IMG/VR virus record: IMGVR_UViG_3300010334_000023 | Coordinates: 62,001 to 126,000 of that record | Reading direction: 5' to 3' (one strand) | Length of the DNA stretch: 64,000 nucleotides | Shown: positions 1 through 64,000 of the stretch, one piece after another | Numbering within the stretch: the stretch's first letter is position 1 | Layout: the number at the start of each line of letters is the position of its first letter | The notes under the pieces: generated by a model | What the model was told of the DNA's origin: nothing | The model's input: the letters and a program-made list of their open reading frames with translations, nothing else | Databases searched by the model: none | Translations under genes and position numbers: made by a program

Positions 1-226
1 ATAAATGCTCATAATTAGGAGTCATCTACATGGCAAAAACACCTGCCGCAGAGGCACCCAGGGCATGACATGCCCTGGGTGTTTGGCAGTGGATACGATC
101 CCGGCTTGGCAATTGGCTGGGCTAGCATATGGACCAACGCATTAAACATCGGACCATGATAAATAGGTATTGAAATGATTATGGGGCAACGGTGCCCCGT
201 AGGCTTAGAACGCCAAGGAGTTTACA

Positions 227-1339
227 ATGGGACGTCCCCTCAAGAAGAAATATTTTGGCAATGTCACTGCCAGCGGACAGGCAATCATAGGCAACGCATG
301 GATACAGGGCGACACAGTCGCACGTCCAAGCTGGATAGTAAAGCAGCTGACCAGCAGCAGCTATCAGTGGCTCAGTGTCAACGGACAGGGTCCAGCAACG
401 CCAGGCCAGTGCTATCTAGTCAACGGACCAATCACGGGTCCAGGACAGGCCAACATCGCAGTTTACCCATATGGCGGCGAAGGCGGCGGCGCAGTTGCTG
501 CCAATGCTAACCTAGGTGTGTACGCTGGCACTGTCATAGTGGCCAACACGGGTTCTGTCACACAGGATTACGGCGTGGGCAACGTGCTCAGCTTGACAGG
601 CGGCACATACACTGGCAACCAACAGGCCAACGTCACTGTAACCAGCGTCAAGGTCGCAGCTGACAACATATCCACAGCGGGCACACGTTACAGCGTGGGC
701 GACACACTGACCTTCAGTGGAGCAGGTTACAGCACTCCTGTGGTTTTGACAGTTAGCTCAGCCAATGGCACAGGTGGTATCACAGGCGTGAACATCACCA
801 ACGGCGGAGTTTACACCAGTGCTGCCTTGCCCGCAGATCCAGTGGCATCAACTTCCAACGTAGCAGCCAACGTGGATGCCAACGGTGCCACGTTCAATTT
901 TGTCTGGGGCATCAACGCATTCAGCGTGGCAAACATAGGCGACTACACCACACTGCCTGCCAATCCGGTCAGCCTCAGCGGTGGTGGTGGTACAGGCGCA
1001 ACCATCAACGTGACTTACCAAGTCAGCAGCGTACAGGTCACCAACGGTGGCAGCGGATTTGATCCCGGCAACGAAGCCAGCGTGACATTTGGCACAGGCA
1101 ACGCCACAGCAGTGGGTGTGGTCAACGCAGCCGGTTCTGTGACCAGTGTGACTGTGACCAGTGGCGGCAGCGGCTATGTGGCATGCCCCACAGTGTCTCT
1201 GAATCCAATCAGCACACCCACACTGGCTGCGGAGATATATGACAACACTGTCAAGAACTTCATTGGTCAGACTTGGAGTTGGTTGCCAAACGGCTATCAG
1301 TTGCCTGGTCCAACCTGGGCACACTTGAACACACAATAA
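227..1339 (+). CDS. Virion structural/decoration protein with G/T/N/V-rich beta repeats
   Basis: 370 aa; MGRPLKKKYFG N-terminus; VTNGGSG(Y/F) repeats; TAAATA at 160-165 and AAGGAG RBS; paralog of 1452..3218. Confidence 0.6.
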   Translation: MGRPLKKKYFGNVTASGQAIIGNAWIQGDTVARPSWIVKQLTSSSYQWLSVNGQGPATPGQCYLVNGPITGPGQANIAVYPYGGEGGGAVAANANLGVYAGTVIVANTGSVTQDYGVGNVLSLTGGTYTGNQQANVTVTSVKVAADNISTAGTRYSVGDTLTFSGAGYSTPVVLTVSSANGTGGITGVNITNGGVYTSAALPADPVASTSNVAANVDANGATFNFVWGINAFSVANIGDYTTLPANPVSLSGGGGTGATINVTYQVSSVQVTNGGSGFDPGNEASVTFGTGNATAVGVVNAAGSVTSVTVTSGGSGYVACPTVSLNPISTPTLAAEIYDNTVKNFIGQTWSWLPNGYQLPGPTWAHLNTQ

Positions 1340-1377
1340 CCCTTGCCTGCTGTTGTAGCTGGCAGACTCAGGCGATG

Positions 1378-1413
1378 CCCCCGGAGAACCTTAGCGATCC
1401 GGGGGTTTCGTTT
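1378..1413 (+). terminator. Intrinsic terminator
   Basis: CCCCCGGA...TCCGGGGG stem followed by TTTCGTTT. Confidence 0.7.
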
Positions 1414-1451
1414 GGCTAAATATCGCACGCATAGCCACTAGGAGATATCAC

Positions 1452-3218
1452 ATGGGCCGTCCCGTAAAGAAATCATACATGGGTCCGTATACCCTGCCAA
1501 ACGTAGTGCCTCAGAGCCAGGGATCGCTGATACAGGGCACAGCATGGTTCCCTGATCTCAACGGCACGGCACTGGCATTCCTTGACAAGCAAGTTGGACC
1601 AACCAGCTACCTGTTCCGCAACGCAGCCGACTACACCATGCTCAGTGGTCCTTGTGAACTGGTACCAGGTGACGTTACTGGACCAGGACAGGCCAGCGTG
1701 TTAGTGTACCCTTACCTTTACACCGATGCGTACGGCGCAGAAGCCTACGTGGCCAACATCAGCATCGCTTCAGTGACCGTGGACAATCCGGGCACTAGTG
1801 GATTCCTTGCTGGGAACTTCCTGGCCATCAACACGGGCATATATGCTGGGGGCGAAGGCATCGTGGAAGTGCTGAGATTCACAGGCACAAACTTCGCTGT
1901 GAGCGGTGGCAGCAGCTTTACCACCAGCAGCACCATAAGTTTCAATCTGGGCACAGGTGGCACCAATCCTCTACAGGCACAGGTAGACGTGACCACGGTT
2001 GATCTCAGCGGCGCTATCACTGGATTCAATGTCATAGTGACAGGCAGCAGCACTGGCACAGCCAGCACATCAGGAGGCAGCTTTGATGCCACCACAGGCG
2101 GCGGCACGGGCGCAGTGATCACATTTGATACCATCCTTGACAAGGCTCACCAAAACACCTATGGCAATCCTCTGTCCATAGCCAATGTGGGTTCATACAC
2201 AAAGCCAACTTCATATAATGCCGATATCTACTATCTCACAGGAGGTGGCGTTGGTGCCACCATCAACGTCAGCGCTTGGTTCAGCAACAGCATCGTGGTT
2301 TCATCAGGTGGCACAGGTTACAGCCAAATAGACCCGCCGCCTGTGCTGATATATGACCCATTCATGAGCGGTGTACAAACAGCCGTGGCCACTGTGAACG
2401 GCGGTGCCGTGACTGACATAGAATTCACCGGCACTCGTCGCACGTTCCCACAGAGTGAGCGCGGCGCACATGACAATGGTCGCATGTTCCCTGCTGTGGC
2501 AGTCGATCCACTGGCAGTGCCCACAGCAACTATCTCCAGCTACGGACCTGCCAGCTGGGATAATTCCTCTGATATCGTGAACGGCGGCAGTGCCTACACC
2601 CAGGGTGACACGCTCACGCTGGCAGGTGGCACCTACATTGGTGATCCTGCCACAATCTATATCAACTCAGTTGACGGAACTGGAGCCATAGGCACTTTCT
2701 ACTGGAACTATGCCACAGCTGAATACACAGCATTCCCTGCCAATCCAGTGAGCTTCACGGGCAGCACCGGCACAGGATTCCAGATCAACATCAACACCAA
2801 GCAATTGGCGCCATACAACATCACAGTGACCAATCCAGGTGGTGCTCCGGGATACAATGCTTGGGGACCAGAGGGTCCTCCAGTGTTTGTCACACCAAGC
2901 GGTCCGAACACTGGTCCAGAAGGTGCCATATTCTATCCAGTGGGCAGTCCTGACATAGGCATCACAGGCGTTACCACAGGTGGACCAGAAGGCCAAGTGG
3001 GTGTGTATTATGCCAACGCTGTAGTACAGATAGGGTTTGTACCGCTACAGAGTCCCAACAATCCGCTGCCACAGGCACAAAAGATCATGGACCGCACGGT
3101 TCTAACCTGGGACAACCAGATCTATTCATGGTACTTGATAAGTACCACCAACATCCTGCCAGACCCAACTTGGGCCTATCTCCAAACTGGTGGTCAGCAG
3201 ATACAAAATGGCGGTTAA
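1452..3218 (+). CDS. Virion structural/decoration protein, paralog of 227..1339
   Basis: Shared N-terminus (MGRPVKKSY...IQGTAW...GPGQA..VYPY) and C-terminus (I.D.TV....YSW...PTWA); TAAATA at 1417-1422; AGGAG RBS. Confidence 0.6.
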   Translation: MGRPVKKSYMGPYTLPNVVPQSQGSLIQGTAWFPDLNGTALAFLDKQVGPTSYLFRNAADYTMLSGPCELVPGDVTGPGQASVLVYPYLYTDAYGAEAYVANISIASVTVDNPGTSGFLAGNFLAINTGIYAGGEGIVEVLRFTGTNFAVSGGSSFTTSSTISFNLGTGGTNPLQAQVDVTTVDLSGAITGFNVIVTGSSTGTASTSGGSFDATTGGGTGAVITFDTILDKAHQNTYGNPLSIANVGSYTKPTSYNADIYYLTGGGVGATINVSAWFSNSIVVSSGGTGYSQIDPPPVLIYDPFMSGVQTAVATVNGGAVTDIEFTGTRRTFPQSERGAHDNGRMFPAVAVDPLAVPTATISSYGPASWDNSSDIVNGGSAYTQGDTLTLAGGTYIGDPATIYINSVDGTGAIGTFYWNYATAEYTAFPANPVSFTGSTGTGFQININTKQLAPYNITVTNPGGAPGYNAWGPEGPPVFVTPSGPNTGPEGAIFYPVGSPDIGITGVTTGGPEGQVGVYYANAVVQIGFVPLQSPNNPLPQAQKIMDRTVLTWDNQIYSWYLISTTNILPDPTWAYLQTGGQQIQNGG

Positions 3219-3250
3219 CAGCCTAGCATACGCAATAGCCTATAGATGAC

Positions 3251-3277
3251 AACGCCGGCGCGAAGCCGGCGTTTTTG
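3251..3277. terminator. Terminator between convergent genes
   Basis: AACGCCGGC-GCGAA-GCCGGCGTT then TTT. Confidence 0.75.
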
Positions 3278-3301
3278 TATCTACTGTAGCGTAATGGTAT
3301 C

Positions 3302-3550
3302 TTAAGCCAGCTTTTCTTGCAGCGCCTTGAGACCGCAGATAACGCTAGCGTCGTCCATGACTGTGACAGGACCACGCTGCCATTTTGGAGCGATTGTCTT
3401 GAGATCTTCACTAGTGATCTCTGTAGCAGGATCAACTGTGCCCCAGTTTTTAACTGACTTTTCAGTGAACTCAATCTTCTTTTCTGTGAGCAGTGCCTTG
3501 GCACGGTCGCTGTAGGTGTCGTTCTTGAATGTGTAGATGGTAGTAGCCAT
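3302..3550 (-). CDS. Glutaredoxin-fold protein lacking CxxC
   Basis: TIYTFKNDTYSDRAKALLTEKKIEF matches the Grx N-terminus with DTYS in place of CPYC; AGGAGG RBS before ATG 3550. Confidence 0.6.
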   Translation of the reverse strand: MATTIYTFKNDTYSDRAKALLTEKKIEFTEKSVKNWGTVDPATEITSEDLKTIAPKWQRGPVTVMDDASVICGLKALQEKLA

Positions 3551-3592
3551 GATCAATCCTCCTGGATGGTTGCCGTCATATTTATTGCTGTG

Positions 3593-4093
3593 TCATATCA
3601 GCTTGCGGATATCAAGGCTTTCTGGGATCTTGCCTATGTCCTTGAGGAAGTATGCGCAGTAGGGTCCCTGCTTATCGCTCAGCGGCACTGCCAGCATGTG
3701 CCCGTTTTTCAGCTTGGGGAAGTACCACTTGACGTCTGGCCAGATGTTGATGATCTCCAGCTTGAGGAAGTTGGGCATGTATCCGTTGATGGGATTGTAA
3801 CAGAACACATCAAAGTCCTTGTCGTTGAGATAGATCAGTGGCATGATCTCCATCTCACCGCTGTCCTTGTCACCAATGATCACGCTCCAATCCAGAGGCA
3901 TCTGTAAGCTGAAGTTGCCTATGCGCAGATCCACGCAGGGGCTGTTGAAGCTTTCAAGGAATATCAGAGGTACAAAGTAGTAGTCAACGTTGCTTTGATC
4001 GCTGTAATCCAGCACACCAAAACGCACGTCGCCCACGTCGTCTGGTATCTGGTTTAGGTTATATGAGGTATTTTCCGTGGTCAGTATCTTCAT
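3593..4093 (-). CDS. Phage hypothetical protein downstream of uvsW
   Basis: Clean ORF with coding-like composition; start MKILT preferred. Confidence 0.6.
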   Translation of the reverse strand: MKILTTENTSYNLNQIPDDVGDVRFGVLDYSDQSNVDYYFVPLIFLESFNSPCVDLRIGNFSLQMPLDWSVIIGDKDSGEMEIMPLIYLNDKDFDVFCYNPINGYMPNFLKLEIINIWPDVKWYFPKLKNGHMLAVPLSDKQGPYCAYFLKDIGKIPESLDIRKLI

Positions 4094-4132
4094 ATCACCC
4101 ATACTTAGTGATAGATTGACTGAAATGTAGGA

Positions 4133-5599
4133 TTATTCTACCGTGGTTCTGTCTACTTTTTCAATGGTGAAGTCGTATTTGGCCTGTGTGTAGAACTGCT
4201 TGCGCTTGGTCAGATGCTTGGCACTGAACTTACAGGTGCTGGTTAGATCCCAGATCTGCACGAAGTCCTTGTCTTCAGCCTTGCGCAGGCCACGACCAAT
4301 GCTCTGGATCACACGCACAAAGCTCTTGCCAGGTTCGAGCATGACCAGATTGAACAAGCGAGGCACGTTGATGCCAACGGCTGCCACGCCATAGGTAGCT
4401 ATCAACACCTGATCATCGCTGATAGCAATGTTGTCATACTCTTCCTTGCGGTCCTTGGTCTTAACTGCGCCGCTGATGAATGTGCTGCCTCGGATGTATT
4501 CTTCCAACATCTTGCCAGTTTCGATGCGATCAACCAACACCAGAGTATTACCGCTGTCCTTGATAGCACCAATCATCTTGGCCATCCACTTGATGCGATC
4601 AGTGTCAGTGGTGAGGAACTTGAGCTCTTCCTGGTAGTTGGTATATTTCACTGTCTCGCGAGTCTGTAGCACGTTCACGTGGCACTTAGCCAACACGCCG
4701 CGATCCTGTAGCTCATGCGCAAACAGATCGCCCACGTTGGGTCCTATGCTAGCCAAGAGACTGATCTGGTTCTCTTCTTCTTCGGGTATGGTACCAGTGA
4801 GGCCCCAGCGTATGGGAATGTGGCGGAAGTTGTTGGTCAGCAGCTTGGTCAGCACGTCTGCCTTGGCCATGTGTGCTTCGTCCACGATGATGCCCATGAG
4901 GTCACGCATGAATATCTCATGCTGATGATCATCCAGCGCATCCTTGCTCTTCTTGTCCAGCACGTTCAGGCTCTGCCATGTGCAGATGGTGTGCGTCCTA
5001 TCGTATTCCTTGCGATCACCGTAGAGCACGCCCACGTCCAACCCCAGATTTCTGTAGTCTATCTCAGTCTGCTCAACCAAGCTCTTGTTGGGCACGATCA
5101 CTATGCTGCGGCCATAGGGTTCAATCAATCCGCTGAGCGTAGCTGTGATCAGAGTCTTGCCTGCGCCTGTAGCAACCTGTTGAACTGCTTGTAGATTTTC
5201 CACGAATGTGTTGATTACATCCACCTGGTAGTCACGCAGCAATATCTGCTGTCCGGCACGCTCATGACCCTTGGGCCATACCTTGTGAGCATGTGCTTGA
5301 TCGGTAACCGTGTTCAAGCTCAGCTCATAGCGCAGCCGGTTGTCTTCTATCTCAAAGTCGTAGCCATGCTCCTGAAGGATTGGCAGCATGCGATCTAAGA
5401 GACTGAGATAGGTACGCCCTCCCAGAGTAGCAAAGCTCTTGGTTCCGTCCCAGCGGCCCAGCTTGTAGGCTGCGCTGTAGCGTGCGCCTGGTATGAAGTA
5501 TTTCACAGCGTTCACGCAGGCCTTGCGAGCAGCCAGATCGAGATTGTTCATCTTGATGTTGACTTCGTCTTCAATCTCTATCACACAGTGCTTGATCAT
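4133..5599 (-). CDS. uvsW: UvsW-like superfamily 2 DNA helicase
   Basis: LRDYQ, ATGAGKT, DEAH, GLTGT, QSIGRGLR motifs; ATG 5599 follows a TTGTGT-17-TATACT promoter. Confidence 0.9.
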   Translation of the reverse strand: MIKHCVIEIEDEVNIKMNNLDLAARKACVNAVKYFIPGARYSAAYKLGRWDGTKSFATLGGRTYLSLLDRMLPILQEHGYDFEIEDNRLRYELSLNTVTDQAHAHKVWPKGHERAGQQILLRDYQVDVINTFVENLQAVQQVATGAGKTLITATLSGLIEPYGRSIVIVPNKSLVEQTEIDYRNLGLDVGVLYGDRKEYDRTHTICTWQSLNVLDKKSKDALDDHQHEIFMRDLMGIIVDEAHMAKADVLTKLLTNNFRHIPIRWGLTGTIPEEEENQISLLASIGPNVGDLFAHELQDRGVLAKCHVNVLQTRETVKYTNYQEELKFLTTDTDRIKWMAKMIGAIKDSGNTLVLVDRIETGKMLEEYIRGSTFISGAVKTKDRKEEYDNIAISDDQVLIATYGVAAVGINVPRLFNLVMLEPGKSFVRVIQSIGRGLRKAEDKDFVQIWDLTSTCKFSAKHLTKRKQFYTQAKYDFTIEKVDRTTVE

Positions 5600-5636
5600 C
5601 TCACAGTATACCTCATAGCCTGCTATCACACAAGCA

Positions 5637-5662
5637 GAGAGGAGGGATCGCTCCCTCCTCTC
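5637..5662 (-). terminator. Hairpin after groEL
   Basis: GAGAGGAGGGA-4 nt-TCCCTCCTCTC 11-bp stem; weak U-tract. Confidence 0.6.
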
Positions 5663-5687
5663 AGTATTTACAGCGATGTGAATCAGA

Positions 5688-7319
<1,632 letters not shown>

Positions 7320-7326
7320 TTACTCC

Positions 7327-7617
7327 TCAGTTTTCAATAACGGCAAAAAGTTCTTCTTCTTTGAGGACAAGTAGGTCTTGCCCGTCAATCTTGATCTGTG
7401 TGCCTGCATACTTGCCAAACAACACGCGATCATTCACGCTAACATCCAGCGGGATATAGTTGCCGCTATCATCCTTGGTCCCTTTGCCCACAGCAAGCAC
7501 TGTGCCCTGGTCAGGCTTCTCTGCTGCAGTGTCAGGGATGACGATGCCGCCCTTCGTGACAGTCTCGCTGTCCACGCGCTTCACTATGACCCGATTATTA
7601 AGCGGTCTCAGTTCCAT
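7327..7617 (-). CDS. groES: Co-chaperonin GroES
   Basis: [30 protein letters not shown]; AAGGAG RBS before ATG 7617. Confidence 0.97.
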
Positions 7618-7643
7618 CGTAGTCTCCTTGGTTAAATGGAAAA

Positions 7644-7670
7644 TTAGCACTCCATCAGTGGCAGTGCTAA
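7644..7670. promoter_or_regulatory. CIRCE element (HrcA operator)
   Basis: TTAGCACTC-N9-CAGTGCTAA, one mismatch to TTAGCACTC-N9-GAGTGCTAA, upstream of groES. Confidence 0.88.
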
Positions 7671-7678
7671 CACCTCAT

Positions 7679-7707
7679 AATATAGTCGGAGAATCTACTG
7701 AAAGCAA
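7679..7707 (-). promoter_or_regulatory. Sigma70-like promoter of groESL
   Basis: TTGCTT-17 nt-TATATT directly upstream of CIRCE. Confidence 0.65.
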
Positions 7708-7709
7708 GA

Positions 7710-8051
7710 GCCGGTTACGCGAGCGTCCACTCCTCCGGCGACCTTTATCGTAGGTCCGTTCACTGCCGCCTAATACCACCTGCTCACGCAGCTGGCGCTT
7801 ATCAAGCCTACGCACCCAGCGTCACGACCATGCCGTATAGTAGCGCCGTCAGGTCCCGGGACCTAGGCTGCTGTGCTGCTCCAGCATAGAAAAGCAGTCA
7901 GCCACTAGCTCGTCACCAGGCGTTACTCGATAGATGCGCTGGACGACTGGGCTCAAGGCCCGCGCTCCCGAGTTGCCAGCTGTGCGGACCCTGGGTGTTG
8001 ATCCTAGGCAGATTCCCATCAGCGGCAACTCTTCTGATGGCACACAGCTCA
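7710..8051 (-). ncRNA. Candidate large structured ncRNA, unclassified
   Basis: No credible ORF; own promoter; nested stems, 8-bp pseudoknot, long-range pairing, GNRA loop. Confidence 0.6.
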
Positions 8052-8056
8052 GCTAT

Positions 8057-8085
8057 AGTTTATGCGGCTTGGATGCTATTAGCAA
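8057..8085 (-). promoter_or_regulatory. Sigma70-like promoter of the candidate ncRNA
   Basis: TTGCTA-17 nt-TAAACT. Confidence 0.6.
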
Positions 8086-8144
8086 TACAGAGACAAAGAC
8101 GCAGCCAGTTTGGCTGCGTCATGTTTGTTTTATGCTGTTGGATA

Positions 8145-9173
8145 TCAAGCAGCCCTGCGATGGCAGCTCTTGGCAACCACTGACTGCCAGTTGCGCGGCA
8201 TGGCTTTACGCATGTCGCTGATCTTGAGGATCATGCGCAGGCTGAGCTCGCGAAGGTTATCCGCATGTGTCATGACATAATCAAGTACTTCAGATTTTTC
8301 CTGCTCATTGAACCCATAATTGCGCAGCATGTCGTGGCGTTCCACGGTGTTGCGGATGTGAATGAGCTTCTCGCGCTGAGAGTCAATGCCCAGATCCATG
8401 TAGTGGCAGCGGCTCACGATGGCTTCCAAATGGTTCTTCAAGCGCTCGCTGCGTACCTGATCAAACTTGAGGTTGGTGATGAACACGATGCCACCCTTGT
8501 ACTCGAAGCTGTTGGGCACACCGCTCTTCTCCAGTGCCAAACTGCGATGGTTGTAGCTGATGCGACGAGTCTTCTTGCTGTCCAGAGCAGCCTTGAGCAA
8601 GTTGAGGCAGTCCTCATCATAGAGCACGTTGTCGCAGTCATCAAACACCAGCACCTGTCCTTCCTCACGGAAGTAGTAGAGCTTCTCTACCAGCATGCTA
8701 GCACTGCATCCACCGCTGATCACTTCGTACATCTGTCCCATGCCATTCAAGCGGCCCAGCACGTCCAGCGTGTCATGCAGCGTGGTCTCCACAGTGTAGC
8801 TCTTACCAATACCAGCTGGACCACTCACAACCAAACCCTTGACGATGTTAGCCGCAACCGCGCGGCTCATGTCTTCGAGAATATCAAAAGTCTCTTGCAG
8901 TTCCTTGCGGATCTGATCATCTGTGCGAGCCTGCTCTGCTACTGGTGCCTTGGCTGCTGTGTGCAGCTCGCCAACATAGCTAATGTGAGCAGAATCGTTC
9001 ACATAGATGCGGTTGCGTCCCGCACGCAAGCCAGGTACATCTGCGCCATCTACCGTGATATAGATGCCGTCCTTGTCGCGCTTCTGCGTCTCAAGCAGCT
9101 TGAGAGAGACATTGCTTACGCTGGCTCCGCCGCGTGTGCGACCCTCTGTAACGTGTACGTAGCTTGCTGACAT
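8145..9173 (-). CDS. AAA+ ATPase
   Basis: GPAGIGKS Walker A, VLVFDD Walker B, FITN sensor, SRC; GGAG RBS before ATG 9173. Confidence 0.8.
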   Translation of the reverse strand: MSASYVHVTEGRTRGGASVSNVSLKLLETQKRDKDGIYITVDGADVPGLRAGRNRIYVNDSAHISYVGELHTAAKAPVAEQARTDDQIRKELQETFDILEDMSRAVAANIVKGLVVSGPAGIGKSYTVETTLHDTLDVLGRLNGMGQMYEVISGGCSASMLVEKLYYFREEGQVLVFDDCDNVLYDEDCLNLLKAALDSKKTRRISYNHRSLALEKSGVPNSFEYKGGIVFITNLKFDQVRSERLKNHLEAIVSRCHYMDLGIDSQREKLIHIRNTVERHDMLRNYGFNEQEKSEVLDYVMTHADNLRELSLRMILKISDMRKAMPRNWQSVVAKSCHRRAA

Positions 9174-9206
9174 GCTTTTGGCTCCGTTGTGCTCTCGTAT
9201 GTCCAT

Positions 9207-9244
9207 ACAATAGCACAATATGAGGTGCTGTCAAGCGGTTTTTT
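9207..9244 (-). promoter_or_regulatory. Early sigma70-type promoter
   Basis: AAAAAACCGC-TTGACA-16 nt-TATTGT with TG extension; near copy at 35791-35828. Confidence 0.7.
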
Positions 9245-9307
9245 CAGCATTATAGGCTTGAAATCATTGATGAAAATAGTGAAAAAACCGTTAAAAATAC
9301 CGCAGAT

Positions 9308-9772
9308 TCAGCCTCGAGTGTCCAGATGCGCATCTTCCATGCCCTGTATGCGCAGGCGCACGATATTGCTGATCTGGAACTGCTTCACGTCGAGGCCTTT
9401 GATCAGTGCCAGATACTTGTTGCGCACAAGCGCAACTTCGTTGATCAGCGTGGCCATGGTGACCACGTCATCTTCCCCATCGATGTACTTTTCGATGCTG
9501 CGATCAGTAAGCTCGCGCTGATAGCGTTCCAGATACCTGCGATAGTGATCGCTGCGTAGCTTATCATACTTTATGTTTAGATGCTTGAGTATGGCTTCAA
9601 CTTCCTGCAGCTGTCCAAAGCGATAGGCCATTATGCCGCTGAGTTCTTGGGCGGCTCTTTCGATGCCGCCCACGATCTTGGCTTCGACCCAGGAACCTTC
9701 CAGCTGATGTTGATACCAATCGATCGCATCTGGCAGCATAGCCATGTCATCGACGACTCGATTATACCACAT
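9308..9772 (-). CDS. uvsY: UvsY-like recombination mediator
   Basis: Helical 154 aa protein; KYIDGEDD, RNKYLALIKGLDVKQFQISNIVRLR; near uvsX. Confidence 0.75.
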   Translation of the reverse strand: MWYNRVVDDMAMLPDAIDWYQHQLEGSWVEAKIVGGIERAAQELSGIMAYRFGQLQEVEAILKHLNIKYDKLRSDHYRRYLERYQRELTDRSIEKYIDGEDDVVTMATLINEVALVRNKYLALIKGLDVKQFQISNIVRLRIQGMEDAHLDTRG

Positions 9773-9785
9773 GATTTATACTCGG

Positions 9786-9986
9786 TTATGTACCAAACTT
9801 ATTGTAAAGTTCCCAGAGCTTCCAGTCCATCTGATGAAGGCACTGCAGCATGGCAAACTGTACTTCTAGTTGAGCAGCTGCGATATCTGTCATATCTCGG
9901 CTATCAAGCGCAGAGTCAACTCGCTTCTGTAGCTGGTCTATGAAAACGTCCTGTGACTCGTTCTTTTGCCTGGTCATGTCTATCAA
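9786..9986 (-). CDS. Hypothetical protein
   Basis: 66-aa ORF overlapping the upstream stop (ATGA). Confidence 0.55.
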   Translation of the reverse strand: MIDMTRQKNESQDVFIDQLQKRVDSALDSRDMTDIAAAQLEVQFAMLQCLHQMDWKLWELYNKFGT

Positions 9987-10228
9987 TCATCCTCATAGTC
10001 AAGATCATATTCATAATCTTCTTCCACTGGTTCACCAGTATAATGCGCATCGATGGCACTGTCAAGGTGATCATCTTCGCCTTTTATGGCTTCAAAATCA
10101 TCTCGATCCATGCCTTTGTCTGCGAAGATGTTGACCAATCTCCTAGCCATGTCTTCTCTCTTGTTGTTTGGAAGGAGGTCATTGACCACCTCCCAGACTT
10201 CTAATAGCAGGCTTGCTCCGATTTCCAT
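9983..10228 (-). CDS. Hypothetical acidic protein
   Basis: 81-aa ORF tightly packed after uvsX, with GGAGG RBS. Confidence 0.65.
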   Translation of the reverse strand: MEIGASLLLEVWEVVNDLLPNNKREDMARRLVNIFADKGMDRDDFEAIKGEDDHLDSAIDAHYTGEPVEEDYEYDLDYEDD

Positions 10229-10231
10229 CTA

Positions 10232-11317
10232 TCAATCCTCCGATGTTGCGGAATCCATGTTGTCTGGATCAACTTCGAGTTCCAAGACTGGGGTTATCTT
10301 AGTCTCGTCCCATTCAGTCATGATCAGATCCAACAGCTCGTCGGTGACACCAGACCGGAAATACTTATGTTCCTTGCCTGTCTTGTCGGTGTACTTGAGC
10401 TTGTTGCCGTCCTTGACCAACACGCCCTTCTTTTCGAACATCTCGATCAGACCGCTATATTCGTTCATGCCAGTGTCCCAAGGGATCTTGATCTCCACGC
10501 TTTCAAACGGCTTGTTGTAGCGTGTCTTCATGATCTTGCAGGCTGCACGGATACCGCGCACGTCTGTGACCTTCTTGCCATCCTCATCTTCCTTGAGCTT
10601 GAGCTTGCGCATGGCTACCACGATAGAGCTTGCATACACAAATCCCTGACCGCCTGAGATCTTGTCATCCGGATCAAACATGTCTTGGCTGGCATAGGTG
10701 TGGTTGGTAACCACTAATCCAACGTCATACTCACCAAACATGTTCACGCAGTTGCGCACCAGTGCTGCCAGTGCCTTGGGCTTGCGACCCATGTCACCCT
10801 TCATCTCACCAGCTTCGAATTGGTTCACGTCGGTGGGTGTCAGCAGCATGCCCAGACTGTCCAGCACGAACAGGATCTTTGGACGCTCTTCTGGGTCAAC
10901 CTTGTCAAACCTGCTCTTGTAGTCTTTCATGAAGTCGCTGACCAAGCGAGCAACGTCGTCGATCATGGCCATGTTTACTTTGAGCAGCTTCTCATCACTC
11001 GTATCAACGCCCAGTGGCTTGAGCCAGTTCTCGTCAAGTGCGTTCTCTGTATCGATCAAGATCGGGAACACACCCGCTCGCTGAGCGTTTCTTATGACGT
11101 TGCCTGAGCAGATATAGCTTTTGCCGGAACCAGATTGTCCAGCAAACATGGTGACCTTGCCCAACGGGATACCGTTCTTGAAGTCACCACTGATAGCATA
11201 GTTTAGAGCGTAATTACCGCTGTGGATCCAAGTCTTAGGATCATGGAATCCAAGGCTGAGACTAGGGATAGTCTTGGCGATGTCCTTCCTGAATTTACTG
11301 ATGTCAAATGGCTTCAC
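10232..11317 (-). CDS. uvsX: UvsX/RecA-like recombinase
   Basis: AGQSGSGKS, IDTENA, LDSLG, NHTY, SGG, KTRY. Confidence 0.93.
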   Translation of the reverse strand: MKPFDISKFRKDIAKTIPSLSLGFHDPKTWIHSGNYALNYAISGDFKNGIPLGKVTMFAGQSGSGKSYICSGNVIRNAQRAGVFPILIDTENALDENWLKPLGVDTSDEKLLKVNMAMIDDVARLVSDFMKDYKSRFDKVDPEERPKILFVLDSLGMLLTPTDVNQFEAGEMKGDMGRKPKALAALVRNCVNMFGEYDVGLVVTNHTYASQDMFDPDDKISGGQGFVYASSIVVAMRKLKLKEDEDGKKVTDVRGIRAACKIMKTRYNKPFESVEIKIPWDTGMNEYSGLIEMFEKKGVLVKDGNKLKYTDKTGKEHKYFRSGVTDELLDLIMTEWDETKITPVLELEVDPDNMDSATSED

Positions 11318-11340
11318 TTTTTGCTCCTGTGATCATGTGG

Positions 11341-11369
11341 CAGGATGGGCGATTTGCTCGCCCATCCTG
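11341..11369 (-). terminator. Hairpin between gp32 and uvsX
   Basis: CAGGATGGGCGA-5 nt-TCGCCCATCCTG; no U-tract, so possibly a stabiliser or processing site. Confidence 0.5.
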
Positions 11370-11381
11370 TGTGTTATTGGA

Positions 11382-12434
11382 TTAGGATTGACCGCCGAGC
11401 TTGCGAGCGCGGATGGCTGCCAGGATAGCATCAGGAGAGTTTAATGTTGGCTTTTCTGCTGCTGGTGCTGCTGGTGCTGCTGCCTTGGGCGGATCCACAT
11501 CAAATGGAGCTTCGTCCACTGGAGCTGCCTTTGGAGCCGCACGTTCCATGATGCTGGCTGCTGTGACTGGTTTGGTCACAGGAGTTGCTGTGGTGTTAGC
11601 AGCAACATCGTTGTTGCTAGCAAACGCATCCATGCGCATGCCGTTTGGACGATAGAACTGTCCCCAACGATCTGCGTCATAGAGATCCTCGTTCACCGAT
11701 GCTTCAAACATCTCCATGATTGCTGCGAGATGCGCATCATCCGGCTTCTTTGGCAGGAAGCTGTTGAGCGTGAACAGTCCATGCTTTTCAATGGCGCTGA
11801 GTTCATCAACGTTGAGAGCACGTTCCTTCATAGACCAAGATGAGCTGCTATAATTGGCATACCCACCCTTAGTTGTCTTAGACAGGTAGAAATCACGTCC
11901 AGATTCGTAATCAGTAGGGCTATTCTCAAGATCCTGACGCATAAGGATCGCCTTAATAGCATCAAACACGCTAGGATTGATGATAAATCTCCGGATTGGA
12001 TTTTCCGGCGTGTTATCATCCTTGTTAGGATTCTGCGTGACAAAACCCTGGAACACATAGCTCTTCTTCCGCCAGTACTTGCGAGCCATATCTTCCAAAG
12101 TAGGATCCTTCCACCACGGACGTGTTTCGGCTGCGATGGGGCAGCTGCCTGGCTTCCACATGTCCATGCAAGGTACTTGCACTTCAACTGGACGAGCATC
12201 ATTTTGCCCCTTGACTCCAGGGAATGGAATCTTGATGATGAGTCGTTCCACCCAGAAGAAGTCGTTGGTGTCGTCGCCGTCCGGCAGAAACCTCAGAGTG
12301 GCAGTTGAGCCCTCTGGGTTGTTCCAAAACGGATAAATGGAGTTGTCGCCGGTAAATTGGCCGCCACGCGAGCGGTCTTTGCGAGCCTGCTGCTCTAACA
12401 GCTTGGCTTGGATTTCTTTAAGATTCAGTCCCAT
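11382..12434 (-). CDS. gp32: Single-stranded DNA-binding protein (gp32-like)
   Basis: LRFLPD, CMD..CPI, YWRKKSY, GRDF..K..GGYANY..S. Confidence 0.88.
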   Translation of the reverse strand: MGLNLKEIQAKLLEQQARKDRSRGGQFTGDNSIYPFWNNPEGSTATLRFLPDGDDTNDFFWVERLIIKIPFPGVKGQNDARPVEVQVPCMDMWKPGSCPIAAETRPWWKDPTLEDMARKYWRKKSYVFQGFVTQNPNKDDNTPENPIRRFIINPSVFDAIKAILMRQDLENSPTDYESGRDFYLSKTTKGGYANYSSSSWSMKERALNVDELSAIEKHGLFTLNSFLPKKPDDAHLAAIMEMFEASVNEDLYDADRWGQFYRPNGMRMDAFASNNDVAANTTATPVTKPVTAASIMERAAPKAAPVDEAPFDVDPPKAAAPAAPAAEKPTLNSPDAILAAIRARKLGGQS

Positions 12435-12510
12435 GATATGTGCCTCCTATGTGTGCTTTCATGTGCCTAATTGTGCTATAGACAGCCCGCAACACCTGTT
12501 GCTGACTGAC

Positions 12511-12538
12511 AGTTTATTTATGCCGCAGCGATTGTCAA
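12511..12538 (-). promoter_or_regulatory. Overlapping sigma70 and late promoters of gp32
   Basis: TTGACA(12538-33)-16 nt-TAAACT(12516-11) with TAAATA at 12520-12515. Confidence 0.6.
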
Positions 12539-12596
12539 GTGTCAATCTGCTATCTAAGTTTTCAGTGGAGAATTGGATTGGTGACAGCCGCATGCA

Positions 12597-13619
12597 TTAC
12601 ATAATGCCGGCTAGTTCCTCTAGTCGCAAGAGCTCTTGATCCATCTCTGAACTAGGTACAGTGATGCGGTAACCATGGCTTACCAAATACCTAGCAGCAG
12701 TTTCTAACGCATCCATGTTGGGGACATCCGACTTCTCGCAACCACAAGTTTCGGCTAGCCTATCCCGCAATTCTATCACTTGTTCAGCTGGTGAACTCAT
12801 TGTGCTGCTGGCTAGCTTGGTAATGCCAGTGGCATAACCCTTGCTGCCACTGAGCCTCTTGCTTTCTTTGGCAAGTTGCTCTAGTGCACCCTTGACATGA
12901 AGACCAAGCTCTTGATCTTTGTTACGCATCAGCTTGTTAGCACGCTTGAGCTTGATGTAATCCTCGCTCATGCGCATGATAGCTTTAGCAGTCTGGTCAC
13001 CAAAACGACCATCGTTGGCAAGATGCCGTGCCATAGCCCTGGCGCCCGCTATATGAGCATGGGGATAAGCAAAGCGCTCGCCCATCTTGGTCTCTATGAA
13101 TATGTTCTTGATGTGGCGCCAACGACTGCCCTTCTTCTCTTCGTTCACGGGATCAGTATGGCGTATGATCAGCTTGCTATTGCCTATCTGCTGGTAACTG
13201 CTCTTGGTGCTACCGTAAGGCTTGCTGATATCGCGGCTCTCTTGGATGTTGTTCACAGCATCTTCCCTGGGATCAATGTCATGATCAAACTTATACCAGT
13301 TCACACTGATGTTTTCCTTGTCACCAACATTGACTTGCATGCTGTCCTTGATCTTGATGACTGTGTTAAAATCCTTATCGTTAACTAGATTAGGCGTCTT
13401 GATATCCATGTGGCTACTGGCATCCTCGTCATGCAGCGTCACTAATATGTTAAAGCTGTCCAGTTTTGGATCACTGCTTGGTATGGTAGCAAAGAATCTA
13501 GTGGCTTCATGTGGATCCATGGTCTTGCTGCCGCCTTTGTCAAACATCTGCGTGCGATAGCCGTTGCCTCGCAGTATGCCAAAGATCTTATCGCCTATGA
13601 TGTCCCAGTTGTGATTCAT
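12597..13619 (-). CDS. Hypothetical late protein, probably virion-associated
   Basis: 340-aa ORF; TAAATA 7 nt before ATG. Confidence 0.6.
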   Translation of the reverse strand: MNHNWDIIGDKIFGILRGNGYRTQMFDKGGSKTMDPHEATRFFATIPSSDPKLDSFNILVTLHDEDASSHMDIKTPNLVNDKDFNTVIKIKDSMQVNVGDKENISVNWYKFDHDIDPREDAVNNIQESRDISKPYGSTKSSYQQIGNSKLIIRHTDPVNEEKKGSRWRHIKNIFIETKMGERFAYPHAHIAGARAMARHLANDGRFGDQTAKAIMRMSEDYIKLKRANKLMRNKDQELGLHVKGALEQLAKESKRLSGSKGYATGITKLASSTMSSPAEQVIELRDRLAETCGCEKSDVPNMDALETAARYLVSHGYRITVPSSEMDQELLRLEELAGIM

Positions 13620-13636
13620 GATGCTATATTTAGCTG

Positions 13637-15223
13637 TTAGAAGCCTAGGCTGATGGGCATTGGTTCCTGAACGTCCTCGACAAACTCGTCTTTCATGAGA
13701 TTGCCAAAGTTCTCATCCCAGCGAGTGACCATCTGCATCATGCGCACACACAGTATGGTGGCCATCACGGCATCATCGTGCTCTCCAACCTTGCCTTCAA
13801 AGCTGTTGCCCTTGGAAACAAAGAACTTCAGCTGTCTGACCAATTGCTTGCTGCGCAAAACCAGCTTGTTGCTTTCTATGAGGCTCTTCATCTTGGTGCA
13901 GGCCATGGCCTTGCTGCGCACGTTGGTGTTCAGGCCTCGACGCAGCCTGCTCACTCCCTTGACCTTTGGTTCATGCAACCATATGGCATTAAAGTTTTCT
14001 TCACCGATCTCGTCTATGCTCACGATAGCTGCTTCGCCCCAGCTGTTGTTTTCCAGAGTGAAGTATATCTCTGGTTCACTACGCTGTTCATTGCTCTTGC
14101 GCATCTCAGCATGTATGAAGTTGATGATGCCTTGCATGGTCTTGACCTGCTGAGGTATGCTGGTACGATTGTGGTTCCACTCTGCCACCTGTGCCATGTC
14201 CGGAAGGCTGAAGACCTGTATGCAGCTGTGATCTTTGCCCACACCAGCACTGGGATCCAGAGCCACCAGGTAAGTCTTGTTGGGTTTGATCTGATCATAC
14301 CAGCGTGTCTGACCGGTCTTGAACAAAGGTTCGGTACCCTGAAGCTGCAGCAGCGTGGCCGCATTGATCAGAGTCTCATCAGCTGTGATGAACTCAACCC
14401 CGTACTCTCGCCTAAATCGGTCTATACCGATCTTGGCACGCTCTTTATCTGCCCAGACTTCATCCCTGCCTGGCACTTCGCTGTAGTGAGCTGTGAATGC
14501 CGCAAAGCCGTTCACACCCAGGCCATCTGGTGTGTCATTGCCATAATCATCCACTGTCTTGTTGGCACCAAACCAAATCTCTGCGAACTTGTCCTCGTCA
14601 CTGTTGGGTGTGCTGGTGATGATGCACTTACCACCAGTTGCTAGAGTAGGACTCATAGCAGTCCAAAATTCTTCTGCGATACGCGGCTTCACGAACGCAA
14701 ACTCATCCAAATACAGCAGCGAGATACTCATGCCGCGCCCGCTATCTGGAGTTGTTGTAGTTGCCTTGATACGAGATCCATTATCGAACTTGATGTCCTG
14801 CACATTATATATGGCAACACCGGCACGTATCCAATCTGGCAGTTCTTCATAGGCAAACTTCACGCGATCCATGATCTCATTGGCTGCGCGGAACTTGTTG
14901 GCCGCTATCAACACCGTGACATCTTTGTTGAACATAGCATACCATAACAGATAACCCGCTGCCGTGGTAGTCTTGCCACTCTGCCGTGGCAAAAGTGCTA
15001 TCACGCTGGTATTCTTCCAGTATGCGTGTACCAAACGCTTCTGATAATCATATGCTTCAAATGCCATGCGACCTTTGGTAGGATGCTGTATCTTCATGTA
15101 ATTTTCCATGAAATACAGAGGGTCCTTGGCACAGCGTGCTATCTCGCGGATCTGTTCAGCCGTGTAGGCAGTCTTCTTGTTAGCCTGCTTTACTATCTGG
15201 AAATCTATGTCAGTCTTAGCCAT
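13637..15223 (-). CDS. gp17: Terminase large subunit
   Basis: PRQSGKTT, YLDEFAF, TSTPN, LDPSAGVG.D, HDDAVMA. Confidence 0.96.
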   Translation of the reverse strand: MAKTDIDFQIVKQANKKTAYTAEQIREIARCAKDPLYFMENYMKIQHPTKGRMAFEAYDYQKRLVHAYWKNTSVIALLPRQSGKTTTAAGYLLWYAMFNKDVTVLIAANKFRAANEIMDRVKFAYEELPDWIRAGVAIYNVQDIKFDNGSRIKATTTTPDSGRGMSISLLYLDEFAFVKPRIAEEFWTAMSPTLATGGKCIITSTPNSDEDKFAEIWFGANKTVDDYGNDTPDGLGVNGFAAFTAHYSEVPGRDEVWADKERAKIGIDRFRREYGVEFITADETLINAATLLQLQGTEPLFKTGQTRWYDQIKPNKTYLVALDPSAGVGKDHSCIQVFSLPDMAQVAEWNHNRTSIPQQVKTMQGIINFIHAEMRKSNEQRSEPEIYFTLENNSWGEAAIVSIDEIGEENFNAIWLHEPKVKGVSRLRRGLNTNVRSKAMACTKMKSLIESNKLVLRSKQLVRQLKFFVSKGNSFEGKVGEHDDAVMATILCVRMMQMVTRWDENFGNLMKDEFVEDVQEPMPISLGF

Positions 15224-15237
15224 GTGTTACTCAAGCG

Positions 15238-15260
15238 AACAGCGGCATATAGCCGCTGTT
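15238..15260. terminator. Hairpin upstream of terminase
   Basis: AACAGCGGC-ATATA-GCCGCTGTT. Confidence 0.45.
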
Positions 15261-15286
15261 ACTTATATTTGTTAAGCGTTGATCTA

Positions 15287-16480
15287 TCAATTCATCACGT
15301 CTTGACGACCAATATGGCTCAGAGGACTGCGGCTACCATCAGTTACAGGTTCCTCATTGCTGAATGGATCTTTGTCAAACTTATCACGAGAATTAGCTGT
15401 CAATGGGCTTTCTGATCCGTCATTGCTGTGCTCTAAATCAGCTTCTATGAGATAATTTGTGTATTCTTCGTTGAGCACGTTGAACAAGCTGTTGGCGCGC
15501 TGGGCCTGTTCGCTCATAAGCGTGTTATCACCGATCTTACCAAAGCGCTGGTTGATGTGGCGACCTTGATAGATGTAATCTTCGGGGTCAATTGGCTCAC
15601 CGTCTTCTGAATGCTCCGTATGACCATAGTCATGATCAGCATTTTCCATAGCAACTTCTTCACAGGTGCAGTTAGTCTGCGGATTACCACAGTGTGAACA
15701 GGTAGGCTCAGCTGACACACCATAAGGCATGCCGGCTTTTGGTGCCGCTACTACCAATTCAGCGTGAGCATTGCTGCGTCCAACACCGCTCATAGCCAAC
15801 AAGCGCTCTAGGGTATCAAAGTCCTCGTCTGTGGCTGTTACAGTCATGCTCTTATGGCTGCCTTTTTCATCAATGTTCTGTGTCATCACGATGTTCATGC
15901 TCTCACGCAGCTGCTTTTGGCTTTCGTTGTAAGCGTACACAAAACCCTGTGTGTCTGGGCCATTGTTAGTGGCACCGATCGGAGTAAATGGTATTGGGCC
16001 CAGCGGAGCATCCTCTTCCATGCTCGATGACCAGCACTCTTCCATTCCATGCACAGGGCACATCTCGCCTTCTGCCGTCATGTTGCACTCGCCTTCTTCC
16101 ATGTTCTCATGCATCTCGTCGTGCTCGATGTCTTTGGTCACTTCACGTCCGGCACGCTCTGCCTTGTCGTCTTCGCTGCCACGTTTGTGACCATGAATGT
16201 GATCTTTGTGGCGCTCGTCATATTCAATGTCATGAGCAACTCTGCGTCCAGCTTTCTCAGCACGGTCGTCACGAGTATGATCAGACTCTTCATCCATCAT
16301 CTCGCCCCGGCTGTCTTCCATCTGTATGCTGCCCTGATATCCGACGCATTCTTCCATGCCATGCACAGGGCACATCTCGCCCTCAGCTGTCATGTTGCAC
16401 TCTTCAGCTTCAAACACGCTGTCTCTGCGTCCCAAGGACTCTATAGCCCTAAGCTTGCCTAATATGCTATGGAAATCCAT
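15287..16480 (-). CDS. Acidic modular protein with a duplicated Cys/His motif, probable internal head protein
   Basis: ECNMTAEGEMCPVHGMEEC x2; DD(R/K)AE(K/R)AGR.V..DIE.DE x2; many (L/M)xE sites. Confidence 0.6.
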   Translation of the reverse strand: MDFHSILGKLRAIESLGRRDSVFEAEECNMTAEGEMCPVHGMEECVGYQGSIQMEDSRGEMMDEESDHTRDDRAEKAGRRVAHDIEYDERHKDHIHGHKRGSEDDKAERAGREVTKDIEHDEMHENMEEGECNMTAEGEMCPVHGMEECWSSSMEEDAPLGPIPFTPIGATNNGPDTQGFVYAYNESQKQLRESMNIVMTQNIDEKGSHKSMTVTATDEDFDTLERLLAMSGVGRSNAHAELVVAAPKAGMPYGVSAEPTCSHCGNPQTNCTCEEVAMENADHDYGHTEHSEDGEPIDPEDYIYQGRHINQRFGKIGDNTLMSEQAQRANSLFNVLNEEYTNYLIEADLEHSNDGSESPLTANSRDKFDKDPFSNEEPVTDGSRSPLSHIGRQDVMN

Positions 16481-16483
16481 GGT

Positions 16484-17302
16484 TTAACCCTTCCTCAAGA
16501 ATTCTGGTTTGTTTGGAGCTTTTGGTGCTCCCATGTTTACTCGCTTGCCATCTCTGTCCTTGTAGAACCTGTACTCTATTTCAGCACCATCATCAAAATT
16601 GCCTTCGGGTCCAAGACCACTGCGAGGCGTTGGGTCAGCTGGATCTTTGCTCGATGGCTTGTATACTGGTTTTGGGGTGTCGTACCTGGCATTGAAATCT
16701 GCCATGTCCTGTACAGGCTCATGAGGAGCTACCTTGTTCATCTCAAGCCAGGTAAAGAGCGGTTGGCTTGAATCAACTTCATCGCTTGGACGTGTTGCTT
16801 TTATACCAGCCAAGTAATCCAAAAAGCGCTTGTTATATGCATCGCCAAAGATATCAGTGACCACTGGCTGTTCAATGTCTTGGTAAAAACGATCTGTGCT
16901 TAGGCGTCCCATGGATGATAATCCATCCTTGGTAGCAAGCTCATGGAAACCCATGTCTGTCATGTATCTGTCTGAGTTCATCTCGACCGGTTCCATGGCA
17001 GTTCTCACCACTATGTTCTTCTCTGGTATGTTCATCACACCGCGGATTCCTTCCATGGTGATGTAGCTGCTCAGAGGCATTGTCGTAACGAAATTGATCT
17101 GATACACCGTTTGGTTTGCCTGATCAATGAAATCCATCTTGTCTCCCTTGAGCAAGACTGGTACAGTCATCTCAACCAGACCAAACTGCGTGAGATAACG
17201 CTCAACAGCATCTAACTGCTCATCGCTTGGTTCCACAGCAAGCTTGATCACGAATCCATACTCTCGTGTGCTTTCTGCGAGATACTCTCTGAATGACTTC
17301 AT
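16484..17302 (-). CDS. Hypothetical late protein
   Basis: Starts MKSFREYLAES; TAAATA at 17334-17329, then GGAG RBS. Confidence 0.65.
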   Translation of the reverse strand: MKSFREYLAESTREYGFVIKLAVEPSDEQLDAVERYLTQFGLVEMTVPVLLKGDKMDFIDQANQTVYQINFVTTMPLSSYITMEGIRGVMNIPEKNIVVRTAMEPVEMNSDRYMTDMGFHELATKDGLSSMGRLSTDRFYQDIEQPVVTDIFGDAYNKRFLDYLAGIKATRPSDEVDSSQPLFTWLEMNKVAPHEPVQDMADFNARYDTPKPVYKPSSKDPADPTPRSGLGPEGNFDDGAEIEYRFYKDRDGKRVNMGAPKAPNKPEFLRKG

Positions 17303-17327
17303 GGCAATAGATGCTCCAATGTACCTG

Positions 17328-17810
17328 TTATTTAGCGTCGCTTTCAATTTCACCTAGCTGTTTGAGCAGCTCATTTCGGTCCATCATTGTAGCTTTGACA
17401 TCCAACGGATCATCGTCAGGTGATTTAGTTGTGCGGTCAAGCTTGAGCTTGTCTAGCTTCAGCTTCAGCATCTTCAGCTTCTTGTCCACCTTAGAGTTCC
17501 TAGCATCTACTGCTATCTTTAGCATCTGGCTGCTGCTACTGAATATCTCTCCAGCATGACGAATTTCAACATTCATACCGAGATCCTGTAGATCTTGATG
17601 TGCTTTGATAGCCATGTTAGCCAGTTCATCCATCTCACGATCATGGAGATCCTGTCCTCTTGCTGTGCTAAGCTGACGATCAATGTCATCAGCCATGGCC
17701 AATGCTGCTGCGATGTCCTCTTCGTTAGGCTGCGCCGGTATCTCTGCATCGGAACCTTCAACAGGTTCTAGCTCAAATGCATCTTCCAGTGTCTTGAATC
17801 TGTTGGCCAT
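17328..17810 (-). CDS. Hypothetical helical protein (terminase small subunit candidate)
   Basis: 160-aa coiled ORF coupled to gp4; function suggested only by size and position. Confidence 0.4.
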   Translation of the reverse strand: MANRFKTLEDAFELEPVEGSDAEIPAQPNEEDIAAALAMADDIDRQLSTARGQDLHDREMDELANMAIKAHQDLQDLGMNVEIRHAGEIFSSSSQMLKIAVDARNSKVDKKLKMLKLKLDKLKLDRTTKSPDDDPLDVKATMMDRNELLKQLGEIESDAK

Positions 17811-18262
17811 CAACGGGTCCTCTTGGTCTTGGTTTTGGGCTTAGTGATATATATGTCACTTTCAGTAAGGATCCTGAAGGTCATTCCGTTCTTCTTACAA
17901 TAGGTCATTGCCGCTGCCCATTTAGCTGTGTTGAGTATGAGGCTTACCTTGTCTCGCTTGCTCTTGGCATTCTCAACCATGGCTTCCTTGGCAGGTTTGA
18001 CTTCTACTATCTCTGCTCGCCTCTTGCCATTCTTGTCTTGGTATAGTATCATGAAATCTGGCACATATTGGCTGGGTTTGCCGGTTAGAGGATTTGTATA
18101 GGGTATGCGTATGCTCTCACTGGCCCACTGTATCACACTGGGGTGGCTGTCAAGAAAGTTCATCACAGTCAGTTCCCAGCTGCTACGGAACGTGACTTCC
18201 TGCTTGCCTATCAGCTTTGCTGGATTCTTCGGTATGAATCGCCCTTGGCTGTACTTAGACAT
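17810..18262 (-). CDS. gp4: Head completion nuclease (gp4/TnsA-like)
   Basis: G.F.PKNP.K, FRSSWE, WASE, Y.PDF, EVKP, AKW.AA. Confidence 0.88.
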   Translation of the reverse strand: MSKYSQGRFIPKNPAKLIGKQEVTFRSSWELTVMNFLDSHPSVIQWASESIRIPYTNPLTGKPSQYVPDFMILYQDKNGKRRAEIVEVKPAKEAMVENAKSKRDKVSLILNTAKWAAAMTYCKKNGMTFRILTESDIYITKPKTKTKRTR

Positions 18263-19424
18263 TGCTATAACCTTCTAGACATGCAGATAATTCTGGATTG
18301 ATCATTTTCAAAGATGTCCTTCTCAGGGAATCCAACCTATCATTGTATTCGCTGAACATGCTGAGCCACACCGGAAGCGGTATGGTAGCTGGCATGCTTA
18401 GATGATTAGTTATAGCCGATATCACAGACTTGTGACGCGGGTAGTCAGCAGATCTACGTGTATATGAATCTATCAGTGCTTGTTTATAGACAGTGGGTAG
18501 ATTGCGTGCGTCTAACATGGGCGGATGCTTACACAGTATCACAGAAAGCTTGCTGATGTGAGGGTTGAGTTCGCTATCTACCCAGTCTAAGAGGTCTAAC
18601 ATAGCATGTGCGTTATACAAGCTGAAGACTGAGGTTATTTTTGCCTTCACGCGAGCATTTTTCGCACAAATATCTCGTAGATTCTTGGTCACAGCCGAAA
18701 CCCTATCCCAGGTACTGTCGGATCTTATGTAATCATTCAGCTGACCAAACGCGTCTATGCTACAGTCTATCTTAACTTCGCGCAGCACAGAGAAGTATGA
18801 CTGCATCTCCTCGTTCAGGTCATGAGTCATGTTGCTGCTCATGTGCAGCTGTAAGCGAGAAATATTTCCGTGATTAGCAACTTGAATCAATGCTTCTATT
18901 ATGCGTGCTTGATGCATCATTGGTTCACCACCGAGGAACTGTAGTCTCTCTGTGTTCTTAGCAGTTTCTGCAGACAGATACCATCCAGATTCTCGCAAAC
19001 CTACCGATAGCTGTCCAAGGGATATAGCATCTGATAGCCAACTAGTCGAACTGGTTTGATTACATGATCTACATTTGATATTACAGATGTTGTTCAGATT
19101 TACATCCTGGCTCATCAACGTTGGTTCTGCGGAAAAATCCACACCTATGAGATCTGCAAGCTCGAATGACCATGTCCTATGGCTGTAACCCTTGACCTGC
19201 TCATTGAACTCGCAGGTTTTACAATAGCGATGTCCTTGACCCTGCTTGAATTGTTGCCGTAGATTTTCCATGTAATCTGTATGGATGTACCCATCAATAT
19301 CACATTCGGGAACACTATCCGGCCATTTGCAGCAGGGTTTTAACTGGCCATCGGTTTCAATACGACCGTGAAACCAAGGAAAAGCACAGTAAGGTCTGTT
19401 AGCTGTTTGAGATGGCTGCTGCAA
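18255..19424 (-). CDS. Radical SAM protein with N-terminal SPASM/twitch-like domain
   Basis: CAFPW..PCC..CKTC, then CNIKCRSC, GGEP, SIDA, YIRS. Confidence 0.88.
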   Translation of the reverse strand: MQQPSQTANRPYCAFPWFHGRIETDGQLKPCCKWPDSVPECDIDGYIHTDYMENLRQQFKQGQGHRYCKTCEFNEQVKGYSHRTWSFELADLIGVDFSAEPTLMSQDVNLNNICNIKCRSCNQTSSTSWLSDAISLGQLSVGLRESGWYLSAETAKNTERLQFLGGEPMMHQARIIEALIQVANHGNISRLQLHMSSNMTHDLNEEMQSYFSVLREVKIDCSIDAFGQLNDYIRSDSTWDRVSAVTKNLRDICAKNARVKAKITSVFSLYNAHAMLDLLDWVDSELNPHISKLSVILCKHPPMLDARNLPTVYKQALIDSYTRRSADYPRHKSVISAITNHLSMPATIPLPVWLSMFSEYNDRLDSLRRTSLKMINPELSACLEGYSNV

Positions 19425-19881
19425 TAGTCGGACCCAGGGTTGGATTGTTTGCCCAGCTTGGATAGGGATTGATACCCTGGTATCCCAGCTGGCTAGTAGG
19501 CAGTCTTATGCTGTTGATAGTAGCAAGGAAATCATTCACTAATATGCCTTTTTTGAAGAGGCTACTCACAGGTTGCCCTGTCTGATTAGCATAGTAAACC
19601 GCCATGTTTGCTAGCACGGTGATCAAGCTATCTGGCACGTTAGGACCGCCAAACAGTCCAAGTGCCAATTGATACGCAGTGGAACCCATGTTGGTCACAT
19701 AGCGAGCAGGGCTTTGGCTCAACCCGTAGTTGGTAAAATCGCTACCTGATTGAGCTATTGGATTGCCTTGACCGTCAGCCCATTGGAACTGGCCGCCTTG
19801 GTTACTGACCTGTAGCTGACCGCTCTGAAGTGCTAGCTGCTTGCGTATATTGCTCTGTATTATATCTCTGTTTCCAGACAT
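19399..19881 (-). CDS. Hypothetical virion protein
   Basis: 160-aa ORF with AGGAG RBS in the tail region. Confidence 0.55.
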   Translation of the reverse strand: MSGNRDIIQSNIRKQLALQSGQLQVSNQGGQFQWADGQGNPIAQSGSDFTNYGLSQSPARYVTNMGSTAYQLALGLFGGPNVPDSLITVLANMAVYYANQTGQPVSSLFKKGILVNDFLATINSIRLPTSQLGYQGINPYPSWANNPTLGPTIAAAISNS

Positions 19882-19889
19882 ACCCGCTC

Positions 19890-21611
19890 CTATTCTAGAT
19901 CATAAGGATAAACCACAGGAGGTGGTTCATTATCACTGATATCACCACCAAAAACCAATGCGTCAGTTAGCGCAAGGAAAAGCTCTGTGGTATTGTTGCT
20001 GTTAGCAGCGCTGGAATATAGATCAGGTCCAAATTCAGGCGGAGGTGCAGGCTGATACGGAGCTTCATCGTATCCAATGTATACCCCTTGATCATCATAG
20101 ATTGGATTGCCAACTGCGATGCTAAATCCAACCCCGTCAACGTTTACGTCTAAACTCAAACTAGATTCGCCTCGCTGAACCCTGCGCCTTGCTTCTACCA
20201 GCGTCTCATACTGAGTAAAGAAGATTTGCCCAGAATCGCTACCATAAGAGTTTATCCTATTGCGCCTACCACTATGTAGATGTGGTCGTCTTCCGCCCGG
20301 AGTGTATACGTAAGCAGCATGATCAAAGGCCCAATCTGGTGCTGCGGGACTCACTGAGAAAGGTGTTACTACTATGTTGTAATATTGATTCCCACCATAT
20401 ATACCAGGGGCAGGGCTAGGGAATAGGGCGGCACCAAAATCAAAGCTACCAAAGCTACCTAGCAAGGTATAGCTGCCGCTGATGCTAACAGGTTGGAATA
20501 TATCTGTTGAGATAATATCCACAAAGGTTGGGATGTCTGGTAGCTGGCCCCGAGGTAGGCCAGCTATACCAACGTTCTGTACCGGTGGAAGATCGCTGCC
20601 TTGGCTACCAGTTATGGAATTGTACACGATATCACCGCTCAGAGAGGTAGCGTATGTGGTCTGCCCAGCAGGTATTAGCACTGTGGTTTCGGCTTTTGGA
20701 TAGTTACCAGCTGGTATGTTGTTGGTCCGTATGCTGCCGACTAGCGCCTGATAGCTAGTCCCATTCATGCCAAAATCGCTGTGTATACCACCCGCAGGCG
20801 CAGTGATGAAGGATTGCCTCTCATTATTGAGATATTGTGATTTTATCTCTCCTATGAGATCTGGTCTGGTTACCTCGCCTATTGGCGGCGGTTCACCAGT
20901 TGGTTCCAGATATGGCGACGAATCAAAACCAAACTGTGTAGCTAAAGCAGGCGTTATGTTACCAAGACTGTACTGAAGAGTCTCATAGCTCAATGTCATC
21001 CTAATCTCTTCTAATCCGCTATCTGTGCTGTCGTGTGCTCCAAAATCTATAGCCGTGATCTTGGGATTTAGATAGCTAGTCAGCGCATATTGTTTGTTAT
21101 AGAGAGAATAGACATCGATGCTGGTGAAGAAATTGATCTGATCAACAAGCGGTCGCAATCCCCAACCAGTGCTGTCATCAAAGGTTGGATCAGTGGGGTT
21201 AGTACCCATGGTTGTCTGTGATTTGAGCCTTGGATCCCCAAAGTAATAGCTGAAGTATTCTACCCACAGCTGCAGTGGTCGATTGTCAACCGTGTCATAC
21301 ATGACGACGTTGACTGGCTTATATTCAGTCTTGGTATAAGCATATCTCTTGCGATTGTACTGATTGAGCTCTCTGGTCTGGAGATCAACGTTGGGCTTGT
21401 CAATGGTCTTGATCTTGAAGCTCACACCATTTTCCCAGCTGCCTATGTTCTTGAGTTCTTGGAACATAGCCAATGCCTGTGTGTTTACCCGGAATGTGGC
21501 ATAGTACATGTACTTGACACGAGGTATCCGGTACATGGGGTTGCCACCGGTACCAAGGGTACCATAGAATGTTGAGGCGTAATTGGTGTTTTGTAAGGTT
21601 TTGATTGCCAT
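19890..21611 (-). CDS. Tail-tube-fold baseplate/tube junction protein with long C-terminal extension
   Basis: N-terminal ~230 aa tube-like (KTIDKP, NQYNRKR, YKPV...YDT, LSYE); late promoter. Confidence 0.6.
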   Translation of the reverse strand: MAIKTLQNTNYASTFYGTLGTGGNPMYRIPRVKYMYYATFRVNTQALAMFQELKNIGSWENGVSFKIKTIDKPNVDLQTRELNQYNRKRYAYTKTEYKPVNVVMYDTVDNRPLQLWVEYFSYYFGDPRLKSQTTMGTNPTDPTFDDSTGWGLRPLVDQINFFTSIDVYSLYNKQYALTSYLNPKITAIDFGAHDSTDSGLEEIRMTLSYETLQYSLGNITPALATQFGFDSSPYLEPTGEPPPIGEVTRPDLIGEIKSQYLNNERQSFITAPAGGIHSDFGMNGTSYQALVGSIRTNNIPAGNYPKAETTVLIPAGQTTYATSLSGDIVYNSITGSQGSDLPPVQNVGIAGLPRGQLPDIPTFVDIISTDIFQPVSISGSYTLLGSFGSFDFGAALFPSPAPGIYGGNQYYNIVVTPFSVSPAAPDWAFDHAAYVYTPGGRRPHLHSGRRNRINSYGSDSGQIFFTQYETLVEARRRVQRGESSLSLDVNVDGVGFSIAVGNPIYDDQGVYIGYDEAPYQPAPPPEFGPDLYSSAANSNNTTELFLALTDALVFGGDISDNEPPPVVYPYDLE

Positions 21612-21627
21612 CAAGTATTTATGGTCA

Positions 21628-21658
21628 AGAAAAACCGCCGGTTTGTGCCGGCGGTCTT
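21628..21658 (-). terminator. Intrinsic terminator after tail tube gene
   Basis: ACCGCCGG-CACAAA-CCGGCGGT then TTTT on the minus strand. Confidence 0.8.
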
Positions 21659-21680
21659 GATAATGAAAAGGTAGGGGTTA

Positions 21681-22277
21681 TTAACCTGCTTGTGGACCGC
21701 TACCGCTAGCACGTACACGGCTTGGCATGATGTCTTGATCCTGCGTTGCGTTATCGTAGCGCACAGTCAGCGTGATCATCATCGATTCGCTGTTGCTATA
21801 GTCAAAGCTGTCATAGGCCACAGTCTCGAGATAGCAGCCTTCGAGATACCAGTTCTCGAGAACCCCACTGTCTGATCCATCTAAAGTTTCAATCTGAGTA
21901 GCAAACTTGTAGTTGATACCAGCAAGGAATGAAGTCTGTGTAAAGTGGTTCATCTGCTTCTGCAGCTGATACGATGTCAGGTAGCTTACGCTGTTTGTAA
22001 CATCATCGCGTACAGTGATTTCAATGCTCTGCCATTCTGGTTTCTGAGCCACATACATCACGTTGTTGTAGCTGTGGATCGGTGTGCTGTTGTGTTGGAT
22101 GCTGGGGCGTCCGCAGGTTGCTACCTGTGTGGTTAACGCGATAGCTGCATTCGGTGGTCCAAAACCCTGCATGCTCACCCTGAAGCGATATTTCAGCTTC
22201 GGCATGAGGATGCCACGCCCTGTGGTTCCTAATTGGGTCGGTACACCAAAACTCTGCAAGGTTGGGGTAAAGGCCAT
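21681..22277 (-). CDS. gp19: Tail tube protein
   Basis: PKLKYRFRV, KPEWQSIEITVRDD, W.LEGC, ITLTVRYD; TATAAATA at 22309-22302. Confidence 0.85.
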   Translation of the reverse strand: MAFTPTLQSFGVPTQLGTTGRGILMPKLKYRFRVSMQGFGPPNAAIALTTQVATCGRPSIQHNSTPIHSYNNVMYVAQKPEWQSIEITVRDDVTNSVSYLTSYQLQKQMNHFTQTSFLAGINYKFATQIETLDGSDSGVLENWYLEGCYLETVAYDSFDYSNSESMMITLTVRYDNATQDQDIMPSRVRASGSGPQAG

Positions 22278-22301
22278 GTGTGATTCTCCTATGTCGCAGA
22301 G

Positions 22302-22309
22302 TATTTATA
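22302..22309 (-). promoter_or_regulatory. T4-type late promoter (representative of ~20 copies)
   Basis: TATAAATA or TAAATA upstream of late genes at 160, 1417, 3579, 13627, 17329, 21616, 22302, 27914, 32107, 34214, 34692, 35889, 37899, 37908, 39593, 47627, 50819, 51920, 53266, 55069, 58407, 58450. Confidence 0.85.
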
Positions 22310-22334
22310 CCAGACGTGTGTCCGATATCAGCTG

Positions 22335-23462
22335 TCAGATCAGCTTGCGGCTCTTTGGTATCTTGCTGTCTGCGCTGCTCACACAGGCGCTGCTAATGCA
22401 GGGCATTGGACCATCAAATAGCTTGAATCCGGTCTCAATGTAACCAAGTGGTTTATCGGCGCAACTATAGCTGCGCTTTATAGCTCCATCAGGCTCGCGT
22501 ATGATGATACTACGAAACCCACTTTCGCAATCCCAGCCATTGAATTGATTGAAATTGAAAGCATTGAATCGTTCAGCCTGGTCCATGTACCATTTCTTGC
22601 CAGTATCGTCTTCAAATTCTACCTGCATGATCTGCGGTACTGATGCGTCATCGCCGTTTGACACACTCATCTTTGCCATGCTGATCTTGGGCTTTGGCCG
22701 CTCTACCTTGGATTTAACCGTGGTAAAATCGCGCTGCGGCATGCCGTTGTGCAGTGTAGCAAGCTGATCCTTGGTATATCCTTCTACTACCTTGCTGGCA
22801 GTTGGATCGCTCTGTGGTTTTAGTGTTACGTTGATACCGCGACCCAGGAAGTATTCTGCTTCAGCATAGAGAGTATCAAACCATTCTGGCACCATGACGG
22901 TGTTCACGGTTACCTGTATGTCGTTCTCCTGCAGGAAAACCAGTTTGTCAGCAAACTTCTCTGTGTGACCTTTGAGATCACCTTGCTTGATCCCCTGTTC
23001 TCGATGCCAGCTAGCCGTCACGCTCACACGGTGCAGATCTTTGGTAGCATCAACGTATTTCTCGAACCAACGCAGCCCTTGGCTGATATTTGAAGTCATG
23101 TGCACGCTCTGATAGTTGCAGTTAGCAGTATCTTGGCTATAGTGCTCTAGCAGTCTTAGATAATCAGGATATACAGTCGGTTCGCCTCCGCTGAAACTGA
23201 AATGAAAGCTATTGTAACCTCGTTCTCTGCTCTGTCGCTTGATCTCATCCATGGTCATGAGGTTAAGCTCTATGGGACGATAATCTTTGGTGTTGCTGCG
23301 TGCGTATGGCCAGCAGTAGCTGCAGTTGTAGTTGCAGTATCGACCAATCAACCAGCTCACGCAGAATATATCACGATATAGCAGGGTACGCTGACCAAAT
23401 CTGGTTATCTTGTCGAATGGTATCTTGGTGAAATCATAGGAGCTAACCGCATCATTTGCCAT
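22335..23462 (-). CDS. Radical SAM protein with C-terminal Cys cluster
   Basis: CNYNCSYC, SGGEPT, TSN; C-terminal CESG..C..C...C. Confidence 0.88.
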   Translation of the reverse strand: MANDAVSSYDFTKIPFDKITRFGQRTLLYRDIFCVSWLIGRYCNYNCSYCWPYARSNTKDYRPIELNLMTMDEIKRQSRERGYNSFHFSFSGGEPTVYPDYLRLLEHYSQDTANCNYQSVHMTSNISQGLRWFEKYVDATKDLHRVSVTASWHREQGIKQGDLKGHTEKFADKLVFLQENDIQVTVNTVMVPEWFDTLYAEAEYFLGRGINVTLKPQSDPTASKVVEGYTKDQLATLHNGMPQRDFTTVKSKVERPKPKISMAKMSVSNGDDASVPQIMQVEFEDDTGKKWYMDQAERFNAFNFNQFNGWDCESGFRSIIIREPDGAIKRSYSCADKPLGYIETGFKLFDGPMPCISSACVSSADSKIPKSRKLI

Positions 23463-24012
23463 TTACGTTCTCCTGTATGGGATCTATGCTTAGCTCGTTT
23501 ATGTTTAGGTTAGCAGGTTGGTCAACCATCCATTTCACATACTGTGCCGCTTGATCAAGCTCCATGCAGGTCCTCGAAGGATGCTTGTGCTGCACGTTAC
23601 TAAGCGAGCCCACGCTCAGCAATGACACCTTGGGTCCACCTCCCCAGGTGCTCAATAATCCAAGGCTGTTGCAGAAATCTCGCAGTGATTTCTTTTCATG
23701 TTGATAGGTCCAATCGCTGCCTTTTGAAGTGCGATCCGCGGTGCTACCAATGCTAATGATATGCAGCTGATGTTTGTGATCTCGAGCAACTGCGTAGACT
23801 TCTCGGAGCAGCAGCGTCTGTTGAAACTGCCACAACGCACTGTTATTGATGAAAACATCGTATTCCAGTGCCAGCTGTGCTAGATCCCTGCGTCGTTGAT
23901 CTTTATCTAGATCCCAGCCATTTGCTCTACTAACGAAGCTAGCATCTGGCCAAATGCCGTGCATTGACTGTGCTAAACCCTTAGTTGGATTACCAGTAAT
24001 CAATATCTTCAT
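23452..24012 (-). CDS. Short-chain dehydrogenase/reductase
   Basis: ILITGNPTKGLA, FINNS, ISIGS, YxxxK (YQHEK). Confidence 0.8.
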   Translation of the reverse strand: MKILITGNPTKGLAQSMHGIWPDASFVSRANGWDLDKDQRRRDLAQLALEYDVFINNSALWQFQQTLLLREVYAVARDHKHQLHIISIGSTADRTSKGSDWTYQHEKKSLRDFCNSLGLLSTWGGGPKVSLLSVGSLSNVQHKHPSRTCMELDQAAQYVKWMVDQPANLNINELSIDPIQENVNGK

Positions 24013-25325
24013 AGGTAACCCTCCATCTCTGGTACCACATCTACTAATTTCTGCGATCTAATAGCATCCATCTTGGCTGTGAATGATACAAAAATATTCC
24101 AATGAGCCTCATGTAGATCCCCACTGGTCATGTATTCGATCACGCTACTGCAGATGTTCTTGCTGCTAGACACCACGTTCTCAGGAAAACCCTGATCCAC
24201 CACCCAATCATGGAAGTCATTGAATCTATTGGTCACTAGGTCTTTGAGATCTTGTGGCAGCACCCTTATGTTGAGATGTTTGGGGTGATGTGCTACATGA
24301 TGCGTCACGATTGGTTTCTTGATGGTGTTATTGAACTTGTTGAGACCGCTCTGTCCAAGCTTCCATCTCATGAAATCTGGCATGTGCAGCACGTTGTAGG
24401 CAGTCACGGTGTAAGCGAACCAGGCCTGGACGTTTTCAGGGGCTTCGTCGACCCTGTATATGTTTCGCAAAACCTTGCTCCAATCTGACGGATATCTTTG
24501 ATATTCCTGCATAGCACCGTATCCATCTATGCTAGCTCCTATCTGTATGGTCTTGAAATGAGTCCACAGATCGAGCACTCTGCTTGGTATGCTGGTCATG
24601 TTGGTGTTATATTCAACTACCATGTTGCCAGCTGCTCCATTCTCTATGCAGCGTTCTAGGAATTCATAGTGTCGCTCTATCAGCAGAGGTTCGCCTCCTG
24701 CCATGTAGACATGCTGCACGTTGCCAGCATTGGCTTCGATCTGCTGCCAGAAACTCTCGCTGTTGTGCCATCCATAGCTGTTGCTTATCCATTTGCCATT
24801 TGAGCGATGCATATGCTCGCGACCGTGCGTGTCGTTGAACCAGTCAACATCATACAGCTTGTTCCAGTCATCATACCAACCAGTGCTGTCCTGAGGTCCG
24901 CACATGCGGCATGCCAAGTTGCAGAGGTTTCCAAATCGTAGATCATAATATACCACAGGCAACGCTTCTGTATCGATGCTGCCATCTTCTGCGGTATGGG
25001 CTAACATTTTAGTACGCTGGTTCTTCCATCTATATGTCTCATATTTCCGACGGCTATCTAAGCCAGCGTCTTCCTCGCTCTTGCACCTGCCACATTCCTC
25101 GCTCCATATGCCCTGCATCATGTTCTTTCGCATGCCTATCAACAAAGCGCTGTTGCGAGCAGAGACCAGTTCGTCAGATGCTGCGTTATAGGGTGTACCA
25201 TCTGGTTTGCGAATCACGCCCTTGTTCTGCGTGATGTTGGCCTGGCAACATACCCTGAGATCGCCGTTGCTCCTCACTGCTTGAAAGTTCCAGGGAATAG
25301 GGCACCACGTGTCTGACTTGCTCAT
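24009..25325 (-). CDS. Radical SAM protein with N-terminal SPASM/twitch-like domain
   Basis: CPIPW, RVCC, CGRC, CNLACRMC, AGGEP, YNTN, ASIDG. Confidence 0.9.
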   Translation of the reverse strand: MSKSDTWCPIPWNFQAVRSNGDLRVCCQANITQNKGVIRKPDGTPYNAASDELVSARNSALLIGMRKNMMQGIWSEECGRCKSEEDAGLDSRRKYETYRWKNQRTKMLAHTAEDGSIDTEALPVVYYDLRFGNLCNLACRMCGPQDSTGWYDDWNKLYDVDWFNDTHGREHMHRSNGKWISNSYGWHNSESFWQQIEANAGNVQHVYMAGGEPLLIERHYEFLERCIENGAAGNMVVEYNTNMTSIPSRVLDLWTHFKTIQIGASIDGYGAMQEYQRYPSDWSKVLRNIYRVDEAPENVQAWFAYTVTAYNVLHMPDFMRWKLGQSGLNKFNNTIKKPIVTHHVAHHPKHLNIRVLPQDLKDLVTNRFNDFHDWVVDQGFPENVVSSSKNICSSVIEYMTSGDLHEAHWNIFVSFTAKMDAIRSQKLVDVVPEMEGYL

Positions 25326-26221
25326 ATCCTGCCCTGCTTCCTGGCCTTGACAAGTCCGCGTATGCCCAATCGGTTGTGATCACCGACGGCAAAATCATTC
25401 CATTCTGGTCCACCGAGAGCAATGTGCATGCACTTGGTAGGCGTGATACCAACTTCGGCACAGACTTCAATCTGCGATTGCCTATATTTGGCAGGAATGA
25501 AATCAGGCGTTTTCAATTCCTGCATGAAGTATATGCCAACCTTGGCAGCTCCGAGCACTGTGTGATTGTATCTGTTCTGCTGGCATATTGGCAGATCATC
25601 GTCAATGTTGCTGTAACGAATGCCACTGCGTATGTGTCCTGTACCTGTGCCTTTGGTAAGACTAAAGCTAACGCTCTCTATAGCTGGGTGATCCACGCTC
25701 AGTTGAACATCCACACAGGTGCCTATGTATGCGCAGTCAACTATGACCGGAACCTTGAGATCTGCGCATCTGTCCAGCATGGCATAGAATCCCTGCGGTA
25801 CATCCCCTGTTGTCGCATGAGGTACGCTGACTATGACATAGTCGCCCTGCTCTATCGGACCGTCCTCTATGTGCTTCCAATCCTTAACGATGCGTGCGTG
25901 ATAGGCATATTCACCTCGATACATGCGCAAACGCCTAGAAGCGTGTCGGTGGTAAGCTTCATCAAAGCTCTGAGTGGTACCATTTATCAGATGATGCTGT
26001 TTGAAACGTTCAAGCCCTATAACCTTACTAAGACGCATGTTTCCAAGGTAGAGCTTATAGGTATCTAGATATTCTAACCTGCAATCTAATGGATCGCCGC
26101 CATCCTGGAACCATTCTTGCCACGGCAGTGATTTGAAAAGATCCACGAACCGTACGTCATAAACAGCAGCAGTCTTCTTGCTGATCATGCCGCTATCTAC
26201 TAGTGATTGCTTGTCCATCAT
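25322..26221 (-). CDS. PLP-dependent enzyme (aminotransferase fold type I-like)
   Basis: NGTTQSF, VIVDCAY, SFSLTKG....IRSG. Confidence 0.7.
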   Translation of the reverse strand: MMDKQSLVDSGMISKKTAAVYDVRFVDLFKSLPWQEWFQDGGDPLDCRLEYLDTYKLYLGNMRLSKVIGLERFKQHHLINGTTQSFDEAYHRHASRRLRMYRGEYAYHARIVKDWKHIEDGPIEQGDYVIVSVPHATTGDVPQGFYAMLDRCADLKVPVIVDCAYIGTCVDVQLSVDHPAIESVSFSLTKGTGTGHIRSGIRYSNIDDDLPICQQNRYNHTVLGAAKVGIYFMQELKTPDFIPAKYRQSQIEVCAEVGITPTKCMHIALGGPEWNDFAVGDHNRLGIRGLVKARKQGRI

Positions 26222-27582
26222 CTGTTAGTATCCTTTATCACGTCATAGAATTCTGGCAGGCTATCCTGCATGCTCTCAGATCGTATTTTATCCAACCTAT
26301 CAGTGAATCTCCAAAACTTAGGCATGAGCTCTGCCTGATCCGCAGCTAGCATAAAACGTTGCCACTGATCGAGATGCTGCGTGATACCAGCTATCAGCTC
26401 ATCTCGGCGAGCATGATCATCGTCATAGAGTTCGCAAGCAAGCTTGATCAGCTCAGGCAATCTGCGGGCAAAATGCTCTACTACTTTCTGTTTTTCTGCC
26501 GGTGGCAAGGTTCTCGCATTTAGATGCTTTGGTCCATACAGAGGATGAAAGAATATCAGCGGACTGTTTGGTGTGAAACCAAACCTCTTGTACTTTCGGC
26601 GCATGAACCATTCCAGAGTGTCAGGTATGTACCAGATGTTGTATATCATGATCGTGCTGGCGATCCAGACCACAAAATTGATATCTGTGGCAGAATCTAT
26701 CCTATCTAGGTTCTCTTCGATCATGTGCCATCGGCAGGGGTGTCGTATGTAGTCATTGACCGGTCCAATGCCGTCAACGCTGGCTCCGATCCTAACTTCT
26801 CTAAAATGCCGCCACAGATCCCAGGCCACCGGTGGTATCTTTACTACGTTGCTGTTGTATTCGATGATGATGTTCTTGCTGATACCCATATCGATGCAGC
26901 GTTCGAGGAACTCCCACTGTTGATCAATGAGCATGGGTTCGCCACCAACTGTGTGTATGTGCTGTATGTTTTTGGCATTCCTAGAGATGTGATCCCAGAA
27001 CAGAGGTGACTCATACCAAGTGTAACCATCTGTGTCTGGTACTAATCTGCCACTATCATCTCTTGACAGTGTTACCTTTCCAAAGCTTTCATCATATTGG
27101 TGAGTGTTCCACAGGGCTACATAGTCTTCGTACCAAAAATTGCTTTCTGTTGGGCTGCACATCCTGCATTTCAGGTTACACTTGTTGCCAAATCTCACTC
27201 CGTAGTGCATGACTGGGCAAGACTCATTGGATATCTGTCCATCATCACAGGTCAGCTGCTTGGCCATATCAACAGTGAACCTATCAGACCACAGCGTGGT
27301 TTCTGTCTGGTTCCTGCTTATCAAACCACCTTTGCTTTCATTCTCGCAGCGTCTACAAGCCGGATTCCATCGGCCTGCCAGCATGTCCAAACGTATCTGC
27401 CGCAGTAAGGAGCTGTTGCGAGCATCTTCTATCATGTCTAACGTGGCGTTGAAGGTGCTACCGTTTGATTTGCGTAAGAGCCCATTATCAGCACCCTGCT
27501 GGCTATGCGAGCACACGCGCATGTCTCCGTTATTGCGGATATCTAGGCTGATCCAAGGCAGTGGGCACCAATTACATGACAT
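26218..27582 (-). CDS. Radical SAM protein with N-terminal SPASM/twitch-like domain
   Basis: CPLPW, CRRC, CNLKCRMC, GGEP, YNSN, ASVDG; paralog of 24009..25325. Confidence 0.9.
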   Translation of the reverse strand: MSCNWCPLPWISLDIRNNGDMRVCSHSQQGADNGLLRKSNGSTFNATLDMIEDARNSSLLRQIRLDMLAGRWNPACRRCENESKGGLISRNQTETTLWSDRFTVDMAKQLTCDDGQISNESCPVMHYGVRFGNKCNLKCRMCSPTESNFWYEDYVALWNTHQYDESFGKVTLSRDDSGRLVPDTDGYTWYESPLFWDHISRNAKNIQHIHTVGGEPMLIDQQWEFLERCIDMGISKNIIIEYNSNVVKIPPVAWDLWRHFREVRIGASVDGIGPVNDYIRHPCRWHMIEENLDRIDSATDINFVVWIASTIMIYNIWYIPDTLEWFMRRKYKRFGFTPNSPLIFFHPLYGPKHLNARTLPPAEKQKVVEHFARRLPELIKLACELYDDDHARRDELIAGITQHLDQWQRFMLAADQAELMPKFWRFTDRLDKIRSESMQDSLPEFYDVIKDTNR

Positions 27583-27617
27583 GTGCTAGTATATCACAGC
27601 TACTGGCTGCTCCATAA

Positions 27618-27908
27618 TCAAGCGTGGCCAATATGCCCATAGACTTCAATGTCAGTGAGCTTGCTCACCTCAGTGATCTGGTCCTTTATCAACCGATTTA
27701 CCAGCTTTAGATTCTGCTTTCTGCTGGCAGGATCTAACTGACCAATGATGTGTCCTAGATTCAAGCTCAGCACTGTGAGCAGGATCTCATTGGCCAGCTC
27801 TGAGCTCGTATCTGTTTCCAGCTTGCTATGCATTCCAGCTAGATAGGTGTATAGGGCCGCGCTGATATCATTCTTGAAAGAGTCAGCAATCTTATCTTGA
27901 TCAGTCAT
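27618..27908 (-). CDS. Hypothetical protein
   Basis: 96-aa ORF, TAAATA 5 nt before ATG. Confidence 0.6.
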   Translation of the reverse strand: MTDQDKIADSFKNDISAALYTYLAGMHSKLETDTSSELANEILLTVLSLNLGHIIGQLDPASRKQNLKLVNRLIKDQITEVSKLTDIEVYGHIGHA

Positions 27909-27954
27909 GACAATATTTAACGGTCAACCATGCAGGTTAGCAATGCTCATGCAA

Positions 27955-27979
27955 AGATAAACCGGGCATTTAGCCCGGT
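27955..27979 (-). terminator. Terminator after sheath gene
   Basis: ACCGGGC-5 nt-GCCCGGT followed by T-rich tail on the minus strand. Confidence 0.6.
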
Positions 27980-27987
27980 CCATCAGC

Positions 27988-30900
27988 TTATACGTTGATG
28001 TTGTTGCTACCGTTTGGTAGCGGATCTGCGTCATTCAACACCCTGATTGGTATGTAGATGAACTCGATCGCCTTTTCTGGCTTGATAGCTATATCAACCC
28101 AAAGCTCGTTGCGATCGATCCTAATCGGTGTGTTGTTGCTGCTATCGCACACGACTGAGAAGTCGTAGAGCGCACGCAATCCAACCAAGTTACCCATGAA
28201 GCTGTTAAACGCTATGGTAACTGCCTGCCTGGTCTGAGCGTCGTTTGGCTCAAACAAGAACGGCTGTGCCAACTGCCTTAGGTTGTAAACCAAGTAGTTG
28301 ATCAGGCGCGCAACATTGACTCTGTCCAGGCTTGTGGTGATTGGATCCAAGGTCTTCTGTCCATATACAACCAAACCACGATTTGGTATGAACGTGATCG
28401 GATTGATCTTGTTCACATACAGCACGTCGCGCTGTCCTTGGTTTAGACTGACTGGCTGATATGTACCGTCTGACTTGAGGTAACCAACGCTCAATGCGCC
28501 AGCAACCAAACCACGATTGAAACCAGCTGGAGCAAACCAAGGATAAGCTACTTGGTCATTGTAAGCATATACCGTGAGTGCCATGGTGCTTGGCGGCACA
28601 AACACTTGGTTTCCGTCCAAGTTCACTTCCAGTGCCCAGGGATAGTAAACTGCTGCGTATGATGTGTGGGTTATCAAACCATCAATGCTGTCATAAGCTG
28701 CGTTGTTGGCATTGGTAGCCCACTGCTGCAGGCTAGTGGTATCAGCTGGTAGCTCTCCAGGAGGATCTGCTAGGATGAAAGCTATCTGTTGTATGTCAAC
28801 ATTGAGCAGGTTCATCTCAGCCAAGCATTCTATGTAACCCGGTGTTGCTATCAAGTTGTAGAAGATCGAATCACCGCGTATGGCTTGGTTGCTAGCAAGC
28901 GAAGCATTAAGCGCTCTAAAGACCATAGCACGCTGCGCATCTGGTCCCATGTAAGGGGTGCCATTTGGACGGTTACCGCTAGCTGTGACCCAGCAATCCG
29001 GATCATAACCTTCAGAAGTGTTCACATCTGGGAAATAATCCATATAGTACTGCTTGACATTGTAGGTGCTATAACGAGTGTTGAACAGCAACATACCAGC
29101 TGGATAAAGCTCTGCGTTAGGCGCATCGCTATCCACATAGTTGCTGACTACCATCGCGCTAGGAGCTTGGCTGCCATTGGTCTTGCCATTGTTATTGTAT
29201 CGCGCGTCAGTGAATATGATGCCCGAAGGACTGCTGTGATTGGTGTTATCGATCAGTGTCCATGATCCAGATGATCCATCGTAGCGGTATAGCACTGGAT
29301 AGGGTGTCACGCTGCTGTCTACCCAGATGTCGTTGGTAACCAATGGACTAAGGTCGCTCTGTGTGCTAGGCATGCTGCCATCTATGATTGGACCATTTGG
29401 ATCTGTAGCTGGATAGGCATTCCTATAACCCTGCCAGATCTGGCCGCTGCCGACCATAATATCAACCTGTAGGTAGGTGTTATACCATAGCGTACCGTCT
29501 GCCGGAGGTCCTACTGGATTGGTGGTGCTCGGTGTATACATCAGTGTTACCCAAGCAGAACCGTCCCATTGATAAAGAACTGTCTTGGCCGTAGCAGGCA
29601 TGTCGCCGTCATTGTTATAACGAGCATACACTGTACCGTAGGTCTTGCTAGAACCAAAAGCAGCATTGGCTACAGCATCGCTGCTGTACATAGGCACAGT
29701 GTTGGTCAGAGGATTGATATTCTGCTCCACCCATATCGTACCATTGTACTTCTTAACTACCATGTTAGCGCCGCGATCGGCTGGTGTGGTATTGATCCAC
29801 ACGTTGGTAGCAGCAGTCTGTGCCAGTGTGCTAGGTACTGTAAGAGATGGATAGTAACCCTGATAAACCATCTGTCGTCCAAACACATAGCCAACTTGTA
29901 TACCTGCGCTGTTAAGAGGAGTTCCGCTGATATCCTTCAGTATGAACTGTGTACCGTTTGTGTTGGTGATTGTGAGATGGTTGCCAGTAGACACGCTAGC
30001 CACGATCGGACCACTTGGGAAAGCAGCATTGATAGCAGAGACCACACCAGCCAACGTGTTGTTAGGTGATGCCGGCACGTAAATCGTGGTAGCTATTCCT
30101 GTGCCAGGATTGATGCTGAATGTGTCAGCAGTTAGATATGCCATGCTAACAGTGAATGTAGCGTTGGTGCCGCTGCCCCCGGTGACGCTCACCGGATTGG
30201 TAGGTGCCACCGTGTAGTTGCCAGGATTGGTCACGGTCACTGTGCCAACACCCCAGCCAATAGTCACTGTGGCATTAGTACCGTTGCCGCTGGTTGATGA
30301 AGGTGTCACAGGATTAGCTGGGACGTTGGTGATGTGCTGTCCGGGCTGTCGTATGGTCAAGGTAACAATAGAGCCGCCGCCTCCGATGCTGGCCACTTCT
30401 AGTATGGTCGGAGTCACATAGGCTGGACCATCAAAAGTAAGCGTATCGCCTTGAGCATAACCAGTTCCAGTAGCAGATATGCTAGCCGCTACAGCCTGTA
30501 TGCTAGCAACAGTCAGCACACCCGTTACGCTGTGGGTACCACCAACGACATTAAGCGTGTCTCCTGGTGCGTAACCAGCACCAGGCGCAACTACAACCGG
30601 CGCTGGCTGTGTTTGTCCTGCTATGTTGCCGTTTGATATCTCAAGCGTAGCAGCTGTGAATGTTGGATTAGCCACAGTACCTGTCACTGCTCCATAGTAA
30701 GTCTGCGTGGTTGGCATACCTGCAGTCTGCCATGGGTGTGTGGTATTTGTTTCTGTGGTTATGTCATGGAAGAAAATGTCAGTAGCATCATAGTTGGTGA
30801 TTACCAAGAAGTTGCTGCTACCAGAAGTGGCAATGCTAGCCAAGGCATTGAAACTATTGGCATCAAGAACCGAATTGATCGAAGTTACAAAGCTGCTGAG

Positions 30901-32076
30901 AGAAGTTCCCGCCACAGTGATGGTCACAGGCACTGCATCACCAATGCTTATAGTGCATTGGTTGCCTATAGTGAAGGTTGGATTGCTGACTGTGCCCTGC
31001 ACCACACGCGGTGCTGCTTCGCGCCATCCCCAACCTGGATAATCCATGTCAGTGCTGCCAACCAAGAACCACCAAGCGTCTGTGTTACCGTTAAGCGTGG
31101 TCTGTTCGATCTTCTGCCAGATCTTGTTCTCCATTAATTCGGTAGTCGGATCAGTGCTGTATGCATCAACTATGAACTCACCAACTGTGCCGTAAGCATG
31201 TATTGGTAATATGGTGTTAGTTGGCTCCGGAGTCATAAATCCGATATCCTCTAACACGTATATGTTAGAATAAAGCAGATCAATCATCGTGGTGATATCA
31301 GTGCCGGTGATGCGTAGATAGTAGAGATCTTCTATCGTAGCTACTGTTGGATCAGGCTTGCCGGTGCGAGCATAGATCGTAGCGCTAATGCCAGAGTTAT
31401 GTATGGCGTTGTTGTTGATAGCACTTGCTACATCACTGAGGCTCATGCCAACTGTCATGGGCACTGTAGTTCCATTAATCACCAAGTTACCAACATGAGT
31501 AACGGCAGGAGTGCTGGCACTGGTCAGTCCAACTGATGCCTGTACCATTATCTCGAGATCAGTTGACTTTGAAAGTGTCAACGGAGTCTTGGCGCTCCAG
31601 CTCAATGCGCTGTTAGCGTTCCCATTGCTGCTGAATATGCCCCAAGTGGTGTTTGCTGTGTCAAGCCAATATTGGTTGAGTGAAGGAGGACCTGCTGGTT
31701 CAGTGGTGCTTGGCACCATCTGCTTTAGATCAACATCCGCACGCAATACATATGCAGTGTTTGCTATACCGAGATATTGATATGCTGTGAACAGACCCAG
31801 CTCATTCAGCTGATTACCATAGTCAGGCGTGCCAGCGGTGGTGTAGAAGGTTGGAGTTCCAAACGTCTGCAGCAGATCACGTTGGCTGCTGATTAGATAA
31901 AGTTGGTTAGCATTAGCAGCAGTAGTACCGGGCGCGTAAACACCTGAGCTACCAGGTTGTAGCTTATTAGCTGCCGTAGCAATGAGAATGAGCGGGACGG
32001 TTCCAGCACCTGCGCTAGCATATACGCTTTCATCTGTGACTGTGACGCTTACGCCGGGTGATACTAGGGTTGCCAT
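27988..32076 (-). CDS. gp18: Tail sheath protein with large inserted domains (1362 aa)
   Basis: LVSPGVSV, WFAPAGFNRG, YGQKTL, RVNVARL, FEPND, IKP.KAIEFIYI. Confidence 0.95.
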   Translation of the reverse strand: MATLVSPGVSVTVTDESVYASAGAGTVPLILIATAANKLQPGSSGVYAPGTTAANANQLYLISSQRDLLQTFGTPTFYTTAGTPDYGNQLNELGLFTAYQYLGIANTAYVLRADVDLKQMVPSTTEPAGPPSLNQYWLDTANTTWGIFSSNGNANSALSWSAKTPLTLSKSTDLEIMVQASVGLTSASTPAVTHVGNLVINGTTVPMTVGMSLSDVASAINNNAIHNSGISATIYARTGKPDPTVATIEDLYYLRITGTDITTMIDLLYSNIYVLEDIGFMTPEPTNTILPIHAYGTVGEFIVDAYSTDPTTELMENKIWQKIEQTTLNGNTDAWWFLVGSTDMDYPGWGWREAAPRVVQGTVSNPTFTIGNQCTISIGDAVPVTITVAGTSLSSFVTSINSVLDANSFNALASIATSGSSNFLVITNYDATDIFFHDITTETNTTHPWQTAGMPTTQTYYGAVTGTVANPTFTAATLEISNGNIAGQTQPAPVVVAPGAGYAPGDTLNVVGGTHSVTGVLTVASIQAVAASISATGTGYAQGDTLTFDGPAYVTPTILEVASIGGGGSIVTLTIRQPGQHITNVPANPVTPSSTSGNGTNATVTIGWGVGTVTVTNPGNYTVAPTNPVSVTGGSGTNATFTVSMAYLTADTFSINPGTGIATTIYVPASPNNTLAGVVSAINAAFPSGPIVASVSTGNHLTITNTNGTQFILKDISGTPLNSAGIQVGYVFGRQMVYQGYYPSLTVPSTLAQTAATNVWINTTPADRGANMVVKKYNGTIWVEQNINPLTNTVPMYSSDAVANAAFGSSKTYGTVYARYNNDGDMPATAKTVLYQWDGSAWVTLMYTPSTTNPVGPPADGTLWYNTYLQVDIMVGSGQIWQGYRNAYPATDPNGPIIDGSMPSTQSDLSPLVTNDIWVDSSVTPYPVLYRYDGSSGSWTLIDNTNHSSPSGIIFTDARYNNNGKTNGSQAPSAMVVSNYVDSDAPNAELYPAGMLLFNTRYSTYNVKQYYMDYFPDVNTSEGYDPDCWVTASGNRPNGTPYMGPDAQRAMVFRALNASLASNQAIRGDSIFYNLIATPGYIECLAEMNLLNVDIQQIAFILADPPGELPADTTSLQQWATNANNAAYDSIDGLITHTSYAAVYYPWALEVNLDGNQVFVPPSTMALTVYAYNDQVAYPWFAPAGFNRGLVAGALSVGYLKSDGTYQPVSLNQGQRDVLYVNKINPITFIPNRGLVVYGQKTLDPITTSLDRVNVARLINYLVYNLRQLAQPFLFEPNDAQTRQAVTIAFNSFMGNLVGLRALYDFSVVCDSSNNTPIRIDRNELWVDIAIKPEKAIEFIYIPIRVLNDADPLPNGSNNINV

Positions 32077-32213
32077 GGAAAACCTCTCCGTTTGAATTGT
32101 TCTTTCTATTTATCAGCGACTCAGCAAAAAACCAGGTTTTCTCTGGGTTAGGGCCAAGCAGACGCTTGATTGGCTGCTGCAGATGCGTTATTATTAGATG
32201 GACGGAGGTATCG

Positions 32214-32798
32214 ATGATCATAGGCATATGCGGGTTGATTGGCAGCGGCAAAGGAACCGTGGCTGATATACTAGAGCAAGACCAGGGATTCACCAAAGTC
32301 AGCTTCGCTGACAGTCTCAAAGATGCTGTAACAGCTGTGTTTGGATGGCCGCGGCATTTACTAGAAGGTGACACGGATGAGAGCAGAGAATGGCGCGAGC
32401 AGGTAGACCCATGGTGGGCCACCAGGCTTAGGATGCCAGATCTAACTCCGCGTTTGATCCTTCAGCTATGGGGCACAGAGGTTTGTCGGTCAGGCTTTCA
32501 TGACGACATTTGGATAGCTAGCATGGAACGCAAGCTGGACAGCAACGTCAATTATGTGATTCCAGACACCCGGTTTCCAAACGAGATTGCTCTCATCAAA
32601 AAGCTAGGCGGGCAGGTTTGGCACGTGGAAAGAGGCGGTCGTCCGTCGTGGTTTGACAAATATAAGCTGGGAGGATCGCCACCTAGTGACATACATGCCA
32701 GCGAATGGGCATGGGTGAGATCTAAGTTCGAACATACCATAGAAAACAATGGCACCGTGGATCAGCTCAAGCAAACTGTGCAGGGTTTGATCACCTGA
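32214..32798 (+). CDS. gp1: Deoxynucleoside monophosphate kinase
   Basis: MIIGICGLIGSGKGT, SFADSLK, LQLWGTE, DTRFPNE, HASE; GGAGG RBS. Confidence 0.9.
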   Translation: MIIGICGLIGSGKGTVADILEQDQGFTKVSFADSLKDAVTAVFGWPRHLLEGDTDESREWREQVDPWWATRLRMPDLTPRLILQLWGTEVCRSGFHDDIWIASMERKLDSNVNYVIPDTRFPNEIALIKKLGGQVWHVERGGRPSWFDKYKLGGSPPSDIHASEWAWVRSKFEHTIENNGTVDQLKQTVQGLIT

Positions 32799-32826
32799 TT
32801 AAATATGATATTATCAAAGGTTACCC

Positions 32827-33408
32827 ATGACGCAAGACTCACCAATGCTATTATCCGACGGCGGCGAGAGCCCAGTAACCGCAGCAGCAGCTGAACTAGC
32901 TGAGGAAGCTGGACATGAACTTAGGCTCCTTACCTATCCAGGATCAACCGTCAGCTTGAACCGAGGACATGTCTATGAGATAGACATGGAGCATCTAAAG
33001 GAAGCCAACCGATATCTGCTGCGTGCCAACAAGAATATGCACAGATCGTGGCCGAGAAGGCAGCTAGCAGCAGACAATGCGCTGCGACGAGATAGTTGGA
33101 CTGCCAAGTGGGTTCATAGGATCTATATGATAGGGTTGTTTACACAGGATGCCAGCCTGCTCAAGCTGAATACTGATTCGGCATGGGCAGCTCAGATGTA
33201 TGTTGATCGCTTCCTCTATGACCAAGAACCCTGGCAACTATGCGAGCTGTTCCTGTTTGATATGAAGAGCGAATCATGGTGGCAATGGCAGCAGCAGTGG
33301 TCGCGTGTCAGCGAGGTCCCATCTCCAGACGGAGTCTACACTGTTCTGGGAAATGACAAGATCACTAACGCTGGAAAATCTGCTCTGAGAGATCTTTTTC
33401 TCAGTTAG
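32827..33408 (+). CDS. Hypothetical protein
   Basis: 193-aa ORF with TAAATA upstream (~32800). Confidence 0.55.
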   Translation: MTQDSPMLLSDGGESPVTAAAAELAEEAGHELRLLTYPGSTVSLNRGHVYEIDMEHLKEANRYLLRANKNMHRSWPRRQLAADNALRRDSWTAKWVHRIYMIGLFTQDASLLKLNTDSAWAAQMYVDRFLYDQEPWQLCELFLFDMKSESWWQWQQQWSRVSEVPSPDGVYTVLGNDKITNAGKSALRDLFLS

Positions 33409-34193
33409 CCCACAATAATACCCAGAGGCATGGCATTATCGATATAGAGATCAATGTCCTTTTCGAGGCGCTCCATCGAAGCCTTGCTTTCTTCCAACAG
33501 CTGAGTACCTTTGAGCGTGGTGCCACCCTGTGGACCCGCTAGCGTGTTGTACTTGCTGTATGCCTCTCCCAACATCCTCTGGCACCAAGCCAAGGTGTAA
33601 TCTCTAATCCATGGGCGAGCAAATGGATCCTGTAGAATGACATCGTTTGGCCTATACATGTAGGCCCATATCAGTATCTGTTCATTGCCACTGGGCCTGC
33701 GTACAAGACTCAATCGCTTGGTAACCGTATCAAAGGTATAGTTGATGTCACGACCAAACATGCGCCCAGCTTGATCAAGGTATTCGTAGAAAAGCTCATA
33801 TGTCAACAGTCCGGCGCTATAGCCGCCGCCGGCTCCAGCCTGTAGGAGATAGAGGTTGGTATAAGCCAGGCTGAAAGGATCAATCTGAGTACCACCCGTT
33901 ATACCACCTAAACCTCTGCGGAACAGTTGCCTCACGCTCACCACATTGTCTGGCAGGTAATAATCCGTGATATCGTTCTGTAAGAGCAGGAACAAGTAGC
34001 TTTCTTCATCCGCATTTCCGCTTCTCTGACGATACCGATCGAACGAAAAGGTTAGAGCAGCACTGTAATGAGCAGGATCAAGTTCTATATCTACCATGCC
34101 GCCGCCCAGCATCAATTGGACTTCGTCAATTATCTGCTGCTGTAGAGGCGAGCTTGGATTTGAAGGTGGTACTGTAACTGTTGCTGTGACCAT
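33405..34193 (-). CDS. gp13: Neck / head-tail adaptor protein
   Basis: LGGGMVDIEL, WIRDYTLA, LGEAYSKY..LAGPQGGTTLKG; TATAAATA upstream. Confidence 0.85.
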   Translation of the reverse strand: MVTATVTVPPSNPSSPLQQQIIDEVQLMLGGGMVDIELDPAHYSAALTFSFDRYRQRSGNADEESYLFLLLQNDITDYYLPDNVVSVRQLFRRGLGGITGGTQIDPFSLAYTNLYLLQAGAGGGYSAGLLTYELFYEYLDQAGRMFGRDINYTFDTVTKRLSLVRRPSGNEQILIWAYMYRPNDVILQDPFARPWIRDYTLAWCQRMLGEAYSKYNTLAGPQGGTTLKGTQLLEESKASMERLEKDIDLYIDNAMPLGIIVG

Positions 34194-34229
34194 TTTCTTT
34201 GGATCTCCAGCGATATTTATAGCAGCGTA

Positions 34230-34682
34230 TCACTGTTCCTGCATGATCTTCATGACCTTACGGCAGTATCTGCTAGGCTTATTTCGCCAAGATTTACCAA
34301 GTCCTTCGTTGTATAAGGTAGCTGCCCTGCACTGATCGTCTTGAGCTTCATCTAACGCCATGCGCATATAGGTCATGCTGTATTCAAGATTCACTTCTGG
34401 CTCTAGCAGTGCGGCGCACTTGCCATTGAACCCTATGCCTCGAGCCGTGCCGCACTTGATCTGTCCTAGACCATAGTTGCCGCTGCTCAATGCCTTTGCG
34501 TCCCAATTACTCTCAACAGTCACTACAGCGATTGCCAGGGAGCTTGGCACGTTATGTTCTTGGGCCTTGTCAACTGTAAGTTGAACCAAAGGGTTGCTGC
34601 TGTGGTGCAACCCATCGGCACCAACTGTTTCACAGCCTGCGCATGCAAAACAGAAGGCTACGACCAGAGCCATTTTCATCAT
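34230..34682 (-). CDS. Lytic transglycosylase (SLT) with lipoprotein-type signal
   Basis: AVVTVESNW, GLGQIK..TAR, NL.Y, LYN.G; N-terminal MKMALVVAFCFACAGC. Confidence 0.85.
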   Translation of the reverse strand: MMKMALVVAFCFACAGCETVGADGLHHSSNPLVQLTVDKAQEHNVPSSLAIAVVTVESNWDAKALSSGNYGLGQIKCGTARGIGFNGKCAALLEPEVNLEYSMTYMRMALDEAQDDQCRAATLYNEGLGKSWRNKPSRYCRKVMKIMQEQ

Positions 34683-34721
34683 TGGCAAATATATTTAGCC
34701 TCCACTGAAGCAAAAGTCAAG

Positions 34722-35771
34722 TTATCTGAACACCTTGATCACCAGTGTGTCCTTGTTGAGCCGCCCATTTACGGGATGCCGCTTGCCTTTGATGTTATCA
34801 TTCATGACCAGATCCACTCGCTTAACCGTGGCAGCGTCGCGTAAAATCACCAAGACCTTCTTGGGATCACGCAGTGTCTTAGCAAAGCTTTTGGCTTCAT
34901 CGTAGCCAGTAATCTTGGTGCCTTTGATGCCAAGCTCACCTTCTGCTGCCGCGTAGACATAGAGCTTGCGGCTCTTGCTGTTGTAGATCACAGCTTTGTT
35001 GCTGCCAGGGATCATAGCTGGGCTCAAGCTAGCCATGTCTGTGTTGAGGTCAACCGTCTTGAACTTAGCCTTGCTGGCCTGCTTAATGCTCTTGCGACTG
35101 ACATCCTTGCTGCTGCTAACTGCCTTGGCATTGCCAGTGCTAGTAGCAAGCACGTTAAGCACGGTCACGATTGGTTCGATGGTTTCTGCTACCAATCTGT
35201 TTTCCTTGTCGCGCATAGCATCCGCAAAGCTCTCCTTGAAGTGATCATAGAGACGCTTGAGCATCTGTTGGTTTGGCCTGTAGCGATCCAAGCGCTTCTT
35301 GGTCTCTTCCTCGATCTTAGCCGTGTCTGCTATGTACTTGCGCCAGACAGCTTCAAGGCTACTGTACATGTTCACATATTCGATTGTGCGCCGTCCAGTT
35401 AAGCTAAGCTTGATGTCGTCGTCTGGTTCTTCAGCAACTACCTGCACCTTGAGCAGCTCTACCAGCTTGGACTCAAACCATTCCTTGGCCTGATCCGGCA
35501 TTACTGCGCCGTGATCCATGCAGAATGTCATGCGACCAATCGTAGCATATTGCCAGGGCGAAAGTGCATCCCAGTGATAACGTTCATCAATGTCCCTGTT
35601 GACCTTAGCCCAACCCAGGAAGCTCTGTTTTAGCGTGGGGAGATCGATCTCCACGCGAGCGTAGTCCATGGCATGACGCCATTCTCTGAGGTGATTTTCG
35701 TTCTCAGGACCAGCATTAGAAAAGTCCACACCCTTCATCTTGCGTCCAGAAACTTGAGTTTGCTCGATCAT
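34722..35771 (-). CDS. Early hypothetical protein
   Basis: 349-aa ORF; GGAGG RBS; strong early promoter. Confidence 0.65.
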   Translation of the reverse strand: MIEQTQVSGRKMKGVDFSNAGPENENHLREWRHAMDYARVEIDLPTLKQSFLGWAKVNRDIDERYHWDALSPWQYATIGRMTFCMDHGAVMPDQAKEWFESKLVELLKVQVVAEEPDDDIKLSLTGRRTIEYVNMYSSLEAVWRKYIADTAKIEEETKKRLDRYRPNQQMLKRLYDHFKESFADAMRDKENRLVAETIEPIVTVLNVLATSTGNAKAVSSSKDVSRKSIKQASKAKFKTVDLNTDMASLSPAMIPGSNKAVIYNSKSRKLYVYAAAEGELGIKGTKITGYDEAKSFAKTLRDPKKVLVILRDAATVKRVDLVMNDNIKGKRHPVNGRLNKDTLVIKVFR

Positions 35772-35790
35772 CTCTGTCCTCCAATATGCT

Positions 35791-35828
35791 ATAGTAGCAT
35801 GGTTTTAGGAGCTGTCAACTGGTTTTTT
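35791..35828 (-). promoter_or_regulatory. Early sigma70-type promoter
   Basis: AAAAAACCAG-TTGACA-16 nt-TACTAT with TG extension. Confidence 0.72.
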
Positions 35829-35920
35829 GCTGATTTTTACATAATTTTATCAGCAGATTCAATGATATAAACGCACGCAAAGCGCTGATAAATACCAATG
35901 CCGTAATCTGGGAGCGAGAT

Positions 35921-37054
35921 GTGCCACCATTAACCCTTTGGAAGGGTGCCGCAGTAAGGACAAACGACTACAAGCTGTTCGATCGTCTGATCAGCGAGGA
36001 GTACCGCATAGGCGGTACTGAATTCTTGGTACACAAATACCTTGGACCAAAACCAACCGGGGACAGCGGTGATTTTACCCTGCCCAACACGGCGTTAGAT
36101 GCACTCAACAGCGGACAGGACAACCTTCTGCAGATACAAGACGTGCTAAACATGGAGATACGCGATCGTGCCTACGATCAGGACGTGATTGCCCTAAAGG
36201 GACATTATCAGATCAGTGACACAGAATTTGACCTACGCCAGTTTGGCCTGTTCTTGAGCAATGAGACCATATTCATCACCTTCCATCTCAATGACATGGT
36301 GCTCAGCATAGGTCGCACGTTGATGAGCGGTGATGTTATAGAGATCAGCCATCGCAGAGATGATCTAGCACTGGGAGATTTTGTGATACCAAAGTACTAT
36401 GTGGTGCAGGAAGGAGCACGTCCAGCAGAAGGCTACAGTCCAACATGGTGGCCTCACATCTGGCGAGTGAAGTGTGATCCGATCACAGACAGCCAAGAAT
36501 ACCGAGACATACTCCAGAAACCAGCACAGGATCTCAATGGAGATCCAGTTCCCAATCCAAACGGCACCGGAACTCTCACCGTGGCTGACATGGTCAGCGT
36601 GTACAACCGCGAGATAGAAATCAACGACAGGATAGTAGCACAAGCTACCGCAGAGGTTCCATTCAGGAACCTACAGGCACAGCAGTTCTATGTGTTAGAT
36701 TCAAACGTACCGGTTACAATCTTGGCCAACGACGGCATTCCTCCAAACCAAAGCAAACCTGTACAGACAGGCATAGCTTTTCCGCCCGGTGCGCCCGCAG
36801 GTACTTGGATACTGAGAGTGGACTACAGCCCACCTCAGCTTTATGAGAGAGTGCAGTTGGCAAACAACAGCGGAGCAGTATGGACACGCTATGAGATAGA
36901 TTACCGCACCAGCTGGACACCAAGTACTTCCGTGCTTGCTGAGTTCATAAATAATGCCACAGCAACGAGCACTCTTTCCAATGGAGTTGTTGTACCTCAG
37001 AGGCAGGATCTGCGCACGGTGCTGAAAGCCAAGCTAGACCCAGACATCATATAG
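35921..37054 (+). CDS. gp14: Neck / head closure protein
   Basis: FDLRQFGLFL, IFITFH, GDVI, W.PHIWRVKC; late promoter 35889-35894; located between gp13 and gp15. Confidence 0.7.
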   Translation: MPPLTLWKGAAVRTNDYKLFDRLISEEYRIGGTEFLVHKYLGPKPTGDSGDFTLPNTALDALNSGQDNLLQIQDVLNMEIRDRAYDQDVIALKGHYQISDTEFDLRQFGLFLSNETIFITFHLNDMVLSIGRTLMSGDVIEISHRRDDLALGDFVIPKYYVVQEGARPAEGYSPTWWPHIWRVKCDPITDSQEYRDILQKPAQDLNGDPVPNPNGTGTLTVADMVSVYNREIEINDRIVAQATAEVPFRNLQAQQFYVLDSNVPVTILANDGIPPNQSKPVQTGIAFPPGAPAGTWILRVDYSPPQLYERVQLANNSGAVWTRYEIDYRTSWTPSTSVLAEFINNATATSTLSNGVVVPQRQDLRTVLKAKLDPDII

Positions 37055-37065
37055 GAGCGAGATAG

Positions 37066-37680
37066 ATGGTAACCGTTGAGCAACTGCAGCAGATTTTTAC
37101 GTCATCTGATCCAAGTGATCTACAAGAGATCTGTGATCCCTTGAATGCCGCTATGAACGAATTCAATATCAGTAGTGACAGAGAGCAAGCCATGTTCCTA
37201 GCACAGTGCGGGCATGAGAGCGGCGGATTCAGTGTCGTACAAGAAAACTTGAACTACAAAGCCGAAGGATTGACGAAGATCTTTCACAGATACTTCCAAG
37301 ATGTAGACACAGCTAGCAGCTATGCGCATAACCCAGAAAAGATTGCCAATCGAGTGTATGCCAATCGCATGGGCAATGGTGACGAAGACAGCGGCGACGG
37401 CTATCGCTATCGCGGTCGAGGTCTAATACAGCTCACAGGCAAGGACAACTACGATGCCTGCGGCGCGGCTCTAAAGGTCGATCTCACGGCAGATCCGGAT
37501 TATCTAGAGACAGCGGAAGGTGCTGCTCGCAGTGCTGCATGGTTTTGGTCACACAACGGCCTCAATCGGTTTGCTGATAAAGACGATATCGTTGGCTGCA
37601 CCAAACGAGTCAACGGAGGCACCATTGGCCTTGAAGAACGCACTCGTTATTATCAGATAGCAAAGTCTGTGCTAGCTTGA
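37066..37680 (+). CDS. Glycoside hydrolase family 19 endolysin
   Basis: FLAQCGHESGGF, ENLNY, YRGRGLIQLTGK.NY, SAAWFW, TKRVNGG..GL. Confidence 0.92.
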   Translation: MVTVEQLQQIFTSSDPSDLQEICDPLNAAMNEFNISSDREQAMFLAQCGHESGGFSVVQENLNYKAEGLTKIFHRYFQDVDTASSYAHNPEKIANRVYANRMGNGDEDSGDGYRYRGRGLIQLTGKDNYDACGAALKVDLTADPDYLETAEGAARSAAWFWSHNGLNRFADKDDIVGCTKRVNGGTIGLEERTRYYQIAKSVLA

Positions 37681-37881
37681 TTTCTTGATCATATCGCGCA
37701 CGTCAGTTACTTTTTCGTGCTCGATCATGTCTATGATTTGGTTGGTCAAGTGTATCTCGCGCTTGACCAACTCGTATTTCACGTTCAGCTTGCGTAGCTC
37801 CTCGTGGTAAAATGCCAATTCCTGTTCCTTGCGCCTGCGCATCTCATAGATATCATCCAAGAGGATAAGCTTAGCAGTCAT
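37672..37881 (-). CDS. Hypothetical coiled-coil protein
   Basis: Short ORF with TAAATA at 37904-37899. Confidence 0.55.
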   Translation of the reverse strand: MTAKLILLDDIYEMRRRKEQELAFYHEELRKLNVKYELVKREIHLTNQIIDMIEHEKVTDVRDMIKKSS

Positions 37882-37935
37882 ACGTTTTACCCATGCAATA
37901 TTTACCATAAATATCCATGAAAAGCAGGACAAAAC

Positions 37936-39597
37936 ATGGAATACTGGTACTCAGGACAGCTACGCAATTATCGACTGCAGTTCATACGTGCATTTAGCAA
38001 CTTCAGCTACAGCGTGGGAACCAATCCAGATGGTACCCCCATCTTAGTTAGAGTGCCATGCCGATATGGGGATCCAAGTAGGATAGCTGCTACCATAGTC
38101 AAGGGCAACAGCGAAAACAAGCTGTTGACCACACCATTCATTACCTGTTGGATAAGCGGCCTAACACTAGCACCAAATCGCCGGCAAGGACCTCAGATAG
38201 TTGATACTGTGCTGGTCAATGAAAGAGCCTACAATCAAGACACCAACCAATATGACAACACACCAGGAAATCGCTACAGCGTCAATCGCTACATGCCTGT
38301 GCCTTATGAATTAAGCATGTCGGTGGACATGTGGACCAACAACGAGAGCGTCAAGGAACAGCTGGTAGAACAGATCATGGTCCTGTATAACCCAGCCATA
38401 GAAGTGCAGACCAGCAATAACCCCATTGATTGGACTGTGCTCACTTGGATAGAGATGCAGGATCAGATCACATGGAGCAGCCGTACCATACCCATCGGTA
38501 CCGAAAATCCAATTGACGTGCTGACCATGGTCTTCCGTTTTCCAATCTGGATCACACCTCCTGCACAGGTCAATCAGCAGACTATCATTGAAAACATCGT
38601 TACCAACATCGTGCAGGGTACCAAAGAAACGCCCAATCAAGTAGAGTGGAGCGATTATGAGTTCCTAGCTAGACGCACATTCACACCAGGCGATCTCAGC
38701 ATTTCCCTGACATGGATAGGCAATAACCAATATACCATGGAACTAGCTAGCTATGGTGGCAATCCAGTTGACAACGGTAACCAAGCCACTGTGACTTTCT
38801 CGCAGGTAAATCCGATTTTGGTTCCCGGCACCAGCTTCAGCTTTAACGGCATAGTCATACCAATCAACACTACCAACATAGCCACGTTCGTAGACAGTGC
38901 TGCTGCTCTGATGATCAATACCAGCTATAACATACAGCTGCAGAACTACAACACAGTGATGTTCATCAACAACACAGCAGAGGACAACACCTTTACCAAC
39001 GTGACCGGAAATCCGTTGACTGGTCTGGGACTGCTAGCAACCACCTATCCCGGTGGGGAACTGGCATGGTGGAGGTTGATCAACTATTACGGGACTTTGA
39101 ATCCTTACAACATTTATGGTAATAATGCTAGCCAGATCACTGTTTGGACAACACAGCCAAACGTGGATCCAACAACTACCTATCAAGCAGCAGGTTGGAT
39201 TCAGCCACATCCAACGAACCAAAACCTACTCATATGGACGGTAGAGCCAGATAGCTTGCCCCCGACTACCATAGCTCCAATCACAGCAGTGGTAAATCCG
39301 CAGTCCAAAGGACCAGGTGCGGGATTGCCAGCTGCTGCTCCAGGTCAAAGCTATCTGCTAACCGAAATGCCATCTCTTAACAGCGTTAGCTGGGGCACTG
39401 TCACTGCCAATGCCAACGACATCATAACCTTCGATGGCACAAACTGGCAGGTCACATGGTCGGCTCAGAACTATCAGGGCAGCATGCAGTACGTACAGAA
39501 CCTCTTTCAAGGCAAGCTGCTTGAATGGAACGGTACGCATTGGAGCGAGTACATATTGCCTCGCTACGCAGCAGGTTTCTGGCGCTTCGCTCTATAA
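37936..39597 (+). CDS. gp15: Tail terminator / sheath stabiliser with C-terminal extension
   Basis: YWYSGQ.R..QF...FSNF, VP.RYG, PVPYEL, EQI.VLYNP. Confidence 0.82.
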   Translation: MEYWYSGQLRNYRLQFIRAFSNFSYSVGTNPDGTPILVRVPCRYGDPSRIAATIVKGNSENKLLTTPFITCWISGLTLAPNRRQGPQIVDTVLVNERAYNQDTNQYDNTPGNRYSVNRYMPVPYELSMSVDMWTNNESVKEQLVEQIMVLYNPAIEVQTSNNPIDWTVLTWIEMQDQITWSSRTIPIGTENPIDVLTMVFRFPIWITPPAQVNQQTIIENIVTNIVQGTKETPNQVEWSDYEFLARRTFTPGDLSISLTWIGNNQYTMELASYGGNPVDNGNQATVTFSQVNPILVPGTSFSFNGIVIPINTTNIATFVDSAAALMINTSYNIQLQNYNTVMFINNTAEDNTFTNVTGNPLTGLGLLATTYPGGELAWWRLINYYGTLNPYNIYGNNASQITVWTTQPNVDPTTTYQAAGWIQPHPTNQNLLIWTVEPDSLPPTTIAPITAVVNPQSKGPGAGLPAAAPGQSYLLTEMPSLNSVSWGTVTANANDIITFDGTNWQVTWSAQNYQGSMQYVQNLFQGKLLEWNGTHWSEYILPRYAAGFWRFAL

Positions 39598-39604
39598 ATA
39601 TTCC

Positions 39605-40354
39605 ATGCTTACTGAAAAGATTGCCAAGCTCAACATCGATGAAAAGAAGTTTGAACAGGTGTTTACACCCGAGGTACATCGTGTAGCTGACGTGCTACGC
39701 AAGTACGGATTTGATGCCAGAGTAGTAGGCGGAGCGGTGCGCGATTTCGTGCGCGGCAAAGCCCCTCGAGACATAGACTTTGCCACCGACGCTGATCCCA
39801 GCGAGCTAATCTACATTTTCAACATGGAAGACATTGATCACGATGACAAAGGCATTGGTCACGGAACCATCAAAGCAGTGTTTCCCAATGGCAAAGTAGA
39901 TGTTACCAGCATTGCCTACAAGCTAGAGCTCAAGGACGGAAAGGTACGCATCATACGCGGCCAAGACTGGGAACAGGATGCTCAGCACAGAGATCTCAGC
40001 ATCAACAGCATGAGCATTGACAAAGACGGCACGCTCTATGATTACACAGGAGGTCTCGATGATCTGCGCAACCAACGTGTGGTCATGCTACCTGTGACAC
40101 AGTATAGGATCAAGGATGACCCTCACTTGATCATGCGATGGTTCAAGGCACTGGGATATTTTAACAGTCCTCGTTGGCCCAAGCACGATCTCGAGATCAT
40201 CAAGCAGAACATGCCTCTGCTAGCCAAGATCAAGGACGAAGAAAAGACTGATCGAGAGCTAAGCAGCATCATGCGCAGCAGGCATGGACAGAAGATTGTG
40301 CGCATGATGTGCGACATGGGTGCAGACAAGTATCTGGGAATAAATTGCGATTGA
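39605..40354 (+). CDS. Class II nucleotidyltransferase (CCA-adding/poly(A) polymerase head), atypical
   Basis: VGGAVRD, DIDFAT, HGT, RDLSINSM, DYTGG.DDL; TATAAATA 4 nt before ATG 39605. Confidence 0.88.
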   Translation: MLTEKIAKLNIDEKKFEQVFTPEVHRVADVLRKYGFDARVVGGAVRDFVRGKAPRDIDFATDADPSELIYIFNMEDIDHDDKGIGHGTIKAVFPNGKVDVTSIAYKLELKDGKVRIIRGQDWEQDAQHRDLSINSMSIDKDGTLYDYTGGLDDLRNQRVVMLPVTQYRIKDDPHLIMRWFKALGYFNSPRWPKHDLEIIKQNMPLLAKIKDEEKTDRELSSIMRSRHGQKIVRMMCDMGADKYLGINCD

Positions 40355-40378
40355 TGTGGCTAACCCACACAATAAAGC

Positions 40379-41242
40379 ATGAAAAAAGATCTAATCATAG
40401 GTTCGTTCACCAACTACAGCTGGGATAAGATCCAGTACTGGGTCAACAGCATAGACGCTTGCGGCTTCAAGGGCGACAAGGCCATGCTGGTTTACAATGC
40501 CGAACTGAGCACAGTTCAGAAGCTCAACGATCGAGGTTTCAAGATAATGGGATTTAGTCAGGATCCCGCCAACGGTAATCTCGTATACAATGGCCAGCTG
40601 ATCATAGTCGTAGAACGCTTCCTGCATCTGCACAGCTTCCTTGATAATCTCATGAAGAGTGAGGACTATCGCTATGTGATTCACACGGATGTCAAGGATG
40701 TGGTATTCCAGCGCAATCCCAGCGAATGGTTGGATGCCAACATGGGCAATGCTAAGATACTAGCCAGCTGCGAGAGCCTGCAGTATCAGCACGAACCCTG
40801 GGGCAACGAAAACTTACAGAACAGCTTCCCTTGGGTGTACGATAAGATGAAGACCAATCCCATATGGAACTGCGGTGTTCAATGTGGCGTACCCAGCGTG
40901 ATGAAAGATCTGTGGCTCAACATATATCTGCTTAGCGTAGGTAGCCAGCATGCTACCAAGGTTCACAATCCCGATCAAGCTGCTTACAATGTGTTGCTGG
41001 GACTAGAACCCTACAAGAGCATCACCAAGTTTACCATGAGCGAGGACGGTTGGGCATGCCAAGCTGGAACCAGTTATGATCCAACCAAGATGCATACCTT
41101 CAAACCGCACTTGCTTGAACCTCAACCAAAGTGGGATGGTGAGAATGCTACCACTAGCAGGGGGGCTAGGCATTACATACTTCATCAGTATGATCGCATC
41201 CCGGAGTGGAAACCCATAATTGAGGCCAAACATGCAGGTTAA
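40379..41242 (+). CDS. GT-A fold glycosyltransferase
   Basis: HTDVKDVVFQRNP, NCGV, DQAAYN, HQYDR. Confidence 0.72.
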   Translation: MKKDLIIGSFTNYSWDKIQYWVNSIDACGFKGDKAMLVYNAELSTVQKLNDRGFKIMGFSQDPANGNLVYNGQLIIVVERFLHLHSFLDNLMKSEDYRYVIHTDVKDVVFQRNPSEWLDANMGNAKILASCESLQYQHEPWGNENLQNSFPWVYDKMKTNPIWNCGVQCGVPSVMKDLWLNIYLLSVGSQHATKVHNPDQAAYNVLLGLEPYKSITKFTMSEDGWACQAGTSYDPTKMHTFKPHLLEPQPKWDGENATTSRGARHYILHQYDRIPEWKPIIEAKHAG

Positions 41243-42197
41243 TTTACAAGAAGAATATCAGAAGGTTGACCAGATGCTGAGCAGTTTGGGCGTACCGCAC
41301 TTCAACCCAGGTCGCAGCATCGTGACCAGCGTTTACGGTAAGGAGATTGCCAGCGGTTATGTTCTAATGCGTGAGCTAGCCTTACAAGAAATCAAGCTAC
41401 CAATTGAAATATTCCATCGCAAAGGCGAGATAACACTCCAGCAAGCAGCCATACTGCGCAGCCCTGCACCTGATCAGATAACTGTGCGAGAGATACAGGG
41501 CAACGCCAAGGATTTCACTACTATCTATGGGACCAAAGCGGGTTGGAGCACCAAGATATATGCTCTATGGGAAAGCCAATACTCAGAGAACCTGTGGCTG
41601 GATGCAGATAGCTTTCCAATAAGAAATCCAGAATTCTTGTTTGATGACCAAGAATACTTGGACAAGGGTAGCTTGTTTTGGCGAGATGTTTTTAGCACTG
41701 ACCGCGCTAATCGCTATCACGACGACGCGCCAATGTGGCGCATCTTCAACGTGAATCCAAACGACGGCGAACCTTTTGAAACAGGACAGCTGCTGTTCAA
41801 CAAGGCACAATGCTGGGCTGAAATGAACTTGGTTAAACACTACGCTGACAACTGCGAGGTGTACTATCACTTTGGCGGAGATGCGGAAACATTCCGCATG
41901 GCGTGGCAACATCTAGATCTCAGAAATGGTCGACGGCCAAGCTACATCAACTACCAAGCTGACCCAATGGTGCCTTATGGATTCATGCCGTTTGGACCTT
42001 TCCACAAGGGCCACTCTAACCAATACAAGAAGTGGGGTGGCGGAACAGTGATGGTCCAGCGCGATCGCAATGGTCTAGAGCTGTTCAACCATCGCAACAT
42101 GGAGAAGTTCTCGCTTGGTAATAATCCTGTATACACTGACATAACCAATGAGCTGCGCTACCATCAGCACATACAAGACCTGAGGCGTTTGATATGA
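41232..42197 (+). CDS. Alpha-mannosyltransferase-like glycosyltransferase (MNN2/GT71-like)
   Basis: LPIEIF, LWLDADSFP.RNPEFLF, FW.D, ETGQLLFNK, GDAETF. Confidence 0.78.
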   Translation: MQVNLQEEYQKVDQMLSSLGVPHFNPGRSIVTSVYGKEIASGYVLMRELALQEIKLPIEIFHRKGEITLQQAAILRSPAPDQITVREIQGNAKDFTTIYGTKAGWSTKIYALWESQYSENLWLDADSFPIRNPEFLFDDQEYLDKGSLFWRDVFSTDRANRYHDDAPMWRIFNVNPNDGEPFETGQLLFNKAQCWAEMNLVKHYADNCEVYYHFGGDAETFRMAWQHLDLRNGRRPSYINYQADPMVPYGFMPFGPFHKGHSNQYKKWGGGTVMVQRDRNGLELFNHRNMEKFSLGNNPVYTDITNELRYHQHIQDLRRLI

Positions 42198-43336
42198 TAG
42201 ATCAAGTTACTGCGGTGAGATTTCCTAGCGAATGGCAGATCAAGAGGCAGCCAGCACGGCCCAATATGCTACGCATTGACTACTGCGGCGGCATGAAGTT
42301 TGACGAAAACTTTGACTGGGACAACATCTGGTACGATTGTGTGCAGTTGAACGATACACAGACCATACTGATCGGTCCGCCGATCTACGAAGGCAAGCAA
42401 TGGTTTGCTGCGAACGCAGGCTTCGCAGATCGGCATGGACGCGCACTGGACTATCAGTTTTATGATCTGGACAGGGTCAGCTATACGTTAGTGCATACCA
42501 AAGGCATAGACGAGTCACTCATCATGATCAGCAAGAAAGCTGATCCAGTGCACATCGAAGTCCATCACAATGATGGATATTTTAACGGCCACAAGACCAT
42601 GGTAACCCTGCAGAAAGATAACCCAATACAATGGATTGAGCAGTGGATGGACTATCACTATCGTGTGCATGGTATAGATGGTTTCTTGATCTATGACAAT
42701 ACCAGCAGCAAGTACACGGTCAACGAACTCGAGAGCAAACTAAGCAGAGATTATCTAAAGCTGAAGATAGTACCGTGGCCTTATCCATATGGTCCGCAGG
42801 GCAGCGACAACGCACCCTGGGACAGCGACTACGGACAGTACTGCATGCTTGAACATGCCAAATATAGGTATCTCAGCCATGCGGCGTTGGTTTTGAACAA
42901 TGACATAGACGAACTGATAGTAACCAAGGGTCCTTCTTTGGACAAGATCCAATCACAGTTAGAATCTGGGCCATATCACTGCCTAGCATACCAAGGACGT
43001 TGGATTGAACCTCACGATGTACCACGTAACAAAGGCGCATATGAAGTACCATTTGAATCAAGATTGTTCAGTGATTATTGCTGCACAGATGCCAATGACA
43101 AGCGAGGTATCGGACACAAGTGGATGTTGGTACCACAGAAAAACATCAACTATCAGTGGTTAGTTCATCGCATAGCCGGACCATATGGTGTGAGCGAGGA
43201 TCTGTTCTACGGACATTATCTTGCTATGAACACCAATTGGAGCTGGGAACGCGACAAATACACTGGCAATGTCAAGGATCTAACACCTGATCCGTGGCTA
43301 CATACAGCGCTGCAGAAGATTGAGGTATATAAATGA
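42194..43336 (+). CDS. Glycosyltransferase (GT92/GT2-like)
   Basis: W..W.DYH...GIDGFLIYDN.S, NNDIDE. Confidence 0.7.
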   Translation: MIDQVTAVRFPSEWQIKRQPARPNMLRIDYCGGMKFDENFDWDNIWYDCVQLNDTQTILIGPPIYEGKQWFAANAGFADRHGRALDYQFYDLDRVSYTLVHTKGIDESLIMISKKADPVHIEVHHNDGYFNGHKTMVTLQKDNPIQWIEQWMDYHYRVHGIDGFLIYDNTSSKYTVNELESKLSRDYLKLKIVPWPYPYGPQGSDNAPWDSDYGQYCMLEHAKYRYLSHAALVLNNDIDELIVTKGPSLDKIQSQLESGPYHCLAYQGRWIEPHDVPRNKGAYEVPFESRLFSDYCCTDANDKRGIGHKWMLVPQKNINYQWLVHRIAGPYGVSEDLFYGHYLAMNTNWSWERDKYTGNVKDLTPDPWLHTALQKIEVYK

Positions 43337-44022
43337 AAAAGCTTTTGGTAGTAACAGGCCCGCAGGGTTCTGGCAATCACATGTGGAGCAAGGTTCTAAG
43401 TGGTACTCCGGGTGTGCGAGGCTGGGAACAGTTGCAGAATGAATACTGGGTTGGACACGGTAACGAGCCGTTCGCACTGATATGGCAAGATCCCAAGCTG
43501 TTCCATGAGATAGACTGGGAACCAGGTAATTATGTTACCAGCATCAGCTGTCCAACTGTTCCAGTGGGAGGACCTACTGCTCCCAGCGTAGAACCACCCT
43601 ATGGCGATTTCATGGCTAATGCTAAGCAAGCAGGATTTGACGTCAAGCTGGCAATCATAGGACGAGACAAGAACATCCTAGAATTCCAACAGAACAGATT
43701 GCGAGAAAACCATAGCACACCAAGATTCTTAAAACACATCGAAGTGCTGATGTCCTATGATCCTGTTTTCATCAGCACAGAATTACTGTATCTCTATCAA
43801 GACCACTATCTCAGACAACTGTCAAAGCTCTTGGATTTTCCAATCAACAATACCAATCTACCGGAGATACTTAAAGACAATACCAATCTCAAATATCTAC
43901 ACCCAGTAGAATCTTATTGGCTAGATGAACACTGTAGGACCAATTCTAGAAAAAACGGCGATCCAACTAACCCTTATGTGTATCAACCAAAAAAGAACTC
44001 CGGAGGAGAAACAAACACATGA
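43333..44022 (+). CDS. P-loop / sulfotransferase-like protein
   Basis: VVTGPQGSGNHMWSK; later IIGRD. Confidence 0.5.
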   Translation: MKKLLVVTGPQGSGNHMWSKVLSGTPGVRGWEQLQNEYWVGHGNEPFALIWQDPKLFHEIDWEPGNYVTSISCPTVPVGGPTAPSVEPPYGDFMANAKQAGFDVKLAIIGRDKNILEFQQNRLRENHSTPRFLKHIEVLMSYDPVFISTELLYLYQDHYLRQLSKLLDFPINNTNLPEILKDNTNLKYLHPVESYWLDEHCRTNSRKNGDPTNPYVYQPKKNSGGETNT

Positions 44023-44978
44023 AGAAATTGCTGTTCGTTGTACACAGATATGCTCCGTTCCCAGGTGGTAGCGAATACTATGTGCAGGCCATGGCGGAAG
44101 AAGCACTGAGCAGAGGACACCAAGTAGCTGTGTTTGCTGGTGAACACCAAGGTGATCACAATGGCGTGCATGTAACCAGCGATCCTCAGATACTTGGTCG
44201 GCCCTGGGATCTCATAGTAGTGCACGGCGGCGATGTTGGTTTACAGAACTTCGTGCTGACCAATGTGCTGAGAATACCAAGTCCCATGCTTTACATGCTG
44301 ATACTGCCTAGCAACAGCGAAACATGCCTACATGCTCTCAGAGAATGTGCTTACCTTGGTTGGAGCACACCAGATGACATCAACCACATACGCAAGCATG
44401 GACAGAGCGATAAAGCTAAACGTGTGCGTCATGGTATCAAGCTGAACGAAAGCATAGGTAAACCAGGATTCAAAGACAAGCATGGTATAACCAAACGCAT
44501 GTTTCTCAGCTGCGGTGGCTATTGGCCCAACAAGAAGATGCGAGAGCTTGCTGATGTGTTTACCAGAGCAGAGCTTGACGATGCAGTGCTAGTCACTACT
44601 GGTTATGACAATCGCATGGATCTAATGCCTGCAGCCAGCGATACAGTGATGCCATTGATGATAGATGACAAAGCAGAAGTGCTCAATGCTATTGCCGAAG
44701 CTGATTGCTACCTCATGCACAGCAACCAAGAAGGATTTGGTCTAGTAATATTAGAGAGCATGCTCAATGAAACGCCGTGGATATCTCGTCAGATCGCAGG
44801 TGCTGCTATGCTCAACAAGTTTGGTCAAACCTACCAAACAGATAGCCAATTGATCAACTTGCTCAAGAATTTTGACCCAGTAACCTATGATTTGTCAGCT
44901 GCTAAACAGCACATACTGGATAATCATACCATACGCAGCACAGTTGATGACATAGAAGCGATCATCACTTCTTCTTAA
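44019..44978 (+). CDS. GT4 (GT-B) glycosyltransferase
   Basis: YAPFPGGSE, NKK, ADCYLMHSNQEGFGLVILESM..PW. Confidence 0.88.
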   Translation: MKKLLFVVHRYAPFPGGSEYYVQAMAEEALSRGHQVAVFAGEHQGDHNGVHVTSDPQILGRPWDLIVVHGGDVGLQNFVLTNVLRIPSPMLYMLILPSNSETCLHALRECAYLGWSTPDDINHIRKHGQSDKAKRVRHGIKLNESIGKPGFKDKHGITKRMFLSCGGYWPNKKMRELADVFTRAELDDAVLVTTGYDNRMDLMPAASDTVMPLMIDDKAEVLNAIAEADCYLMHSNQEGFGLVILESMLNETPWISRQIAGAAMLNKFGQTYQTDSQLINLLKNFDPVTYDLSAAKQHILDNHTIRSTVDDIEAIITSS

Positions 44979-46563
44979 CACGACCCAATGCTACAGCATC
45001 AGGAACCTTGATGTCCCTGATGTCTTTCTCGCCTGGTGTGACGATGCGTCCAACCTTTTGCTGCTGTGTTTTTTCAGCAGACTTGGCTGCTTTCCTAGCC
45101 ACTGCTGGATCGATCTTGGTGGTCAAGCTGGCATCAGGTTCGTCAGTCATCTTAGCACCCTGACCTATCTTGAATCCCAAACGTCCTTTGATTTCGGTGG
45201 CACTGAAGAACTTACCACTGTAGAATTTTATGCTACCCTTGAACTGCGGAGGCCAAACCAAATCATAACCTTGGCATAACAGATCAGCTCCCTGTACTTT
45301 GGTCTTGAAGTACATCTGCACAATGTTTGAATGGTTCAAGATCTCTTTGATGACATCCGTGTAATCTTCATCATTGAGCTTGGTCGTGACCTGCCTAGCT
45401 ATGGCAGCCAACGCATGTTTAGCAGGATCATACTGCGGATGATGAGTGTTAGCAGCATAATCGCTCATGTAATCTGCTATAGTTTCATCCGGTCTGTAGT
45501 CTCGCTTACCATTGTTGATGCTGCTCTTGATCTTGTTAGCCTGTGCATCTGTCACGATACCTTCCGTGGCAGCAACTTTGAGCAAGCCTTCCACAGCTCC
45601 AGAATCCATGATAGTGGTTATGACATCGTTAAACTTGCTAATCTTATCATCCTGCCAAAATGATGCTGGGAACTTGTCTCGATTTTTGGTAAGCGCATCA
45701 TACAAGCCCTTCACGCTAGCAGCTGCGCCGCCAACCTTAGCTTTGGTGCTTATCAGTATTTCCGAGGTCTTTGTTATCACGGTGCTGTCAAACAGGGTTT
45801 CGCCTGTGTTTGTGTTGTATTCTATGCTACTGCTACTTAGGCTTTTGCCCCCGTTCATGACTTCTTCTATCTCTGGTAGCTGATCACTAGGTTCAAACTG
45901 ACCTGTTATCAATGCTATAGGGCTGCCCCATTCGCCTAGATATTTGCTATGTAGATTAGCGTCTGCGGCCCCATCCTTGATCACATAACCGGTGCCATTA
46001 CCACCAGCTAGAGCACGCAGATATTCCTGCATCTGATCAACTGCTTGATCGCCTGCTGTACCTCTGGCAGAATCCAGCAAAGATGCTACCTGAGTTGGTC
46101 GCACGCGCTGCTTTCCCTTGACGACTTCTGCGGGTTTTAACCCGCTGCGTTCGCTGAAACTTACCTTGCGATTCATCACATAACCACCATGACCTGGAAT
46201 GACTCCAGGCGGTATGTTAGTGAGCTTTCCTTCTAGCTTGCCCAAGTCGCGAGTGAACAACACATAATGTTCAAAACCTCTGGGAGTTTCCATGTTCACT
46301 ATGTAAGCTGATTTGGTCCCGCGATCTCGGCTGTTTATCTCATATACCTTACCAGACTTGCCTTGCTTCCAATCCTGATATGCGTCTGTGAAATCTTCAT
46401 TGGAATCATACTGAGGTTGATCTTCTGGCAAAAGCGTGAGACCTTGGAAGGTGGCTATATCGTCGCGATCAGTAGGATCAACATATTCATCACCTGTGCG
46501 CCTAGCCACGAAACCGCGGCTCTCCACAAGTTGGCTAGCAGGAGCAAGATGCCAAATTCTCAT
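44965..46563 (-). CDS. Hypothetical late protein, possibly nuclease-fold
   Basis: 532 aa; N-terminal LVE site; E...LFDS...ISTK weakly resembles PD-(D/E)xK. Confidence 0.5.
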   Translation of the reverse strand: MRIWHLAPASQLVESRGFVARRTGDEYVDPTDRDDIATFQGLTLLPEDQPQYDSNEDFTDAYQDWKQGKSGKVYEINSRDRGTKSAYIVNMETPRGFEHYVLFTRDLGKLEGKLTNIPPGVIPGHGGYVMNRKVSFSERSGLKPAEVVKGKQRVRPTQVASLLDSARGTAGDQAVDQMQEYLRALAGGNGTGYVIKDGAADANLHSKYLGEWGSPIALITGQFEPSDQLPEIEEVMNGGKSLSSSSIEYNTNTGETLFDSTVITKTSEILISTKAKVGGAAASVKGLYDALTKNRDKFPASFWQDDKISKFNDVITTIMDSGAVEGLLKVAATEGIVTDAQANKIKSSINNGKRDYRPDETIADYMSDYAANTHHPQYDPAKHALAAIARQVTTKLNDEDYTDVIKEILNHSNIVQMYFKTKVQGADLLCQGYDLVWPPQFKGSIKFYSGKFFSATEIKGRLGFKIGQGAKMTDEPDASLTTKIDPAVARKAAKSAEKTQQQKVGRIVTPGEKDIRDIKVPDAVALGRVKKK

Positions 46564-47297
46564 AGCGAATCCATTGGTAGGTGCATGATGCCTTTGGCTG
46601 CAGATTCTCGAGCTTGTGCCAGCTTGGCATCTCTTTCAGGATCATCTTTCAGTGCTCGCAATATGCTCTTGGCTGAATTGAGATCGTCAGCAGTGGCATC
46701 AGGATTGAGCAGCACTTTGGCCACGGTGTCTCTGTCTCGAGCTACTTCAGTGTTGCCTTCTCTGGTCATGAGCTTGCCAGTGAAAGCATCAAACTTGAGA
46801 CCCAGTGCCTTGCCTATGCTGTTCATCAATATGAATATGTCACTGCCCTTGAATTCTGGATCATCATACATGCCCCTAGGTCCATGTTGGTGATAGGGAG
46901 CCACGGTACCAACGTCGTCTATGACCATGTAATCTACCTGAGCAATACCGCCGTCAAATGGTATGCCAACATGCACGTTACGACCACTCATCTTGGCATC
47001 ATAGCCTTTCTGCACTAGATATTCTTCCAGTGCTTTCTTGGCAGACTTTGCTGGATCTTTCTGGCTGATCGTCTTGAAGTATTTGACCAAATCACTGGTT
47101 TCTATCATGAGATCAATGTCGCCCGGAGGCACTTTCTTAAAACCTGCCGAGCCTATGTCCTTGGCTAGATTCACACGCAGTGCTGGTGGTAAGAGCTTTA
47201 TCGCATCATCAACCACTGCTGACACTTGATCTAGTGGCACAGCAGATGCGTTTGGTATAGCGTTACCGCCTTCGGTTATTATCTCTCGCCAACGCAT
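46560..47297 (-). CDS. Pol-beta superfamily nucleotidyltransferase-like protein
   Basis: IGSAG.K...GDIDL and QVDYM third Asp; MRWREIITE leader. Confidence 0.68.
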   Translation of the reverse strand: MRWREIITEGGNAIPNASAVPLDQVSAVVDDAIKLLPPALRVNLAKDIGSAGFKKVPPGDIDLMIETSDLVKYFKTISQKDPAKSAKKALEEYLVQKGYDAKMSGRNVHVGIPFDGGIAQVDYMVIDDVGTVAPYHQHGPRGMYDDPEFKGSDIFILMNSIGKALGLKFDAFTGKLMTREGNTEVARDRDTVAKVLLNPDATADDLNSAKSILRALKDDPERDAKLAQARESAAKGIMHLPMDSL

Positions 47298-47305
47298 CAG
47301 TTACC

Positions 47306-47605
47306 TCAAAAATTAAATGTTTTCACAGGTTGTACTGCAGAAGCATGTTCTGCTTCTAACTCACTGTGTATTTGCTCAACATTTATAACACCATATACCC
47401 AGGCTTCTACCATTTCTTCTGTAACAGAATCAAAAGGCACAAAGGTTTCCAGATTCGGCGCTCCTAGTTGAACAGTATCGTTCTTCTTATAGGTAGTACC
47501 GTCGTCAGCATATAGCACGCACCACCAATGTATCTGGCTGATAGCATCCGTAAAAACTTCATCGCTGTAAACATCAGCTGGGCCTAATTGCCAATCGTAT
47601 CTCAT
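47306..47605 (-). CDS. Small hypothetical late protein
   Basis: 99 aa; FVPFDSVTEE.V.AWV; late promoter 47632-47627; AGGAG RBS. Confidence 0.6.
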   Translation of the reverse strand: MRYDWQLGPADVYSDEVFTDAISQIHWWCVLYADDGTTYKKNDTVQLGAPNLETFVPFDSVTEEMVEAWVYGVINVEQIHSELEAEHASAVQPVKTFNF

Positions 47606-47671
47606 ATCTAGCTCCTTGACGCAGCATATTTATGGTTATATGATGAGTGATGATAGTCGAGCATGCATACA

Positions 47672-47699
47672 GAAAACCCGGGATTGCTCCCGGGTTTTC
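47672..47699 (-). terminator. Terminator after major capsid gene
   Basis: GAAAACCCGGGA-4 nt-TCCCGGGTTTTC. Confidence 0.82.
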
Positions 47700-47720
47700 C
47701 TTTCTAGTAGCTCTAATTTC

Positions 47721-48920
47721 TTAGAGGAACTTGAGATGTGCTGTGTTGATTGAAATACCAGCGAGGTAGTCAGCTGCGTTACCCAAGCTGCTTGCCGTGT
47801 TGGTAAGCTCTAGGTAGCCGTAACGTGACATGAAGCTGACCACTGGCTCGAAGGTATTCGGATCAATGATAACGCCTGAAGACGTTAGCGGAACGTATGG
47901 GCAGTAATAAGCTGCCGCATCAATTTCGCCTGGACCCTTATAACCAACGAGAACGTTGGTAGCATCGCTTGCGTACTGGTTGACGTAAACACGCATGCTG
48001 TTGTTCAAAGTACCAACGAACTTGGTGTTAGTTGGAGCTTCGAACGTGCCTTCTGTGGTACGTGCGAACGCAGAGGTCGTTGCAGACTGTAGGATGGTGA
48101 GAGCAGTTGGGCTCACAACAACCCAGTTGCCTGCGCCACGACGTGTGCGAGCAGCGATCAAGTTAGCAGCACGGTTGATGAGGATCGCAAGAGCTGCGTG
48201 CTCGTCACCAACGAATGTTGCTGTACCAGAAACTGCAGCCTGATCGTAGGTCAGTGTGGTACCAGCGAGAGCGAGCAAGGAGGTCAAGATCTCCTGATCG
48301 ATTTCAGCCGTAATTTCCTGAGCCAGAGCAGCCATGATTTCTGCTTCGATATCGATGCCCTGCTGTGCCTGTGCATCCTGTGCAGCTTCAAAGGTCCAAC
48401 GAGCTGATAGCTTGCGGGTCTTTGCTTCCACAACTTCCTTGAGGATCTGGATGTTCAAGCGCTTACCAGCAACGCCTTCGAGGACGCTAACTGGTGCAGC
48501 TGCTGGAGCAGTGCTGTTGCCGTTACCAGAGTAGAACGCAGCAATCTGGAATGGGCTAAGTGCTTCCGTGTTAGCTGCTACTGGATTTGGCGAACCAAAT
48601 GTATCAGCATAACGAACGCGCAGCGTGTGGATCTGGCCAACTGGGCCAGTCATAGGCTGAACGCCGATGATTTCGTTCGCGATAACCGTAGGCATAACGC
48701 GACGAATTACTGGGAGGATAACCTTGTTGAGAGTAGCAACGTTACCTGCAGACGTGCTGCCTGGGGTTGCGCTTTCAAAAAGGATTCCGGACTTGCTTTG
48801 CAGGTCCTTCTTGGTGTTCTCAAGGACAACTTCCATGACCTTCTTGCGATTGCCGGTCAGACCTTCGCAGAGTGCGGTCTTGGTAGCCGACCAATGAGTT
48901 TCAAACAGATTCTTGCTCAT
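47721..48920 (-). CDS. gp23: Major capsid protein
   Basis: GVQPMTGPVGQI, AKTRKL.ARWT.EAAQD, EITAEID, YCPYVPL, F.SRYG; start MSKNLFE. Confidence 0.96.
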   Translation of the reverse strand: MSKNLFETHWSATKTALCEGLTGNRKKVMEVVLENTKKDLQSKSGILFESATPGSTSAGNVATLNKVILPVIRRVMPTVIANEIIGVQPMTGPVGQIHTLRVRYADTFGSPNPVAANTEALSPFQIAAFYSGNGNSTAPAAAPVSVLEGVAGKRLNIQILKEVVEAKTRKLSARWTFEAAQDAQAQQGIDIEAEIMAALAQEITAEIDQEILTSLLALAGTTLTYDQAAVSGTATFVGDEHAALAILINRAANLIAARTRRGAGNWVVVSPTALTILQSATTSAFARTTEGTFEAPTNTKFVGTLNNSMRVYVNQYASDATNVLVGYKGPGEIDAAAYYCPYVPLTSSGVIIDPNTFEPVVSFMSRYGYLELTNTASSLGNAADYLAGISINTAHLKFL

Positions 48921-48933
48921 TTTTGGCTTCCTT

Positions 48934-50139
48934 TCAATTTTTGATGCCTGCGAGATAGAGAATTTGACCAATGTCTTGGTTGTTGTCTTCTCTCACCGCT
49001 TCTGACAGCTTGTTTGGCCTGTCACCCGTGAATGCCACGGTTTTGTTTGTGGCGTTTTCAGACAGTTTTTGCCTGATAGCGCCGGTTGCTTCACCGTTCA
49101 TCACGGTTGGAAGATAACGATTAAAGGCTTCCTTCAAGTTTGTTGTCTTGATGTCCTTAAGCATCTCTTCCATGATTGCCTTCTTATCGCGGTTCAGAGG
49201 AGCTAGCATCTCACTCATGAGCTCCAGCCTCTGTGTGCGATCGTTGGCTGCCTTGACTTGCTTTTCAGCTGCTTCAACAAGCTGTTGCTTGGTCTGGAGC
49301 TGCTTAGTTGCCTCATCAATGCGGGACTGGCTCTCGGCCAGTTGGCGCTGAAGTTGCTTGGTCATGCTGCCCTCTGATAGGTAACTAGCCATGTATTCTG
49401 CAGCGACTGCTTCAAAGATCCTGCGACCAAAGTTGTTCTCACGAGCAACCTTGATATCGTCCCTCCACTGCACCAACTCGCTACGGATGACTTCGTTCAA
49501 CGTCTTGTCCAACGTCTTAGTAGCCTTCTGCACAAATGCTGCCTTGGTTTCGGTGATCTTCTTCTTGCCCTCGGCAGCTAGCTTGGCACGCTGTTCGATG
49601 AGGGCCTTCTTATCAGTTTCAAACTCGGCAATCTCTTCTGAAAGCTTCTTGACCACGAAACCTTCTAGCTTGCTGATGCGATCCTGGGTGTTTCTCTTTG
49701 CGCTTTCGCGGATGGTTTCAACTTCTTGAGCCATCTTCTTGCGCTGTGATTCTAGCGTCTTCCTGTCGGAGACGAACTCTGATATCTCTTCTTTCAGCTG
49801 CTTTGCTACGAATGCGTTCAGCAGTTTAGTGTGTTTTGCGATCGAGGCTTCTGCGATACGCTTAGCTGCTAGGGTTTCCTTGCTGAGCTTAGCCTTCTGT
49901 GCGATCAGAGCAGCGCGGTCTTCTGCGAACTCTTCAAGCTCAGAACGGATAGTGTCGTTCAGCATGTTATCCATTGCCTCAACAAGCTGTTGCTTGTCAT
50001 TGGCATAACGTGCAGCATAATCTTCCTGCAGTTGGGCCTCGGTCTGCTTGATCTTAGCTTGGAATGCTTCTTGGAGCGCAGACTTGACTTCGGGGCCAAG
50101 TACTTCGTTCTCAAGGAGCTCTTCAATCTTTGTTGTCAT
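48934..50139 (-). CDS. gp22: Prohead core scaffold protein
   Basis: Coiled-coil with many (L/I)xE sites, between protease and capsid. Confidence 0.82.
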   Translation of the reverse strand: MTTKIEELLENEVLGPEVKSALQEAFQAKIKQTEAQLQEDYAARYANDKQQLVEAMDNMLNDTIRSELEEFAEDRAALIAQKAKLSKETLAAKRIAEASIAKHTKLLNAFVAKQLKEEISEFVSDRKTLESQRKKMAQEVETIRESAKRNTQDRISKLEGFVVKKLSEEIAEFETDKKALIEQRAKLAAEGKKKITETKAAFVQKATKTLDKTLNEVIRSELVQWRDDIKVARENNFGRRIFEAVAAEYMASYLSEGSMTKQLQRQLAESQSRIDEATKQLQTKQQLVEAAEKQVKAANDRTQRLELMSEMLAPLNRDKKAIMEEMLKDIKTTNLKEAFNRYLPTVMNGEATGAIRQKLSENATNKTVAFTGDRPNKLSEAVREDNNQDIGQILYLAGIKN

Positions 50140-50151
50140 TTGACCGACTCC

Positions 50152-50793
50152 TTATCTCAGTTTCAACTCGTCAACCCAGTTAAGCAGTATTTTCGTCAGA
50201 TGCTTCTGAGCAGAACCATCATGACGAACTGCTTCAGCGAGTTCGTTAGCTCGGTATCCGTGTTTGCGATTCATGATCGCCTCGTACATCGGCACGGGGT
50301 AAGCATTTGGCGCACTAGGTTTGGCTACTATATCAACTGTGAGCATGTCAAAGTCGCTTACCTCGCCGTTATCGTCTACATTGCCTGAACCACGGCTGCT
50401 GACACCTAGCTTTATACCGCTAGAAAGCAGCGTACGGACGATCTCGCCGCAGGGAGTTGGCAATATTTGTAGCTTGCCATAACCGTTAGCGCCGTCCATC
50501 CACATGTCAGTAATCTTATGGCTCACGCGATCGAGATGTATCTGTAGCTCCTGTGGGTGATCGCACTCTCCAAGAACTCCGTTGTCCTGCTTGATTGACT
50601 CATTGAGGGCCTCGACTGCTTTACGTATCTCATTGACGGGATAAACGCGACCGTTGTGATTGCGCAGCCCGCCTTGTATGAAGATACCTTTCATGTAGAC
50701 ATTCTTTGGTTGGCCCTCACCAGCCGATTCGGTTATGACCTCGGCTTTGGCAACGTCGTAAGTGAGATGCTCAACTAAGATGTTCTCTTTCAT
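50152..50793 (-). CDS. gp21: Prohead protease
   Basis: GIFIQ...N.NGRVYP, GECDHP, VSH.I, GVSSRGSG, DIVA.PSAP.A. Confidence 0.94.
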   Translation of the reverse strand: MKENILVEHLTYDVAKAEVITESAGEGQPKNVYMKGIFIQGGLRNHNGRVYPVNEIRKAVEALNESIKQDNGVLGECDHPQELQIHLDRVSHKITDMWMDGANGYGKLQILPTPCGEIVRTLLSSGIKLGVSSRGSGNVDDNGEVSDFDMLTVDIVAKPSAPNAYPVPMYEAIMNRKHGYRANELAEAVRHDGSAQKHLTKILLNWVDELKLR

Positions 50794-50867
50794 GTACATA
50801 CCTTGTAATCTGGTGTGATATTTAGTGACAGATTGATTAACCTGCGTCAAATAGGCATTTTTCTAAG

Positions 50868-50902
50868 AAAATACCGCAGGAATATATCCTGCGGTATTTT
50901 TT
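50868..50902. terminator. Terminator hairpin
   Basis: AAAATACCGCAGGA-ATATA-TCCTGCGGTATTTT. Confidence 0.8.
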
Positions 50903-50923
50903 ATAGCATCTATGCTCTTTCAA

Positions 50924-51877
50924 TTACTTGCGCGGAGCATGAGTGAGCGGGCTAGTTTGGTTGCCCTTGCCGAAAGTCTTGTCGGTTGTGTCAAGTGCGC
51001 TCTTGCTGTCTTCCTTCGCACCGTACTTGCCGCTCTGCTCATTTTCCATGCCCTCTGTATCAGTCTTGCGCTGATTGGTCTTTGGGAGGATTGGGAGCTT
51101 GTCGCTCTTTGGAGCTGCCTGTAGAGCATAACCATCTGCCTTAGGTCCTGTTCCGGTCTTGATCGGAGCAGCACCAAAGCGTGTGGTCTGGCTTGGAGGT
51201 ACTGGACTGTCTTGCTTGGTATCGGCATCCTTAGGGCTGAACTTGCCAGCGCCTACTTCACCCTTGGTAGGGATCGTTACCTTCTCAAGCTCAACAGCTT
51301 CAGCGAGATCATCGAAGTCTTCTTCGGTGAACATCTCGTCCATCTCTTCTTCGCCTTCTTCGCTGCCCTGCATTTCATCGCCATCCATGGACATCTCGTC
51401 GTCGCCCATGCCGTCCATGTGGTCTTCAGCGCCTTCTGCGGCTTCTAGCTCTTCAAACTCAGCCTTGAGCTTGGCAAGAGCAGTTTCGAGGTCGCCCATG
51501 GTGCCTTCGATGTCGTCCATGACGTCATGTTCAGCGCCTTCTGCGTCAGACATAGCATCGCCGAGATCTTCTTCAGCGTCATCCATGTCCATCTCAGCAT
51601 CACCCATGTCCATCTCAGCGTCTTCACCCATGATCTCTTCTGACTCAATCTCGTCATTTAGATCACTGATGTGGTCGCTGTGATGCATGACATCGTGGCG
51701 GAGATCCTTGCCTTCGTCACCGCCGAGTGTTTCTTCATCCATCTCTTCTGCGCTGATCAGTTCTTCGTGGATCTGACGAGCTTTTTCGATAAAGACCTGA
51801 TGTAGCAGATCCTTTGCCTTGCTCTCATCGCCTGCGACGAGATATTCAAGGACTTGTTCAAGTTTATTCCTAGCCAT
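50924..51877 (-). CDS. Highly acidic prohead core-like protein
   Basis: D/E/M-rich; between portal and protease; late promoter 51925-51920. Confidence 0.6.
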   Translation of the reverse strand: MARNKLEQVLEYLVAGDESKAKDLLHQVFIEKARQIHEELISAEEMDEETLGGDEGKDLRHDVMHHSDHISDLNDEIESEEIMGEDAEMDMGDAEMDMDDAEEDLGDAMSDAEGAEHDVMDDIEGTMGDLETALAKLKAEFEELEAAEGAEDHMDGMGDDEMSMDGDEMQGSEEGEEEMDEMFTEEDFDDLAEAVELEKVTIPTKGEVGAGKFSPKDADTKQDSPVPPSQTTRFGAAPIKTGTGPKADGYALQAAPKSDKLPILPKTNQRKTDTEGMENEQSGKYGAKEDSKSALDTTDKTFGKGNQTSPLTHAPRK

Positions 51878-51988
51878 TGCCTTTTACTCCTGTGGTAAGA
51901 TGTGTAGCAGACTCGGCTGTATTTAATGGCAACAGCCGAATCCTTTGAAATATAGGTAAAAAACCGTAGATACGATGAAACTTACCTA

Positions 51989-53035
51989 TCAGTAGACTTT
52001 TTGTATCCACACGCAACCGGGTAGATCTGAACCTGTGAGATTCTGTGTGACAACAGTACCACCACCACCTGGTAATGACACGCTCTGACCATTAGCTATA
52101 TACCAACCAATTGGTATGGTGGCACCAGTAGGCAGAGAAATGATGCCGTTAGTGGGCATTGGATTGTCAAGGAATGTGGTAGTTATGATGATGTTGCTGT
52201 TGCCGTGGAAGACGTTGCTACCACCAACTACACCGTTGATTATTATGTTAGAACCAAAGCTTAGGCTATTAGCTACACCATCCACTGGGCTGGGAACGTA
52301 ACCAAGCGCAGTGTTGATGTCATTGGCGTTCAGCAGCTGACCGCTGGTCACGATACCATTGCTGCCAACTGTCACATTTTGATAGTAGCCCGCTGTGACC
52401 ACGTGTGTTAGCGCCAGTGGCATCACCACATTACCGCTGCCGTTGAAGCTCACGCTGGCATTGGCACTGCCTGTCACTGTGATGGTCATGTTGCTAGTAA
52501 ATGCGTTAGCTGTGCTGGCTCTTCCAAAGAGGTGCAAACCGTTAGAATCGCTTGCTATTGTGATACCAGCAGCCAAACCCTGAGGAAATCTTGGCGCAAA
52601 CGCATAATATCGGTCATCAACCAACACGCTAGCTGGTAGCGCAGCTGGTTGCAGTGGTACTAAACTTGTAGCATAGATGATCTCGTTGTCTGCCAGTGTT
52701 AGAGCTACGCTAGTCCCAAGAATGCTGGTAGTAGCAGTACCTGCTGCGCCATCAAATGGCGGAGTGAGCACCTTCCACTGCACGCCGTTGTAATACTTGA
52801 TAGCTGCTGCTACAGTATCATACCAAAGCTGTCCTATCAACGGGCTTATTGGCGCACTGTTGCTAGCAAAAGTCTGTAGCAGATCAACGAAGTTTTGGTT
52901 GATATAAAGTCCAAAGTTCACGGTGTTAGCACCAACTAGTGCCAAGCTGGTGCTGGTAGTGTTTATGGTACCGTCAAGCACCAAGATGTTGCCCTGCGAC
53001 GTAGCCGTAGACTGATAAGGTATGTTATAACTCAT
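51989..53035 (-). CDS. Tail fibre/baseplate-associated structural protein
   Basis: TSL.LVG.N...G...NQNFV.LL..FAS..P..P..GQLWYD; collar-like C-terminus (IP.GW.I.NG). Confidence 0.6.
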   Translation of the reverse strand: MSYNIPYQSTATSQGNILVLDGTINTTSTSLALVGANTVNFGLYINQNFVDLLQTFASNSAPISPLIGQLWYDTVAAAIKYYNGVQWKVLTPPFDGAAGTATTSILGTSVALTLADNEIIYATSLVPLQPAALPASVLVDDRYYAFAPRFPQGLAAGITIASDSNGLHLFGRASTANAFTSNMTITVTGSANASVSFNGSGNVVMPLALTHVVTAGYYQNVTVGSNGIVTSGQLLNANDINTALGYVPSPVDGVANSLSFGSNIIINGVVGGSNVFHGNSNIIITTTFLDNPMPTNGIISLPTGATIPIGWYIANGQSVSLPGGGGTVVTQNLTGSDLPGCVWIQKVY

Positions 53036-53247
53036 AGACCTGGTGCGCCTTCTTCTGCCGGAGCGTATTGCATGGATAGATGATCAGCATGCACCAAATC
53101 TTCCAAAGCTTTAGCAGCACGCATCTTCTTGAGCTTGTTAAGCTGTATGAGCGTTAGTCTCACCCTCCTAGTGTCATGCAGCTTCGCCTGATTGAACTTG
53201 TCATCCTCAGGTGAGTAGTATGCGCCTTGGAATTCGTCAGCTCTCAT
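53032..53247 (-). CDS. Small hypothetical late protein
   Basis: DTRRVRLTL.QLNKLKKMR; late promoter 53271-53266. Confidence 0.6.
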   Translation of the reverse strand: MRADEFQGAYYSPEDDKFNQAKLHDTRRVRLTLIQLNKLKKMRAAKALEDLVHADHLSMQYAPAEEGAPGL

Positions 53248-53277
53248 ATGCCTGTCCTCGCTGGATATTTATGGTTC

Positions 53278-55044
53278 TTAGGTACCACCAAGTATGCCGC
53301 CACCTGGTGGTGCCGCCGGTGGAGCTTCACCGCCTGCCGGTTCTTCACCTGGTGGAGGTGTTTCTTCTACTCCGAGATCTGGTCCGCTTGTAGGAGCAGG
53401 TGTCTCTGAATCAGGACGAAGTCCAATAGCGTTCATGCCAGGTGGCTCGCTAGATGAGCTAGTACCCGTCTTGTCCTTGACGCGATCAGCATTCTCTTCG
53501 CGCCACATGACTTCGTTGCGAGATATCTCTTCCTGCGTCCAACCAAGGTAGCGTTCGAGGGCAAATCGCTTGCTCACATACTTGGTGGCTTCTGTGCCCA
53601 TGAGAGTGCTGAACAGATTGATCTGCTCACCATCCATCTGCATGCGACGATAGTCACTGAAGCTCTGGGCAGGGAAGAAGGTGATCTCAAAGAGGTTGCT
53701 CTGTATCTCTATGCCACGATGCTTGAGAAACAGCTTGAACTCTTTGTCAAGCACTGGGCTCATGAGGTTCTGTAAGCGACCGCAATACTTGCTGAAGCGA
53801 TATTCCTGCACGTAAGCAGTGCCAACCTTGCCATCGTTGTAGGTTGCAGTGCCATCATCTGGACCAGTTGGTAGATAGCTGCTAGGTATACCAAGACCGC
53901 GGATCATCTTGTTGTTGAAGTACTTGAGATCGTCGATCTGTCCAAGATTTTCACCAGCATTCAGCGTGTCAATGCGTGTCCCCTTGCCCTCGGCATTGGT
54001 AGCAAGGAAGAAATCTTCATTGATGCTGATGGGATTGTAGGCAGCATCTATAACGCTGACACCACCGCCCGTCCTGTTGGGAATTCGTCGCTGATATATC
54101 TCGTTCTTGATGCGTTCAACGTACTGCATGGCACGAGGACCACTCAGAGATCCCACGTCAATGTAGAAAACTCTGCGTTCTGGCGCACGCACGATGCGAT
54201 AGATAAGGATGCAGTCTTCAAGCAGATCTTTCTGCTTGTAAACCTTGTAGATGCTTTCTAATATGCTAGTTCCAAAAGGCCATTGGTTGTCCATGCCTTC
54301 GCTGAGGCTGAGATGCACCACGTGAGTGGCATCAACTGCTGTGTCATTGGGTTGATTGTTGAATCGGCTCTGGCGAGAACCAGCAGTGCTGGCCTGACCA
54401 TAGTTTAGTGTACCAGCGCCGCTAGCAGGATTACCACTGCGCGGATATCCACCAGGGAAGCTGTATTGGTCGTGAACAAGCATGTTAGAACCAACCAACG
54501 TGGTGAGATTGAAATCTATCTCACGTATCACGTACTGTTCAACGCTCTTGCCTTTGTCTTCATTGACGATGATCTTCTCAACTTTAGTAGGATCAATCCA
54601 TATCAGCCGGAATGTTTCTGGATCCCTGATGTAGATCTGATCACCATATTTGATCACATTGCGAAACATGCGCCACAGGCGCTGGCGCCACTTGTTCAGA
54701 GCACACCACTGCTGCAACGTCTCTGTGAGCAATTTGATCTCAGTCTCGCTGAGCTTGCCTTTGTAGTTGAGCTGGAAAGGTTCATCATCCTTGTCAAAGC
54801 TCTGCGTGCTGAAATCGCTGATTGTGTCCAGAGCACGGCTGATCTCGCTGTCCAGATCCATTTGTTCGTACTGCACATAGCGCTCTATGCGATTTGGAGC
54901 ACCACTGTAGACTTCAGGCAGATAGCTGTTGTATTTTGATGAGCTTCCTGGTTTAGCATCCCCATCGCTGTTCCACTGCTCCATGCGCTGCTGCATGCGC
55001 GCCTGAGTTGGTACAGCGGAGAAATATTTCTTCCAAGATGCCAT
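53278..55044 (-). CDS. gp20: Portal vertex protein
   Basis: LEDCILIYRIVRAPERRVFYIDVG, EDFF, IDTL.AGENLG.IDD.KYF. Confidence 0.95.
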   Translation of the reverse strand: MASWKKYFSAVPTQARMQQRMEQWNSDGDAKPGSSSKYNSYLPEVYSGAPNRIERYVQYEQMDLDSEISRALDTISDFSTQSFDKDDEPFQLNYKGKLSETEIKLLTETLQQWCALNKWRQRLWRMFRNVIKYGDQIYIRDPETFRLIWIDPTKVEKIIVNEDKGKSVEQYVIREIDFNLTTLVGSNMLVHDQYSFPGGYPRSGNPASGAGTLNYGQASTAGSRQSRFNNQPNDTAVDATHVVHLSLSEGMDNQWPFGTSILESIYKVYKQKDLLEDCILIYRIVRAPERRVFYIDVGSLSGPRAMQYVERIKNEIYQRRIPNRTGGGVSVIDAAYNPISINEDFFLATNAEGKGTRIDTLNAGENLGQIDDLKYFNNKMIRGLGIPSSYLPTGPDDGTATYNDGKVGTAYVQEYRFSKYCGRLQNLMSPVLDKEFKLFLKHRGIEIQSNLFEITFFPAQSFSDYRRMQMDGEQINLFSTLMGTEATKYVSKRFALERYLGWTQEEISRNEVMWREENADRVKDKTGTSSSSEPPGMNAIGLRPDSETPAPTSGPDLGVEETPPPGEEPAGGEAPPAAPPGGGILGGT

Positions 55045-55106
55045 GTGATGTATGCCTCTTTAATGGGATATTTATAGTGTGTTGGCTCCGGTACCACTAG
55101 GTCAAC

Positions 55107-58100
55107 TTAATAGACCACAGCAGCAACCTTGCTGAATCCGTCGCTCATGACCCTAACCTGACGATCTTCAACTAGCAGCAGCGATTCGATGTTGTTATTG
55201 AGCTTGTTGAGCGCTGCCATCATCTCCTTGTGTCGCTGTTCAGGACTGTGTGGCCCGTTGCTAGTAGTACCAGTGCCGCCTGCTGTTGGATTGGTAGCCA
55301 CTGGACCACCACCAGACAGACCTGGAGCGGCTGTGGCACCAAAGGTTGAGCTGATCACGTTTGGTATGGCTAGGGTAGCCTGCCTGTTAATGAGATCAGA
55401 CAAGCTAAACAGATTGCTGAGGCTTTCGATAGATATGCTGTCAGCAAACGCATCAACTAGATAGCTGTAAGCGTCAGCAAAATAGTAGAGCCTGTCAGCT
55501 ACTAGCGGTATGTTACCGGTTTCAGTCTCGAGATTTGCCAAGCGAGCCATTATCTCGTTGCTGCCTAGCAGCCAATTTCCCATTAGCACAAAAGCACCAT
55601 CACGGAAGATGAGGTCTAACATTGCCAAAGTATCCAACGCTGGTTTGCTAAAAATCCCAGTATTGATCAGATCAAATGCTCTGGCATAAGCTTCGCCAAA
55701 ACGTCCCATGACTTCAGATGCTGCGTTCAGAGGCTCGGCAAGCTCACCAAATAATGCTATTTGCTTCCTGATAGTATCGCTAGCTAACAACCTGTCACCC
55801 TTGAACAAAAGCTTGAGCTTGTCCATAGTGTCAAACGCTGTTTGACTAATGGATGCATTGTTAAGCGCATAAATTACACGGGGATAGGCATCAGCAAACT
55901 TGCTCATAGCATCGCCTGCTGCCTTGAGAGGCTCTGCTATCTCACCAAAGCGCTTGAGCTTGGTTATGGGATCGTCTGAGAAGAAGCTGCTTATCCAACC
56001 AGTTAGGCTACCTAGGCTGTTAACCACCTCTCCTGCACCCATAGCAGCTAGTCCAGCGCCAATCTTGATCATACCGTTTCCGGTCTGTTCTAGCTTGGTA
56101 CCATCAATGTCAGTGAATGACTTGAGACCTTCAGCCATCTTGGGCAAGGCTGCGCCCATGATCCACGTTGCACCAGCTATTCCTGCGCCTATCAACGTGA
56201 TGCTACCACCAAGTATTGCTGCACCCAACAGAATATATGGATCTGCCATGGCTTTGAGACCGATACTTAAACCTTCAAGTATGGCGCCTAGTGCCACACC
56301 AAGGCCTTTGCCTATACCACCTACTATAGCAGCTATTGCCTTGCCTAGACCTTCGCTGATGCTAGCGATGGCCTTGCCTAGCGTATCAGCCAGAGATACT
56401 AGTACGCTGCTTAGCTTGCCAAGCACATCAGCTAACAGGGAAGTCATGCCTCTGATAGCATCTCCCACTGCACCACCTATGCTCTTGATGCCATCAGCTA
56501 GGCTGGCACCCATGCTGGACATGGATTTGGTAGCACCGCCTGCGGCATCTGCGGCAGCCCCAGCTACGTTGCCAAGACCTGGAACGTTAGCTAGAGGTTT
56601 CAATCCAGGCACGCTGAACAGATTCTTGACTAGGCCGGCACCGGATCTCAGCGTCTTGACCACTCCCCCCAGCAGTTTGTAAATTATGCCACCACTCAGT
56701 ATGGCCGCAACAGTGCTGGTCACTACTTCCTGCGTGGTCATCGGCGTGCTGTCTTGACTGTCGCCTCCAGCTTTATCTGGCGTGGCATTCATACCAAAGA
56801 GAAAGCCAAATGTGCTTTTGATATGGTCTCCCAACCAAGTGAACCATTTACCCACGGTCTCAGCTGGTTTGGTAACCAGATCATAGAGACCTTCAAAGGT
56901 AGTGGTGAGTATATCAGCTGTTTTTTCAATCACTTTGAAAAGAAACTCTATGGGTCCGGCAACCAGTGCCAGCACCTTGGCGGACATCAGGGTGAAACCA
57001 TTGTTCAGAGTGTTGAGGCTTCTGCTTACTGCTTTCTGTGCGTCAGCTATGGCTTGTGCATCAGCAGGTGTGGGCTGCCCCTCTTTGATGGCTTTCTGAG
57101 CTTGTATGAAACTAGTAGCGTACTTCTGTAGGGTCTCAGCTGCTTCTTTCTGACCTATCAGTCGAAGCTCATTGGCTCTCTGCTGGAAGGTCTGGCTCAT
57201 CATAGCCAGATCCTCGTTCTGTGCCTGTACGTTACCTGCCATGGTATCTGCTGACAGCTTCTGTATCTGTTCCAAACCTCCAGGGAACATGTTCATGGCT
57301 TTGAACACATCCGGCATGACCTTGCTGAGACCACCAAATCCCGTGGGACTGTTAAGCTGAGCAAACATGGTCTGTAGCTCAGCTGCTGTGTCAGAACCTA
57401 CCACATTGAGCTGAGCTAATCCTTTGCGTGCCGCATCCTGCAGCTCTGGGGCAAGGCTGTTTATCAGCAGCTGAACGTCGGGTTTCTTCAGCTGCTGTTT
57501 TATTTCTGCATCAAGCTGTTCGCGTCTCTTGCCAGTGCTCTGGCTGAGCCTGTTGAGCTCCTGACCATATTCTATAGCACCTTTTTTAAGCTGATCGTCC
57601 GTGATTCGACCAAGCTGACCGGATGTACGCATCTGATCTGCATAGCTGAGGAACAGTTCTTGCGACTCTTCCATGCTCATACCAAGGTTGCTGCCGTTAT
57701 TGGTTAGCTTGGCAAATTCCTTGCCTAGCTGAGCAGTCTTGTTGATGCCCATGTAAGTGACCACTTGGCCATGTTTGGTCAGCACCTTGCTAAGCGTCTG
57801 CAGATCAAGTCCAGTATCATTGCTGGCATGTGCTAGCTGGCTGAGACCACCGCTGAACACCAAACCGTTGTCATAAAGGCTCATGACACTGTCTGCAAGC
57901 TGAGTGCCTCGCTTCCATATGATATCAAAAACCTCAGCTGCGAGCGTGACCCTGCCTAGCATTGCTGAGAGAGCTGTGTTACCCTTGCCAAGGTTCCAGC
58001 TAAAACTGTCTGCTGCGTTGGCTATGCCCCCAAACAGGCTGCGGCTGTCCATGCTGCTGAGGCTGTCAAAGGTCTTTGCCGTGAAACCCAGGGTCCTCTT

Positions 58101-58367
58101 GAGATCTTTGGTGCTAGCCGCTAGATCGAGATCAGCACCAGTGTTCTTGTTGACAGCTTCTGTGTTCTTGTTGAGATCCTCGGCTACCTCGCCTAGATCC
58201 TTGATAATATCAGCGTATTCTTTGTCGTTCTTGGCGACGCTCTTGGCGACGCTCTTGGCAATGTTCCGCAATACGGCATTGCTGTTGTCGCTGCTGGCTA
58301 GCAGTGATCGCAGCGTAGCATCCTTGGCCCATTTGGGATAATACTCTTTATCGAGTTCGTCAGACAT
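55107..58367 (-). CDS. Tape-measure-like protein
   Basis: 1086 aa, helical A/G/L-rich with hydrophobic segments and repeats; divergent from baseplate hub gene. Confidence 0.7.
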   Translation of the reverse strand: MSDELDKEYYPKWAKDATLRSLLASSDNSNAVLRNIAKSVAKSVAKNDKEYADIIKDLGEVAEDLNKNTEAVNKNTGADLDLAASTKDLKRTLGFTAKTFDSLSSMDSRSLFGGIANAADSFSWNLGKGNTALSAMLGRVTLAAEVFDIIWKRGTQLADSVMSLYDNGLVFSGGLSQLAHASNDTGLDLQTLSKVLTKHGQVVTYMGINKTAQLGKEFAKLTNNGSNLGMSMEESQELFLSYADQMRTSGQLGRITDDQLKKGAIEYGQELNRLSQSTGKRREQLDAEIKQQLKKPDVQLLINSLAPELQDAARKGLAQLNVVGSDTAAELQTMFAQLNSPTGFGGLSKVMPDVFKAMNMFPGGLEQIQKLSADTMAGNVQAQNEDLAMMSQTFQQRANELRLIGQKEAAETLQKYATSFIQAQKAIKEGQPTPADAQAIADAQKAVSRSLNTLNNGFTLMSAKVLALVAGPIEFLFKVIEKTADILTTTFEGLYDLVTKPAETVGKWFTWLGDHIKSTFGFLFGMNATPDKAGGDSQDSTPMTTQEVVTSTVAAILSGGIIYKLLGGVVKTLRSGAGLVKNLFSVPGLKPLANVPGLGNVAGAAADAAGGATKSMSSMGASLADGIKSIGGAVGDAIRGMTSLLADVLGKLSSVLVSLADTLGKAIASISEGLGKAIAAIVGGIGKGLGVALGAILEGLSIGLKAMADPYILLGAAILGGSITLIGAGIAGATWIMGAALPKMAEGLKSFTDIDGTKLEQTGNGMIKIGAGLAAMGAGEVVNSLGSLTGWISSFFSDDPITKLKRFGEIAEPLKAAGDAMSKFADAYPRVIYALNNASISQTAFDTMDKLKLLFKGDRLLASDTIRKQIALFGELAEPLNAASEVMGRFGEAYARAFDLINTGIFSKPALDTLAMLDLIFRDGAFVLMGNWLLGSNEIMARLANLETETGNIPLVADRLYYFADAYSYLVDAFADSISIESLSNLFSLSDLINRQATLAIPNVISSTFGATAAPGLSGGGPVATNPTAGGTGTTSNGPHSPEQRHKEMMAALNKLNNNIESLLLVEDRQVRVMSDGFSKVAAVVY
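58229..58259. repeat. 12-bp tandem repeat (AKSV) in tape measure N-terminus
   Basis: TCTTGGCGACGC x2 + TCTTGGC. Confidence 0.7.
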
Positions 58368-58468
58368 GTCCTGCCAAAATCTTTCATAACCCTGCGATTG
58401 CGCAGTTAAATATCTGTGCTATCACACGCCAGCACAGATGCTGGCAGGATATTTATGGAAAGAAAATC

Positions 58469-59332
58469 ATGGTCAACAATCCACTACAGAAGCATTTTAG
58501 GAGACCAGCACTCTGGATCAAGCTGCCCACGGGTGGACGCTGGTACCAAGATGGCAGCGTCAGCATCAATGGCGAAGGCCAGGTGCGCATCTTTGGTCTA
58601 ACTGCCAAGGACGACATCATGCTCAACACGCCAGACGCGCTGTTGAACGGCCATGCGCTGGAAACGGTCATACAGAGCTGCGTGCCAGATGTCAAGAACG
58701 TCAAGGGACTCATGCAGCCAGATCTAGATTCCATCTTCCTTGGTATAAAAGCAGCCACAAACAATGGTCAGTTTGAGATCGAACGCAAGTGCGAAGCCTG
58801 TGGTCACGAAAACAACTTCGCAGTACAGTGCAACCATCTCATAGATCAGACCACGTTCGTGGAAGACAGTGACTGTGTGGTGATGATTGGCAGCGACATG
58901 CGAGTGCACATCAAACCATATAGCTATGAGATGCGCACGATTCTCATACAGAAGCAGCTGGAAGAACAGCGGACTCTCACTGCTATTGAACAGGACAATC
59001 AGATAACCGATGACATGCAGCGTGCCGGAATATTAGCACAGAGCATAGAAAAACTCACAGAGCTTACTTTCAAGCTGGTAGCCAACAGCATAGTCAAGGT
59101 TGATATCATAGCAGCAGAACCTATCACAGTGACAGATCAGCAGCACATCACAGAATGGCTGCTGAATACCGACAAGGTAACAGCAGATGCTGTGATCAAT
59201 GCTGTCAATGAGCTCAATCGCGTTGGGCCACCAAAAGAAACACCGGCACAGTGCGAGCAATGCGGACACGGTTGGACCGAGAAGCTGAGCTTTGATCCCG
59301 CGCTTTTTTTCACGCGACTATCGCCACCATGA
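58469..59332 (+). CDS. gp26: Baseplate hub / tail assembly protein (gp26-like)
   Basis: NPL..FRRP..IKLP, T.KDDI.L.TPDALLNG, two CxxC pairs, ..FDP..FF. Confidence 0.78.
   Translation: MVNNPLQKHFRRPALWIKLPTGGRWYQDGSVSINGEGQVRIFGLTAKDDIMLNTPDALLNGHALETVIQSCVPDVKNVKGLMQPDLDSIFLGIKAATNNGQFEIERKCEACGHENNFAVQCNHLIDQTTFVEDSDCVVMIGSDMRVHIKPYSYEMRTILIQKQLEEQRTLTAIEQDNQITDDMQRAGILAQSIEKLTELTFKLVANSIVKVDIIAAEPITVTDQQHITEWLLNTDKVTADAVINAVNELNRVGPPKETPAQCEQCGHGWTEKLSFDPALFFTRLSPP
59305..59311 (+). other. Candidate -1 frameshift slippery heptamer T TTT TTC
   Basis: In-frame X XXY YYZ; the -1 frame is open and in frame with ATG 59329. Confidence 0.55.
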
Positions 59333-59541
59333 ACCCTGACCTGATTGGTACCATGCTAGAAACCATGGTTAAAAATCAGGATCTCATAGAACAGGACGTG
59401 TCATCCTTGGTGTTCCACATGCAGGGTGGATTGGACTATGATGATGCTTGGCTGCTTACCACTGAGCAACGTCGCTTAATGGCCAAGATCATACAGAAAC
59501 ACTACGATGATCAGAACCCTAATAAGAAAAATCTATTGTGA
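59329..59541 (+). CDS. gp51-like baseplate assembly protein / possible frameshift extension of gp26
   Basis: 70 aa; L.FHMQGG..Y..AW.L...R; ATGA overlap, no SD. Confidence 0.6.
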   Translation: MNPDLIGTMLETMVKNQDLIEQDVSSLVFHMQGGLDYDDAWLLTTEQRRLMAKIIQKHYDDQNPNKKNLL

Positions 59542-59544
59542 TTG

Positions 59545-60040
59545 ATCCTGTGATGAGCGTAGCTCATCAGTTAGCTGAGCTAAAGCTCATCTAACACGTT
59601 TTCTTTAATAATGCTTGATTAGTTATTCTGGTCGATTAGCAGCCACATCACTCCCTTTGCCAGGGAGTGACCATGTGAAACATCATTCTGGTTCGAACGA
59701 CACCACTGCCCTTTCATCCTTGCTTGTCAGCAGCTGGCGGAGTGCCTAATTCCAGCTTGCGGATGAGATCCTCTGAGGAGTCTATACCTCAACACTCGGT
59801 TATGGGAGTTTACCCACGCTACATGATGGTCAAACGGCCAGACGCATCATGCATCACAGCTGGCCAGTCGCACGGCGGCTGTGATCCTTTTCCTGATTTC
59901 CTTGGCAGGGGCCTAGCAGATAGAAATCCCCGTTCAGTGAGTGTGATAACCTTGCCGTTATCCTTTCACTGAGTGGTAACACCACCATTATGGAGCCAAT
60001 ATGGATTAGTAGGTTACAACTGTGAGGTAACCCTGGAGCC
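59545..60040 (-). ncRNA. Candidate large structured ncRNA or structured cis-element, unclassified
   Basis: ~500 nt without a credible ORF, at least 9 stems; GCAA-capped loops favour the minus strand. Confidence 0.5.
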
Positions 60041-60044
60041 TATT

Positions 60045-60401
60045 TCACTTGCTGTGCTTGATTGCTGAGTCTATGACTTCTGCTAGCTTATGGCGTTCTT
60101 TGTTTAACATCTCTGAGCCAACGACCTTCCACAGCTGTTCAAGCTGTGAATCGGACAATTTCTTGTGATTCTCTGAGCAATGAGTGTTGAATTCTTCTCT
60201 GATGCTAAATCCTGGCTTGGCCAAGGTTCCGTAGCTGATTGGAGCTGCGCGGCGCTGCCATGGGCTGGTCTTCTTGGCCGGCGTGGTAGCAGCAGTGGCA
60301 GCCTTGGCATCTTCTGGAAACCAGTGTTTCTCAGCTGGCGTGTTTTCGACCACCTGAGACTTGCTTTTCTGCCTCTGTTTGGCAACTTTCTTGGTGACCA
60401 T
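60045..60401 (-). CDS. Basic hypothetical protein
   Basis: 118 aa, GGAGG RBS. Confidence 0.55.
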   Translation of the reverse strand: MVTKKVAKQRQKSKSQVVENTPAEKHWFPEDAKAATAATTPAKKTSPWQRRAAPISYGTLAKPGFSIREEFNTHCSENHKKLSDSQLEQLWKVVGSEMLNKERHKLAEVIDSAIKHSK

Positions 60402-60948
60402 CTGATACCTCCGTTACTGTTATAGCATTGTCATCTATGGTGTCAGCTGTCAAGTTCGATGACAGGAAATGGTCATCTGGTTGAGCCAGCCAATCATCCA
60501 GCAAATGCACGTAGAAGTCTTTGTATTTGTTGTGATACTTACCAGGAATGGCCTGTTTGAGGAACACCATGATATCCACGTTATTGTACTTGATAACGAG
60601 GCTCATCAATCGCTTGCTGGCATCTGCATCTTGCTGTGCCTGGGCAAGCCATTGATCCCATTGAGCAACGCTGTGCTTGAGCACGCTCTGGAAGCTGGGT
60701 GGTGTCTTGTAGTGCTTGCATTCCACGCTGTAGGTAAAGTTTCGAGGGCATATCAGGTCCCCGAAAATCGCATAGTCTAAGCTGTAGCTCTCAGTGCGGA
60801 TCTTGTTGCTACCACCAAAGAAGCTGCCGCTGTCTGGATTGCGGCGGAAACCGTTAGCCATGCCCAGCGCCGCTTCGAATCTAGCAGACAGCGTGTTTGC
60901 TATCTTGCGTTCAAAGCTTGAGCCTTTTGCCTTGCCATTCACTGCCAT
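60331..60948 (-). CDS. PD-(D/E)xK nuclease, Holliday-junction-resolvase-like
   Basis: KAKGSSFERKIA, GDL, VECK, W..Q. Confidence 0.72.
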   Translation of the reverse strand: MAVNGKAKGSSFERKIANTLSARFEAALGMANGFRRNPDSGSFFGGSNKIRTESYSLDYAIFGDLICPRNFTYSVECKHYKTPPSFQSVLKHSVAQWDQWLAQAQQDADASKRLMSLVIKYNNVDIMVFLKQAIPGKYHNKYKDFYVHLLDDWLAQPDDHFLSSNLTADTIDDNAITVTEVSDGHQESCQTEAEKQVSGGRKHAS

Positions 60949-62732
60949 CAGGTAATTATCTCATGTTCATAGCTGAAGGTAGTAAATCCACCTTCTTTGA
61001 TCACGCTGAGCACGTTGCTAACACGGGTTATCAGTTCTTCTCTGTGCGATATCACGAACACGTTCTTGCCACGCTCGCGTTCCATGCGCTTGAGCACAGC
61101 AACCGAGCCTTCCAGACCAGCAGGATCGAGGCCGCTATCTAACAGTTCGTCCACGAACAGCAGATTGATCGCTTGGTTCATGTTCTCAAAGATGTCACGG
61201 AAGCTCCAGCTCAATCCCAGTATCAAACGAGTGCGTTCACCACGTGATAGATTGTCAAAGTCCAGATCCTGACCCAGCAAGCTGATCTCTGTGGTGAGAT
61301 CATTGAGAAACTTGACGCTGTGAGGCAGTCCCAGCTTGTCCAGGTAGTCGTTTAACCTGCTGTTGAGATAGGCTAGGTTCTGATCAATGATGCGCTTGCG
61401 TATGAAGCTGTCCTTGTTGGTCAACAGCTTGAGCAGGAACTCTTGGTGTTCTCGAGCCTTGATCATGGTGTTCAGCTTGTCATAGCTGACTTCTTGTACC
61501 GTGCTCTGTAGGCTGTCTGCCTGATCTAGATAGGGATTCTCAGCCGCACGCTCCTTGACCAGATCTTTGTGCAGAGACTCCAGAGTGCTCTTATGGTTCA
61601 CTGCTTCGGTCAGCGTGGGATAGAAAGTCTGAGGCGTGCCCATGGCAGCATACACAGGTTCAACCTCATCTATCTGAGACTGTAGATCGGCAATTTCCTG
61701 CTTCTCGGCATTGACCTGTTGATCCAGCGTGGCAATCTTGCCTTCTAGCTCGCCGATGATGTCTTCGTGCTTGTGGTCCTTGATCTGCTGTTCGCACATT
61801 GGGCATTGCTTGTGCACGCTGGCACGTTCAAACTGGTTTAACAGGCCGTTGAGCTGTGTTTCTAGCTGTCCAGCATGCCTGCTCTTGAGGCTTTGATCCT
61901 TGCGCAGCTGTGCCAGGGCCTTGCCTAGCTCTCTGTGAGTCTCGACCAACTTGTGTTTTTCAAGCTCTGTTTCAATGTCCAACAGCTCAAGCTGTTCTAT
62001 GGCAGCTTCCAGAGTGGCCACTTCTTGCAGATGCTTGTTGTCCCAGTTGTTGATCTTGTTCTGCAGATCTTCGATGGCCTTGGCAATCTTCTCATTAGCA
62101 GTCTTCACGGTGCGTATGCGAAACTCTTCCTGATCAATCTCAGTCTTGGTGGCCTTGATCAGTTCCTTGAGATTCTCAGCCTTTTGGCTCAGCAGCGTGA
62201 TGCCCAGCAGCTCTTCGATGATCTCGCGCTGTTTGGCAGCACCCATGGCCAAGAATGGCTCTGTGTAGGTGTTTAGTGCCACGATGTGCTTGAACAGCGT
62301 GTGGCTCATGCCTATGAGCTTGACGATGTCTTTCTGGCTGTCACGCGCATCGCCCTGTGCTTCATCGGTGGCTTCTTCGCCAACCTTGCTCTCATCATCC
62401 ACCATCCAGCGGAAGAACTGCGGCTTGCGACCGCGCTCAATGCGATGCGTGTGACCATTGAGCTCGAATTCGATGCTCACGGCCATGTTCTTGCCGTTGA
62501 TCTTGTTGACGAGGTTGTCGCGCTTGATGTTGGTCAGTGCTTCACCGTACAGCCCATAGCTGATGGCTTGGAGTATGGTGCTCTTGCCCACGCCGTTGCG
62601 CGAACCATTGCCGCCCAGATCCAGATTGTCACCTAATACCAAGGTCAATCCGTTGCGATCCAAGTCCACTGCTTGCGTTACCGCACCAACAGACAAGAAG
62701 TTCTTGAGGCTCACGCTTTTCAGTTTCAACAT
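60948..62732 (-). CDS. gp46: Recombination ATPase subunit (SbcC/Rad50-like)
   Basis: KNFLSVG, NGVGKST, CPMC hook, LSRGE, VDELLD, VISH. Confidence 0.94.
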   Translation of the reverse strand: MLKLKSVSLKNFLSVGAVTQAVDLDRNGLTLVLGDNLDLGGNGSRNGVGKSTILQAISYGLYGEALTNIKRDNLVNKINGKNMAVSIEFELNGHTHRIERGRKPQFFRWMVDDESKVGEEATDEAQGDARDSQKDIVKLIGMSHTLFKHIVALNTYTEPFLAMGAAKQREIIEELLGITLLSQKAENLKELIKATKTEIDQEEFRIRTVKTANEKIAKAIEDLQNKINNWDNKHLQEVATLEAAIEQLELLDIETELEKHKLVETHRELGKALAQLRKDQSLKSRHAGQLETQLNGLLNQFERASVHKQCPMCEQQIKDHKHEDIIGELEGKIATLDQQVNAEKQEIADLQSQIDEVEPVYAAMGTPQTFYPTLTEAVNHKSTLESLHKDLVKERAAENPYLDQADSLQSTVQEVSYDKLNTMIKAREHQEFLLKLLTNKDSFIRKRIIDQNLAYLNSRLNDYLDKLGLPHSVKFLNDLTTEISLLGQDLDFDNLSRGERTRLILGLSWSFRDIFENMNQAINLLFVDELLDSGLDPAGLEGSVAVLKRMERERGKNVFVISHREELITRVSNVLSVIKEGGFTTFSYEHEIIT

Positions 62733-62734
62733 GC

Positions 62735-63754
62735 TTATATGCTCTGATAGATCTGGATCAACTGCTGCCGATCTATGGTATTGGATTCTATGCTCTGCAG
62801 ATGGCTGATCACGATGGTGTCCACGCTCTCAAAGTTGATGTCACCATCTGGTATGGCACCTTGCGCATCTGCTTTGGCCACCTGTAGGTTCACTTCGCGA
62901 GCGTTGAGTTCGCGCTCAAACAGCTCCTTAAGGAAGTTGGCTTCTTCATAGGTGATGTCCAGATCCACTGCGATGCGAGCATAGGTCTTGGCATCAATGA
63001 TAGATTCTGGATCTTCCAGCAGCGTGCTCAGAGGCGTTACGCGATATTTTGGAGCACCAGGCCAAGCACGGAACGTGGGATACTTGCCTGGTTCCCAGAG
63101 CATGATGCCTCGGTTGTCATCCCAGGCATCTGAGTAATCATGTGGGAAGCAGTTGCCAGTATACCAAACCTTGCCGCGGTTCTGTCGCTTGTGGAAATGG
63201 CCAGTGAACACCTGCGTTTGGTTAGCAAAATGCGTCTCGTTGAGCAGCCCGTGATCTGGCATCTCCACCATGGCATTCATCTTGAACTTTGGCAGTTCGA
63301 AATGTCCAAACATGTATGGCGCTTTGATCTTTGGCACAGATTTCCAATCATCGCCTACCAACCATGGTATGAAGCTTACGCCATCAAACACCTGTTGTGT
63401 CTCGATCAAGCGGATGTTCGCAAATTCCTTGATGTAAGGGATGCTGTGGATCTCGTACTTGTCCCTGTAGAACAGATCATGGTTTCCTATGAGGAAGAAC
63501 ACATTATCAAAGTAATCGTTCAGCTTTTTGAGCCCGCTCACTGAGTAGTTGAGCGTGCTTACATTGATAGCACTGCGATTGTGATGCCAATCGCCGCCGA
63601 AGATGCAGTTCTTGCTGCCCCATTCTTCGGCCTGCTCGATCATCCATTCTATGAACTGCTCACAGCTGGAGTTGTGCTCGCGGCTGTTGTTTCGCAATCC
63701 ATAGTGGATGTCGGTGAAGTACACTGTCTTTGAGAAGTCTATGTCTTTTGCCAT
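62735..63754 (-). CDS. gp47: Recombination nuclease subunit (SbcD/Mre11-like)
   Basis: DIHYG, GDW, GNHD, GHFE, GHFH. Confidence 0.93.
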   Translation of the reverse strand: MAKDIDFSKTVYFTDIHYGLRNNSREHNSSCEQFIEWMIEQAEEWGSKNCIFGGDWHHNRSAINVSTLNYSVSGLKKLNDYFDNVFFLIGNHDLFYRDKYEIHSIPYIKEFANIRLIETQQVFDGVSFIPWLVGDDWKSVPKIKAPYMFGHFELPKFKMNAMVEMPDHGLLNETHFANQTQVFTGHFHKRQNRGKVWYTGNCFPHDYSDAWDDNRGIMLWEPGKYPTFRAWPGAPKYRVTPLSTLLEDPESIIDAKTYARIAVDLDITYEEANFLKELFERELNAREVNLQVAKADAQGAIPDGDINFESVDTIVISHLQSIESNTIDRQQLIQIYQSI

Positions 63755-63787
63755 GCACTTGTATGTTACGGCATCAGCTCATATTGA

Positions 63788-64000
63788 TCAAGTGCTCTCT
63801 TTGGCAGCAGAAGCAGCAGCATCTGCTGCGGCACGAGCCTGTTGGTTCTTCATGTCATGCTCGGTTTGGCGCGTGTAGCTTGGTGTGGCACCATGCATGA
63901 TCAGGATGTCATCTCGGATGTTTTGGTTGCGTTTCTCTATGTTGAGTACGCGAGTGAAGCTGTTGGTGATGGCAGCAGTGTAATAGGCAAATGGATTGGG
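63788..64000 (-). CDS. gp55: Late-transcription sigma factor, C-terminal part (truncated by window)
   Basis: Own translation: PNPFAYYTAAITNSFTRVLNIEKRNQNIRDDIL...; upstream of gp47. Confidence 0.82.
   Translation of the reverse strand, partial: PNPFAYYTAAITNSFTRVLNIEKRNQNIRDDILIMHGATPSYTRQTEHDMKNQQARAAADAAASAAKEST

What the first reader, a model, noticed from the sequence alone, without database searches (positions are those of the whole stretch)
7710..8085. Promoter-driven ~340-nt pseudoknotted RNA upstream of phage groESL
Seen (minus strand): a TTGCTA-17-TAAACT promoter (8085-8057) points into an ORF-free region that ends at the separate groESL promoter (7707). The 5' domain has P1 (8041-8049 with 7978-7986, 9 bp) enclosing P2 (8034-8040 with 8016-8022). 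The P2 loop GAGUUGCC (8031-8024) is perfectly complementary to GGCAACUC (7977-7970), which directly follows P1, giving an 8-bp pseudoknot. Downstream are GGGC/GCCC, GGCUG/CAGCC enclosing CUGCU/AGCAG, GGCGCU/AGCGCC, CUGC-GUGA-GCAG, GACCU/AGGUC and CCGG/CCGG, plus possible long-range pairs GAGCG/CGCUC and CGUCCA/UGGACG. I see no RNase P (GAGGAAAGUCC), tmRNA, SRP or intron hallmarks. Inference: a stand-alone, possibly new phage ncRNA or ribozyme, or an elaborate groESL leader.
Basis: partly seen in the sequence, partly recalled or inferred. Interest (0 to 1): 0.78.

Follow-up and report, generated by a model that had tools for sequence, protein, structure and literature searches.

The report
New structured RNA of lake phages
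A group of uncultured freshwater jumbo phages carries a promoter-driven RNA of about 340 bases that does not code for protein, keeps a pseudoknotted fold through compensatory mutations, matches no known RNA family and is found in lake RNA libraries, which makes it a good candidate for a new functional phage RNA.

Summary

On its own the fold is no more stable than shuffled sequence (z = -0.08). The evidence comes from relatives. I collected about 25 distinct homologues in six sequence groups from lake viromes and metagenomes.
- All keep a -35/-10 pair around a diverged spacer.
- The 64-aa ORF is frameshifted in half of the close relatives.
- A sequence-only alignment pairs 99.4% of cells in a revised structure, with 10 compensatory pairs. 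Every one-sided change gives or resolves a G-U wobble.
- The long-range helix CGUCCA/UGGACG changes sequence completely between groups yet stays complementary. It crosses helix GCCGG/CCGGC, so the RNA has a real pseudoknot.

One group has the RNA but no groESL, and other relatives have groESL without the RNA, so it is not a groESL leader. Rfam gives no match. Exact contigs cover it in four lake RNA libraries.

Verdict: a real, apparently new structured phage ncRNA. Its function is unknown and is most likely exerted in trans.

The parts
8098..8120 (-). Intrinsic terminator of the upstream AAA-ATPase gene (10-bp stem, then a T run). It separates that gene from the RNA unit.
8057..8085 (-). Promoter of the RNA: -35 TTGCTA (8085-8080), 17-nt spacer, -10 TAAACT (8062-8057). 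The predicted start is near 8050.
   Evidence: A -35 TTG(C) and a -10 (C)ATAxxT are kept in all six groups while the spacers differ. Only 8 of 12 positions match the consensus, so the support comes from conservation.
7710..8050 (-). Predicted non-coding RNA of about 340 nt. The 5' end is inferred from the promoter. The 3' end is at or just after helix Hb and has not been mapped.
   Evidence: Nucleotide homology to relatives runs from 8065 to about 7700. Exact metatranscriptome contigs lie within 7724-8039. The ORF is not conserved. No Rfam match.
7978..8049 (-). 5' domain. P1 (8049-8041 / 7986-7978) encloses hairpin P2 (8040-8034 / 8022-8016, loop AAGAGUUGCCG) and hairpin P2b (8008-8006 and 8004-8003 / 7994-7990).
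   Evidence: P2 is 100% paired with 4 compensatory pairs. P2b has 2 compensatory pairs. P1 is 98% paired with only G-U-type one-sided changes.
7927..7971 (-). Helix Hd (7971-7962 / 7939-7927, with bulges). It encloses hairpin E (GGGC 7961-7958 / GCCC 7952-7949, loop CUUGA) and the 5' strand of the long-range helix Hc (CGUCCA 7945-7940).
   Evidence: Hd is 99% paired, with U-A changed to C-G in 3 sequences. A helix at this position is present in groups A to D with different sequences. The E hairpin is present in all groups with different stems.
7724..7729 (-). 3' strand of the long-range helix Hc (UGGACG), pairing with 7945-7940. It lies inside the loop of Hb, which makes a pseudoknot.
   Evidence: Own-pair Watson-Crick helices are 6 to 9 bp in 9 of 11 representatives and 7 bp with one G-U in the other two. 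Ninety non-cognate pairings reach at most 5 bp. G-C is changed to A-U in L147.
7870..7902 (-). Hairpin X: GCUG 7902-7899 / CAGC 7873-7870 and CUGCUU 7897-7892 / GGAGCA 7881-7876.
   Evidence: 98% paired, one compensatory pair, and several changes from C-G to U-G. A hairpin at the same position exists in groups B and D with other sequences (and inspection).
7845..7868 (-). Hairpin D: GCC/GGC closing UAGGUCC/GGACCUG with an AC bulge. It carries the conserved CCUGACGG motif. Its core, 7864-7851, is a 14-nt palindrome.
   Evidence: The stem is AGGUCC/GGACCU in the window, AGGAU/AUCCU in L188, AGGC/GCCU in L199 and AGGUA/UACCU in L198. The hairpin is absent from groups C and E.
7780..7807 (-). Two small hairpins: GCUU 7807-7804 / AAGC 7800-7797, and CUGC-GUGA-GCAG 7791-7780.
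Evidence: The second is compatible but is deleted in L147.
7710..7763 (-). Most conserved 3' core: GUGAACG, hairpin Ha (GACC 7756-7753 / GGUC 7743-7740), helix Hb (GCCGG 7739-7735 / CCGGC 7714-7710), and the invariant runs CGCCGGAG and GCGUAACC.
   Evidence: 30 invariant columns across 15 sequences of six groups. Ha is GUCC/GGAC in L193 and Hb is GCUGG/CCAGC in group C. Model R1 finds a single copy in the 216-kb record at 78.9 bits.
7644..7707 (-). Not part of the RNA. This is the next promoter, TTGCTT (7707-7702)-17-TATATT (7684-7679), followed by the CIRCE-type operator TTAGCACTG-N9-GAGTGCTAA (7670-7644) and then groES (7617-7327) and groEL (7313-5688).

Best explanation
This is a separate gene for a non-coding RNA of about 340 nt, the founding example of a family confined so far to one clade of uncultured freshwater jumbo phages. 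The GroES of these phages is closest to that of Burkholderiales.

Shown:
- The RNA has its own sigma-70-type promoter, conserved in every member.
- It does not code for protein.
- Its fold is under selection on the minus-strand transcript.
- The fold has a 5' domain (P1 enclosing two hairpins), a helix Hd that encloses a GNRA-like hairpin E, several hairpins, and a nearly invariant 3' core (AACGG-hairpin-CGCCGGAG...GCGUAACCGGC).
- The strand just after hairpin E pairs over about 210 nt with the loop of the terminal helix Hb. This pseudoknot ties the two halves together.

Inferred:
- The RNA is made by the host polymerase early in infection and accumulates as a discrete molecule ending at or just after Hb.
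- It acts in trans as a folded particle: a protein-binding scaffold, a ribozyme or a self-assembling RNA, in the manner of other large ornate phage-associated RNAs.
- It does not act as a regulator of groESL.
For: Homologues: about 25 distinct sequences in six groups.

Promoter: the -35/-10 pair is kept while the spacers differ, including in non-coding contexts.

Structure:
- On a sequence-only MAFFT alignment of 12 group-A sequences, 99.4% of 932 cells pair.
- That alignment has 10 pairs with compensatory change, and 0 of 500 shuffles reach the observed value. Slid controls pair 31-41%.
- All one-sided changes give or resolve G-U. None gives A-C, so the constraint lies on this strand's RNA.
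- Hc covaries between groups (CGUCCA/UGGACG, CAUCCA/UGGAUG, ACGCUCGA/UCGAGCGU, CGUUCGA/UCGAACG, UUCCAGA/UCUGGAA, GAUCCGU/ACGGAUC). Non-cognate pairs reach at most 5 bp.
- Ha and Hb show compensatory changes.

Not coding: the 64-aa frame is shifted or stopped in 6 of 12 relatives.

Independent of groESL:
- Group B has the RNA between the AAA gene and the helicase, with no groESL.
- L189-L197 have groESL with only 113 nt upstream of it.
- The upstream neighbour varies.

Expression:
- Exact contigs lie within 7724-8039 in four lake RNA libraries.
- In X2 and X3 the AAA gene has depth 0 while the RNA has depth 1.4-6.5, comparable with the exact groES/groEL contigs.
- No listed contig bridges 7650-7724.

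No known family: Rfam gives no match at gathering score or at E <= 10 for the window, or at E <= 5 for five other groups. The same library finds the record's tmRNA at 129.8 bits.
Against: - There is no intrinsic terminator after the RNA. The next promoter abuts or overlaps its last helix, so read-through into groESL or the helicase is possible and the 3' end is unmapped.
- The RNA libraries are represented by low-depth contigs without strand information. X1 covers the neighbouring gene as well, which is compatible with DNA carry-over.
- Thermodynamic stability is not above shuffles.
- The cross-group helices were aligned by hand around anchors.
- Some close relatives lack the RNA, so it is dispensable.
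- No partner protein, target or catalytic motif was identified. 'Acts in trans' is an inference.
Confidence: 0.55

Rival explanations
1. A cis-acting 5' leader of the operon that follows (groES-groEL-helicase, or the helicase alone in group B). The folded RNA would act on the polymerase or transcript that made it, for example by processive antitermination as with HK022 put or EAR, or by controlling transcript stability or processing.
For: - There is no terminator between the RNA and the downstream genes.
- The RNA always sits at the head of a same-strand gene array that contains the UvsW-type helicase.
- In the window a terminator just upstream makes it the first element of a new unit.
- Hairpin E, with its GC stem and (U)GAAA/GAUA loop, loosely recalls boxB-type hairpins. 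This is my own knowledge and was not tested.
Against: - A complete second promoter follows at once in every member, and the distance between Hb and that promoter varies from 0 to 16 nt.
- The first downstream gene differs between groups.
- Relatives run the same genes without the RNA.
- No listed RNA-library contig spans 7650-7724.
- At 340 nt with a long-range pseudoknot it is far larger than known antiterminator RNAs.
Confidence: 0.22
2. An origin-of-replication transcript: a structured primer or R-loop RNA, as ColE1 RNA II or the T4 ori(uvsY) transcript, placed inside the recombination and replication module.
For: The neighbours are UvsX-like, UvsY-like and UvsW-type helicase genes. From my own knowledge, T4 has a promoter-dependent origin at uvsY and UvsW removes origin R-loops, and ColE1 RNA II needs a defined fold.
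Against: - Cumulative GC skew shows no turning point at the element. The minimum lies about 76 kb away.
- There are no iterons or an AT-rich unwinding stretch.
- Close relatives, including a 111-kb fragment, lack the element.
- The strongest conservation is in junction nucleotides of a pseudoknotted core, which is typical of a folded RNA particle.
Confidence: 0.08
3. A small protein gene (the 64-aa ORF 8043-7849), or a DNA-level regulatory region with no RNA function. In that case the helices would be what any 55-60% GC sequence yields.
For: The ORF exists. The fold is no more stable than shuffles. The most conserved 60 nt lie just upstream of the next promoter and could in principle be a protein-binding site.
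Against: - The ORF frame is broken in 6 of 12 close relatives and has no Pfam match.
- Compensatory changes and G-U-only one-sided changes cannot be explained at the DNA or protein level.
- In group C the conserved core is separated from the next promoter by 12-16 variable nt and shows a compensatory change.
Confidence: 0.04

Closest known systems
Large ornate phage- and lake-associated ncRNAs of unknown function (GOLLD, ROOL; Rfam RF01998, RF03087; cryo-EM in PMC12286853)
   Same: It is a long, multi-helix, pseudoknotted non-coding RNA encoded by phages and found in lake metagenomes. It has GNRA-like hairpins, no known partner and patchy distribution among relatives.
   Different: There is no sequence or structure match by covariance model. 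It is about half the size or less. It has its own promoter and lies in a recombination/chaperonin neighbourhood rather than near tRNAs. Oligomerisation was not tested.
phi29 packaging RNA (pRNA)
   Same: A phage-encoded, promoter-driven structured RNA that works in trans as part of a machine.
   Different: There is no Rfam match. It is not located near packaging genes. The size and fold are different.
HK022 put and other processive-antitermination RNAs
   Same: It lies directly downstream of a promoter at the head of a gene array, with no terminator after it.
   Different: It is five times larger, has a long-range pseudoknot, and is followed by an independent promoter. Relatives do without it.
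ColE1 RNA II / T4 ori(uvsY) origin transcripts
   Same: A promoter-driven non-coding transcript in a replication and recombination gene neighbourhood (UvsX, UvsY, UvsW).
   Different: There is no skew switch, no iterons and no AT-rich element. The conserved pseudoknotted core argues for a free folded RNA.
P3-P7 pseudoknot topology of group I introns
   Same: The 5' strand of the terminal helix (Hb) is followed almost at once by the 3' strand of a long-range helix (Hc), as P7 5' is followed by P3 3'. This is a resemblance from memory only.
   Different: There are no exons, no P1/P10, no P8 and no G-binding-site signature, and no match to Intron_gpI. I do not claim membership.

Membership tests
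Any Rfam 15 family (RNase P, tmRNA, SRP, 6S, group I/II introns, GOLLD, ROOL, HEARO, OLE, raiA, pRNA, riboswitches, small ribozymes) | Covariance-model score at or near the family's gathering threshold | tested here: not met
   No match at gathering score in the 64-kb window. Only two chance matches at E 2.5-6, neither related, in 7550-8250. Nothing in the elements of five other groups at E <= 5. Positive control: the same record's tmRNA scores 129.8 bits.
groESL leader / heat-shock cis-regulator | Constant linkage to groESL and transcription as its 5' UTR | tested here: not met
   Group B has the RNA without groESL. L189-L197 have groESL without the RNA. A separate promoter and the CIRCE operator lie between the RNA and groES.
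Small protein gene | Reading frame kept among relatives | tested here: not met
   Indels of 1-2 nt, stops and altered sequence occur in 6 of 12 group-A relatives. There is no common ORF across groups.
Conserved structured RNA (generic) | Base pairs kept through compensatory and G-U changes beyond controls, on a sequence-only alignment | tested here: met
   99.4% of cells paired, 10 compensatory pairs, 0 of 500 shuffles reach the observed value, and slid controls pair 31-41%. Cognate Hc helices are 6-9 bp (7 bp with one G-U in two group C sequences) against at most 5 bp for non-cognate pairs.
Stand-alone bacterial/phage sRNA gene | Own promoter and own intrinsic terminator | tested here: inconclusive
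   The promoter is conserved. There is no canonical terminator: Hb is followed only by a moderately U-rich stretch. RNA-library contigs stop at 7724-7733, but their depth is low.
Self-cleaving or other ribozyme | Catalytic activity or a known catalytic core | not testable with these tools
   No known ribozyme model matches. Activity needs a bench assay.
Replication origin transcript | Coincidence with a replication start (skew switch, unwinding element, iterons) | tested here: not met
   The skew minimum is at about 146 kb of the record and the element is at 69.7 kb. There are no repeats or AT-rich block. Skew is a weak marker in phages.

The most novel reading that the evidence does not exclude
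The RNA is the first member of a new class of large self-folding phage RNAs. It would have an activity of its own (catalysis, RNA-only assembly, or capture of a host factor) and be used by freshwater jumbo phages during early infection. It would be unrelated to any described RNA family.
Probability: 0.35. Interest if true: 0.8.

Novelty: categorically new. Interest (0 to 1): 0.68.

Why it matters
Few large, complex-folded bacterial or phage RNAs are known. Each one found so far (RNase P, group I and II introns, GOLLD, ROOL, OLE) has turned out to be a ribozyme, a machine part or an unexpected assembly.

This candidate is well suited to study. It is compact at about 340 nt. Its promoter is defined. 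Its pseudoknotted core is backed by covariation. It has about 30 invariant nucleotides in 60 nt of the 3' core. Natural presence/absence variants exist, and there is evidence of expression in nature. It can therefore go straight to in-vitro transcription, chemical probing, cleavage assays and cryo-EM, even though neither phage nor host is cultured.

It also shows that uncultured jumbo phages carry RNA genes that protein-centred annotation leaves blank.

Tried and rejected
1. Known families. Rfam at gathering score and at a permissive E-value, on the window and on five other groups, gave nothing. ARAGORN found no tRNA or tmRNA in the window.
2. Single-sequence thermodynamics. z = -0.08, which is uninformative.
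3. Cultured phages. blastn of the region against 50,697 phage records found no match. The neighbouring AAA protein is at most 34% identical to any isolate, the nearest being the PA5oct group.
4. Cellular counterpart. A degenerate 3'-core motif scanned over 185,579 species genomes gave 49 hits. All are chance matches in GC-rich DNA (the three inspected lie in what look like coding regions), and none has GCGUAACCRGC downstream. Model R1 scores two of them at about 27 bits, against 79 for true members.
5. Further viral scans with three other motifs returned only the same clade.
6. Not supported. An alternative partner for the P2 loop, 7917-7912, fits 71 of 72 cells but does not exceed shuffles, so it stays a lead.
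7. Antisense to groES. Two complementary stretches exist (10/10 and 12/13), but they are at chance expectation and L025 breaks both without compensation.
8. Origin of replication. No skew turn, repeats or AT-rich block.
9. Hidden copies in relatives that lack the element. None was found in a 111-kb relative or in 16 loci.
10. K-turn, ZTP-like, HDV-like and RNase P P4-like resemblances, noticed by eye in single sequences, were not conserved across groups and were dropped.
11. Literature searches found no description. One query was rejected for its syntax.
12. A full cross-group consensus of the 5' and middle domains could not be settled. Groups C and E lack hairpin D, and the groups differ in how the 5' end is closed.
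Full report
WHAT IS IN THE WINDOW. The window is part of a 216-kb IMG/VR virus record that CheckV rates 42% complete, so it is a jumbo phage. The features below are read on the minus strand.
- An AAA-ATPase gene (9218-8145) ends at TGA 8147-8145.
- A 10-bp intrinsic terminator lies at 8120-8098.
- About 340 nt follow.
- A second promoter is TTGCTT (7707-7702), 17 nt, TATATT (7684-7679).
- A CIRCE-type inverted repeat, TTAGCACTG-N9-GAGTGCTAA, lies at 7670-7644.
- Then come groES (7617-7327), groEL (7313-5688) and a DEAD/ResIII helicase (5629-4133).
- Further upstream are a UvsY-like gene (9772-9308) and a UvsX-like gene (11317-10232).

IS IT MORE THAN CHANCE ON ITS OWN? No. The minimum free energy of 8052-7700 is -143.2 kcal/mol, against -142.7 +/- 6.2 for dinucleotide shuffles (z = -0.08; 42 of 100 shuffles fold at least as well). 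Both promoters match the sigma-70 consensus at only 8 of 12 positions, and the consensus scan did not list them. Rfam gives nothing at gathering score for the whole window and only two irrelevant chance matches at E 2.5-6 for 7550-8250. From the sequence alone the observation could not be told from what any 55-60% GC spacer offers.

HOMOLOGUES. I searched in four ways.
- Viral contigs were searched with the neighbouring AAA protein and with conserved motifs.
- One metagenome scan was run.
- GroES relatives were looked up in ENA, JGI and Logan assemblies.

Together these gave about 25 distinct versions of the element in six sequence groups.
- A: the window, ten relatives at 89-98% identity, and L147 at 74%.
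- B: L003 and L005.
- C: L185, L202, L204, L205 and L206.
- D: L188, L199 and L200.
- E: L193.
- F: L198.

All come from lake or other freshwater samples. The nucleotide homology of close relatives begins at window 8065 and ends near 7700, which matches the predicted transcription unit.

IT IS AN INDEPENDENT UNIT, NOT A groESL LEADER.
- In group B there is no groESL. The element lies between the AAA gene and the helicase.
- More distant relatives (L007, L008, L010-L015, L019) have the AAA gene directly followed by the helicase, with no element.
- Relatives L189-L192 and L194-L197 have groESL with only 113 nt upstream and no element.
- The upstream neighbour varies. It is the AAA gene, a radical-SAM gene (L158, L160, L148, L034, L199), the UvsY-like gene (L193, L198) or a small ORF.
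- A covariance model of the 3' core finds one copy in the 216-kb record (78.9 bits). It finds none in a 111-kb relative or in the element-less loci.

PROMOTER. In every group a -35 TTG(C) and a -10 (C)ATAxxT are kept 16-17 nt apart, while the spacer and the upstream DNA differ. In loci with the radical-SAM gene these hexamers overlap its last codons and stop codon, so conservation there could be due to coding. The same hexamers are kept where the region is non-coding (the window, L146, L075, L147, group C). A second promoter, CTCTTGC...TATATT, follows the element at 0-16 nt in all groups.

NOT CODING. The 64-aa frame (8043-7849) is shifted by indels of 1-2 nt or interrupted in L160, L025, L146, L179, L147 and L034. 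No ORF is shared across groups, and there is no Pfam match.

STRUCTURE WITHIN GROUP A. This was tested on a MAFFT alignment made without reference to structure.

- P2 has four compensatory pairs and no exception.
- P1 is 98% paired, with three G-C to G-U changes.
- The 8-bp loop pseudoknot is only 84% paired. Five of its eight pairs depart only by unpaired cells, and one pair is broken in 6 of 12 sequences.
- GGCGCU/AGCGCC is broken in 6 of 12 sequences at one pair.
- GAGCG/CGCUC loses pairing at one pair in three sequences.

A revised set pairs 99.4% of 932 cells.
- It keeps P1, P2, hairpin E, hairpin X, CUGC-GUGA-GCAG, Ha and Hb.
- It adds hairpin P2b, the local helix Hd, hairpin D, the small hairpin 7807-7804/7800-7797 and the long-range helix Hc.
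- Ten pairs show compensatory change in 17 cells. No shuffle of 500 reaches these values, and slid controls pair 31-41%.
- The small hairpin has G-C in six sequences and U-A in six.
- Every one-sided substitution gives or resolves a G-U pair. None gives A-C. The constraint therefore acts on the minus-strand transcript and not on duplex DNA.

STRUCTURE BETWEEN GROUPS. These comparisons are anchored by hand on the invariant motifs.
- The strand just 3' of hairpin E pairs with the variable stretch between CGCCGGAG and GCGUAA. The sequences are unrelated from group to group:
  - CGUCCA/UGGACG (window);
  - CAUCCA/UGGAUG (L147);
  - UCGUCCA/UGGACGA (B);
  - GCCUGGG/CCCGGGC and variants (C);
  - GCGUUCGA/UCGAACGU and CACGCUCGA/UCGAGCGUG (D);
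  - UUCCAGA/UCUGGAA (E);
  - GAUCCGU/ACGGAUC (F).
- Counting Watson-Crick pairs only, cognate helices are 6-9 bp. The exception is 4 bp in two group C sequences, which reach 7 bp with one G-U. In 90 non-cognate combinations the longest helix is 5 bp, seen once.
- Ha is GACC/GGUC, GGCC/GGUC or GUCC/GGAC. Hb is GCCGG/CCGGC, or GCUGG/CCAGC in all five group C sequences.
- The 3' strand of Hc lies inside the loop of Hb while its 5' strand lies about 210 nt upstream. Hc and Hb therefore form a pseudoknot, and Hc also crosses Hd.
- A helix enclosing hairpin E and the Hc strand (Hd) is present in groups A to D with different sequences. It is 8-9 contiguous bp in most of group C and in L188.
- Hairpin D keeps its position with stems AGGUCC/GGACCU, AGGAU/AUCCU, AGGC/GCCU and AGGUA/UACCU. 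It is missing in groups C and E.
- Thirty columns of the 3' core are invariant in all 15 representatives.
- The 5' domain could not be reconciled across groups. The P2 loop may pair with 7917-7912 (71 of 72 cells), but that does not exceed shuffles.

EXPRESSION. Ten lake libraries filed as metatranscriptomic hold part of the stretch; four of them are probably DNA. Logan contigs of four RNA libraries were laid on 5500-9400.
- Exact contigs (0 differences) cover 7724-7906, 7733-7952, 7776-7963 and 7833-8039. All lie inside the predicted RNA.
- In X2 and X3 the AAA gene has depth 0, which serves as a silent control.
- In those two libraries the RNA bins have depth 1.4-6.2. Exact groEL and groES contigs have depth 4.1 and 3.1.
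- No listed contig bridges 7650-7724.
- X1 also covers the AAA gene at a similar depth, so DNA carry-over there cannot be excluded.
- Contigs carry no strand, depths are low, and contigs show presence rather than absence. This supports expression but does not map the ends.

WHAT IT IS NOT LIKE.
- Rfam searches of five further groups gave nothing. The same library finds the record's permuted tmRNA at 129.8 bits.
- A degenerate 3'-core motif scanned over one genome of each of 185,579 prokaryotic species gave 49 hits. None has the rest of the core, and all are taken as chance matches in GC-rich DNA; the three inspected look coding.
- No cultured phage has the DNA. The neighbouring AAA protein is at most 34% identical to any isolate.
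- Literature searches found no description.

HOW IT MOST LIKELY WORKS.

Shown: a conserved promoter, a non-coding transcript-strand fold with a long-range pseudoknot and an invariant core, independence from groESL, and presence in RNA libraries.

Inferred: host RNA polymerase transcribes it early. The RNA accumulates as a molecule of about 340 nt ending at or just after Hb, and acts in trans as a folded particle. I put this at about 0.55.

Rivals:
- A cis-acting operon leader, for example put-like antitermination (about 0.22). The missing terminator and the position at the head of the helicase-containing array favour it. The intervening promoter, the variable downstream gene and the RNA-free relatives count against it.
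- An origin transcript in the UvsX/UvsY/UvsW module (about 0.08). No skew turn, repeats or AT-rich block support it.
- A small protein or a purely DNA-level element (about 0.04). It is contradicted by frameshifts and covariation.

Complementarity of two 5'-domain stretches to groES codons is at chance level and is not maintained.

VERDICT. The emphasised 8-bp pseudoknot and two of the long-range pairings do not hold, and a different pseudoknot does. By every library available here the family is new. Its function is unknown, and the 'trans-acting folded RNA' mechanism is an inference that the steps listed above can test.

Noticed in passing
window 7644-7707 (- strand): The phage groESL operon has its own promoter followed by a near-perfect CIRCE operator (TTAGCACTG-N9-GAGTGCTAA), the binding site of the host repressor HrcA. 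It is conserved in relatives. This suggests that the phage chaperonin genes are wired into the host heat-shock circuit.
   Followed up: partly
outside the window: G000:C1:30206-30573 (- strand), locus L257:507-874: The same virus record encodes a permuted (two-piece) tmRNA (Rfam alpha_tmRNA, 129.8 bits; also called by ARAGORN). ARAGORN finds no tRNA gene in the 216 kb.
   Followed up: yes
L158:2865-4010 (also L160, L148, L034, L199): Relatives carry a radical-SAM gene (CxxxCxxC; phrog_14086) between the AAA gene and the RNA, and the window lacks it. Its last codons and stop codon overlap the RNA promoter hexamers. Any functional link to the RNA is unknown.
   Followed up: partly
window 8145-9218, joint near 8065: The AAA-ATPase gene is only about 63% identical in protein to that of relatives whose flanking genes (UvsY-like, GroES, GroEL, helicase) are 90-100% identical. 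This points to a recombination joint right at the RNA promoter.
   Followed up: no
window 8021-8030 with 7458-7467; 8039-8051 with 7392-7404: Two stretches of the RNA 5' domain are complementary to the groES coding sequence (10 of 10 and 12 of 13). Each is about what chance gives in 1.2 kb, and L025 breaks both without compensation. I treated this as coincidence.
   Followed up: partly
window 8024-8029 with 7912-7917: The conserved P2 loop GUUGCC fits GGUGAC in 71 of 72 cells of the group-A alignment. Changes from A-U to G-U, G-U to A-U, G-U to G-C and U-A to C-G are all tolerated.
   Followed up: partly
window 7851-7864: The core of hairpin D (AGGUCCCGGGACCU) is a perfect 14-nt palindrome, and helix Hc of group C (CCCGGG) is palindromic too. 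Either could form intermolecular duplexes if the RNA oligomerises.
   Followed up: no
window 4133-5629, 9308-9772, 10232-11317: The neighbourhood is a T4-type recombination module (UvsW-type helicase, UvsY-like mediator, UvsX-like recombinase), with groESL and the RNA inserted into it.
   Followed up: partly

What the first reader, a model, noticed from the sequence alone, without database searches (positions are those of the whole stretch)
22335..27600. Radical SAM-PLP-radical SAM-SDR-radical SAM cassette splitting the sheath and tube genes
Seen: five overlapping, co-oriented genes (three CxxxCxxC enzymes, one PLP enzyme, one SDR). They start from a TGn-TATACT extended -10 placed 5 nt before ATG 27582 and end just before the gp19 late promoter. 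Established: genes 18 and 19 are adjacent in T4, and radical SAM + PLP aminotransferase + NAD(P) oxidoreductase is the enzyme logic of deoxy/amino-sugar and small-molecule tailoring. In two of the enzymes the auxiliary Cys domain lies N-terminal to the radical SAM core, the reverse of canonical SPASM order. Inference: an uncharacterised phage biosynthetic pathway making a modified sugar, a protein or nucleic acid modification, or a metabolite.
Basis: partly seen in the sequence, partly recalled or inferred. Interest (0 to 1): 0.72.

Follow-up and report, generated by a model that had tools for sequence, protein, structure and literature searches.

The report
Phage radical-SAM sugar-tailoring gene cassette
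A freshwater jumbo phage carries, between its tail sheath and tail tube genes, five coupled enzyme genes that belong to a widespread, uncharacterised radical-SAM system shared by large aquatic phages and predatory Bdellovibrio-like bacteria, and that most likely makes an unusual amino sugar.

Summary
Five overlapping minus-strand genes (22335-27582) lie between a 1362-aa tail sheath gene and the tail tube gene. They encode two N-terminal-twitch radical SAM enzymes (NCBIfam NF033640), a compact fold-type-I PLP enzyme, a short SDR, and a third radical SAM enzyme with four invariant C-terminal cysteines. None matches MoaA, QueE or NrdG.

The genes co-occur widely. 48 of 52 non-redundant loci holding the PLP gene also hold N-twitch radical SAM genes. 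Both gene junctions around the PLP gene exist elsewhere as natural fusion proteins. Viral loci carry a median of 9 radical SAM genes per 20 kb.

Among cellular genomes the PLP family turned up only in Bdellovibrionota. There it sits in operons with a UDP-sugar dehydrogenase, an NDP-sugar epimerase/dehydratase and GT2 glycosyltransferases. The same phage also encodes GT2-like paralogues, methyltransferase-like proteins and a StrB1-like amidinotransferase at other loci.

Best reading (about 0.5): oxygen-independent tailoring of a sugar or glycan, with radical oxidation coupled to PLP transamination and SDR reduction. Product and acceptor are unknown.

The position is not special, because related jumbo phages carry other cargo in the same sheath-tube gap. 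The proposed extended -10 promoter is unsupported. Comparable radical SAM clusters were noted in Campylobacter phage CP220 and in pelagimyophages but never characterised.

The parts
27988..32076 (-). Tail sheath gene (1362 aa); upstream neighbour of the cassette
   Evidence: phrog_10581 tail sheath, E = 1.3e-238
27953..27980 (-). Terminator-like hairpin (GC-rich stem of 7-8 pairs, 5-nt loop, T-rich tail) right after the sheath stop codon
   Evidence: Read directly from the sequence. The consensus scan did not list it, so it is tentative.
27618..27908 (-). 96-aa ORF of unknown function, between the sheath gene and the cassette
   Evidence: ORF list. No Pfam, NCBIfam or PHROG hit. A 71%-identical copy lies in relative L016, but no hit was found in relatives L018/L019.
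27588..27596 (-).
   Evidence: Present but not enriched: 4 sites in the window against 1.8 expected.
26218..27582 (-). rSAM_A: radical SAM enzyme with an N-terminal twitch domain (454 aa)
   Evidence: NF033640, 326 bits against a cut-off of 170. Pfam Radical_SAM plus a SPASM-like stretch at residues 6-80. CNLKCRMC at residue 135. Found fused to the PLP domain in other phages.
25322..26221 (-). Compact fold-type-I PLP enzyme (299 aa), class I/II aminotransferase-like
   Evidence: pLDDT 95.2. Foldseek best matches are CobD and HisC. D162, K190 and R198 are invariant. The profile hits aminotransferase 3if2 over the PLP motifs.
24009..25325 (-). rSAM_B: second radical SAM enzyme with an N-terminal twitch domain (438 aa); 36% identical to rSAM_A
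   Evidence: NF033640, 377 bits. Paralogy shown. The family profile's N-terminus matches the BtrN twitch domain.
23452..24012 (-). Short classical SDR-like oxidoreductase (186 aa)
   Evidence: Profile A2 hits SDR structures, best E = 2.6e-13. G7, Y103 and K107 are invariant; R29, N56 and S90 are nearly invariant.
22335..23462 (-). rSAM_C: radical SAM enzyme (375 aa) with an N-terminal core and four invariant C-terminal cysteines; very highly conserved
   Evidence: Pfam Radical_SAM, 52 bits. Alignment A3 has 69% mean column identity, with C312, C334, C355 and C360 invariant. More than 100 metagenomic clusters are at least 64% identical.
22302..22309 (-). TATAAATA (T4-late-promoter-like) with an AGGAG ribosome-binding site, ahead of the tube gene
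   Evidence: Four sites in the window against 0.85 expected, all shortly upstream of an ATG.
21681..22277 (-). Tail tube gene (198 aa); downstream neighbour of the cassette
   Evidence: phrog_4542, E = 3.3e-52. 54% identical to the PA5oct tube protein.
18255..19424 (-). rSAM_D: a fourth N-twitch radical SAM gene, between the tube-module genes and the head-closure gene
   Evidence: NF033640, 214.6 bits. The neighbouring ORF 17810-18262 is phrog_218 head closure.

Best explanation
The five genes are one translationally coupled module of a larger, conserved, uncharacterised radical-SAM tailoring system. Large aquatic T4-superfamily and jumbo myophages share this system with Bdellovibrionota.

**Proposed chemistry (inferred, not shown).** The substrate is a sugar: a nucleotide sugar supplied by the host, or a sugar already attached to a glycan.
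1. An N-twitch radical SAM enzyme uses a 5'-deoxyadenosyl radical to abstract a carbinol hydrogen. It oxidises a secondary alcohol to a ketone without oxygen, as BtrN does.
2. The adjacent PLP enzyme, which is fused to this enzyme in other phages, transaminates the ketone to an amine.
3. The second N-twitch enzyme, rSAM_C and the probably NADPH-dependent SDR carry out further redox tailoring, such as epimerisation, deoxygenation or keto reduction.
4. Genes elsewhere in the same phage would then amidinate, methylate and transfer the product to an unknown acceptor. These are the StrB1-like amidinotransferase, the methyltransferase-like proteins and the GT2-like paralogues. The acceptor could be the host envelope or virion proteins.

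The cassette sits in a cargo slot of the late structural module and is probably expressed with or near the tail genes.
For: **Shown: family assignments and intact catalytic motifs.**
- rSAM_A and rSAM_B are NF033640 members.
- The PLP enzyme has the aminotransferase fold with invariant Asp, Lys and Arg.
- The SDR keeps its YxxxK motif.

**Shown: functional coupling.**
- The gene overlaps are 4, 4, 4 and 11 nt.
- Natural NTwi-PLP fusions (813-826 aa) and PLP-NTwi fusions (703-715 aa) occur, two independent locus groups each. They reproduce both junctions of the window.
- An N-twitch gene is adjacent or fused in 41 of 56 PLP genes, and within 10 kb in 48 of 52 non-redundant loci.

**Shown: sugar context in cells.**
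- Bdellovibrio sp. HCB2-146 has overlapping genes for a nucleotide-sugar dehydrogenase (TIGR03026, 453 bits), an NAD epimerase/dehydratase, a 303-aa unknown and the PLP orthologue, which is 51% identical.
- In a Bacteriovoracaceae genome the PLP gene is followed by two Pfam GT2 genes.
- Another genome has GT2 and ArnT/PMT_2-like genes beside nine radical SAM genes.

**Shown: the same phage carries matching partner genes.** These are four GT2-like genes, two methyltransferase-like genes, one further radical SAM gene and one more N-twitch gene at C1:153676-162740. An amidinotransferase lies beside a GT4 gene at C1:3280-4428.

**Leads from resemblance.**
- The N-terminal domain profile matches the twitch domain of BtrN, the 2-deoxy-scyllo-inosamine dehydrogenase (E about 1e-5).
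- The amidinotransferase family's best structure hit is StrB1, the inosamine-phosphate amidinotransferase (E = 5.6e-45).
- BlsE and DesII appear among the sequence and fold neighbours.

**Weak support for expression.** Two lake metatranscriptomes hold 100%-identical contigs that bridge all four gene junctions.
Against: - The PLP enzyme is not a DegT/DnrJ/EryC1 sugar aminotransferase. Its fold neighbours are the amino-acid-type enzymes HisC and CobD.
- The 216 kb of this phage that are available (about 42% of the genome) hold no NDP-sugar epimerase/dehydratase, DegT or nucleotidyltransferase gene.
- The best solved-structure hit of the N-twitch core is the peptide maturase SkfB (E = 1.5e-12). 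Most SPASM/twitch enzymes act on peptides (from established knowledge).
- The GT2-like and methyltransferase-like labels rest on automatic Atlas names and short motifs only. Their profiles hit no solved structure.
- No substrate, product or acceptor is known. No family member has been characterised, as far as four literature searches show.
- DNA carry-over in the RNA libraries cannot be excluded.
Confidence: 0.5

Rival explanations
1. Post-translational modification of proteins or peptides. The radical SAM enzymes would cross-link, epimerise or oxidise residues of virion proteins (sheath, tube, fibres) or of a ribosomal peptide. The PLP enzyme and the SDR would process the oxidised residue.
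For: - The best structure hit of the N-twitch core is SkfB. Weak NCBIfam hits go to PapB, mycofactocin and other peptide maturases.
- The PLP fold is of the amino-acid type.
- The cassette and rSAM_D both sit inside the late tail/neck module.
- Asp/Asn beta-hydroxylase-like genes co-occur in 11 locus groups.
- In pelagimyophages, radical SAM cassettes lie in the host-recognition cluster with tail fibres (PMC7029224).
Against: - No RRE/PqqD domain was found in any of the proteins.
- No conserved small precursor ORF exists. The 96-aa ORF was not found in close relatives L018/L019.
- The cellular orthologues sit in nucleotide-sugar and GT2 operons.
- In other phages the clusters can lie far from structural genes. 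In G153 the cluster is at 160-181 kb and the capsid gene at 85 kb.
Confidence: 0.2
2. Synthesis of a free small molecule, such as an aminocyclitol-, aminoglycoside- or nucleoside-like metabolite, made during infection.
For: - There are resemblances to BtrN (twitch domain), StrB1 (amidinotransferase) and BlsE.
- A 2025 cyanophage paper labels a similar trio of PLP enzyme, inosamine amidinotransferase and radical SAM enzyme as 'antibiotic synthesis genes' (PMC12801897).
Against: - None of the neighbouring families scanned against Pfam or NCBIfam proved to be a cyclitol synthase, an inositol-pathway enzyme, or an export or resistance gene.
- The many GT2 and GT2-like genes, and an ArnT/PMT_2-like gene in cellular loci, point to a glycoconjugate.
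- The many paralogous radical SAM enzymes per locus fit the tailoring of a polymer better than a single small product.
Confidence: 0.12
3. Hypermodification of phage DNA. The enzymes would act on a modified base or on a sugar attached to DNA, to evade restriction.
For: - Phage thymidine hypermodification pathways use radical SAM and PLP enzymes (from memory of Lee et al. 2018; not checked here).
- The phage has many glycosyltransferase-like genes, and a ThyX gene lies directly after the second cluster.
Against: - No ThyA-type hydroxymethylase was found in the 216 kb available.
- The families occur in chromosomal polysaccharide-type loci of Bdellovibrionota.
- No DNA-binding or base-exchange enzyme is among the conserved neighbours.
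Confidence: 0.1
4. Generic auxiliary metabolism. The radical SAM enzymes would merely boost host cofactor or anaerobic metabolism, as suggested for Campylobacter phage CP220.
For: Timms et al. 2010 proposed this for the 11-12 radical SAM genes of CP220 and CPt10 (PMC2853527).
Against: - No gene reaches the cut-off of any cofactor family such as MoaA, QueE, NrdG, PqqE or NirJ.
- Conserved coupling to the PLP enzyme, amidinotransferase and GT genes indicates a dedicated pathway.
Confidence: 0.03

Closest known systems
NCBIfam NF033640, N_Twi_rSAM (twitch domain-containing radical SAM protein)
   Same: rSAM_A, rSAM_B and rSAM_D score above the curated cut-off over the full model length. They have the N-terminal four-cysteine domain followed by the CxxxCxxC core.
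   Different: The family is a named sequence model only. Literature searches here found no characterised member or known substrate.
BtrN with BtrS of butirosin 2-deoxystreptamine biosynthesis (twitch radical SAM dehydrogenase followed by a PLP aminotransferase)
   Same: The N-twitch domain is homologous to the BtrN twitch domain. A radical SAM enzyme is coupled, even fused, to a PLP aminotransferase-fold enzyme. This fits an alcohol-to-ketone-to-amine logic.
   Different: - The twitch domain is N-terminal here and C-terminal in BtrN.
- The PLP enzyme is HisC/CobD-like, not of the DegT family like BtrS (BtrS family from memory).
- No 2-deoxy-scyllo-inosose synthase is present.
- The reaction has not been tested.
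StrB1 inosamine-phosphate amidinotransferase (streptomycin pathway)
   Same: A co-occurring family is clearly of this fold, with the His-Cys catalytic pair conserved. It is found in 18 of 52 locus groups and once in this phage.
   Different: It lies about 80 kb from the cassette in this phage. Its acceptor amine is unknown.
Arn (L-Ara4N) lipid A modification pathway: Ugd, ArnA, ArnB, ArnC, ArnT
   Same: In Bdellovibrio the PLP orthologue follows a UDP-sugar dehydrogenase and an extended SDR in one operon. GT2 and ArnT/PMT_2-like genes occur in another genome. This matches the Arn logic for building a cationic sugar.
   Different: Radical SAM enzymes are not part of Arn. The aminotransferase family differs. 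No formyltransferase or deformylase was seen.
Radical SAM clusters of Campylobacter phages CP220/CPt10 and of pelagimyophage host-recognition clusters
   Same: - CP220 has four or five radical SAM genes of the co-occurring c2 family, an amidinotransferase of the same family, two GT-A genes and a PAP2 phosphatase (PMC2853527).
- Pelagiphage Mosig has c2, c7 and PLP-family members.
- All are unexplained accessory clusters in T4-superfamily phages.
   Different: - CP220 has no N-twitch member above the cut-off and no PLP-family or SDR-family hit in the stretch examined.
- No published function exists for these clusters (PMC2853527 and PMC7029224).

Membership tests
Radical SAM superfamily (PF04055) | Pfam score above the gathering cut-off, plus a CxxxCxxC cluster motif | tested here: met
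   Scores of 41.8, 30.2 and 52.1 bits against a cut-off of 29.5. One CxxxCxxC motif in each protein.
NF033640 N_Twi_rSAM | Full-length match above the curated cut-off of 170 bits | tested here: met
   rSAM_A 326 bits and rSAM_B 377 bits; rSAM_D 214.6 bits. rSAM_C scores only 35 bits and is not a member.
NF033640 N_Twi_rSAM | Twitch-type cysteine domain placed N-terminal to the radical SAM core | tested here: met
   C8, C78 and C81 are invariant and C26/C27 nearly invariant in 20 sequences. Profile positions 5-85 match the BtrN twitch domain, E about 1e-5.
SPASM/twitch radical SAM enzymes (canonical C-terminal order), for rSAM_C | C-terminal cysteine-rich auxiliary-cluster domain | tested here: inconclusive
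   Four invariant C-terminal cysteines, but no Pfam SPASM hit. Fold matches to anSME, CteB, MoaA and BlsE are weak, with TM scores of 0.37-0.48.
Fold-type I PLP enzymes, class I/II aminotransferases (PF00155) | Aminotransferase fold with Schiff-base Lys, pyridine-binding Asp and phosphate-binding Arg | tested here: met
   Foldseek probability 1.00 to CobD, HisC and many aminotransferases. D162, K190 and R198 are invariant.
Fold-type I PLP enzymes, class I/II aminotransferases (PF00155) | Pfam score above the gathering cut-off | tested here: not met
   No Pfam hit at E <= 0.01. Only 332 cluster representatives out of 1.84 billion match at E <= 0.001, so this is a discrete, divergent family.
DegT/DnrJ/EryC1 sugar aminotransferases (PF01041) | Sequence or fold membership | tested here: not met
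   No Pfam hit. The top structural neighbours are HisC, CobD and class I/II enzymes, not the DegT type.
Classical short-chain dehydrogenases/reductases | Rossmann glycine motif, catalytic Ser and the YxxxK motif | tested here: met
   G7 and G12, S90, Y103 and K107 are conserved. The profile hits more than 60 SDR structures, best E = 2.6e-13. At 186 aa the protein is unusually short, and the single sequence gets no Pfam adh_short hit.
   For rSAM_C: MoaA 31.5 bits against 284, QueE 18.8 against 260, NrdG 23.6 against 131.
RiPP maturase systems | RRE/PqqD-like recognition domain and a conserved precursor peptide gene | tested here: not met
   No such domain was found in the Pfam or NCBIfam scans. 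No small ORF is conserved next to the cassette.
Phage thymidine/cytidine DNA hypermodification systems | Pyrimidine hydroxymethylase (ThyA family) in the genome | tested here: not met
   No PF00303 match in the 216 kb available, which is only about 42% of the genome.

The most novel reading that the evidence does not exclude
Large phages and predatory Bdellovibrio-like bacteria share a dedicated, oxygen-independent radical chemistry toolkit. It comprises arrays of up to 16 radical SAM genes per 20 kb, bifunctional radical SAM-PLP enzymes, an amidinotransferase and their own Fe-S assembly helpers. With it they would build a cationic amino- or guanidino-modified decoration directly on their cell-attacking surface structures, namely virion tail or fibre proteins and predator fibres. 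This would be a new class of glycan or protein modification that tunes host or prey recognition.
Probability: 0.15. Interest if true: 0.85.

Novelty: new variant of a known kind. Interest (0 to 1): 0.6.

Why it matters
- **Unassigned enzymes.** The N-twitch radical SAM family, its HisC-like PLP partner and the near-invariant rSAM_C have no known reaction. Yet they are abundant in freshwater and marine metagenomes, with thousands of clusters.
- **Large investment by phages.** Some large phages devote a large part of a 20-kb stretch to them. They add a nucleosidase that could clear the 5'-deoxyadenosine by-product, plus Fe-S cluster assembly proteins.
- **A testable hypothesis.** The natural radical SAM-PLP fusions suggest a new bifunctional route for oxidising and then aminating an unactivated position without oxygen.
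- **An evolutionary link.** Among the cellular genomes searched, the system is shared only with Bdellovibrionota, and the viral and bacterial sequences are interleaved in the tree. This points to repeated exchange between two kinds of bacterial killers.
- **An old puzzle.** Knowing the product would explain a 15-year-old question: why T4-like phages such as CP220 and the pelagimyophages carry so many radical SAM genes.
- **Practical entry points.** A cultured Bdellovibrio (HCB2-146) and a cultured Vibrio phage (K566) carry related genes, so the question can be tested directly.

Tried and rejected
- **DNA similarity to isolated phages.** A DNA-level search of the cassette against 50,697 phage records found nothing. 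tblastn of rSAM_C also found nothing.
- **Protein similarity to isolated phages.** tblastn of the PLP protein found only pelagiphage Mosig, weakly.
- **Solved structures.** A single-sequence phmmer search of rSAM_B against PDB sequences found nothing. Profiles were needed.
- **Fold of rSAM_C.** The model (pLDDT 81.6) matched viperin, CteB, anSME, MoaA, BlsE and DesII about equally, with TM scores of 0.37-0.48. The fold therefore gives no substrate clue.
- **Complex prediction.** The rSAM_A plus PLP job returned 'no answer' with a score of 0.00. This is no evidence either way.
- **Co-occurring families c6 and c7.** Their profiles hit no solved structure. Their GT2-like and methyltransferase-like labels remain leads from Atlas names and motifs.
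- **Literature.** Searches for 'N-terminal twitch', 'N_Twi_rSAM', and radical SAM with Bdellovibrio or with twitch and UDP found nothing on this family.
- **Canonical sugar and DNA-modification genes.** The phage's 216 kb hold no NDP-sugar epimerase/dehydratase, DegT, nucleotidyltransferase or ThyA-type hydroxymethylase gene.
- **Exact insertion point of rSAM_D.** I compared the 160-aa neighbouring ORF with PA5oct gp285. There was no detectable similarity, so only the position before the head-closure gene is claimed.
- **The extended -10 promoter.** Rejected as unsupported. The motif is not enriched, and a -10 element 5 nt from the ATG would imply a leaderless mRNA.

Full report
**What is in the window.**
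The window is bases 62001-126000 of a 216,498-bp IMG/VR virus record. CheckV rates the record about 42% complete. Near-identical DNA occurs in many freshwater and lake metagenomes.

The tail tube protein is 54% identical to that of Pseudomonas jumbo phage PA5oct. It is 46-50% identical to those of the roughly 470-490 kb phages Phosso and Atu_ph07. This is therefore a jumbo myophage.

Between the 1362-aa sheath gene (27988-32076) and the tube gene (21681-22277) lie six minus-strand ORFs. The first is a 96-aa ORF of unknown function (27618-27908). These five overlap by 4, 4, 4 and 11 nt. GC content does not differ from the flanks.

**Identity of the five proteins.**
- *rSAM_A (454 aa) and rSAM_B (438 aa).* Both are full-length members of NCBIfam NF033640, 'twitch domain-containing radical SAM protein', with 326 and 377 bits against a cut-off of 170. 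They are 36% identical paralogues.
- *Their N-terminal domain.* In an alignment of 20 family members, C8, C78 and C81 are invariant, C26/C27 is nearly so, and the core CxxxCxxC is invariant. The profile's N-terminal 80 positions match the C-terminal twitch domain of BtrN (4m7s/4m7t, E about 1e-5). The core matches SkfB, ChlB, BlsE and viperins.
- *The 299-aa protein.* It has no Pfam, NCBIfam or PHROG hit. With a 37-sequence alignment it folds at pLDDT 95.2 into a fold-type-I PLP enzyme. Its best structural matches are threonine-phosphate decarboxylase CobD, histidinol-phosphate aminotransferase and other class I/II aminotransferases. D162, K190 (in SLTK) and R198 are invariant. It is not of the DegT sugar-aminotransferase type. 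The family is small and discrete, with 332 cluster representatives among 1.84 billion.
- *The 186-aa protein.* It is a truncated classical SDR. Its profile hits SDR structures with a best E of 2.6e-13, YxxxK is invariant, and the glycine motif, the NNAG-like Asn and the catalytic Ser are conserved. A conserved Arg after strand 2 hints at NADPH use; that last point is an inference.
- *rSAM_C (375 aa).* It has an N-terminal radical SAM core and four invariant C-terminal cysteines. It is strikingly conserved: 69% mean column identity across jumbo phages, marine phages and bacteria, and more than 100 metagenomic clusters at 64% identity or above. Its predicted fold resembles viperin, CteB, anSME, MoaA, BlsE and DesII about equally, which gives no substrate clue.

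**Co-occurrence elsewhere.**
The PLP family retrieved 66 viral loci and 18 genome loci. Three look-ups of homologue-encoding contigs added five more loci. After removing redundancy there are 52 locus groups.
- N-twitch radical SAM genes lie within 10 kb of the PLP gene in 48 of the 52 groups.
- They are directly adjacent or fused in 41 of 56 PLP genes.
- Both junctions of the window exist elsewhere as single polypeptides: NTwi-PLP proteins of 813-826 aa and PLP-NTwi proteins of 703-715 aa, each in two independent locus groups. There are also 1412-aa proteins with two N-twitch domains.
- Viral loci hold a median of 9 and up to 16 radical SAM genes per 20 kb.
- Four of five host contigs examined (205-457 kb) encode a T4-type Gp23 capsid protein.
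- Close relatives about 70% identical keep the sheath-then-cassette order (L016, L018, L019).

**Other families that travel with these genes.**
- A second radical SAM family of about 354 aa (38 groups).
- An amidinotransferase whose best structure hit is StrB1, E = 5.6e-45 (18 groups).
- A GT2-like family with a DGDN motif (12 groups).
- A class-I-methyltransferase-like family (12 groups).
- Asp/Asn-hydroxylase-like proteins (11 groups).
- An MTAN-like nucleosidase (7 groups).
- A PP-loop ATPase (6 groups).
- In some loci, NifU-like and DUF59-like Fe-S assembly proteins. This last identification rests on my reading of the sequences printed, not on a database hit.

The window's own genome holds these partners at other places. 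Four GT2-like genes, two methyltransferase-like genes, one gene of the 354-aa radical SAM family and a further N-twitch gene lie at C1:153676-162740. The amidinotransferase lies at C1:3280-4428, next to a GT4 glycosyltransferase. A fourth N-twitch gene, rSAM_D (18255-19424), lies just before the head-closure gene. The cassette is therefore one piece of a dispersed set, not a complete pathway.

**Cellular distribution and context.**
In one representative genome for each of 185,579 prokaryotic species, all 18 loci with a relative of the PLP protein are in Bdellovibrionota. This search used two peptide patterns, so it is not exhaustive.

N-twitch genes above the cut-off occur in 31 of 151 sampled genomes of that phylum, with up to 11 matches per genome. 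They occur in none of 14 control model genomes. A maximum-likelihood tree of the PLP family interleaves viral and bacterial sequences, with at least five label changes forced by well-supported branches. This indicates repeated exchange; the direction is unresolved.

The cellular neighbourhoods are the best functional clue.
- In Bdellovibrio sp. HCB2-146, four overlapping genes encode a nucleotide-sugar dehydrogenase (TIGR03026, 453 bits, nearest to UDP-glucose 6-dehydrogenases), an NAD-dependent epimerase/dehydratase, a 303-aa unknown and the PLP orthologue. A second dehydrogenase/epimerase pair lies beside another N-twitch gene.
- In a Bacteriovoracaceae genome, two Pfam GT2 genes follow the PLP gene.
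- In another genome, nine radical SAM genes and the PLP gene adjoin four GT2-type genes and a weak PMT_2 (ArnT-like) hit.

**Mechanistic reading.**
*Shown:* intact catalytic motifs; tight genetic coupling and fusion of an N-twitch radical SAM enzyme with the PLP enzyme; and a nucleotide-sugar and glycosyltransferase context in cells.

*Inferred:* a BtrN-like radical oxidation of a sugar hydroxyl to a ketone, then PLP transamination, then further radical and SDR redox steps. Amidination, methylation and transfer would follow, catalysed by enzymes encoded elsewhere.

This is the logic of the BtrN/BtrS, StrB1 and Arn (Ara4N) pathways, as far as I recall them. Membership in those families is not met. 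The domain order is permuted, the aminotransferase belongs to a different subfamily, and the available part of the phage has no canonical NDP-sugar genes. I put this reading at about 0.5.

The rivals and my estimates are:
- Protein or peptide modification, 0.2. For it: the SkfB-like core, the amino-acid-type PLP fold, the position in the late structural module and the hydroxylase partners. Against it: no RRE and no precursor.
- A free aminocyclitol-like metabolite, 0.12.
- DNA hypermodification, 0.1. No ThyA-type hydroxymethylase was found.
- Generic metabolic help, 0.03.

**Position and expression.**
- *The gap is a cargo slot.* The sheath-tube gap carries cargo across this phage lineage: a homing endonuclease in PA5oct, and four to six genes including a Ro-like RNA-binding protein in Atu_ph07 and Phosso. 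'Splitting genes 18 and 19' therefore carries no functional message by itself.
- *Terminator.* A terminator-like hairpin follows the sheath stop codon. It is my own reading and was not listed by the scan.
- *Late promoter.* TATAAATA plus AGGAG precede the tube gene. The four TATAAATA sites in the window all lie shortly upstream of an ATG.
- *Extended -10.* The TGATATACT motif before rSAM_A exists but is not enriched.
- *RNA evidence.* Two lake metatranscriptomes contain 100%-identical contigs tiling all five genes and bridging all four junctions. Depths are similar to those over the tube gene. This is compatible with polycistronic transcription, but DNA carry-over is not excluded.

**Relation to the literature.**
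- Timms et al. 2010 noted 11-12 radical SAM genes, an amidinotransferase and sugar transferases in Campylobacter phages CP220 and CPt10, and could only guess at a metabolic benefit (PMC2853527). My profiles show that the CP220 genes belong to the same 354-aa radical SAM family and the same amidinotransferase family.
- Zaragoza-Solas et al. 2020 mention radical SAM cassettes in pelagimyophage host-recognition clusters (PMC7029224).
- A 2025 cyanophage paper calls a related trio 'antibiotic synthesis genes' (PMC12801897).
- None of these assigns a function. No paper found here mentions the N-twitch family.

**Verdict.**
The cassette is a new variant of a known kind of enzyme logic, built from families that have names but no known reactions.

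Interest is moderate to high (0.6). Three features would surprise specialists: the scale of the radical SAM arrays, the radical SAM-PLP fusions, and the sharing between phages and Bdellovibrionota. Cultured carriers make the question testable.

Noticed in passing
window 18255-19424 (-): A fourth N-twitch radical SAM gene (214.6 bits) sits inside the tail/neck module. It overlaps its neighbours and lies just before the head-closure gene. It is a second, separate placement of this family among late structural genes.
   Followed up: partly
outside the window: G000:C1:153676-162740 (locus L100:2177-11244): A second cluster holds four GT2-like paralogues (one of them a 615-aa double-length protein), two methyltransferase-like genes, a 368-aa radical SAM gene and a 464-aa N-twitch gene. 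A ThyX gene follows directly.
   Followed up: partly
outside the window: G000:C1:3280-4428 (locus L101): A StrB1-like amidinotransferase lies beside a GT4 glycosyltransferase, a calcineurin-like phosphoesterase and a T4 Rnl1-type RNA ligase.
   Followed up: partly
window 27988-32076 (-): The tail sheath protein is unusually long at 1362 aa, against about 880 aa in PA5oct and about 1090 aa in Atu_ph07 and Phosso. Only its C-terminal 600 residues match sheath profiles well.
   Followed up: no
window 5688-7313 (-): A phage-encoded GroEL-like chaperonin (phrog_5725, E = 3e-174). UvsX-like recombinase, gp32-like SSB and large terminase genes lie nearby (10232-15223).
   Followed up: no
viral loci L026, L034, L080 (first 4 kb of each): Next to the radical SAM arrays these phages carry NifU-like and DUF59-like Fe-S assembly proteins, ClpP and ClpS. 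This is my reading of the sequences, not a database hit. Seven locus groups carry an MTAN-like nucleosidase (Pfam PNP_UDP_1) that could remove the inhibitory 5'-deoxyadenosine.
   Followed up: partly
viral loci, e.g. L047:4739-5017, L056:5968-6273, L022:19377-19733: Small stand-alone cysteine-rich proteins of about 80-120 aa recur in the arrays, sometimes in several copies. They share a motif of the type C..(W)PCC(W/H)...C..C. They look like detached auxiliary-cluster domains.
   Followed up: no
viral loci L031-L039, L062 (e.g. L032:4270-8508): Proteins of 1412-1417 aa carry two complete N-twitch radical SAM domains behind an unassigned 520-aa N-terminal region.
   Followed up: no
L019:13884-14459 and L020:4690-5256 (about 70%-identical relatives of the window): In these relatives, rSAM_C is followed by a 190-aa protein that looks like a cupin or Asp/Asn hydroxylase, where the window has the tube gene. 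In L020 it is on the same strand; in L019 it is on the opposite strand. The cargo therefore differs even between close relatives.
   Followed up: no
L104 (Vibrio phage K566, record positions 161548-168284): A cultured 255-kb Vibrio phage carries a cluster with four N-twitch-like radical SAM genes; a fifth lies about 10 kb further on. Two of the five are above the family cut-off. This offers an experimental handle on the family.
   Followed up: partly

What the first reader, a model, noticed from the sequence alone, without database searches (positions are those of the whole stretch)
40379..44978. Five-gene glycosylation operon inside the virion module, including a fungal-type mannosyltransferase
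Seen: overlapping genes for a GT-A, an MNN2/GT71-like enzyme, a GT92-like enzyme, a sulfotransferase-like P-loop protein and a GT4, between gp15 and gp23. Established: GT71 and GT92 are best known from eukaryotic glycan elongation, not T4-style DNA glucosylation, and some phages glycosylate their virions. Also seen: the sheath, gp15 and the two MGRP proteins carry S/T/N-rich extra domains with many N-x-S/T triplets (e.g. NVT, NIS, NGT, NIT, NAT in 227..1339). Inference: a multi-step virion glycan pathway, possibly supplied by the radical SAM cassette.
Basis: partly seen in the sequence, partly recalled or inferred. Interest (0 to 1): 0.68.

Follow-up and report, generated by a model that had tools for sequence, protein, structure and literature searches.

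The report
Jumbo-phage glycan-building operon, target unknown
An uncultured freshwater giant phage carries a conserved set of four sugar-adding enzymes, plus a sulfate-adding enzyme in this strain only, next to its tail and head genes; the genes are real and look active, but it is not known whether they decorate the virus particle, and the proposed N-x-S/T signal is no more than chance.

Summary
The five genes exist as described. g1 (40379-41242) is a GT-A enzyme by predicted fold. g2 is GT71-like (PF11051), g3 GT92-like (PF01697), g4 has a sulfotransferase fold, and g5 is GT4. They are translationally coupled, lack membrane segments and keep their catalytic motifs in relatives.

The window comes from an uncultured freshwater T4-like jumbo phage of about 0.5 Mb. 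The module g1-g2-g3-g5 is conserved in 26 related loci. It is absent from the cultured relatives Phosso and Atu_ph07, and g1-g3 match no other phage in the collection, PA5oct included. g4 is a strain-specific insertion. Its family elsewhere sits beside APS kinase, and this genome also has an APS-kinase-like gene.

A multi-step glycan pathway, sulfated in this strain, is well supported. The acceptor is unresolved.
- N-x-S/T sequons are at chance level (146 observed, 147.7 expected) and are not conserved.
- The slot downstream of gp15 is an accessory-gene hot spot.
- Remote cellular homologues of g1 lie in O-antigen-type loci.
- No route to hydroxymethyl bases was found, which weakens a DNA target.
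- A supply role for the radical SAM cassette has no support.

My estimates: virion protein about 0.4, host envelope glycan about 0.25, DNA about 0.1.

The parts
37906..37913 (+). CATAAATA, a T4-late-promoter-like motif 22 nt upstream of the gp15 start codon
   Evidence: The same NATAAATA motif sits 20-38 nt upstream of the sheath, portal, 35921 virion protein and u99 genes. Exact TATAAATA occurs 4 times in the window against 0.85 expected. Function as a promoter is inferred.
37936..39597 (+). gp15 homologue (tail sheath stabiliser/terminator), 553 aa, first gene of the + strand unit
   Evidence: PF16724 at 62.8 bits; phrog_11196 at E 2e-86. Residues 1-281 and 351-553 are shared with Atu_ph07 gp140, which lacks the GT module.
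38779..38985 (+). gp15 residues 282-350: N/T-rich, nearly uncharged insert missing from Atu_ph07. A speculative glycan acceptor
   Evidence: S+T+N 0.36, charged residues 0.04. The insert is conserved as a domain in relatives, but its sequons are not.
39605..40354 (+). CCA-adding/poly(A)-polymerase-type nucleotidyltransferase. The ORF is open from 39434; the likely start is ATG 39605
   Evidence: PF01743 at 90.4 bits; phrog_2244. The homologue in L042 is called at 249 aa. Probably an unrelated accessory gene in the same unit.
40379..41242 (+). g1: virus-specific retaining-type GT-A glycosyltransferase, 287 aa
   Evidence: No Pfam, PHROG or NCBIfam hit. Model pLDDT 94.5. Foldseek finds alpha-1,3-GalT, ABO GTA/GTB and XXYLT1. 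There are 828 metagenomic homologues. D104 and D107 are invariant in the 25-sequence alignment A1 and kept in all 23 loci sequences.
41232..42197 (+). g2: GT71-like (Mannosyl_trans3) GT-A glycosyltransferase, 321 aa from the ATG
   Evidence: PF11051 E 3.8e-20, covering the N-terminal half of the model. DxD motif at 128-130 kept in 23 relatives. Weak PDB hits to glycogenin, a GT8 enzyme.
42194..43336 (+). g3: GT92-like GT-A glycosyltransferase with an N-terminal domain of about 145 aa of unknown role
   Evidence: PF01697 E 2.2e-10 over residues 148-315. The two aspartates of the D-I-D motif at 237-239 are kept in all 23 sequences; one relative has D-T-D.
43333..44022 (+). g4: sulfotransferase-fold protein (loop TGPQGSGNH, no Walker lysine), a strain-specific insertion
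   Evidence: Present only in this genome's own copies among the 26 loci and in a strain about 98% identical. Lowest GC3 of the operon, 0.443. Homologues lie in APS_kinase-TctA-X-ST cassettes.
44019..44978 (+). g5: GT4 (GT-B, retaining) glycosyltransferase
   Evidence: PF13692 at 33.1 bits; PF00534 at 31.7 bits; phrog_2170. E-x7-E motif identical in 18 sequences.
30136..31359 (-). Sheath residues about 240-647: S/T-rich, nearly uncharged insertion, against about 108 aa in Atu_ph07. A speculative glycan acceptor
   Evidence: BLASTP segments 1-239 and 648-1346 are shared; S+T 0.21-0.27, charged residues 0.01-0.14. Sheath identity.

Best explanation
The operon is a self-contained cytoplasmic glycan-assembly module.

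Enzymes. There are four soluble, catalytically intact glycosyltransferases. By family analogy, three are retaining (g1 GT6/GT8-like, g2 GT71-like, g5 GT4) and one is inverting (g3 GT92-like). They would add sugars one after another from nucleotide sugars to build a short oligosaccharide of about four residues. In this strain a PAPS-dependent sulfotransferase (g4) caps or decorates that glycan, helped by a phage APS-kinase-like gene elsewhere in the genome.

Expression. The genes are translationally coupled. No terminator-like hairpin separates them from gp15, and gp15 is preceded by a late-promoter-like motif. They are therefore probably made late, with the virion proteins.

Acceptor. The most likely acceptor is the phage's own virion surface. 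I expect O-linkage on the S/T-rich, nearly uncharged extra domains of sheath, gp15 or fibre-like proteins, not N-x-S/T sequons. This would give a glycan coat whose distal part varies between strains.

Shown: gene identities, motif conservation, synteny, module conservation, and presence in an RNA library. Inferred: order of action, donors, late timing, acceptor.
For: Identities.
Catalytic motifs kept in 18-23 relatives down to 42-60% identity.
No hydrophobic segment (maximum Kyte-Doolittle 19-residue mean 1.53) and net negative charge for all five proteins.
Module g1-g2-g3-g5 conserved in 26 viral loci, always beside virion genes. It follows gp15-CCA in most loci and in the 303-kb relative L042. 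In the 493-kb contig L041 it lies two genes downstream of a baseplate gene.
g1 stays 56-61% identical where gp15 has dropped to 39-45%.
Late-promoter-like motif before gp15 and other structural genes, and no terminator-like hairpin from gp15 to g5.
The part downstream of g3 varies (nothing, HNH endonuclease, sulfotransferase, or GT34-like + DegT + TPP enzyme + two epimerase/dehydratases), as expected for an exposed epitope.
No route to 5hmC or 5hmU in the complete relative.
Lineage-specific S/T-rich uncharged inserts in sheath and gp15.
g4 family linked to APS kinase in three independent gene contexts (P0134, P0132, P0130), and an APS-kinase-like gene in this genome but not in the g4-less relative.
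A lake metatranscriptome holds 99-100% identical contigs over g1-g5, one of them bridging g3/g4/g5.
Precedent: mycobacteriophage capsid and tail-tube glycosylation, as summarised in PMC12619734.
Against: There is no direct evidence for any acceptor.
- Sequons are at chance and not conserved.
- S/T/N/G-rich composition is usual for fibres and sheath decorations. It is also seen in the sheath of GT-less Atu_ph07.
- Most of the gp15 extension is shared with GT-less phages.
- The slot after gp15 is an accessory hot spot: CCA enzyme here; NAD synthetase and DprA in Atu_ph07.
- The major capsid protein has no extra C-terminal tail of the mycobacteriophage kind; it aligns to its last residue with GT-less phages.
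- Remote cellular homologues of g1 work in O-antigen-type loci.
- The metatranscriptome has no contigs over CCA or the gp15 3' end, so co-transcription with gp15 is not shown. DNA carry-over in that library cannot be excluded.
Confidence: 0.4

Rival explanations
1. Host envelope remodelling. The soluble GTs act at the inner face of the host membrane on undecaprenyl-linked O-antigen, capsule or EPS intermediates and use the host's own flippase or ABC exporter. This would change the infected cell's surface, for example to block superinfection, to stop progeny being trapped on debris, or to evade grazers.
For: Remote cellular homologues of g1 (22-26% identity) sit in classical polysaccharide loci. 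In a Cyclobacteriaceae contig the locus holds Wzm/Wzt, FkbM, GT11, GT61, two GT2 and GT4. In Sphingomicrobium it holds GT2, a deacetylase and GDP-mannose dehydratase. This is the usual reading of multi-GT clusters in large cyanomyoviruses (PMC12801897). The relative L042 carries NDP-sugar tailoring enzymes typical of O-antigen loci.
Against: The operon has no initiating phosphoglycosyltransferase, flippase, polymerase, ligase or Gtr-type membrane protein, and no membrane segment. g1's close family is essentially viral. The module keeps a fixed place among late or virion genes in a lytic-type jumbo lineage. Late expression would leave little time for export.
Confidence: 0.25
2. DNA hypermodification. 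The GTs build an oligosaccharide on a modified base of the phage genome to evade restriction and CRISPR, as in T4 and the MT/5mYOX-GT clusters.
For: Phage GT-A and GT-B enzymes related to LPS or teichoic-acid enzymes do glycosylate DNA. Such clusters can lie among structural genes, and two successive GTs are known (bioRxiv 10.1101/2023.12.21.572611). A variable distal part also fits an arms race with nucleases.
Against: The complete 518-kb relative has one ThyA-family gene with the canonical thymidylate-synthase motifs (PCH; RSCD...LPFN) at 345 bits. It has no C5-methyltransferase and no Tet_JBP hit, although the control for the last search was silent. The window's own genome encodes ThyX. All five proteins are net acidic, which is weak evidence. 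Four sugars plus sulfate on DNA has no precedent. No similarity to GT63, GT72 or JGT-type enzymes came up.
Confidence: 0.1
3. Another cytoplasmic acceptor: RNA (for example tRNA, given the CCA enzyme upstream and RtcB two genes downstream of the module in L041), a small molecule, or a soluble sulfated oligosaccharide.
For: A CCA-type nucleotidyltransferase is in the same unit in most relatives, and RtcB is near the module in L041. Elsewhere the g4 family belongs to APS_kinase-TctA-X-ST cassettes that are not tied to virion genes.
Against: Four GTs is many for a nucleoside modification. The CCA and RtcB adjacency may only reflect accessory-gene clustering. No precursor pathway was identified.
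Confidence: 0.1
4. One reading: N-linked glycosylation of virion proteins at N-x-S/T sequons, with sugars supplied by the radical SAM cassette.
For: S/T/N-rich virion proteins with many N-x-S/T triplets do exist.
Against: Triplet counts equal composition-shuffled expectation in every named protein and across the window. The sequons in the gp15 insert are not conserved. None of the five genes matched a family other than those named. The rSAM genes are twitch-domain (NF033640) and viperin/MoaA-like proteins on the other strand, more than 12 kb away.
Confidence: 0.03

Closest known systems
Mycobacteriophage virion glycosylation (Freeman et al. 2023, as summarised in PMC12619734)
   Same: Phage-encoded cytoplasmic glycosyltransferases, thought or shown to decorate capsid and tail proteins with O-linked glycans. 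The number and type of GTs vary between phages.
   Different: Different GT families. Different host type: Actinobacteria there, most likely a Gram-negative freshwater host here. Glycans there sit on C-terminal tails of the capsid and tail-tube subunits; the capsid protein here has no such tail. No sulfation is known there. Glycosylation is not demonstrated here.
Chlorovirus PBCV-1 and mimivirus virus-encoded glycosylation of capsid and fibrils (from my own knowledge, not tested here)
   Same: Soluble virus-encoded GT-A-type enzymes without ER or Golgi anchors build multi-sugar glycans on virion proteins independently of N-x-S/T sequons. g1's structural neighbours include giant-virus GT-A proteins.
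   Different: Those are eukaryotic viruses with no detectable sequence relationship beyond the fold. Their clusters include sugar-nucleotide pathways, which are missing from this operon but present in the relative L042.
Multi-GT clusters of large T4-like cyanomyoviruses (S-SCSM2R, S-SCSM1, P-SSM2; PMC12801897)
   Same: Large aquatic T4-like phages with many GTs and NDP-sugar epimerases. The target is unresolved: host surface, DNA and virion have all been proposed.
   Different: Those have other GT families (GT2, GT10, GT11, GT25 and others), located in hypervariable islands. Here a fixed four-gene module is conserved across a ~0.5-Mb lineage. g1, g2 and g3 have no tblastn match in 50,697 cultured phage records, apart from one distant g1 hit.
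T4 alpha/beta-glucosyltransferases and MT/5mYOX-GT DNA hypermodification clusters (bioRxiv 10.1101/2023.12.21.572611)
   Same: Phage GTs, sometimes two in series, sometimes near structural genes.
   Different: No hydroxymethylase, methyltransferase or TET partner was found in the complete relative. The GT families differ. The proteins are acidic.
Fungal GT71 (Mnn1/Mnn2/Mnn5) and eukaryotic GT92 enzymes
   Same: g2 and g3 score above the Pfam gathering thresholds of PF11051 and PF01697 and keep the DxD motif.
   Different: There is no type II membrane anchor. The g2 match covers only positions 2-131 of the 273-position model. Donor sugar and linkage are unknown, so 'mannosyltransferase' is a family name and not a shown activity.

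Membership tests
GT71 / Pfam PF11051 Mannosyl_trans3 (g2) | Profile match above the curated gathering score | tested here: met
   72.8 bits against a cut-off of 22, E 3.8e-20, but only model positions 2-131 of 273. The six-frame genome search gives 65.7 bits.
GT71 / Pfam PF11051 Mannosyl_trans3 (g2) | GT-A DxD metal/nucleotide-sugar motif | tested here: met
   D128-x-D130 is kept in all 23 aligned relatives.
GT71 / Pfam PF11051 Mannosyl_trans3 (g2) | Type II membrane anchor and GDP-mannose donor, as in the yeast enzymes | tested here: not met
   No hydrophobic segment: maximum KD19 is 0.74. The donor cannot be tested with these tools.
GT92 / Pfam PF01697 (g3) | Profile match above the gathering score, with a DxD motif | tested here: met
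   41 bits against a cut-off of 23. The two aspartates of the D-I-D motif at 237-239 are kept in all 23 sequences; one relative has D-T-D.
GT4 (g5) | Glycos_transf_1 / Glyco_trans_1_4 domain above the gathering score, with the E-x7-E motif | tested here: met
   PF13692 at 33.1 bits (cut-off 27) and PF00534 at 31.7 bits (cut-off 26.4). EGFGLVILE is identical in 18 sequences.
GT-A fold, retaining GT6/GT8-like (g1) | Rossmann-like GT-A fold with an acidic metal-binding motif | tested here: met
   Model pLDDT 94.5. Foldseek E 4e-10 to alpha-1,3-GalT, ABO transferases and XXYLT1, TM 0.52-0.57. D104 and D107 are invariant in the 25-sequence alignment A1 and kept in all 23 loci sequences. No CAZy or Pfam family membership could be shown.
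PAPS-dependent sulfotransferase (g4) | Sulfotransferase fold with a 5'-phosphosulfate-binding loop that lacks the Walker A lysine | tested here: met
   The top nine VIA-align matches are all sulfotransferases, Z 11.1-8.3, with kinases at or below 8.2. ESM Atlas structural neighbours are Sulfotransfer_1/3 clusters. The loop TGPQGSGNH is invariant and has N where a kinase has K.
PAPS-dependent sulfotransferase (g4) | Sequence-profile membership (Pfam Sulfotransfer_1 to _5) and the 3'-phosphate-binding motif | tested here: inconclusive
   No Pfam or NCBIfam hit. The PDB profile search is empty. Foldseek reaches only E about 2e-3. The 3'-PB motif was not mapped.
PAPS-dependent sulfotransferase (g4) | Genomic link to PAPS supply | tested here: met
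   APS_kinase lies two genes upstream of g4 homologues in three independent gene contexts. An APS-kinase-like gene (54.7 bits) is present in this genome and absent from the g4-less relative.
Mycobacteriophage-type virion glycosylation | Glycans demonstrated on virion proteins | not testable with these tools
   The phage is uncultured and no proteomic data were available.
Mycobacteriophage-type virion glycosylation | S/T-bearing C-terminal extension on the major capsid subunit | tested here: not met
   The capsid protein aligns to its last residue (416) with GT-less Phosso and PA5oct. The tail tube was not examined.
Sequon-directed N-glycosylation | Enrichment or conservation of N-x-S/T in the acceptor proteins | tested here: not met
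   146 observed against 147.7 expected over the 61 ORFs tested. Each named protein is within 1 sd of its shuffles. Sequons are not conserved in the gp15 alignment.
T4-type / 5hmC-type DNA glycosylation | A pathway that makes a hydroxymethylated (or otherwise hydroxylated) base as acceptor | tested here: not met
   In the complete relative G001 there is a canonical ThyA only and no C5-methyltransferase. There is no Tet_JBP hit, but that search's control was silent, so that part is inconclusive. G000 encodes ThyX.
Gtr-type seroconversion / O-antigen modification | Membrane components (GtrA flippase, GtrB, GtrC, or Wzx/Wzy/Wzm-Wzt) in the cluster | tested here: not met
   None of the five proteins, nor the flanking ones, has a membrane-spanning segment or matches such a family.

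The most novel reading that the evidence does not exclude
A lineage of ~0.5-Mb freshwater jumbo phages coats its contractile tail and fibres with a virus-made O-linked oligosaccharide. The glycan is built by a virus-specific four-GT module. Its terminal decoration is swapped between strains, and this strain adds sulfate, using a phage sulfotransferase and a phage APS kinase. This would be the first sulfated glycan on a phage particle and the first virion glycosylation system in a T4-like phage.
Probability: 0.15. Interest if true: 0.8.

Novelty: new variant of a known kind. Interest (0 to 1): 0.55.

Why it matters
Virion glycosylation has so far been shown only for a few mycobacteriophages and for giant eukaryotic viruses. 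A conserved GT module in a widespread freshwater jumbo-phage lineage, with a variable and sometimes sulfated distal step, would extend the phenomenon to T4-like phages. It would point to glycan coats as a general way for large phages to alter adsorption, stability or recognition.

Even if the target turns out to be host polysaccharide or DNA, the module has value. It provides four uncharacterised, strongly conserved viral GTs, one of them (g1) without any family assignment. It also provides a phage sulfotransferase family tied to APS kinase, and both can be tested by simple heterologous expression.

Tried and rejected
- DNA similarity of the operon to 50,697 phage records: no match.
- tblastn of g2 and g3 against phages: none. 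g1 gave one distant hit, Virus Rctr41k.
- Sequence searches of g1, g3, g4 and of profiles A1 and A2 against PDB: nothing useful. g2 gave only weak glycogenin hits.
- NCBIfam: no informative hits for g1-g4.
- PHROGs for u532, u245 and the large proteins flanking the module in L041: nothing informative.
- 'Moraphages', which have four core GT orthogroups (PMC12619734), were considered as the lineage. Rejected: their genomes are at most 307 kb with Bacteroidota hosts, whereas this phage's capsid protein is 77% identical to Phosso's.
- The TATAAATA at 39593 as a promoter for CCA and the GTs. Rejected as uncertain: it overlaps the gp15 stop codon and ends 4 nt before the likely CCA start codon.
- Co-occurrence of the GT module with the gp15 extension. 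Only a ~70-aa insert is lineage-specific; the rest is shared with GT-less phages.
- Radical SAM link. Only lineage-level co-occurrence was seen, with no functional signature.
- Literature searches for phage GT92, phage sulfotransferase with APS kinase, and twitch rSAM in jumbo phages: nothing relevant.
- Freeman et al. 2023 could not be opened and is cited only through papers that summarise it.
- Complex prediction and the large representative protein search were not used.

Full report
**Source and setting.** The window is bases 62001-126000 of a 216-kb IMG/VR viral contig that CheckV rates 42% complete. Its major capsid protein (47721-48971, minus strand, phrog_138) is 77% identical to that of the 469-kb Sinorhizobium phage Phosso and 68% identical to PA5oct's. 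A 518,643-bp relative with terminal repeats (G001, reached through L017) shares the locus. Near-identical DNA is found in freshwater and lake metagenomes from many studies. The window therefore comes from an uncultured freshwater T4-like jumbo phage of about 0.5 Mb.

**The observation.** Five + strand ORFs occupy 40379-44978. The junctions g2/g3, g3/g4 and g4/g5 are 4-nt ATGA-type overlaps. g1 and g2 overlap by 11 nt if g2 starts at ATG 41232, which is where relatives start.
- g2 matches PF11051 Mannosyl_trans3 (72.8 bits, E 3.8e-20, N-terminal half of the model).
- g3 matches PF01697 GT92 (41 bits).
- g5 matches PF13692 and PF00534, the GT4 domains.
- g1 and g4 have no Pfam, PHROG, NCBIfam or PDB sequence match.
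- For g1, an alignment of 25 of its 828 metagenomic homologues gave a model with pLDDT 94.5. Its best PDB matches are retaining GT-A enzymes: alpha-1,3-galactosyltransferase, the ABO transferases and xyloside xylosyltransferase (E 1e-9 to 1e-10, TM about 0.55). Its nearest viral structures are uncharacterised phage proteins and giant-virus GT-A proteins.
- For g4, a model with pLDDT 90.7 gave weak Foldseek hits led by tyrosylprotein sulfotransferases. In the exhaustive VIA-align search the top nine matches are all sulfotransferases (Z 11.1-8.3), ahead of P-loop kinases. Its invariant loop TGPQGSGNH lacks the kinase lysine. The ESM Atlas structural neighbours are Sulfotransfer_1/3 clusters.

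The D..D, DxD and E-x7-E motifs are kept in 18-23 relatives. None of the proteins has a membrane segment, and all are net acidic.

**Corrections to the map.** Between gp15 (37936-39597, PF16724) and g1 lies a CCA/poly(A)-polymerase-type nucleotidyltransferase (PF01743, likely start 39605). Between g5 and the capsid gene lie three unknown minus-strand genes.

**Conservation.** Twenty-six viral loci carry relatives of g2. In every locus long enough to show it, g1, g2 and g3 stand together, in nearly all cases followed by g5. In most loci they follow gp15-CCA and face the capsid gene. g1 stays 56-61% identical in genomes whose gp15 has dropped to 39-45%. In a 493-kb contig the same four genes lie two genes downstream of a baseplate gene, between large unknown proteins, with RtcB nearby. 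In a 303-kb contig the order is gp15-CCA-g1-g2-g3-like. It is then followed by a GT34-like gene, a DegT aminotransferase, a split TPP enzyme and two epimerase/dehydratases in place of g5. Cultured relatives lack the module. g2 and g3 have no tblastn hit in 50,697 phage records, and g1 has one distant hit. PF11051 is absent from Phosso, Atu_ph07 and all 14 control prokaryote genomes.

**g4.** g4 is present only in this genome's own copies among the 26 loci, and in a strain about 98% identical. In other relatives g3 abuts g5, or an HNH homing endonuclease fills the same slot. g4 has the lowest GC3 of the operon (0.443, against 0.535-0.597 for g1-g3). Its family has 557 homologues. In other phage contigs it lies in a recurring cassette APS_kinase-TctA-unknown-ST, once with two GT4 genes nearby and once with APS-reductase-like genes. 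This genome has an APS-kinase-like gene next to ThyX, outside the window (54.7 bits). The g4-less relative G001 has none. PAPS-dependent sulfation is thus well supported, though not proven.

**Tests of the interpretation.**
In an alignment of 12 gp15 homologues the sequons of the N/T-rich insert come and go. None of the five genes matched a family other than those named; GT41-type and OST-type enzymes were not searched for elsewhere in the genome.
2. *Extra domains.* The proteins are indeed S/T/N-rich (0.26-0.29). gp15 residues 1-281 and 351-553 are shared with Atu_ph07, which has no GT module; only about 70 residues (282-350) are lineage-specific. The sheath has an insertion of about 400 aa that is S/T-rich and almost uncharged. 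Atu_ph07 has about 108 aa there, also S/T-rich. The 51989-53035 protein is a fibre with a conserved N-terminal anchor. Such composition is ordinary for fibres. The co-occurrence is therefore weak.
3. *Position.* In Atu_ph07 the genes after gp15 include NAD synthetase and DprA, so this slot collects accessory genes.
4. *Timing.* A NATAAATA motif lies 20-38 nt upstream of gp15, sheath, portal and other virion genes. There is no terminator-like hairpin from gp15 to g5. This is consistent with late co-transcription, which is an inference.
5. *Expression.* A lake metatranscriptome holds 99-100% identical contigs over g1-g5, including one of 772 nt that bridges g3/g4/g5. It holds none over CCA or the end of gp15, and DNA carry-over cannot be excluded.
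6. *DNA target.* G001 has one ThyA-family gene with canonical thymidylate-synthase motifs. It has no C5-methyltransferase and no Tet_JBP hit, although that search's control was silent. G000 has ThyX. Known DNA-glycosylating clusters pair their GTs with such enzymes.
7. *Host-glycan target.* Remote cellular homologues of g1 (22-26% identity) lie in O-antigen-type loci with Wzm/Wzt, FkbM and several GTs, or with GT2, a deacetylase and GDP-mannose dehydratase. The 45-50% hits in MAGs are on short contigs of many phyla and are probably mis-binned phage.
8. *Radical SAM.* The cassette at 18255-27582 consists of three twitch-domain rSAMs (NF033640) and one viperin/MoaA-like rSAM. It lies on the other strand and shows no sugar-nucleotide signature. 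The family is hugely expanded in this lineage, but that is only a lineage-level co-occurrence.

**Conclusion.** The operon is a real, conserved and apparently active module that should build a short glycan, sulfated in this strain. Several lines point to an exposed glycan made late:
- the module's conservation;
- soluble enzymes;
- no DNA-precursor pathway;
- a variable distal step;
- proximity to late genes.

The virion surface is my first choice (about 0.4). Host envelope polysaccharide (about 0.25) and DNA (about 0.1) remain open. The sequon-based N-glycosylation version and the radical SAM supply idea are not supported.

Phage GT clusters of unresolved target are known from large cyanomyoviruses, and virion glycosylation is known from mycobacteriophages. 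I therefore rate this a new variant of a known kind. Its notable features are the virus-specific g1 family, GT71- and GT92-like enzymes in a phage, and the sulfotransferase with its APS-kinase link.

Noticed in passing
window 18255-19424, 24009-25325, 26218-27582; G000:C1:161367-162731; G001 at about 87-102 kb, 144-152 kb, 381-387 kb and 454-458 kb: Very large expansion of twitch-domain radical SAM proteins (NCBIfam NF033640). The complete 518-kb relative has about 17 paralogues above the 170-bit cut-off, and this partial contig has 4. Phosso and Atu_ph07 have none above the cut-off. Function unknown.
   Followed up: partly
G000:C1:163866-164339 (L034 1498-1971), outside the window: APS-kinase-like P-loop gene (PF01583, 54.7 bits), immediately downstream of a ThyX gene and about 1 kb from a twitch rSAM gene. 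It is absent from the g4-less relative G001.
   Followed up: partly
L039, L040, L057, L059, L060 (other metagenomic phage contigs): A recurring cassette APS_kinase - TctA-family membrane protein - unknown ~350 aa - g4-type sulfotransferase. In different contigs it is accompanied by two GT4 genes, 2OG-Fe(II) oxygenases, APS-reductase-like FAD/ferredoxin genes or Fe-S assembly genes. It looks like a phage sulfation module with an unknown substrate.
   Followed up: partly
L005 3362-3937 (also L004, L006, L007, L025): An HNH homing endonuclease occupies the g3/g5 junction, exactly where g4 sits in this genome. The junction is an insertion hot spot.
   Followed up: yes
L042 11996-17586: In a 303-kb relative, g5 is replaced by a GT34-like gene, a DegT aminotransferase, a split TPP-dependent enzyme and two epimerase/dehydratases. 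That is an own nucleotide-sugar tailoring pathway attached to the same g1-g2-g3 core.
   Followed up: partly
window 46560-47297 (-): u245 carries a Pol-beta-type nucleotidyltransferase signature (GSAGFKKVPPGDIDLMIE) but matches no family model. With u99 and u532 it forms a minus-strand unit preceded by a late-promoter-like CATAAATA. u532 is variable or replaced in relatives, yet it is also near the module in L041.
   Followed up: partly
window 22302, 34214, 39593, 55069 (exact); 37906, upstream of 32076, 35921 and 47605 (one mismatch): A T4-type late-promoter-like motif (N)ATAAATA lies 20-38 nt upstream of the portal, sheath, gp15 and other virion genes. Exact TATAAATA occurs 4 times against 0.85 expected.
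   Followed up: partly
window 5688-7313 (-), 17810-18262 (-), 4133-5629 (-): The window also encodes a GroEL-type chaperonin (PF00118, 272 bits), a TnsA-like endonuclease lying between the terminase region and the rSAM cassette, and a ResIII/DEAD-type helicase.
   Followed up: no
window 40429-44718, run X12: A lake-water metatranscriptome contains 99-100% identical contigs over all five genes, one of them bridging g3/g4/g5. It has none over the CCA gene or the 3' end of gp15. Coverage is sparse, so no transcript boundary can be claimed.
   Followed up: partly
L044-L049 (MAG contigs of Bacteroidales, a deltaproteobacterium, Victivallaceae, Lishizhenia, Stellaceae): g1 homologues at 45-50% identity occur in MAGs of unrelated phyla, mostly on contigs of 5-8 kb. 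They are most likely jumbo-phage fragments mis-binned into bacterial genomes.
   Followed up: no
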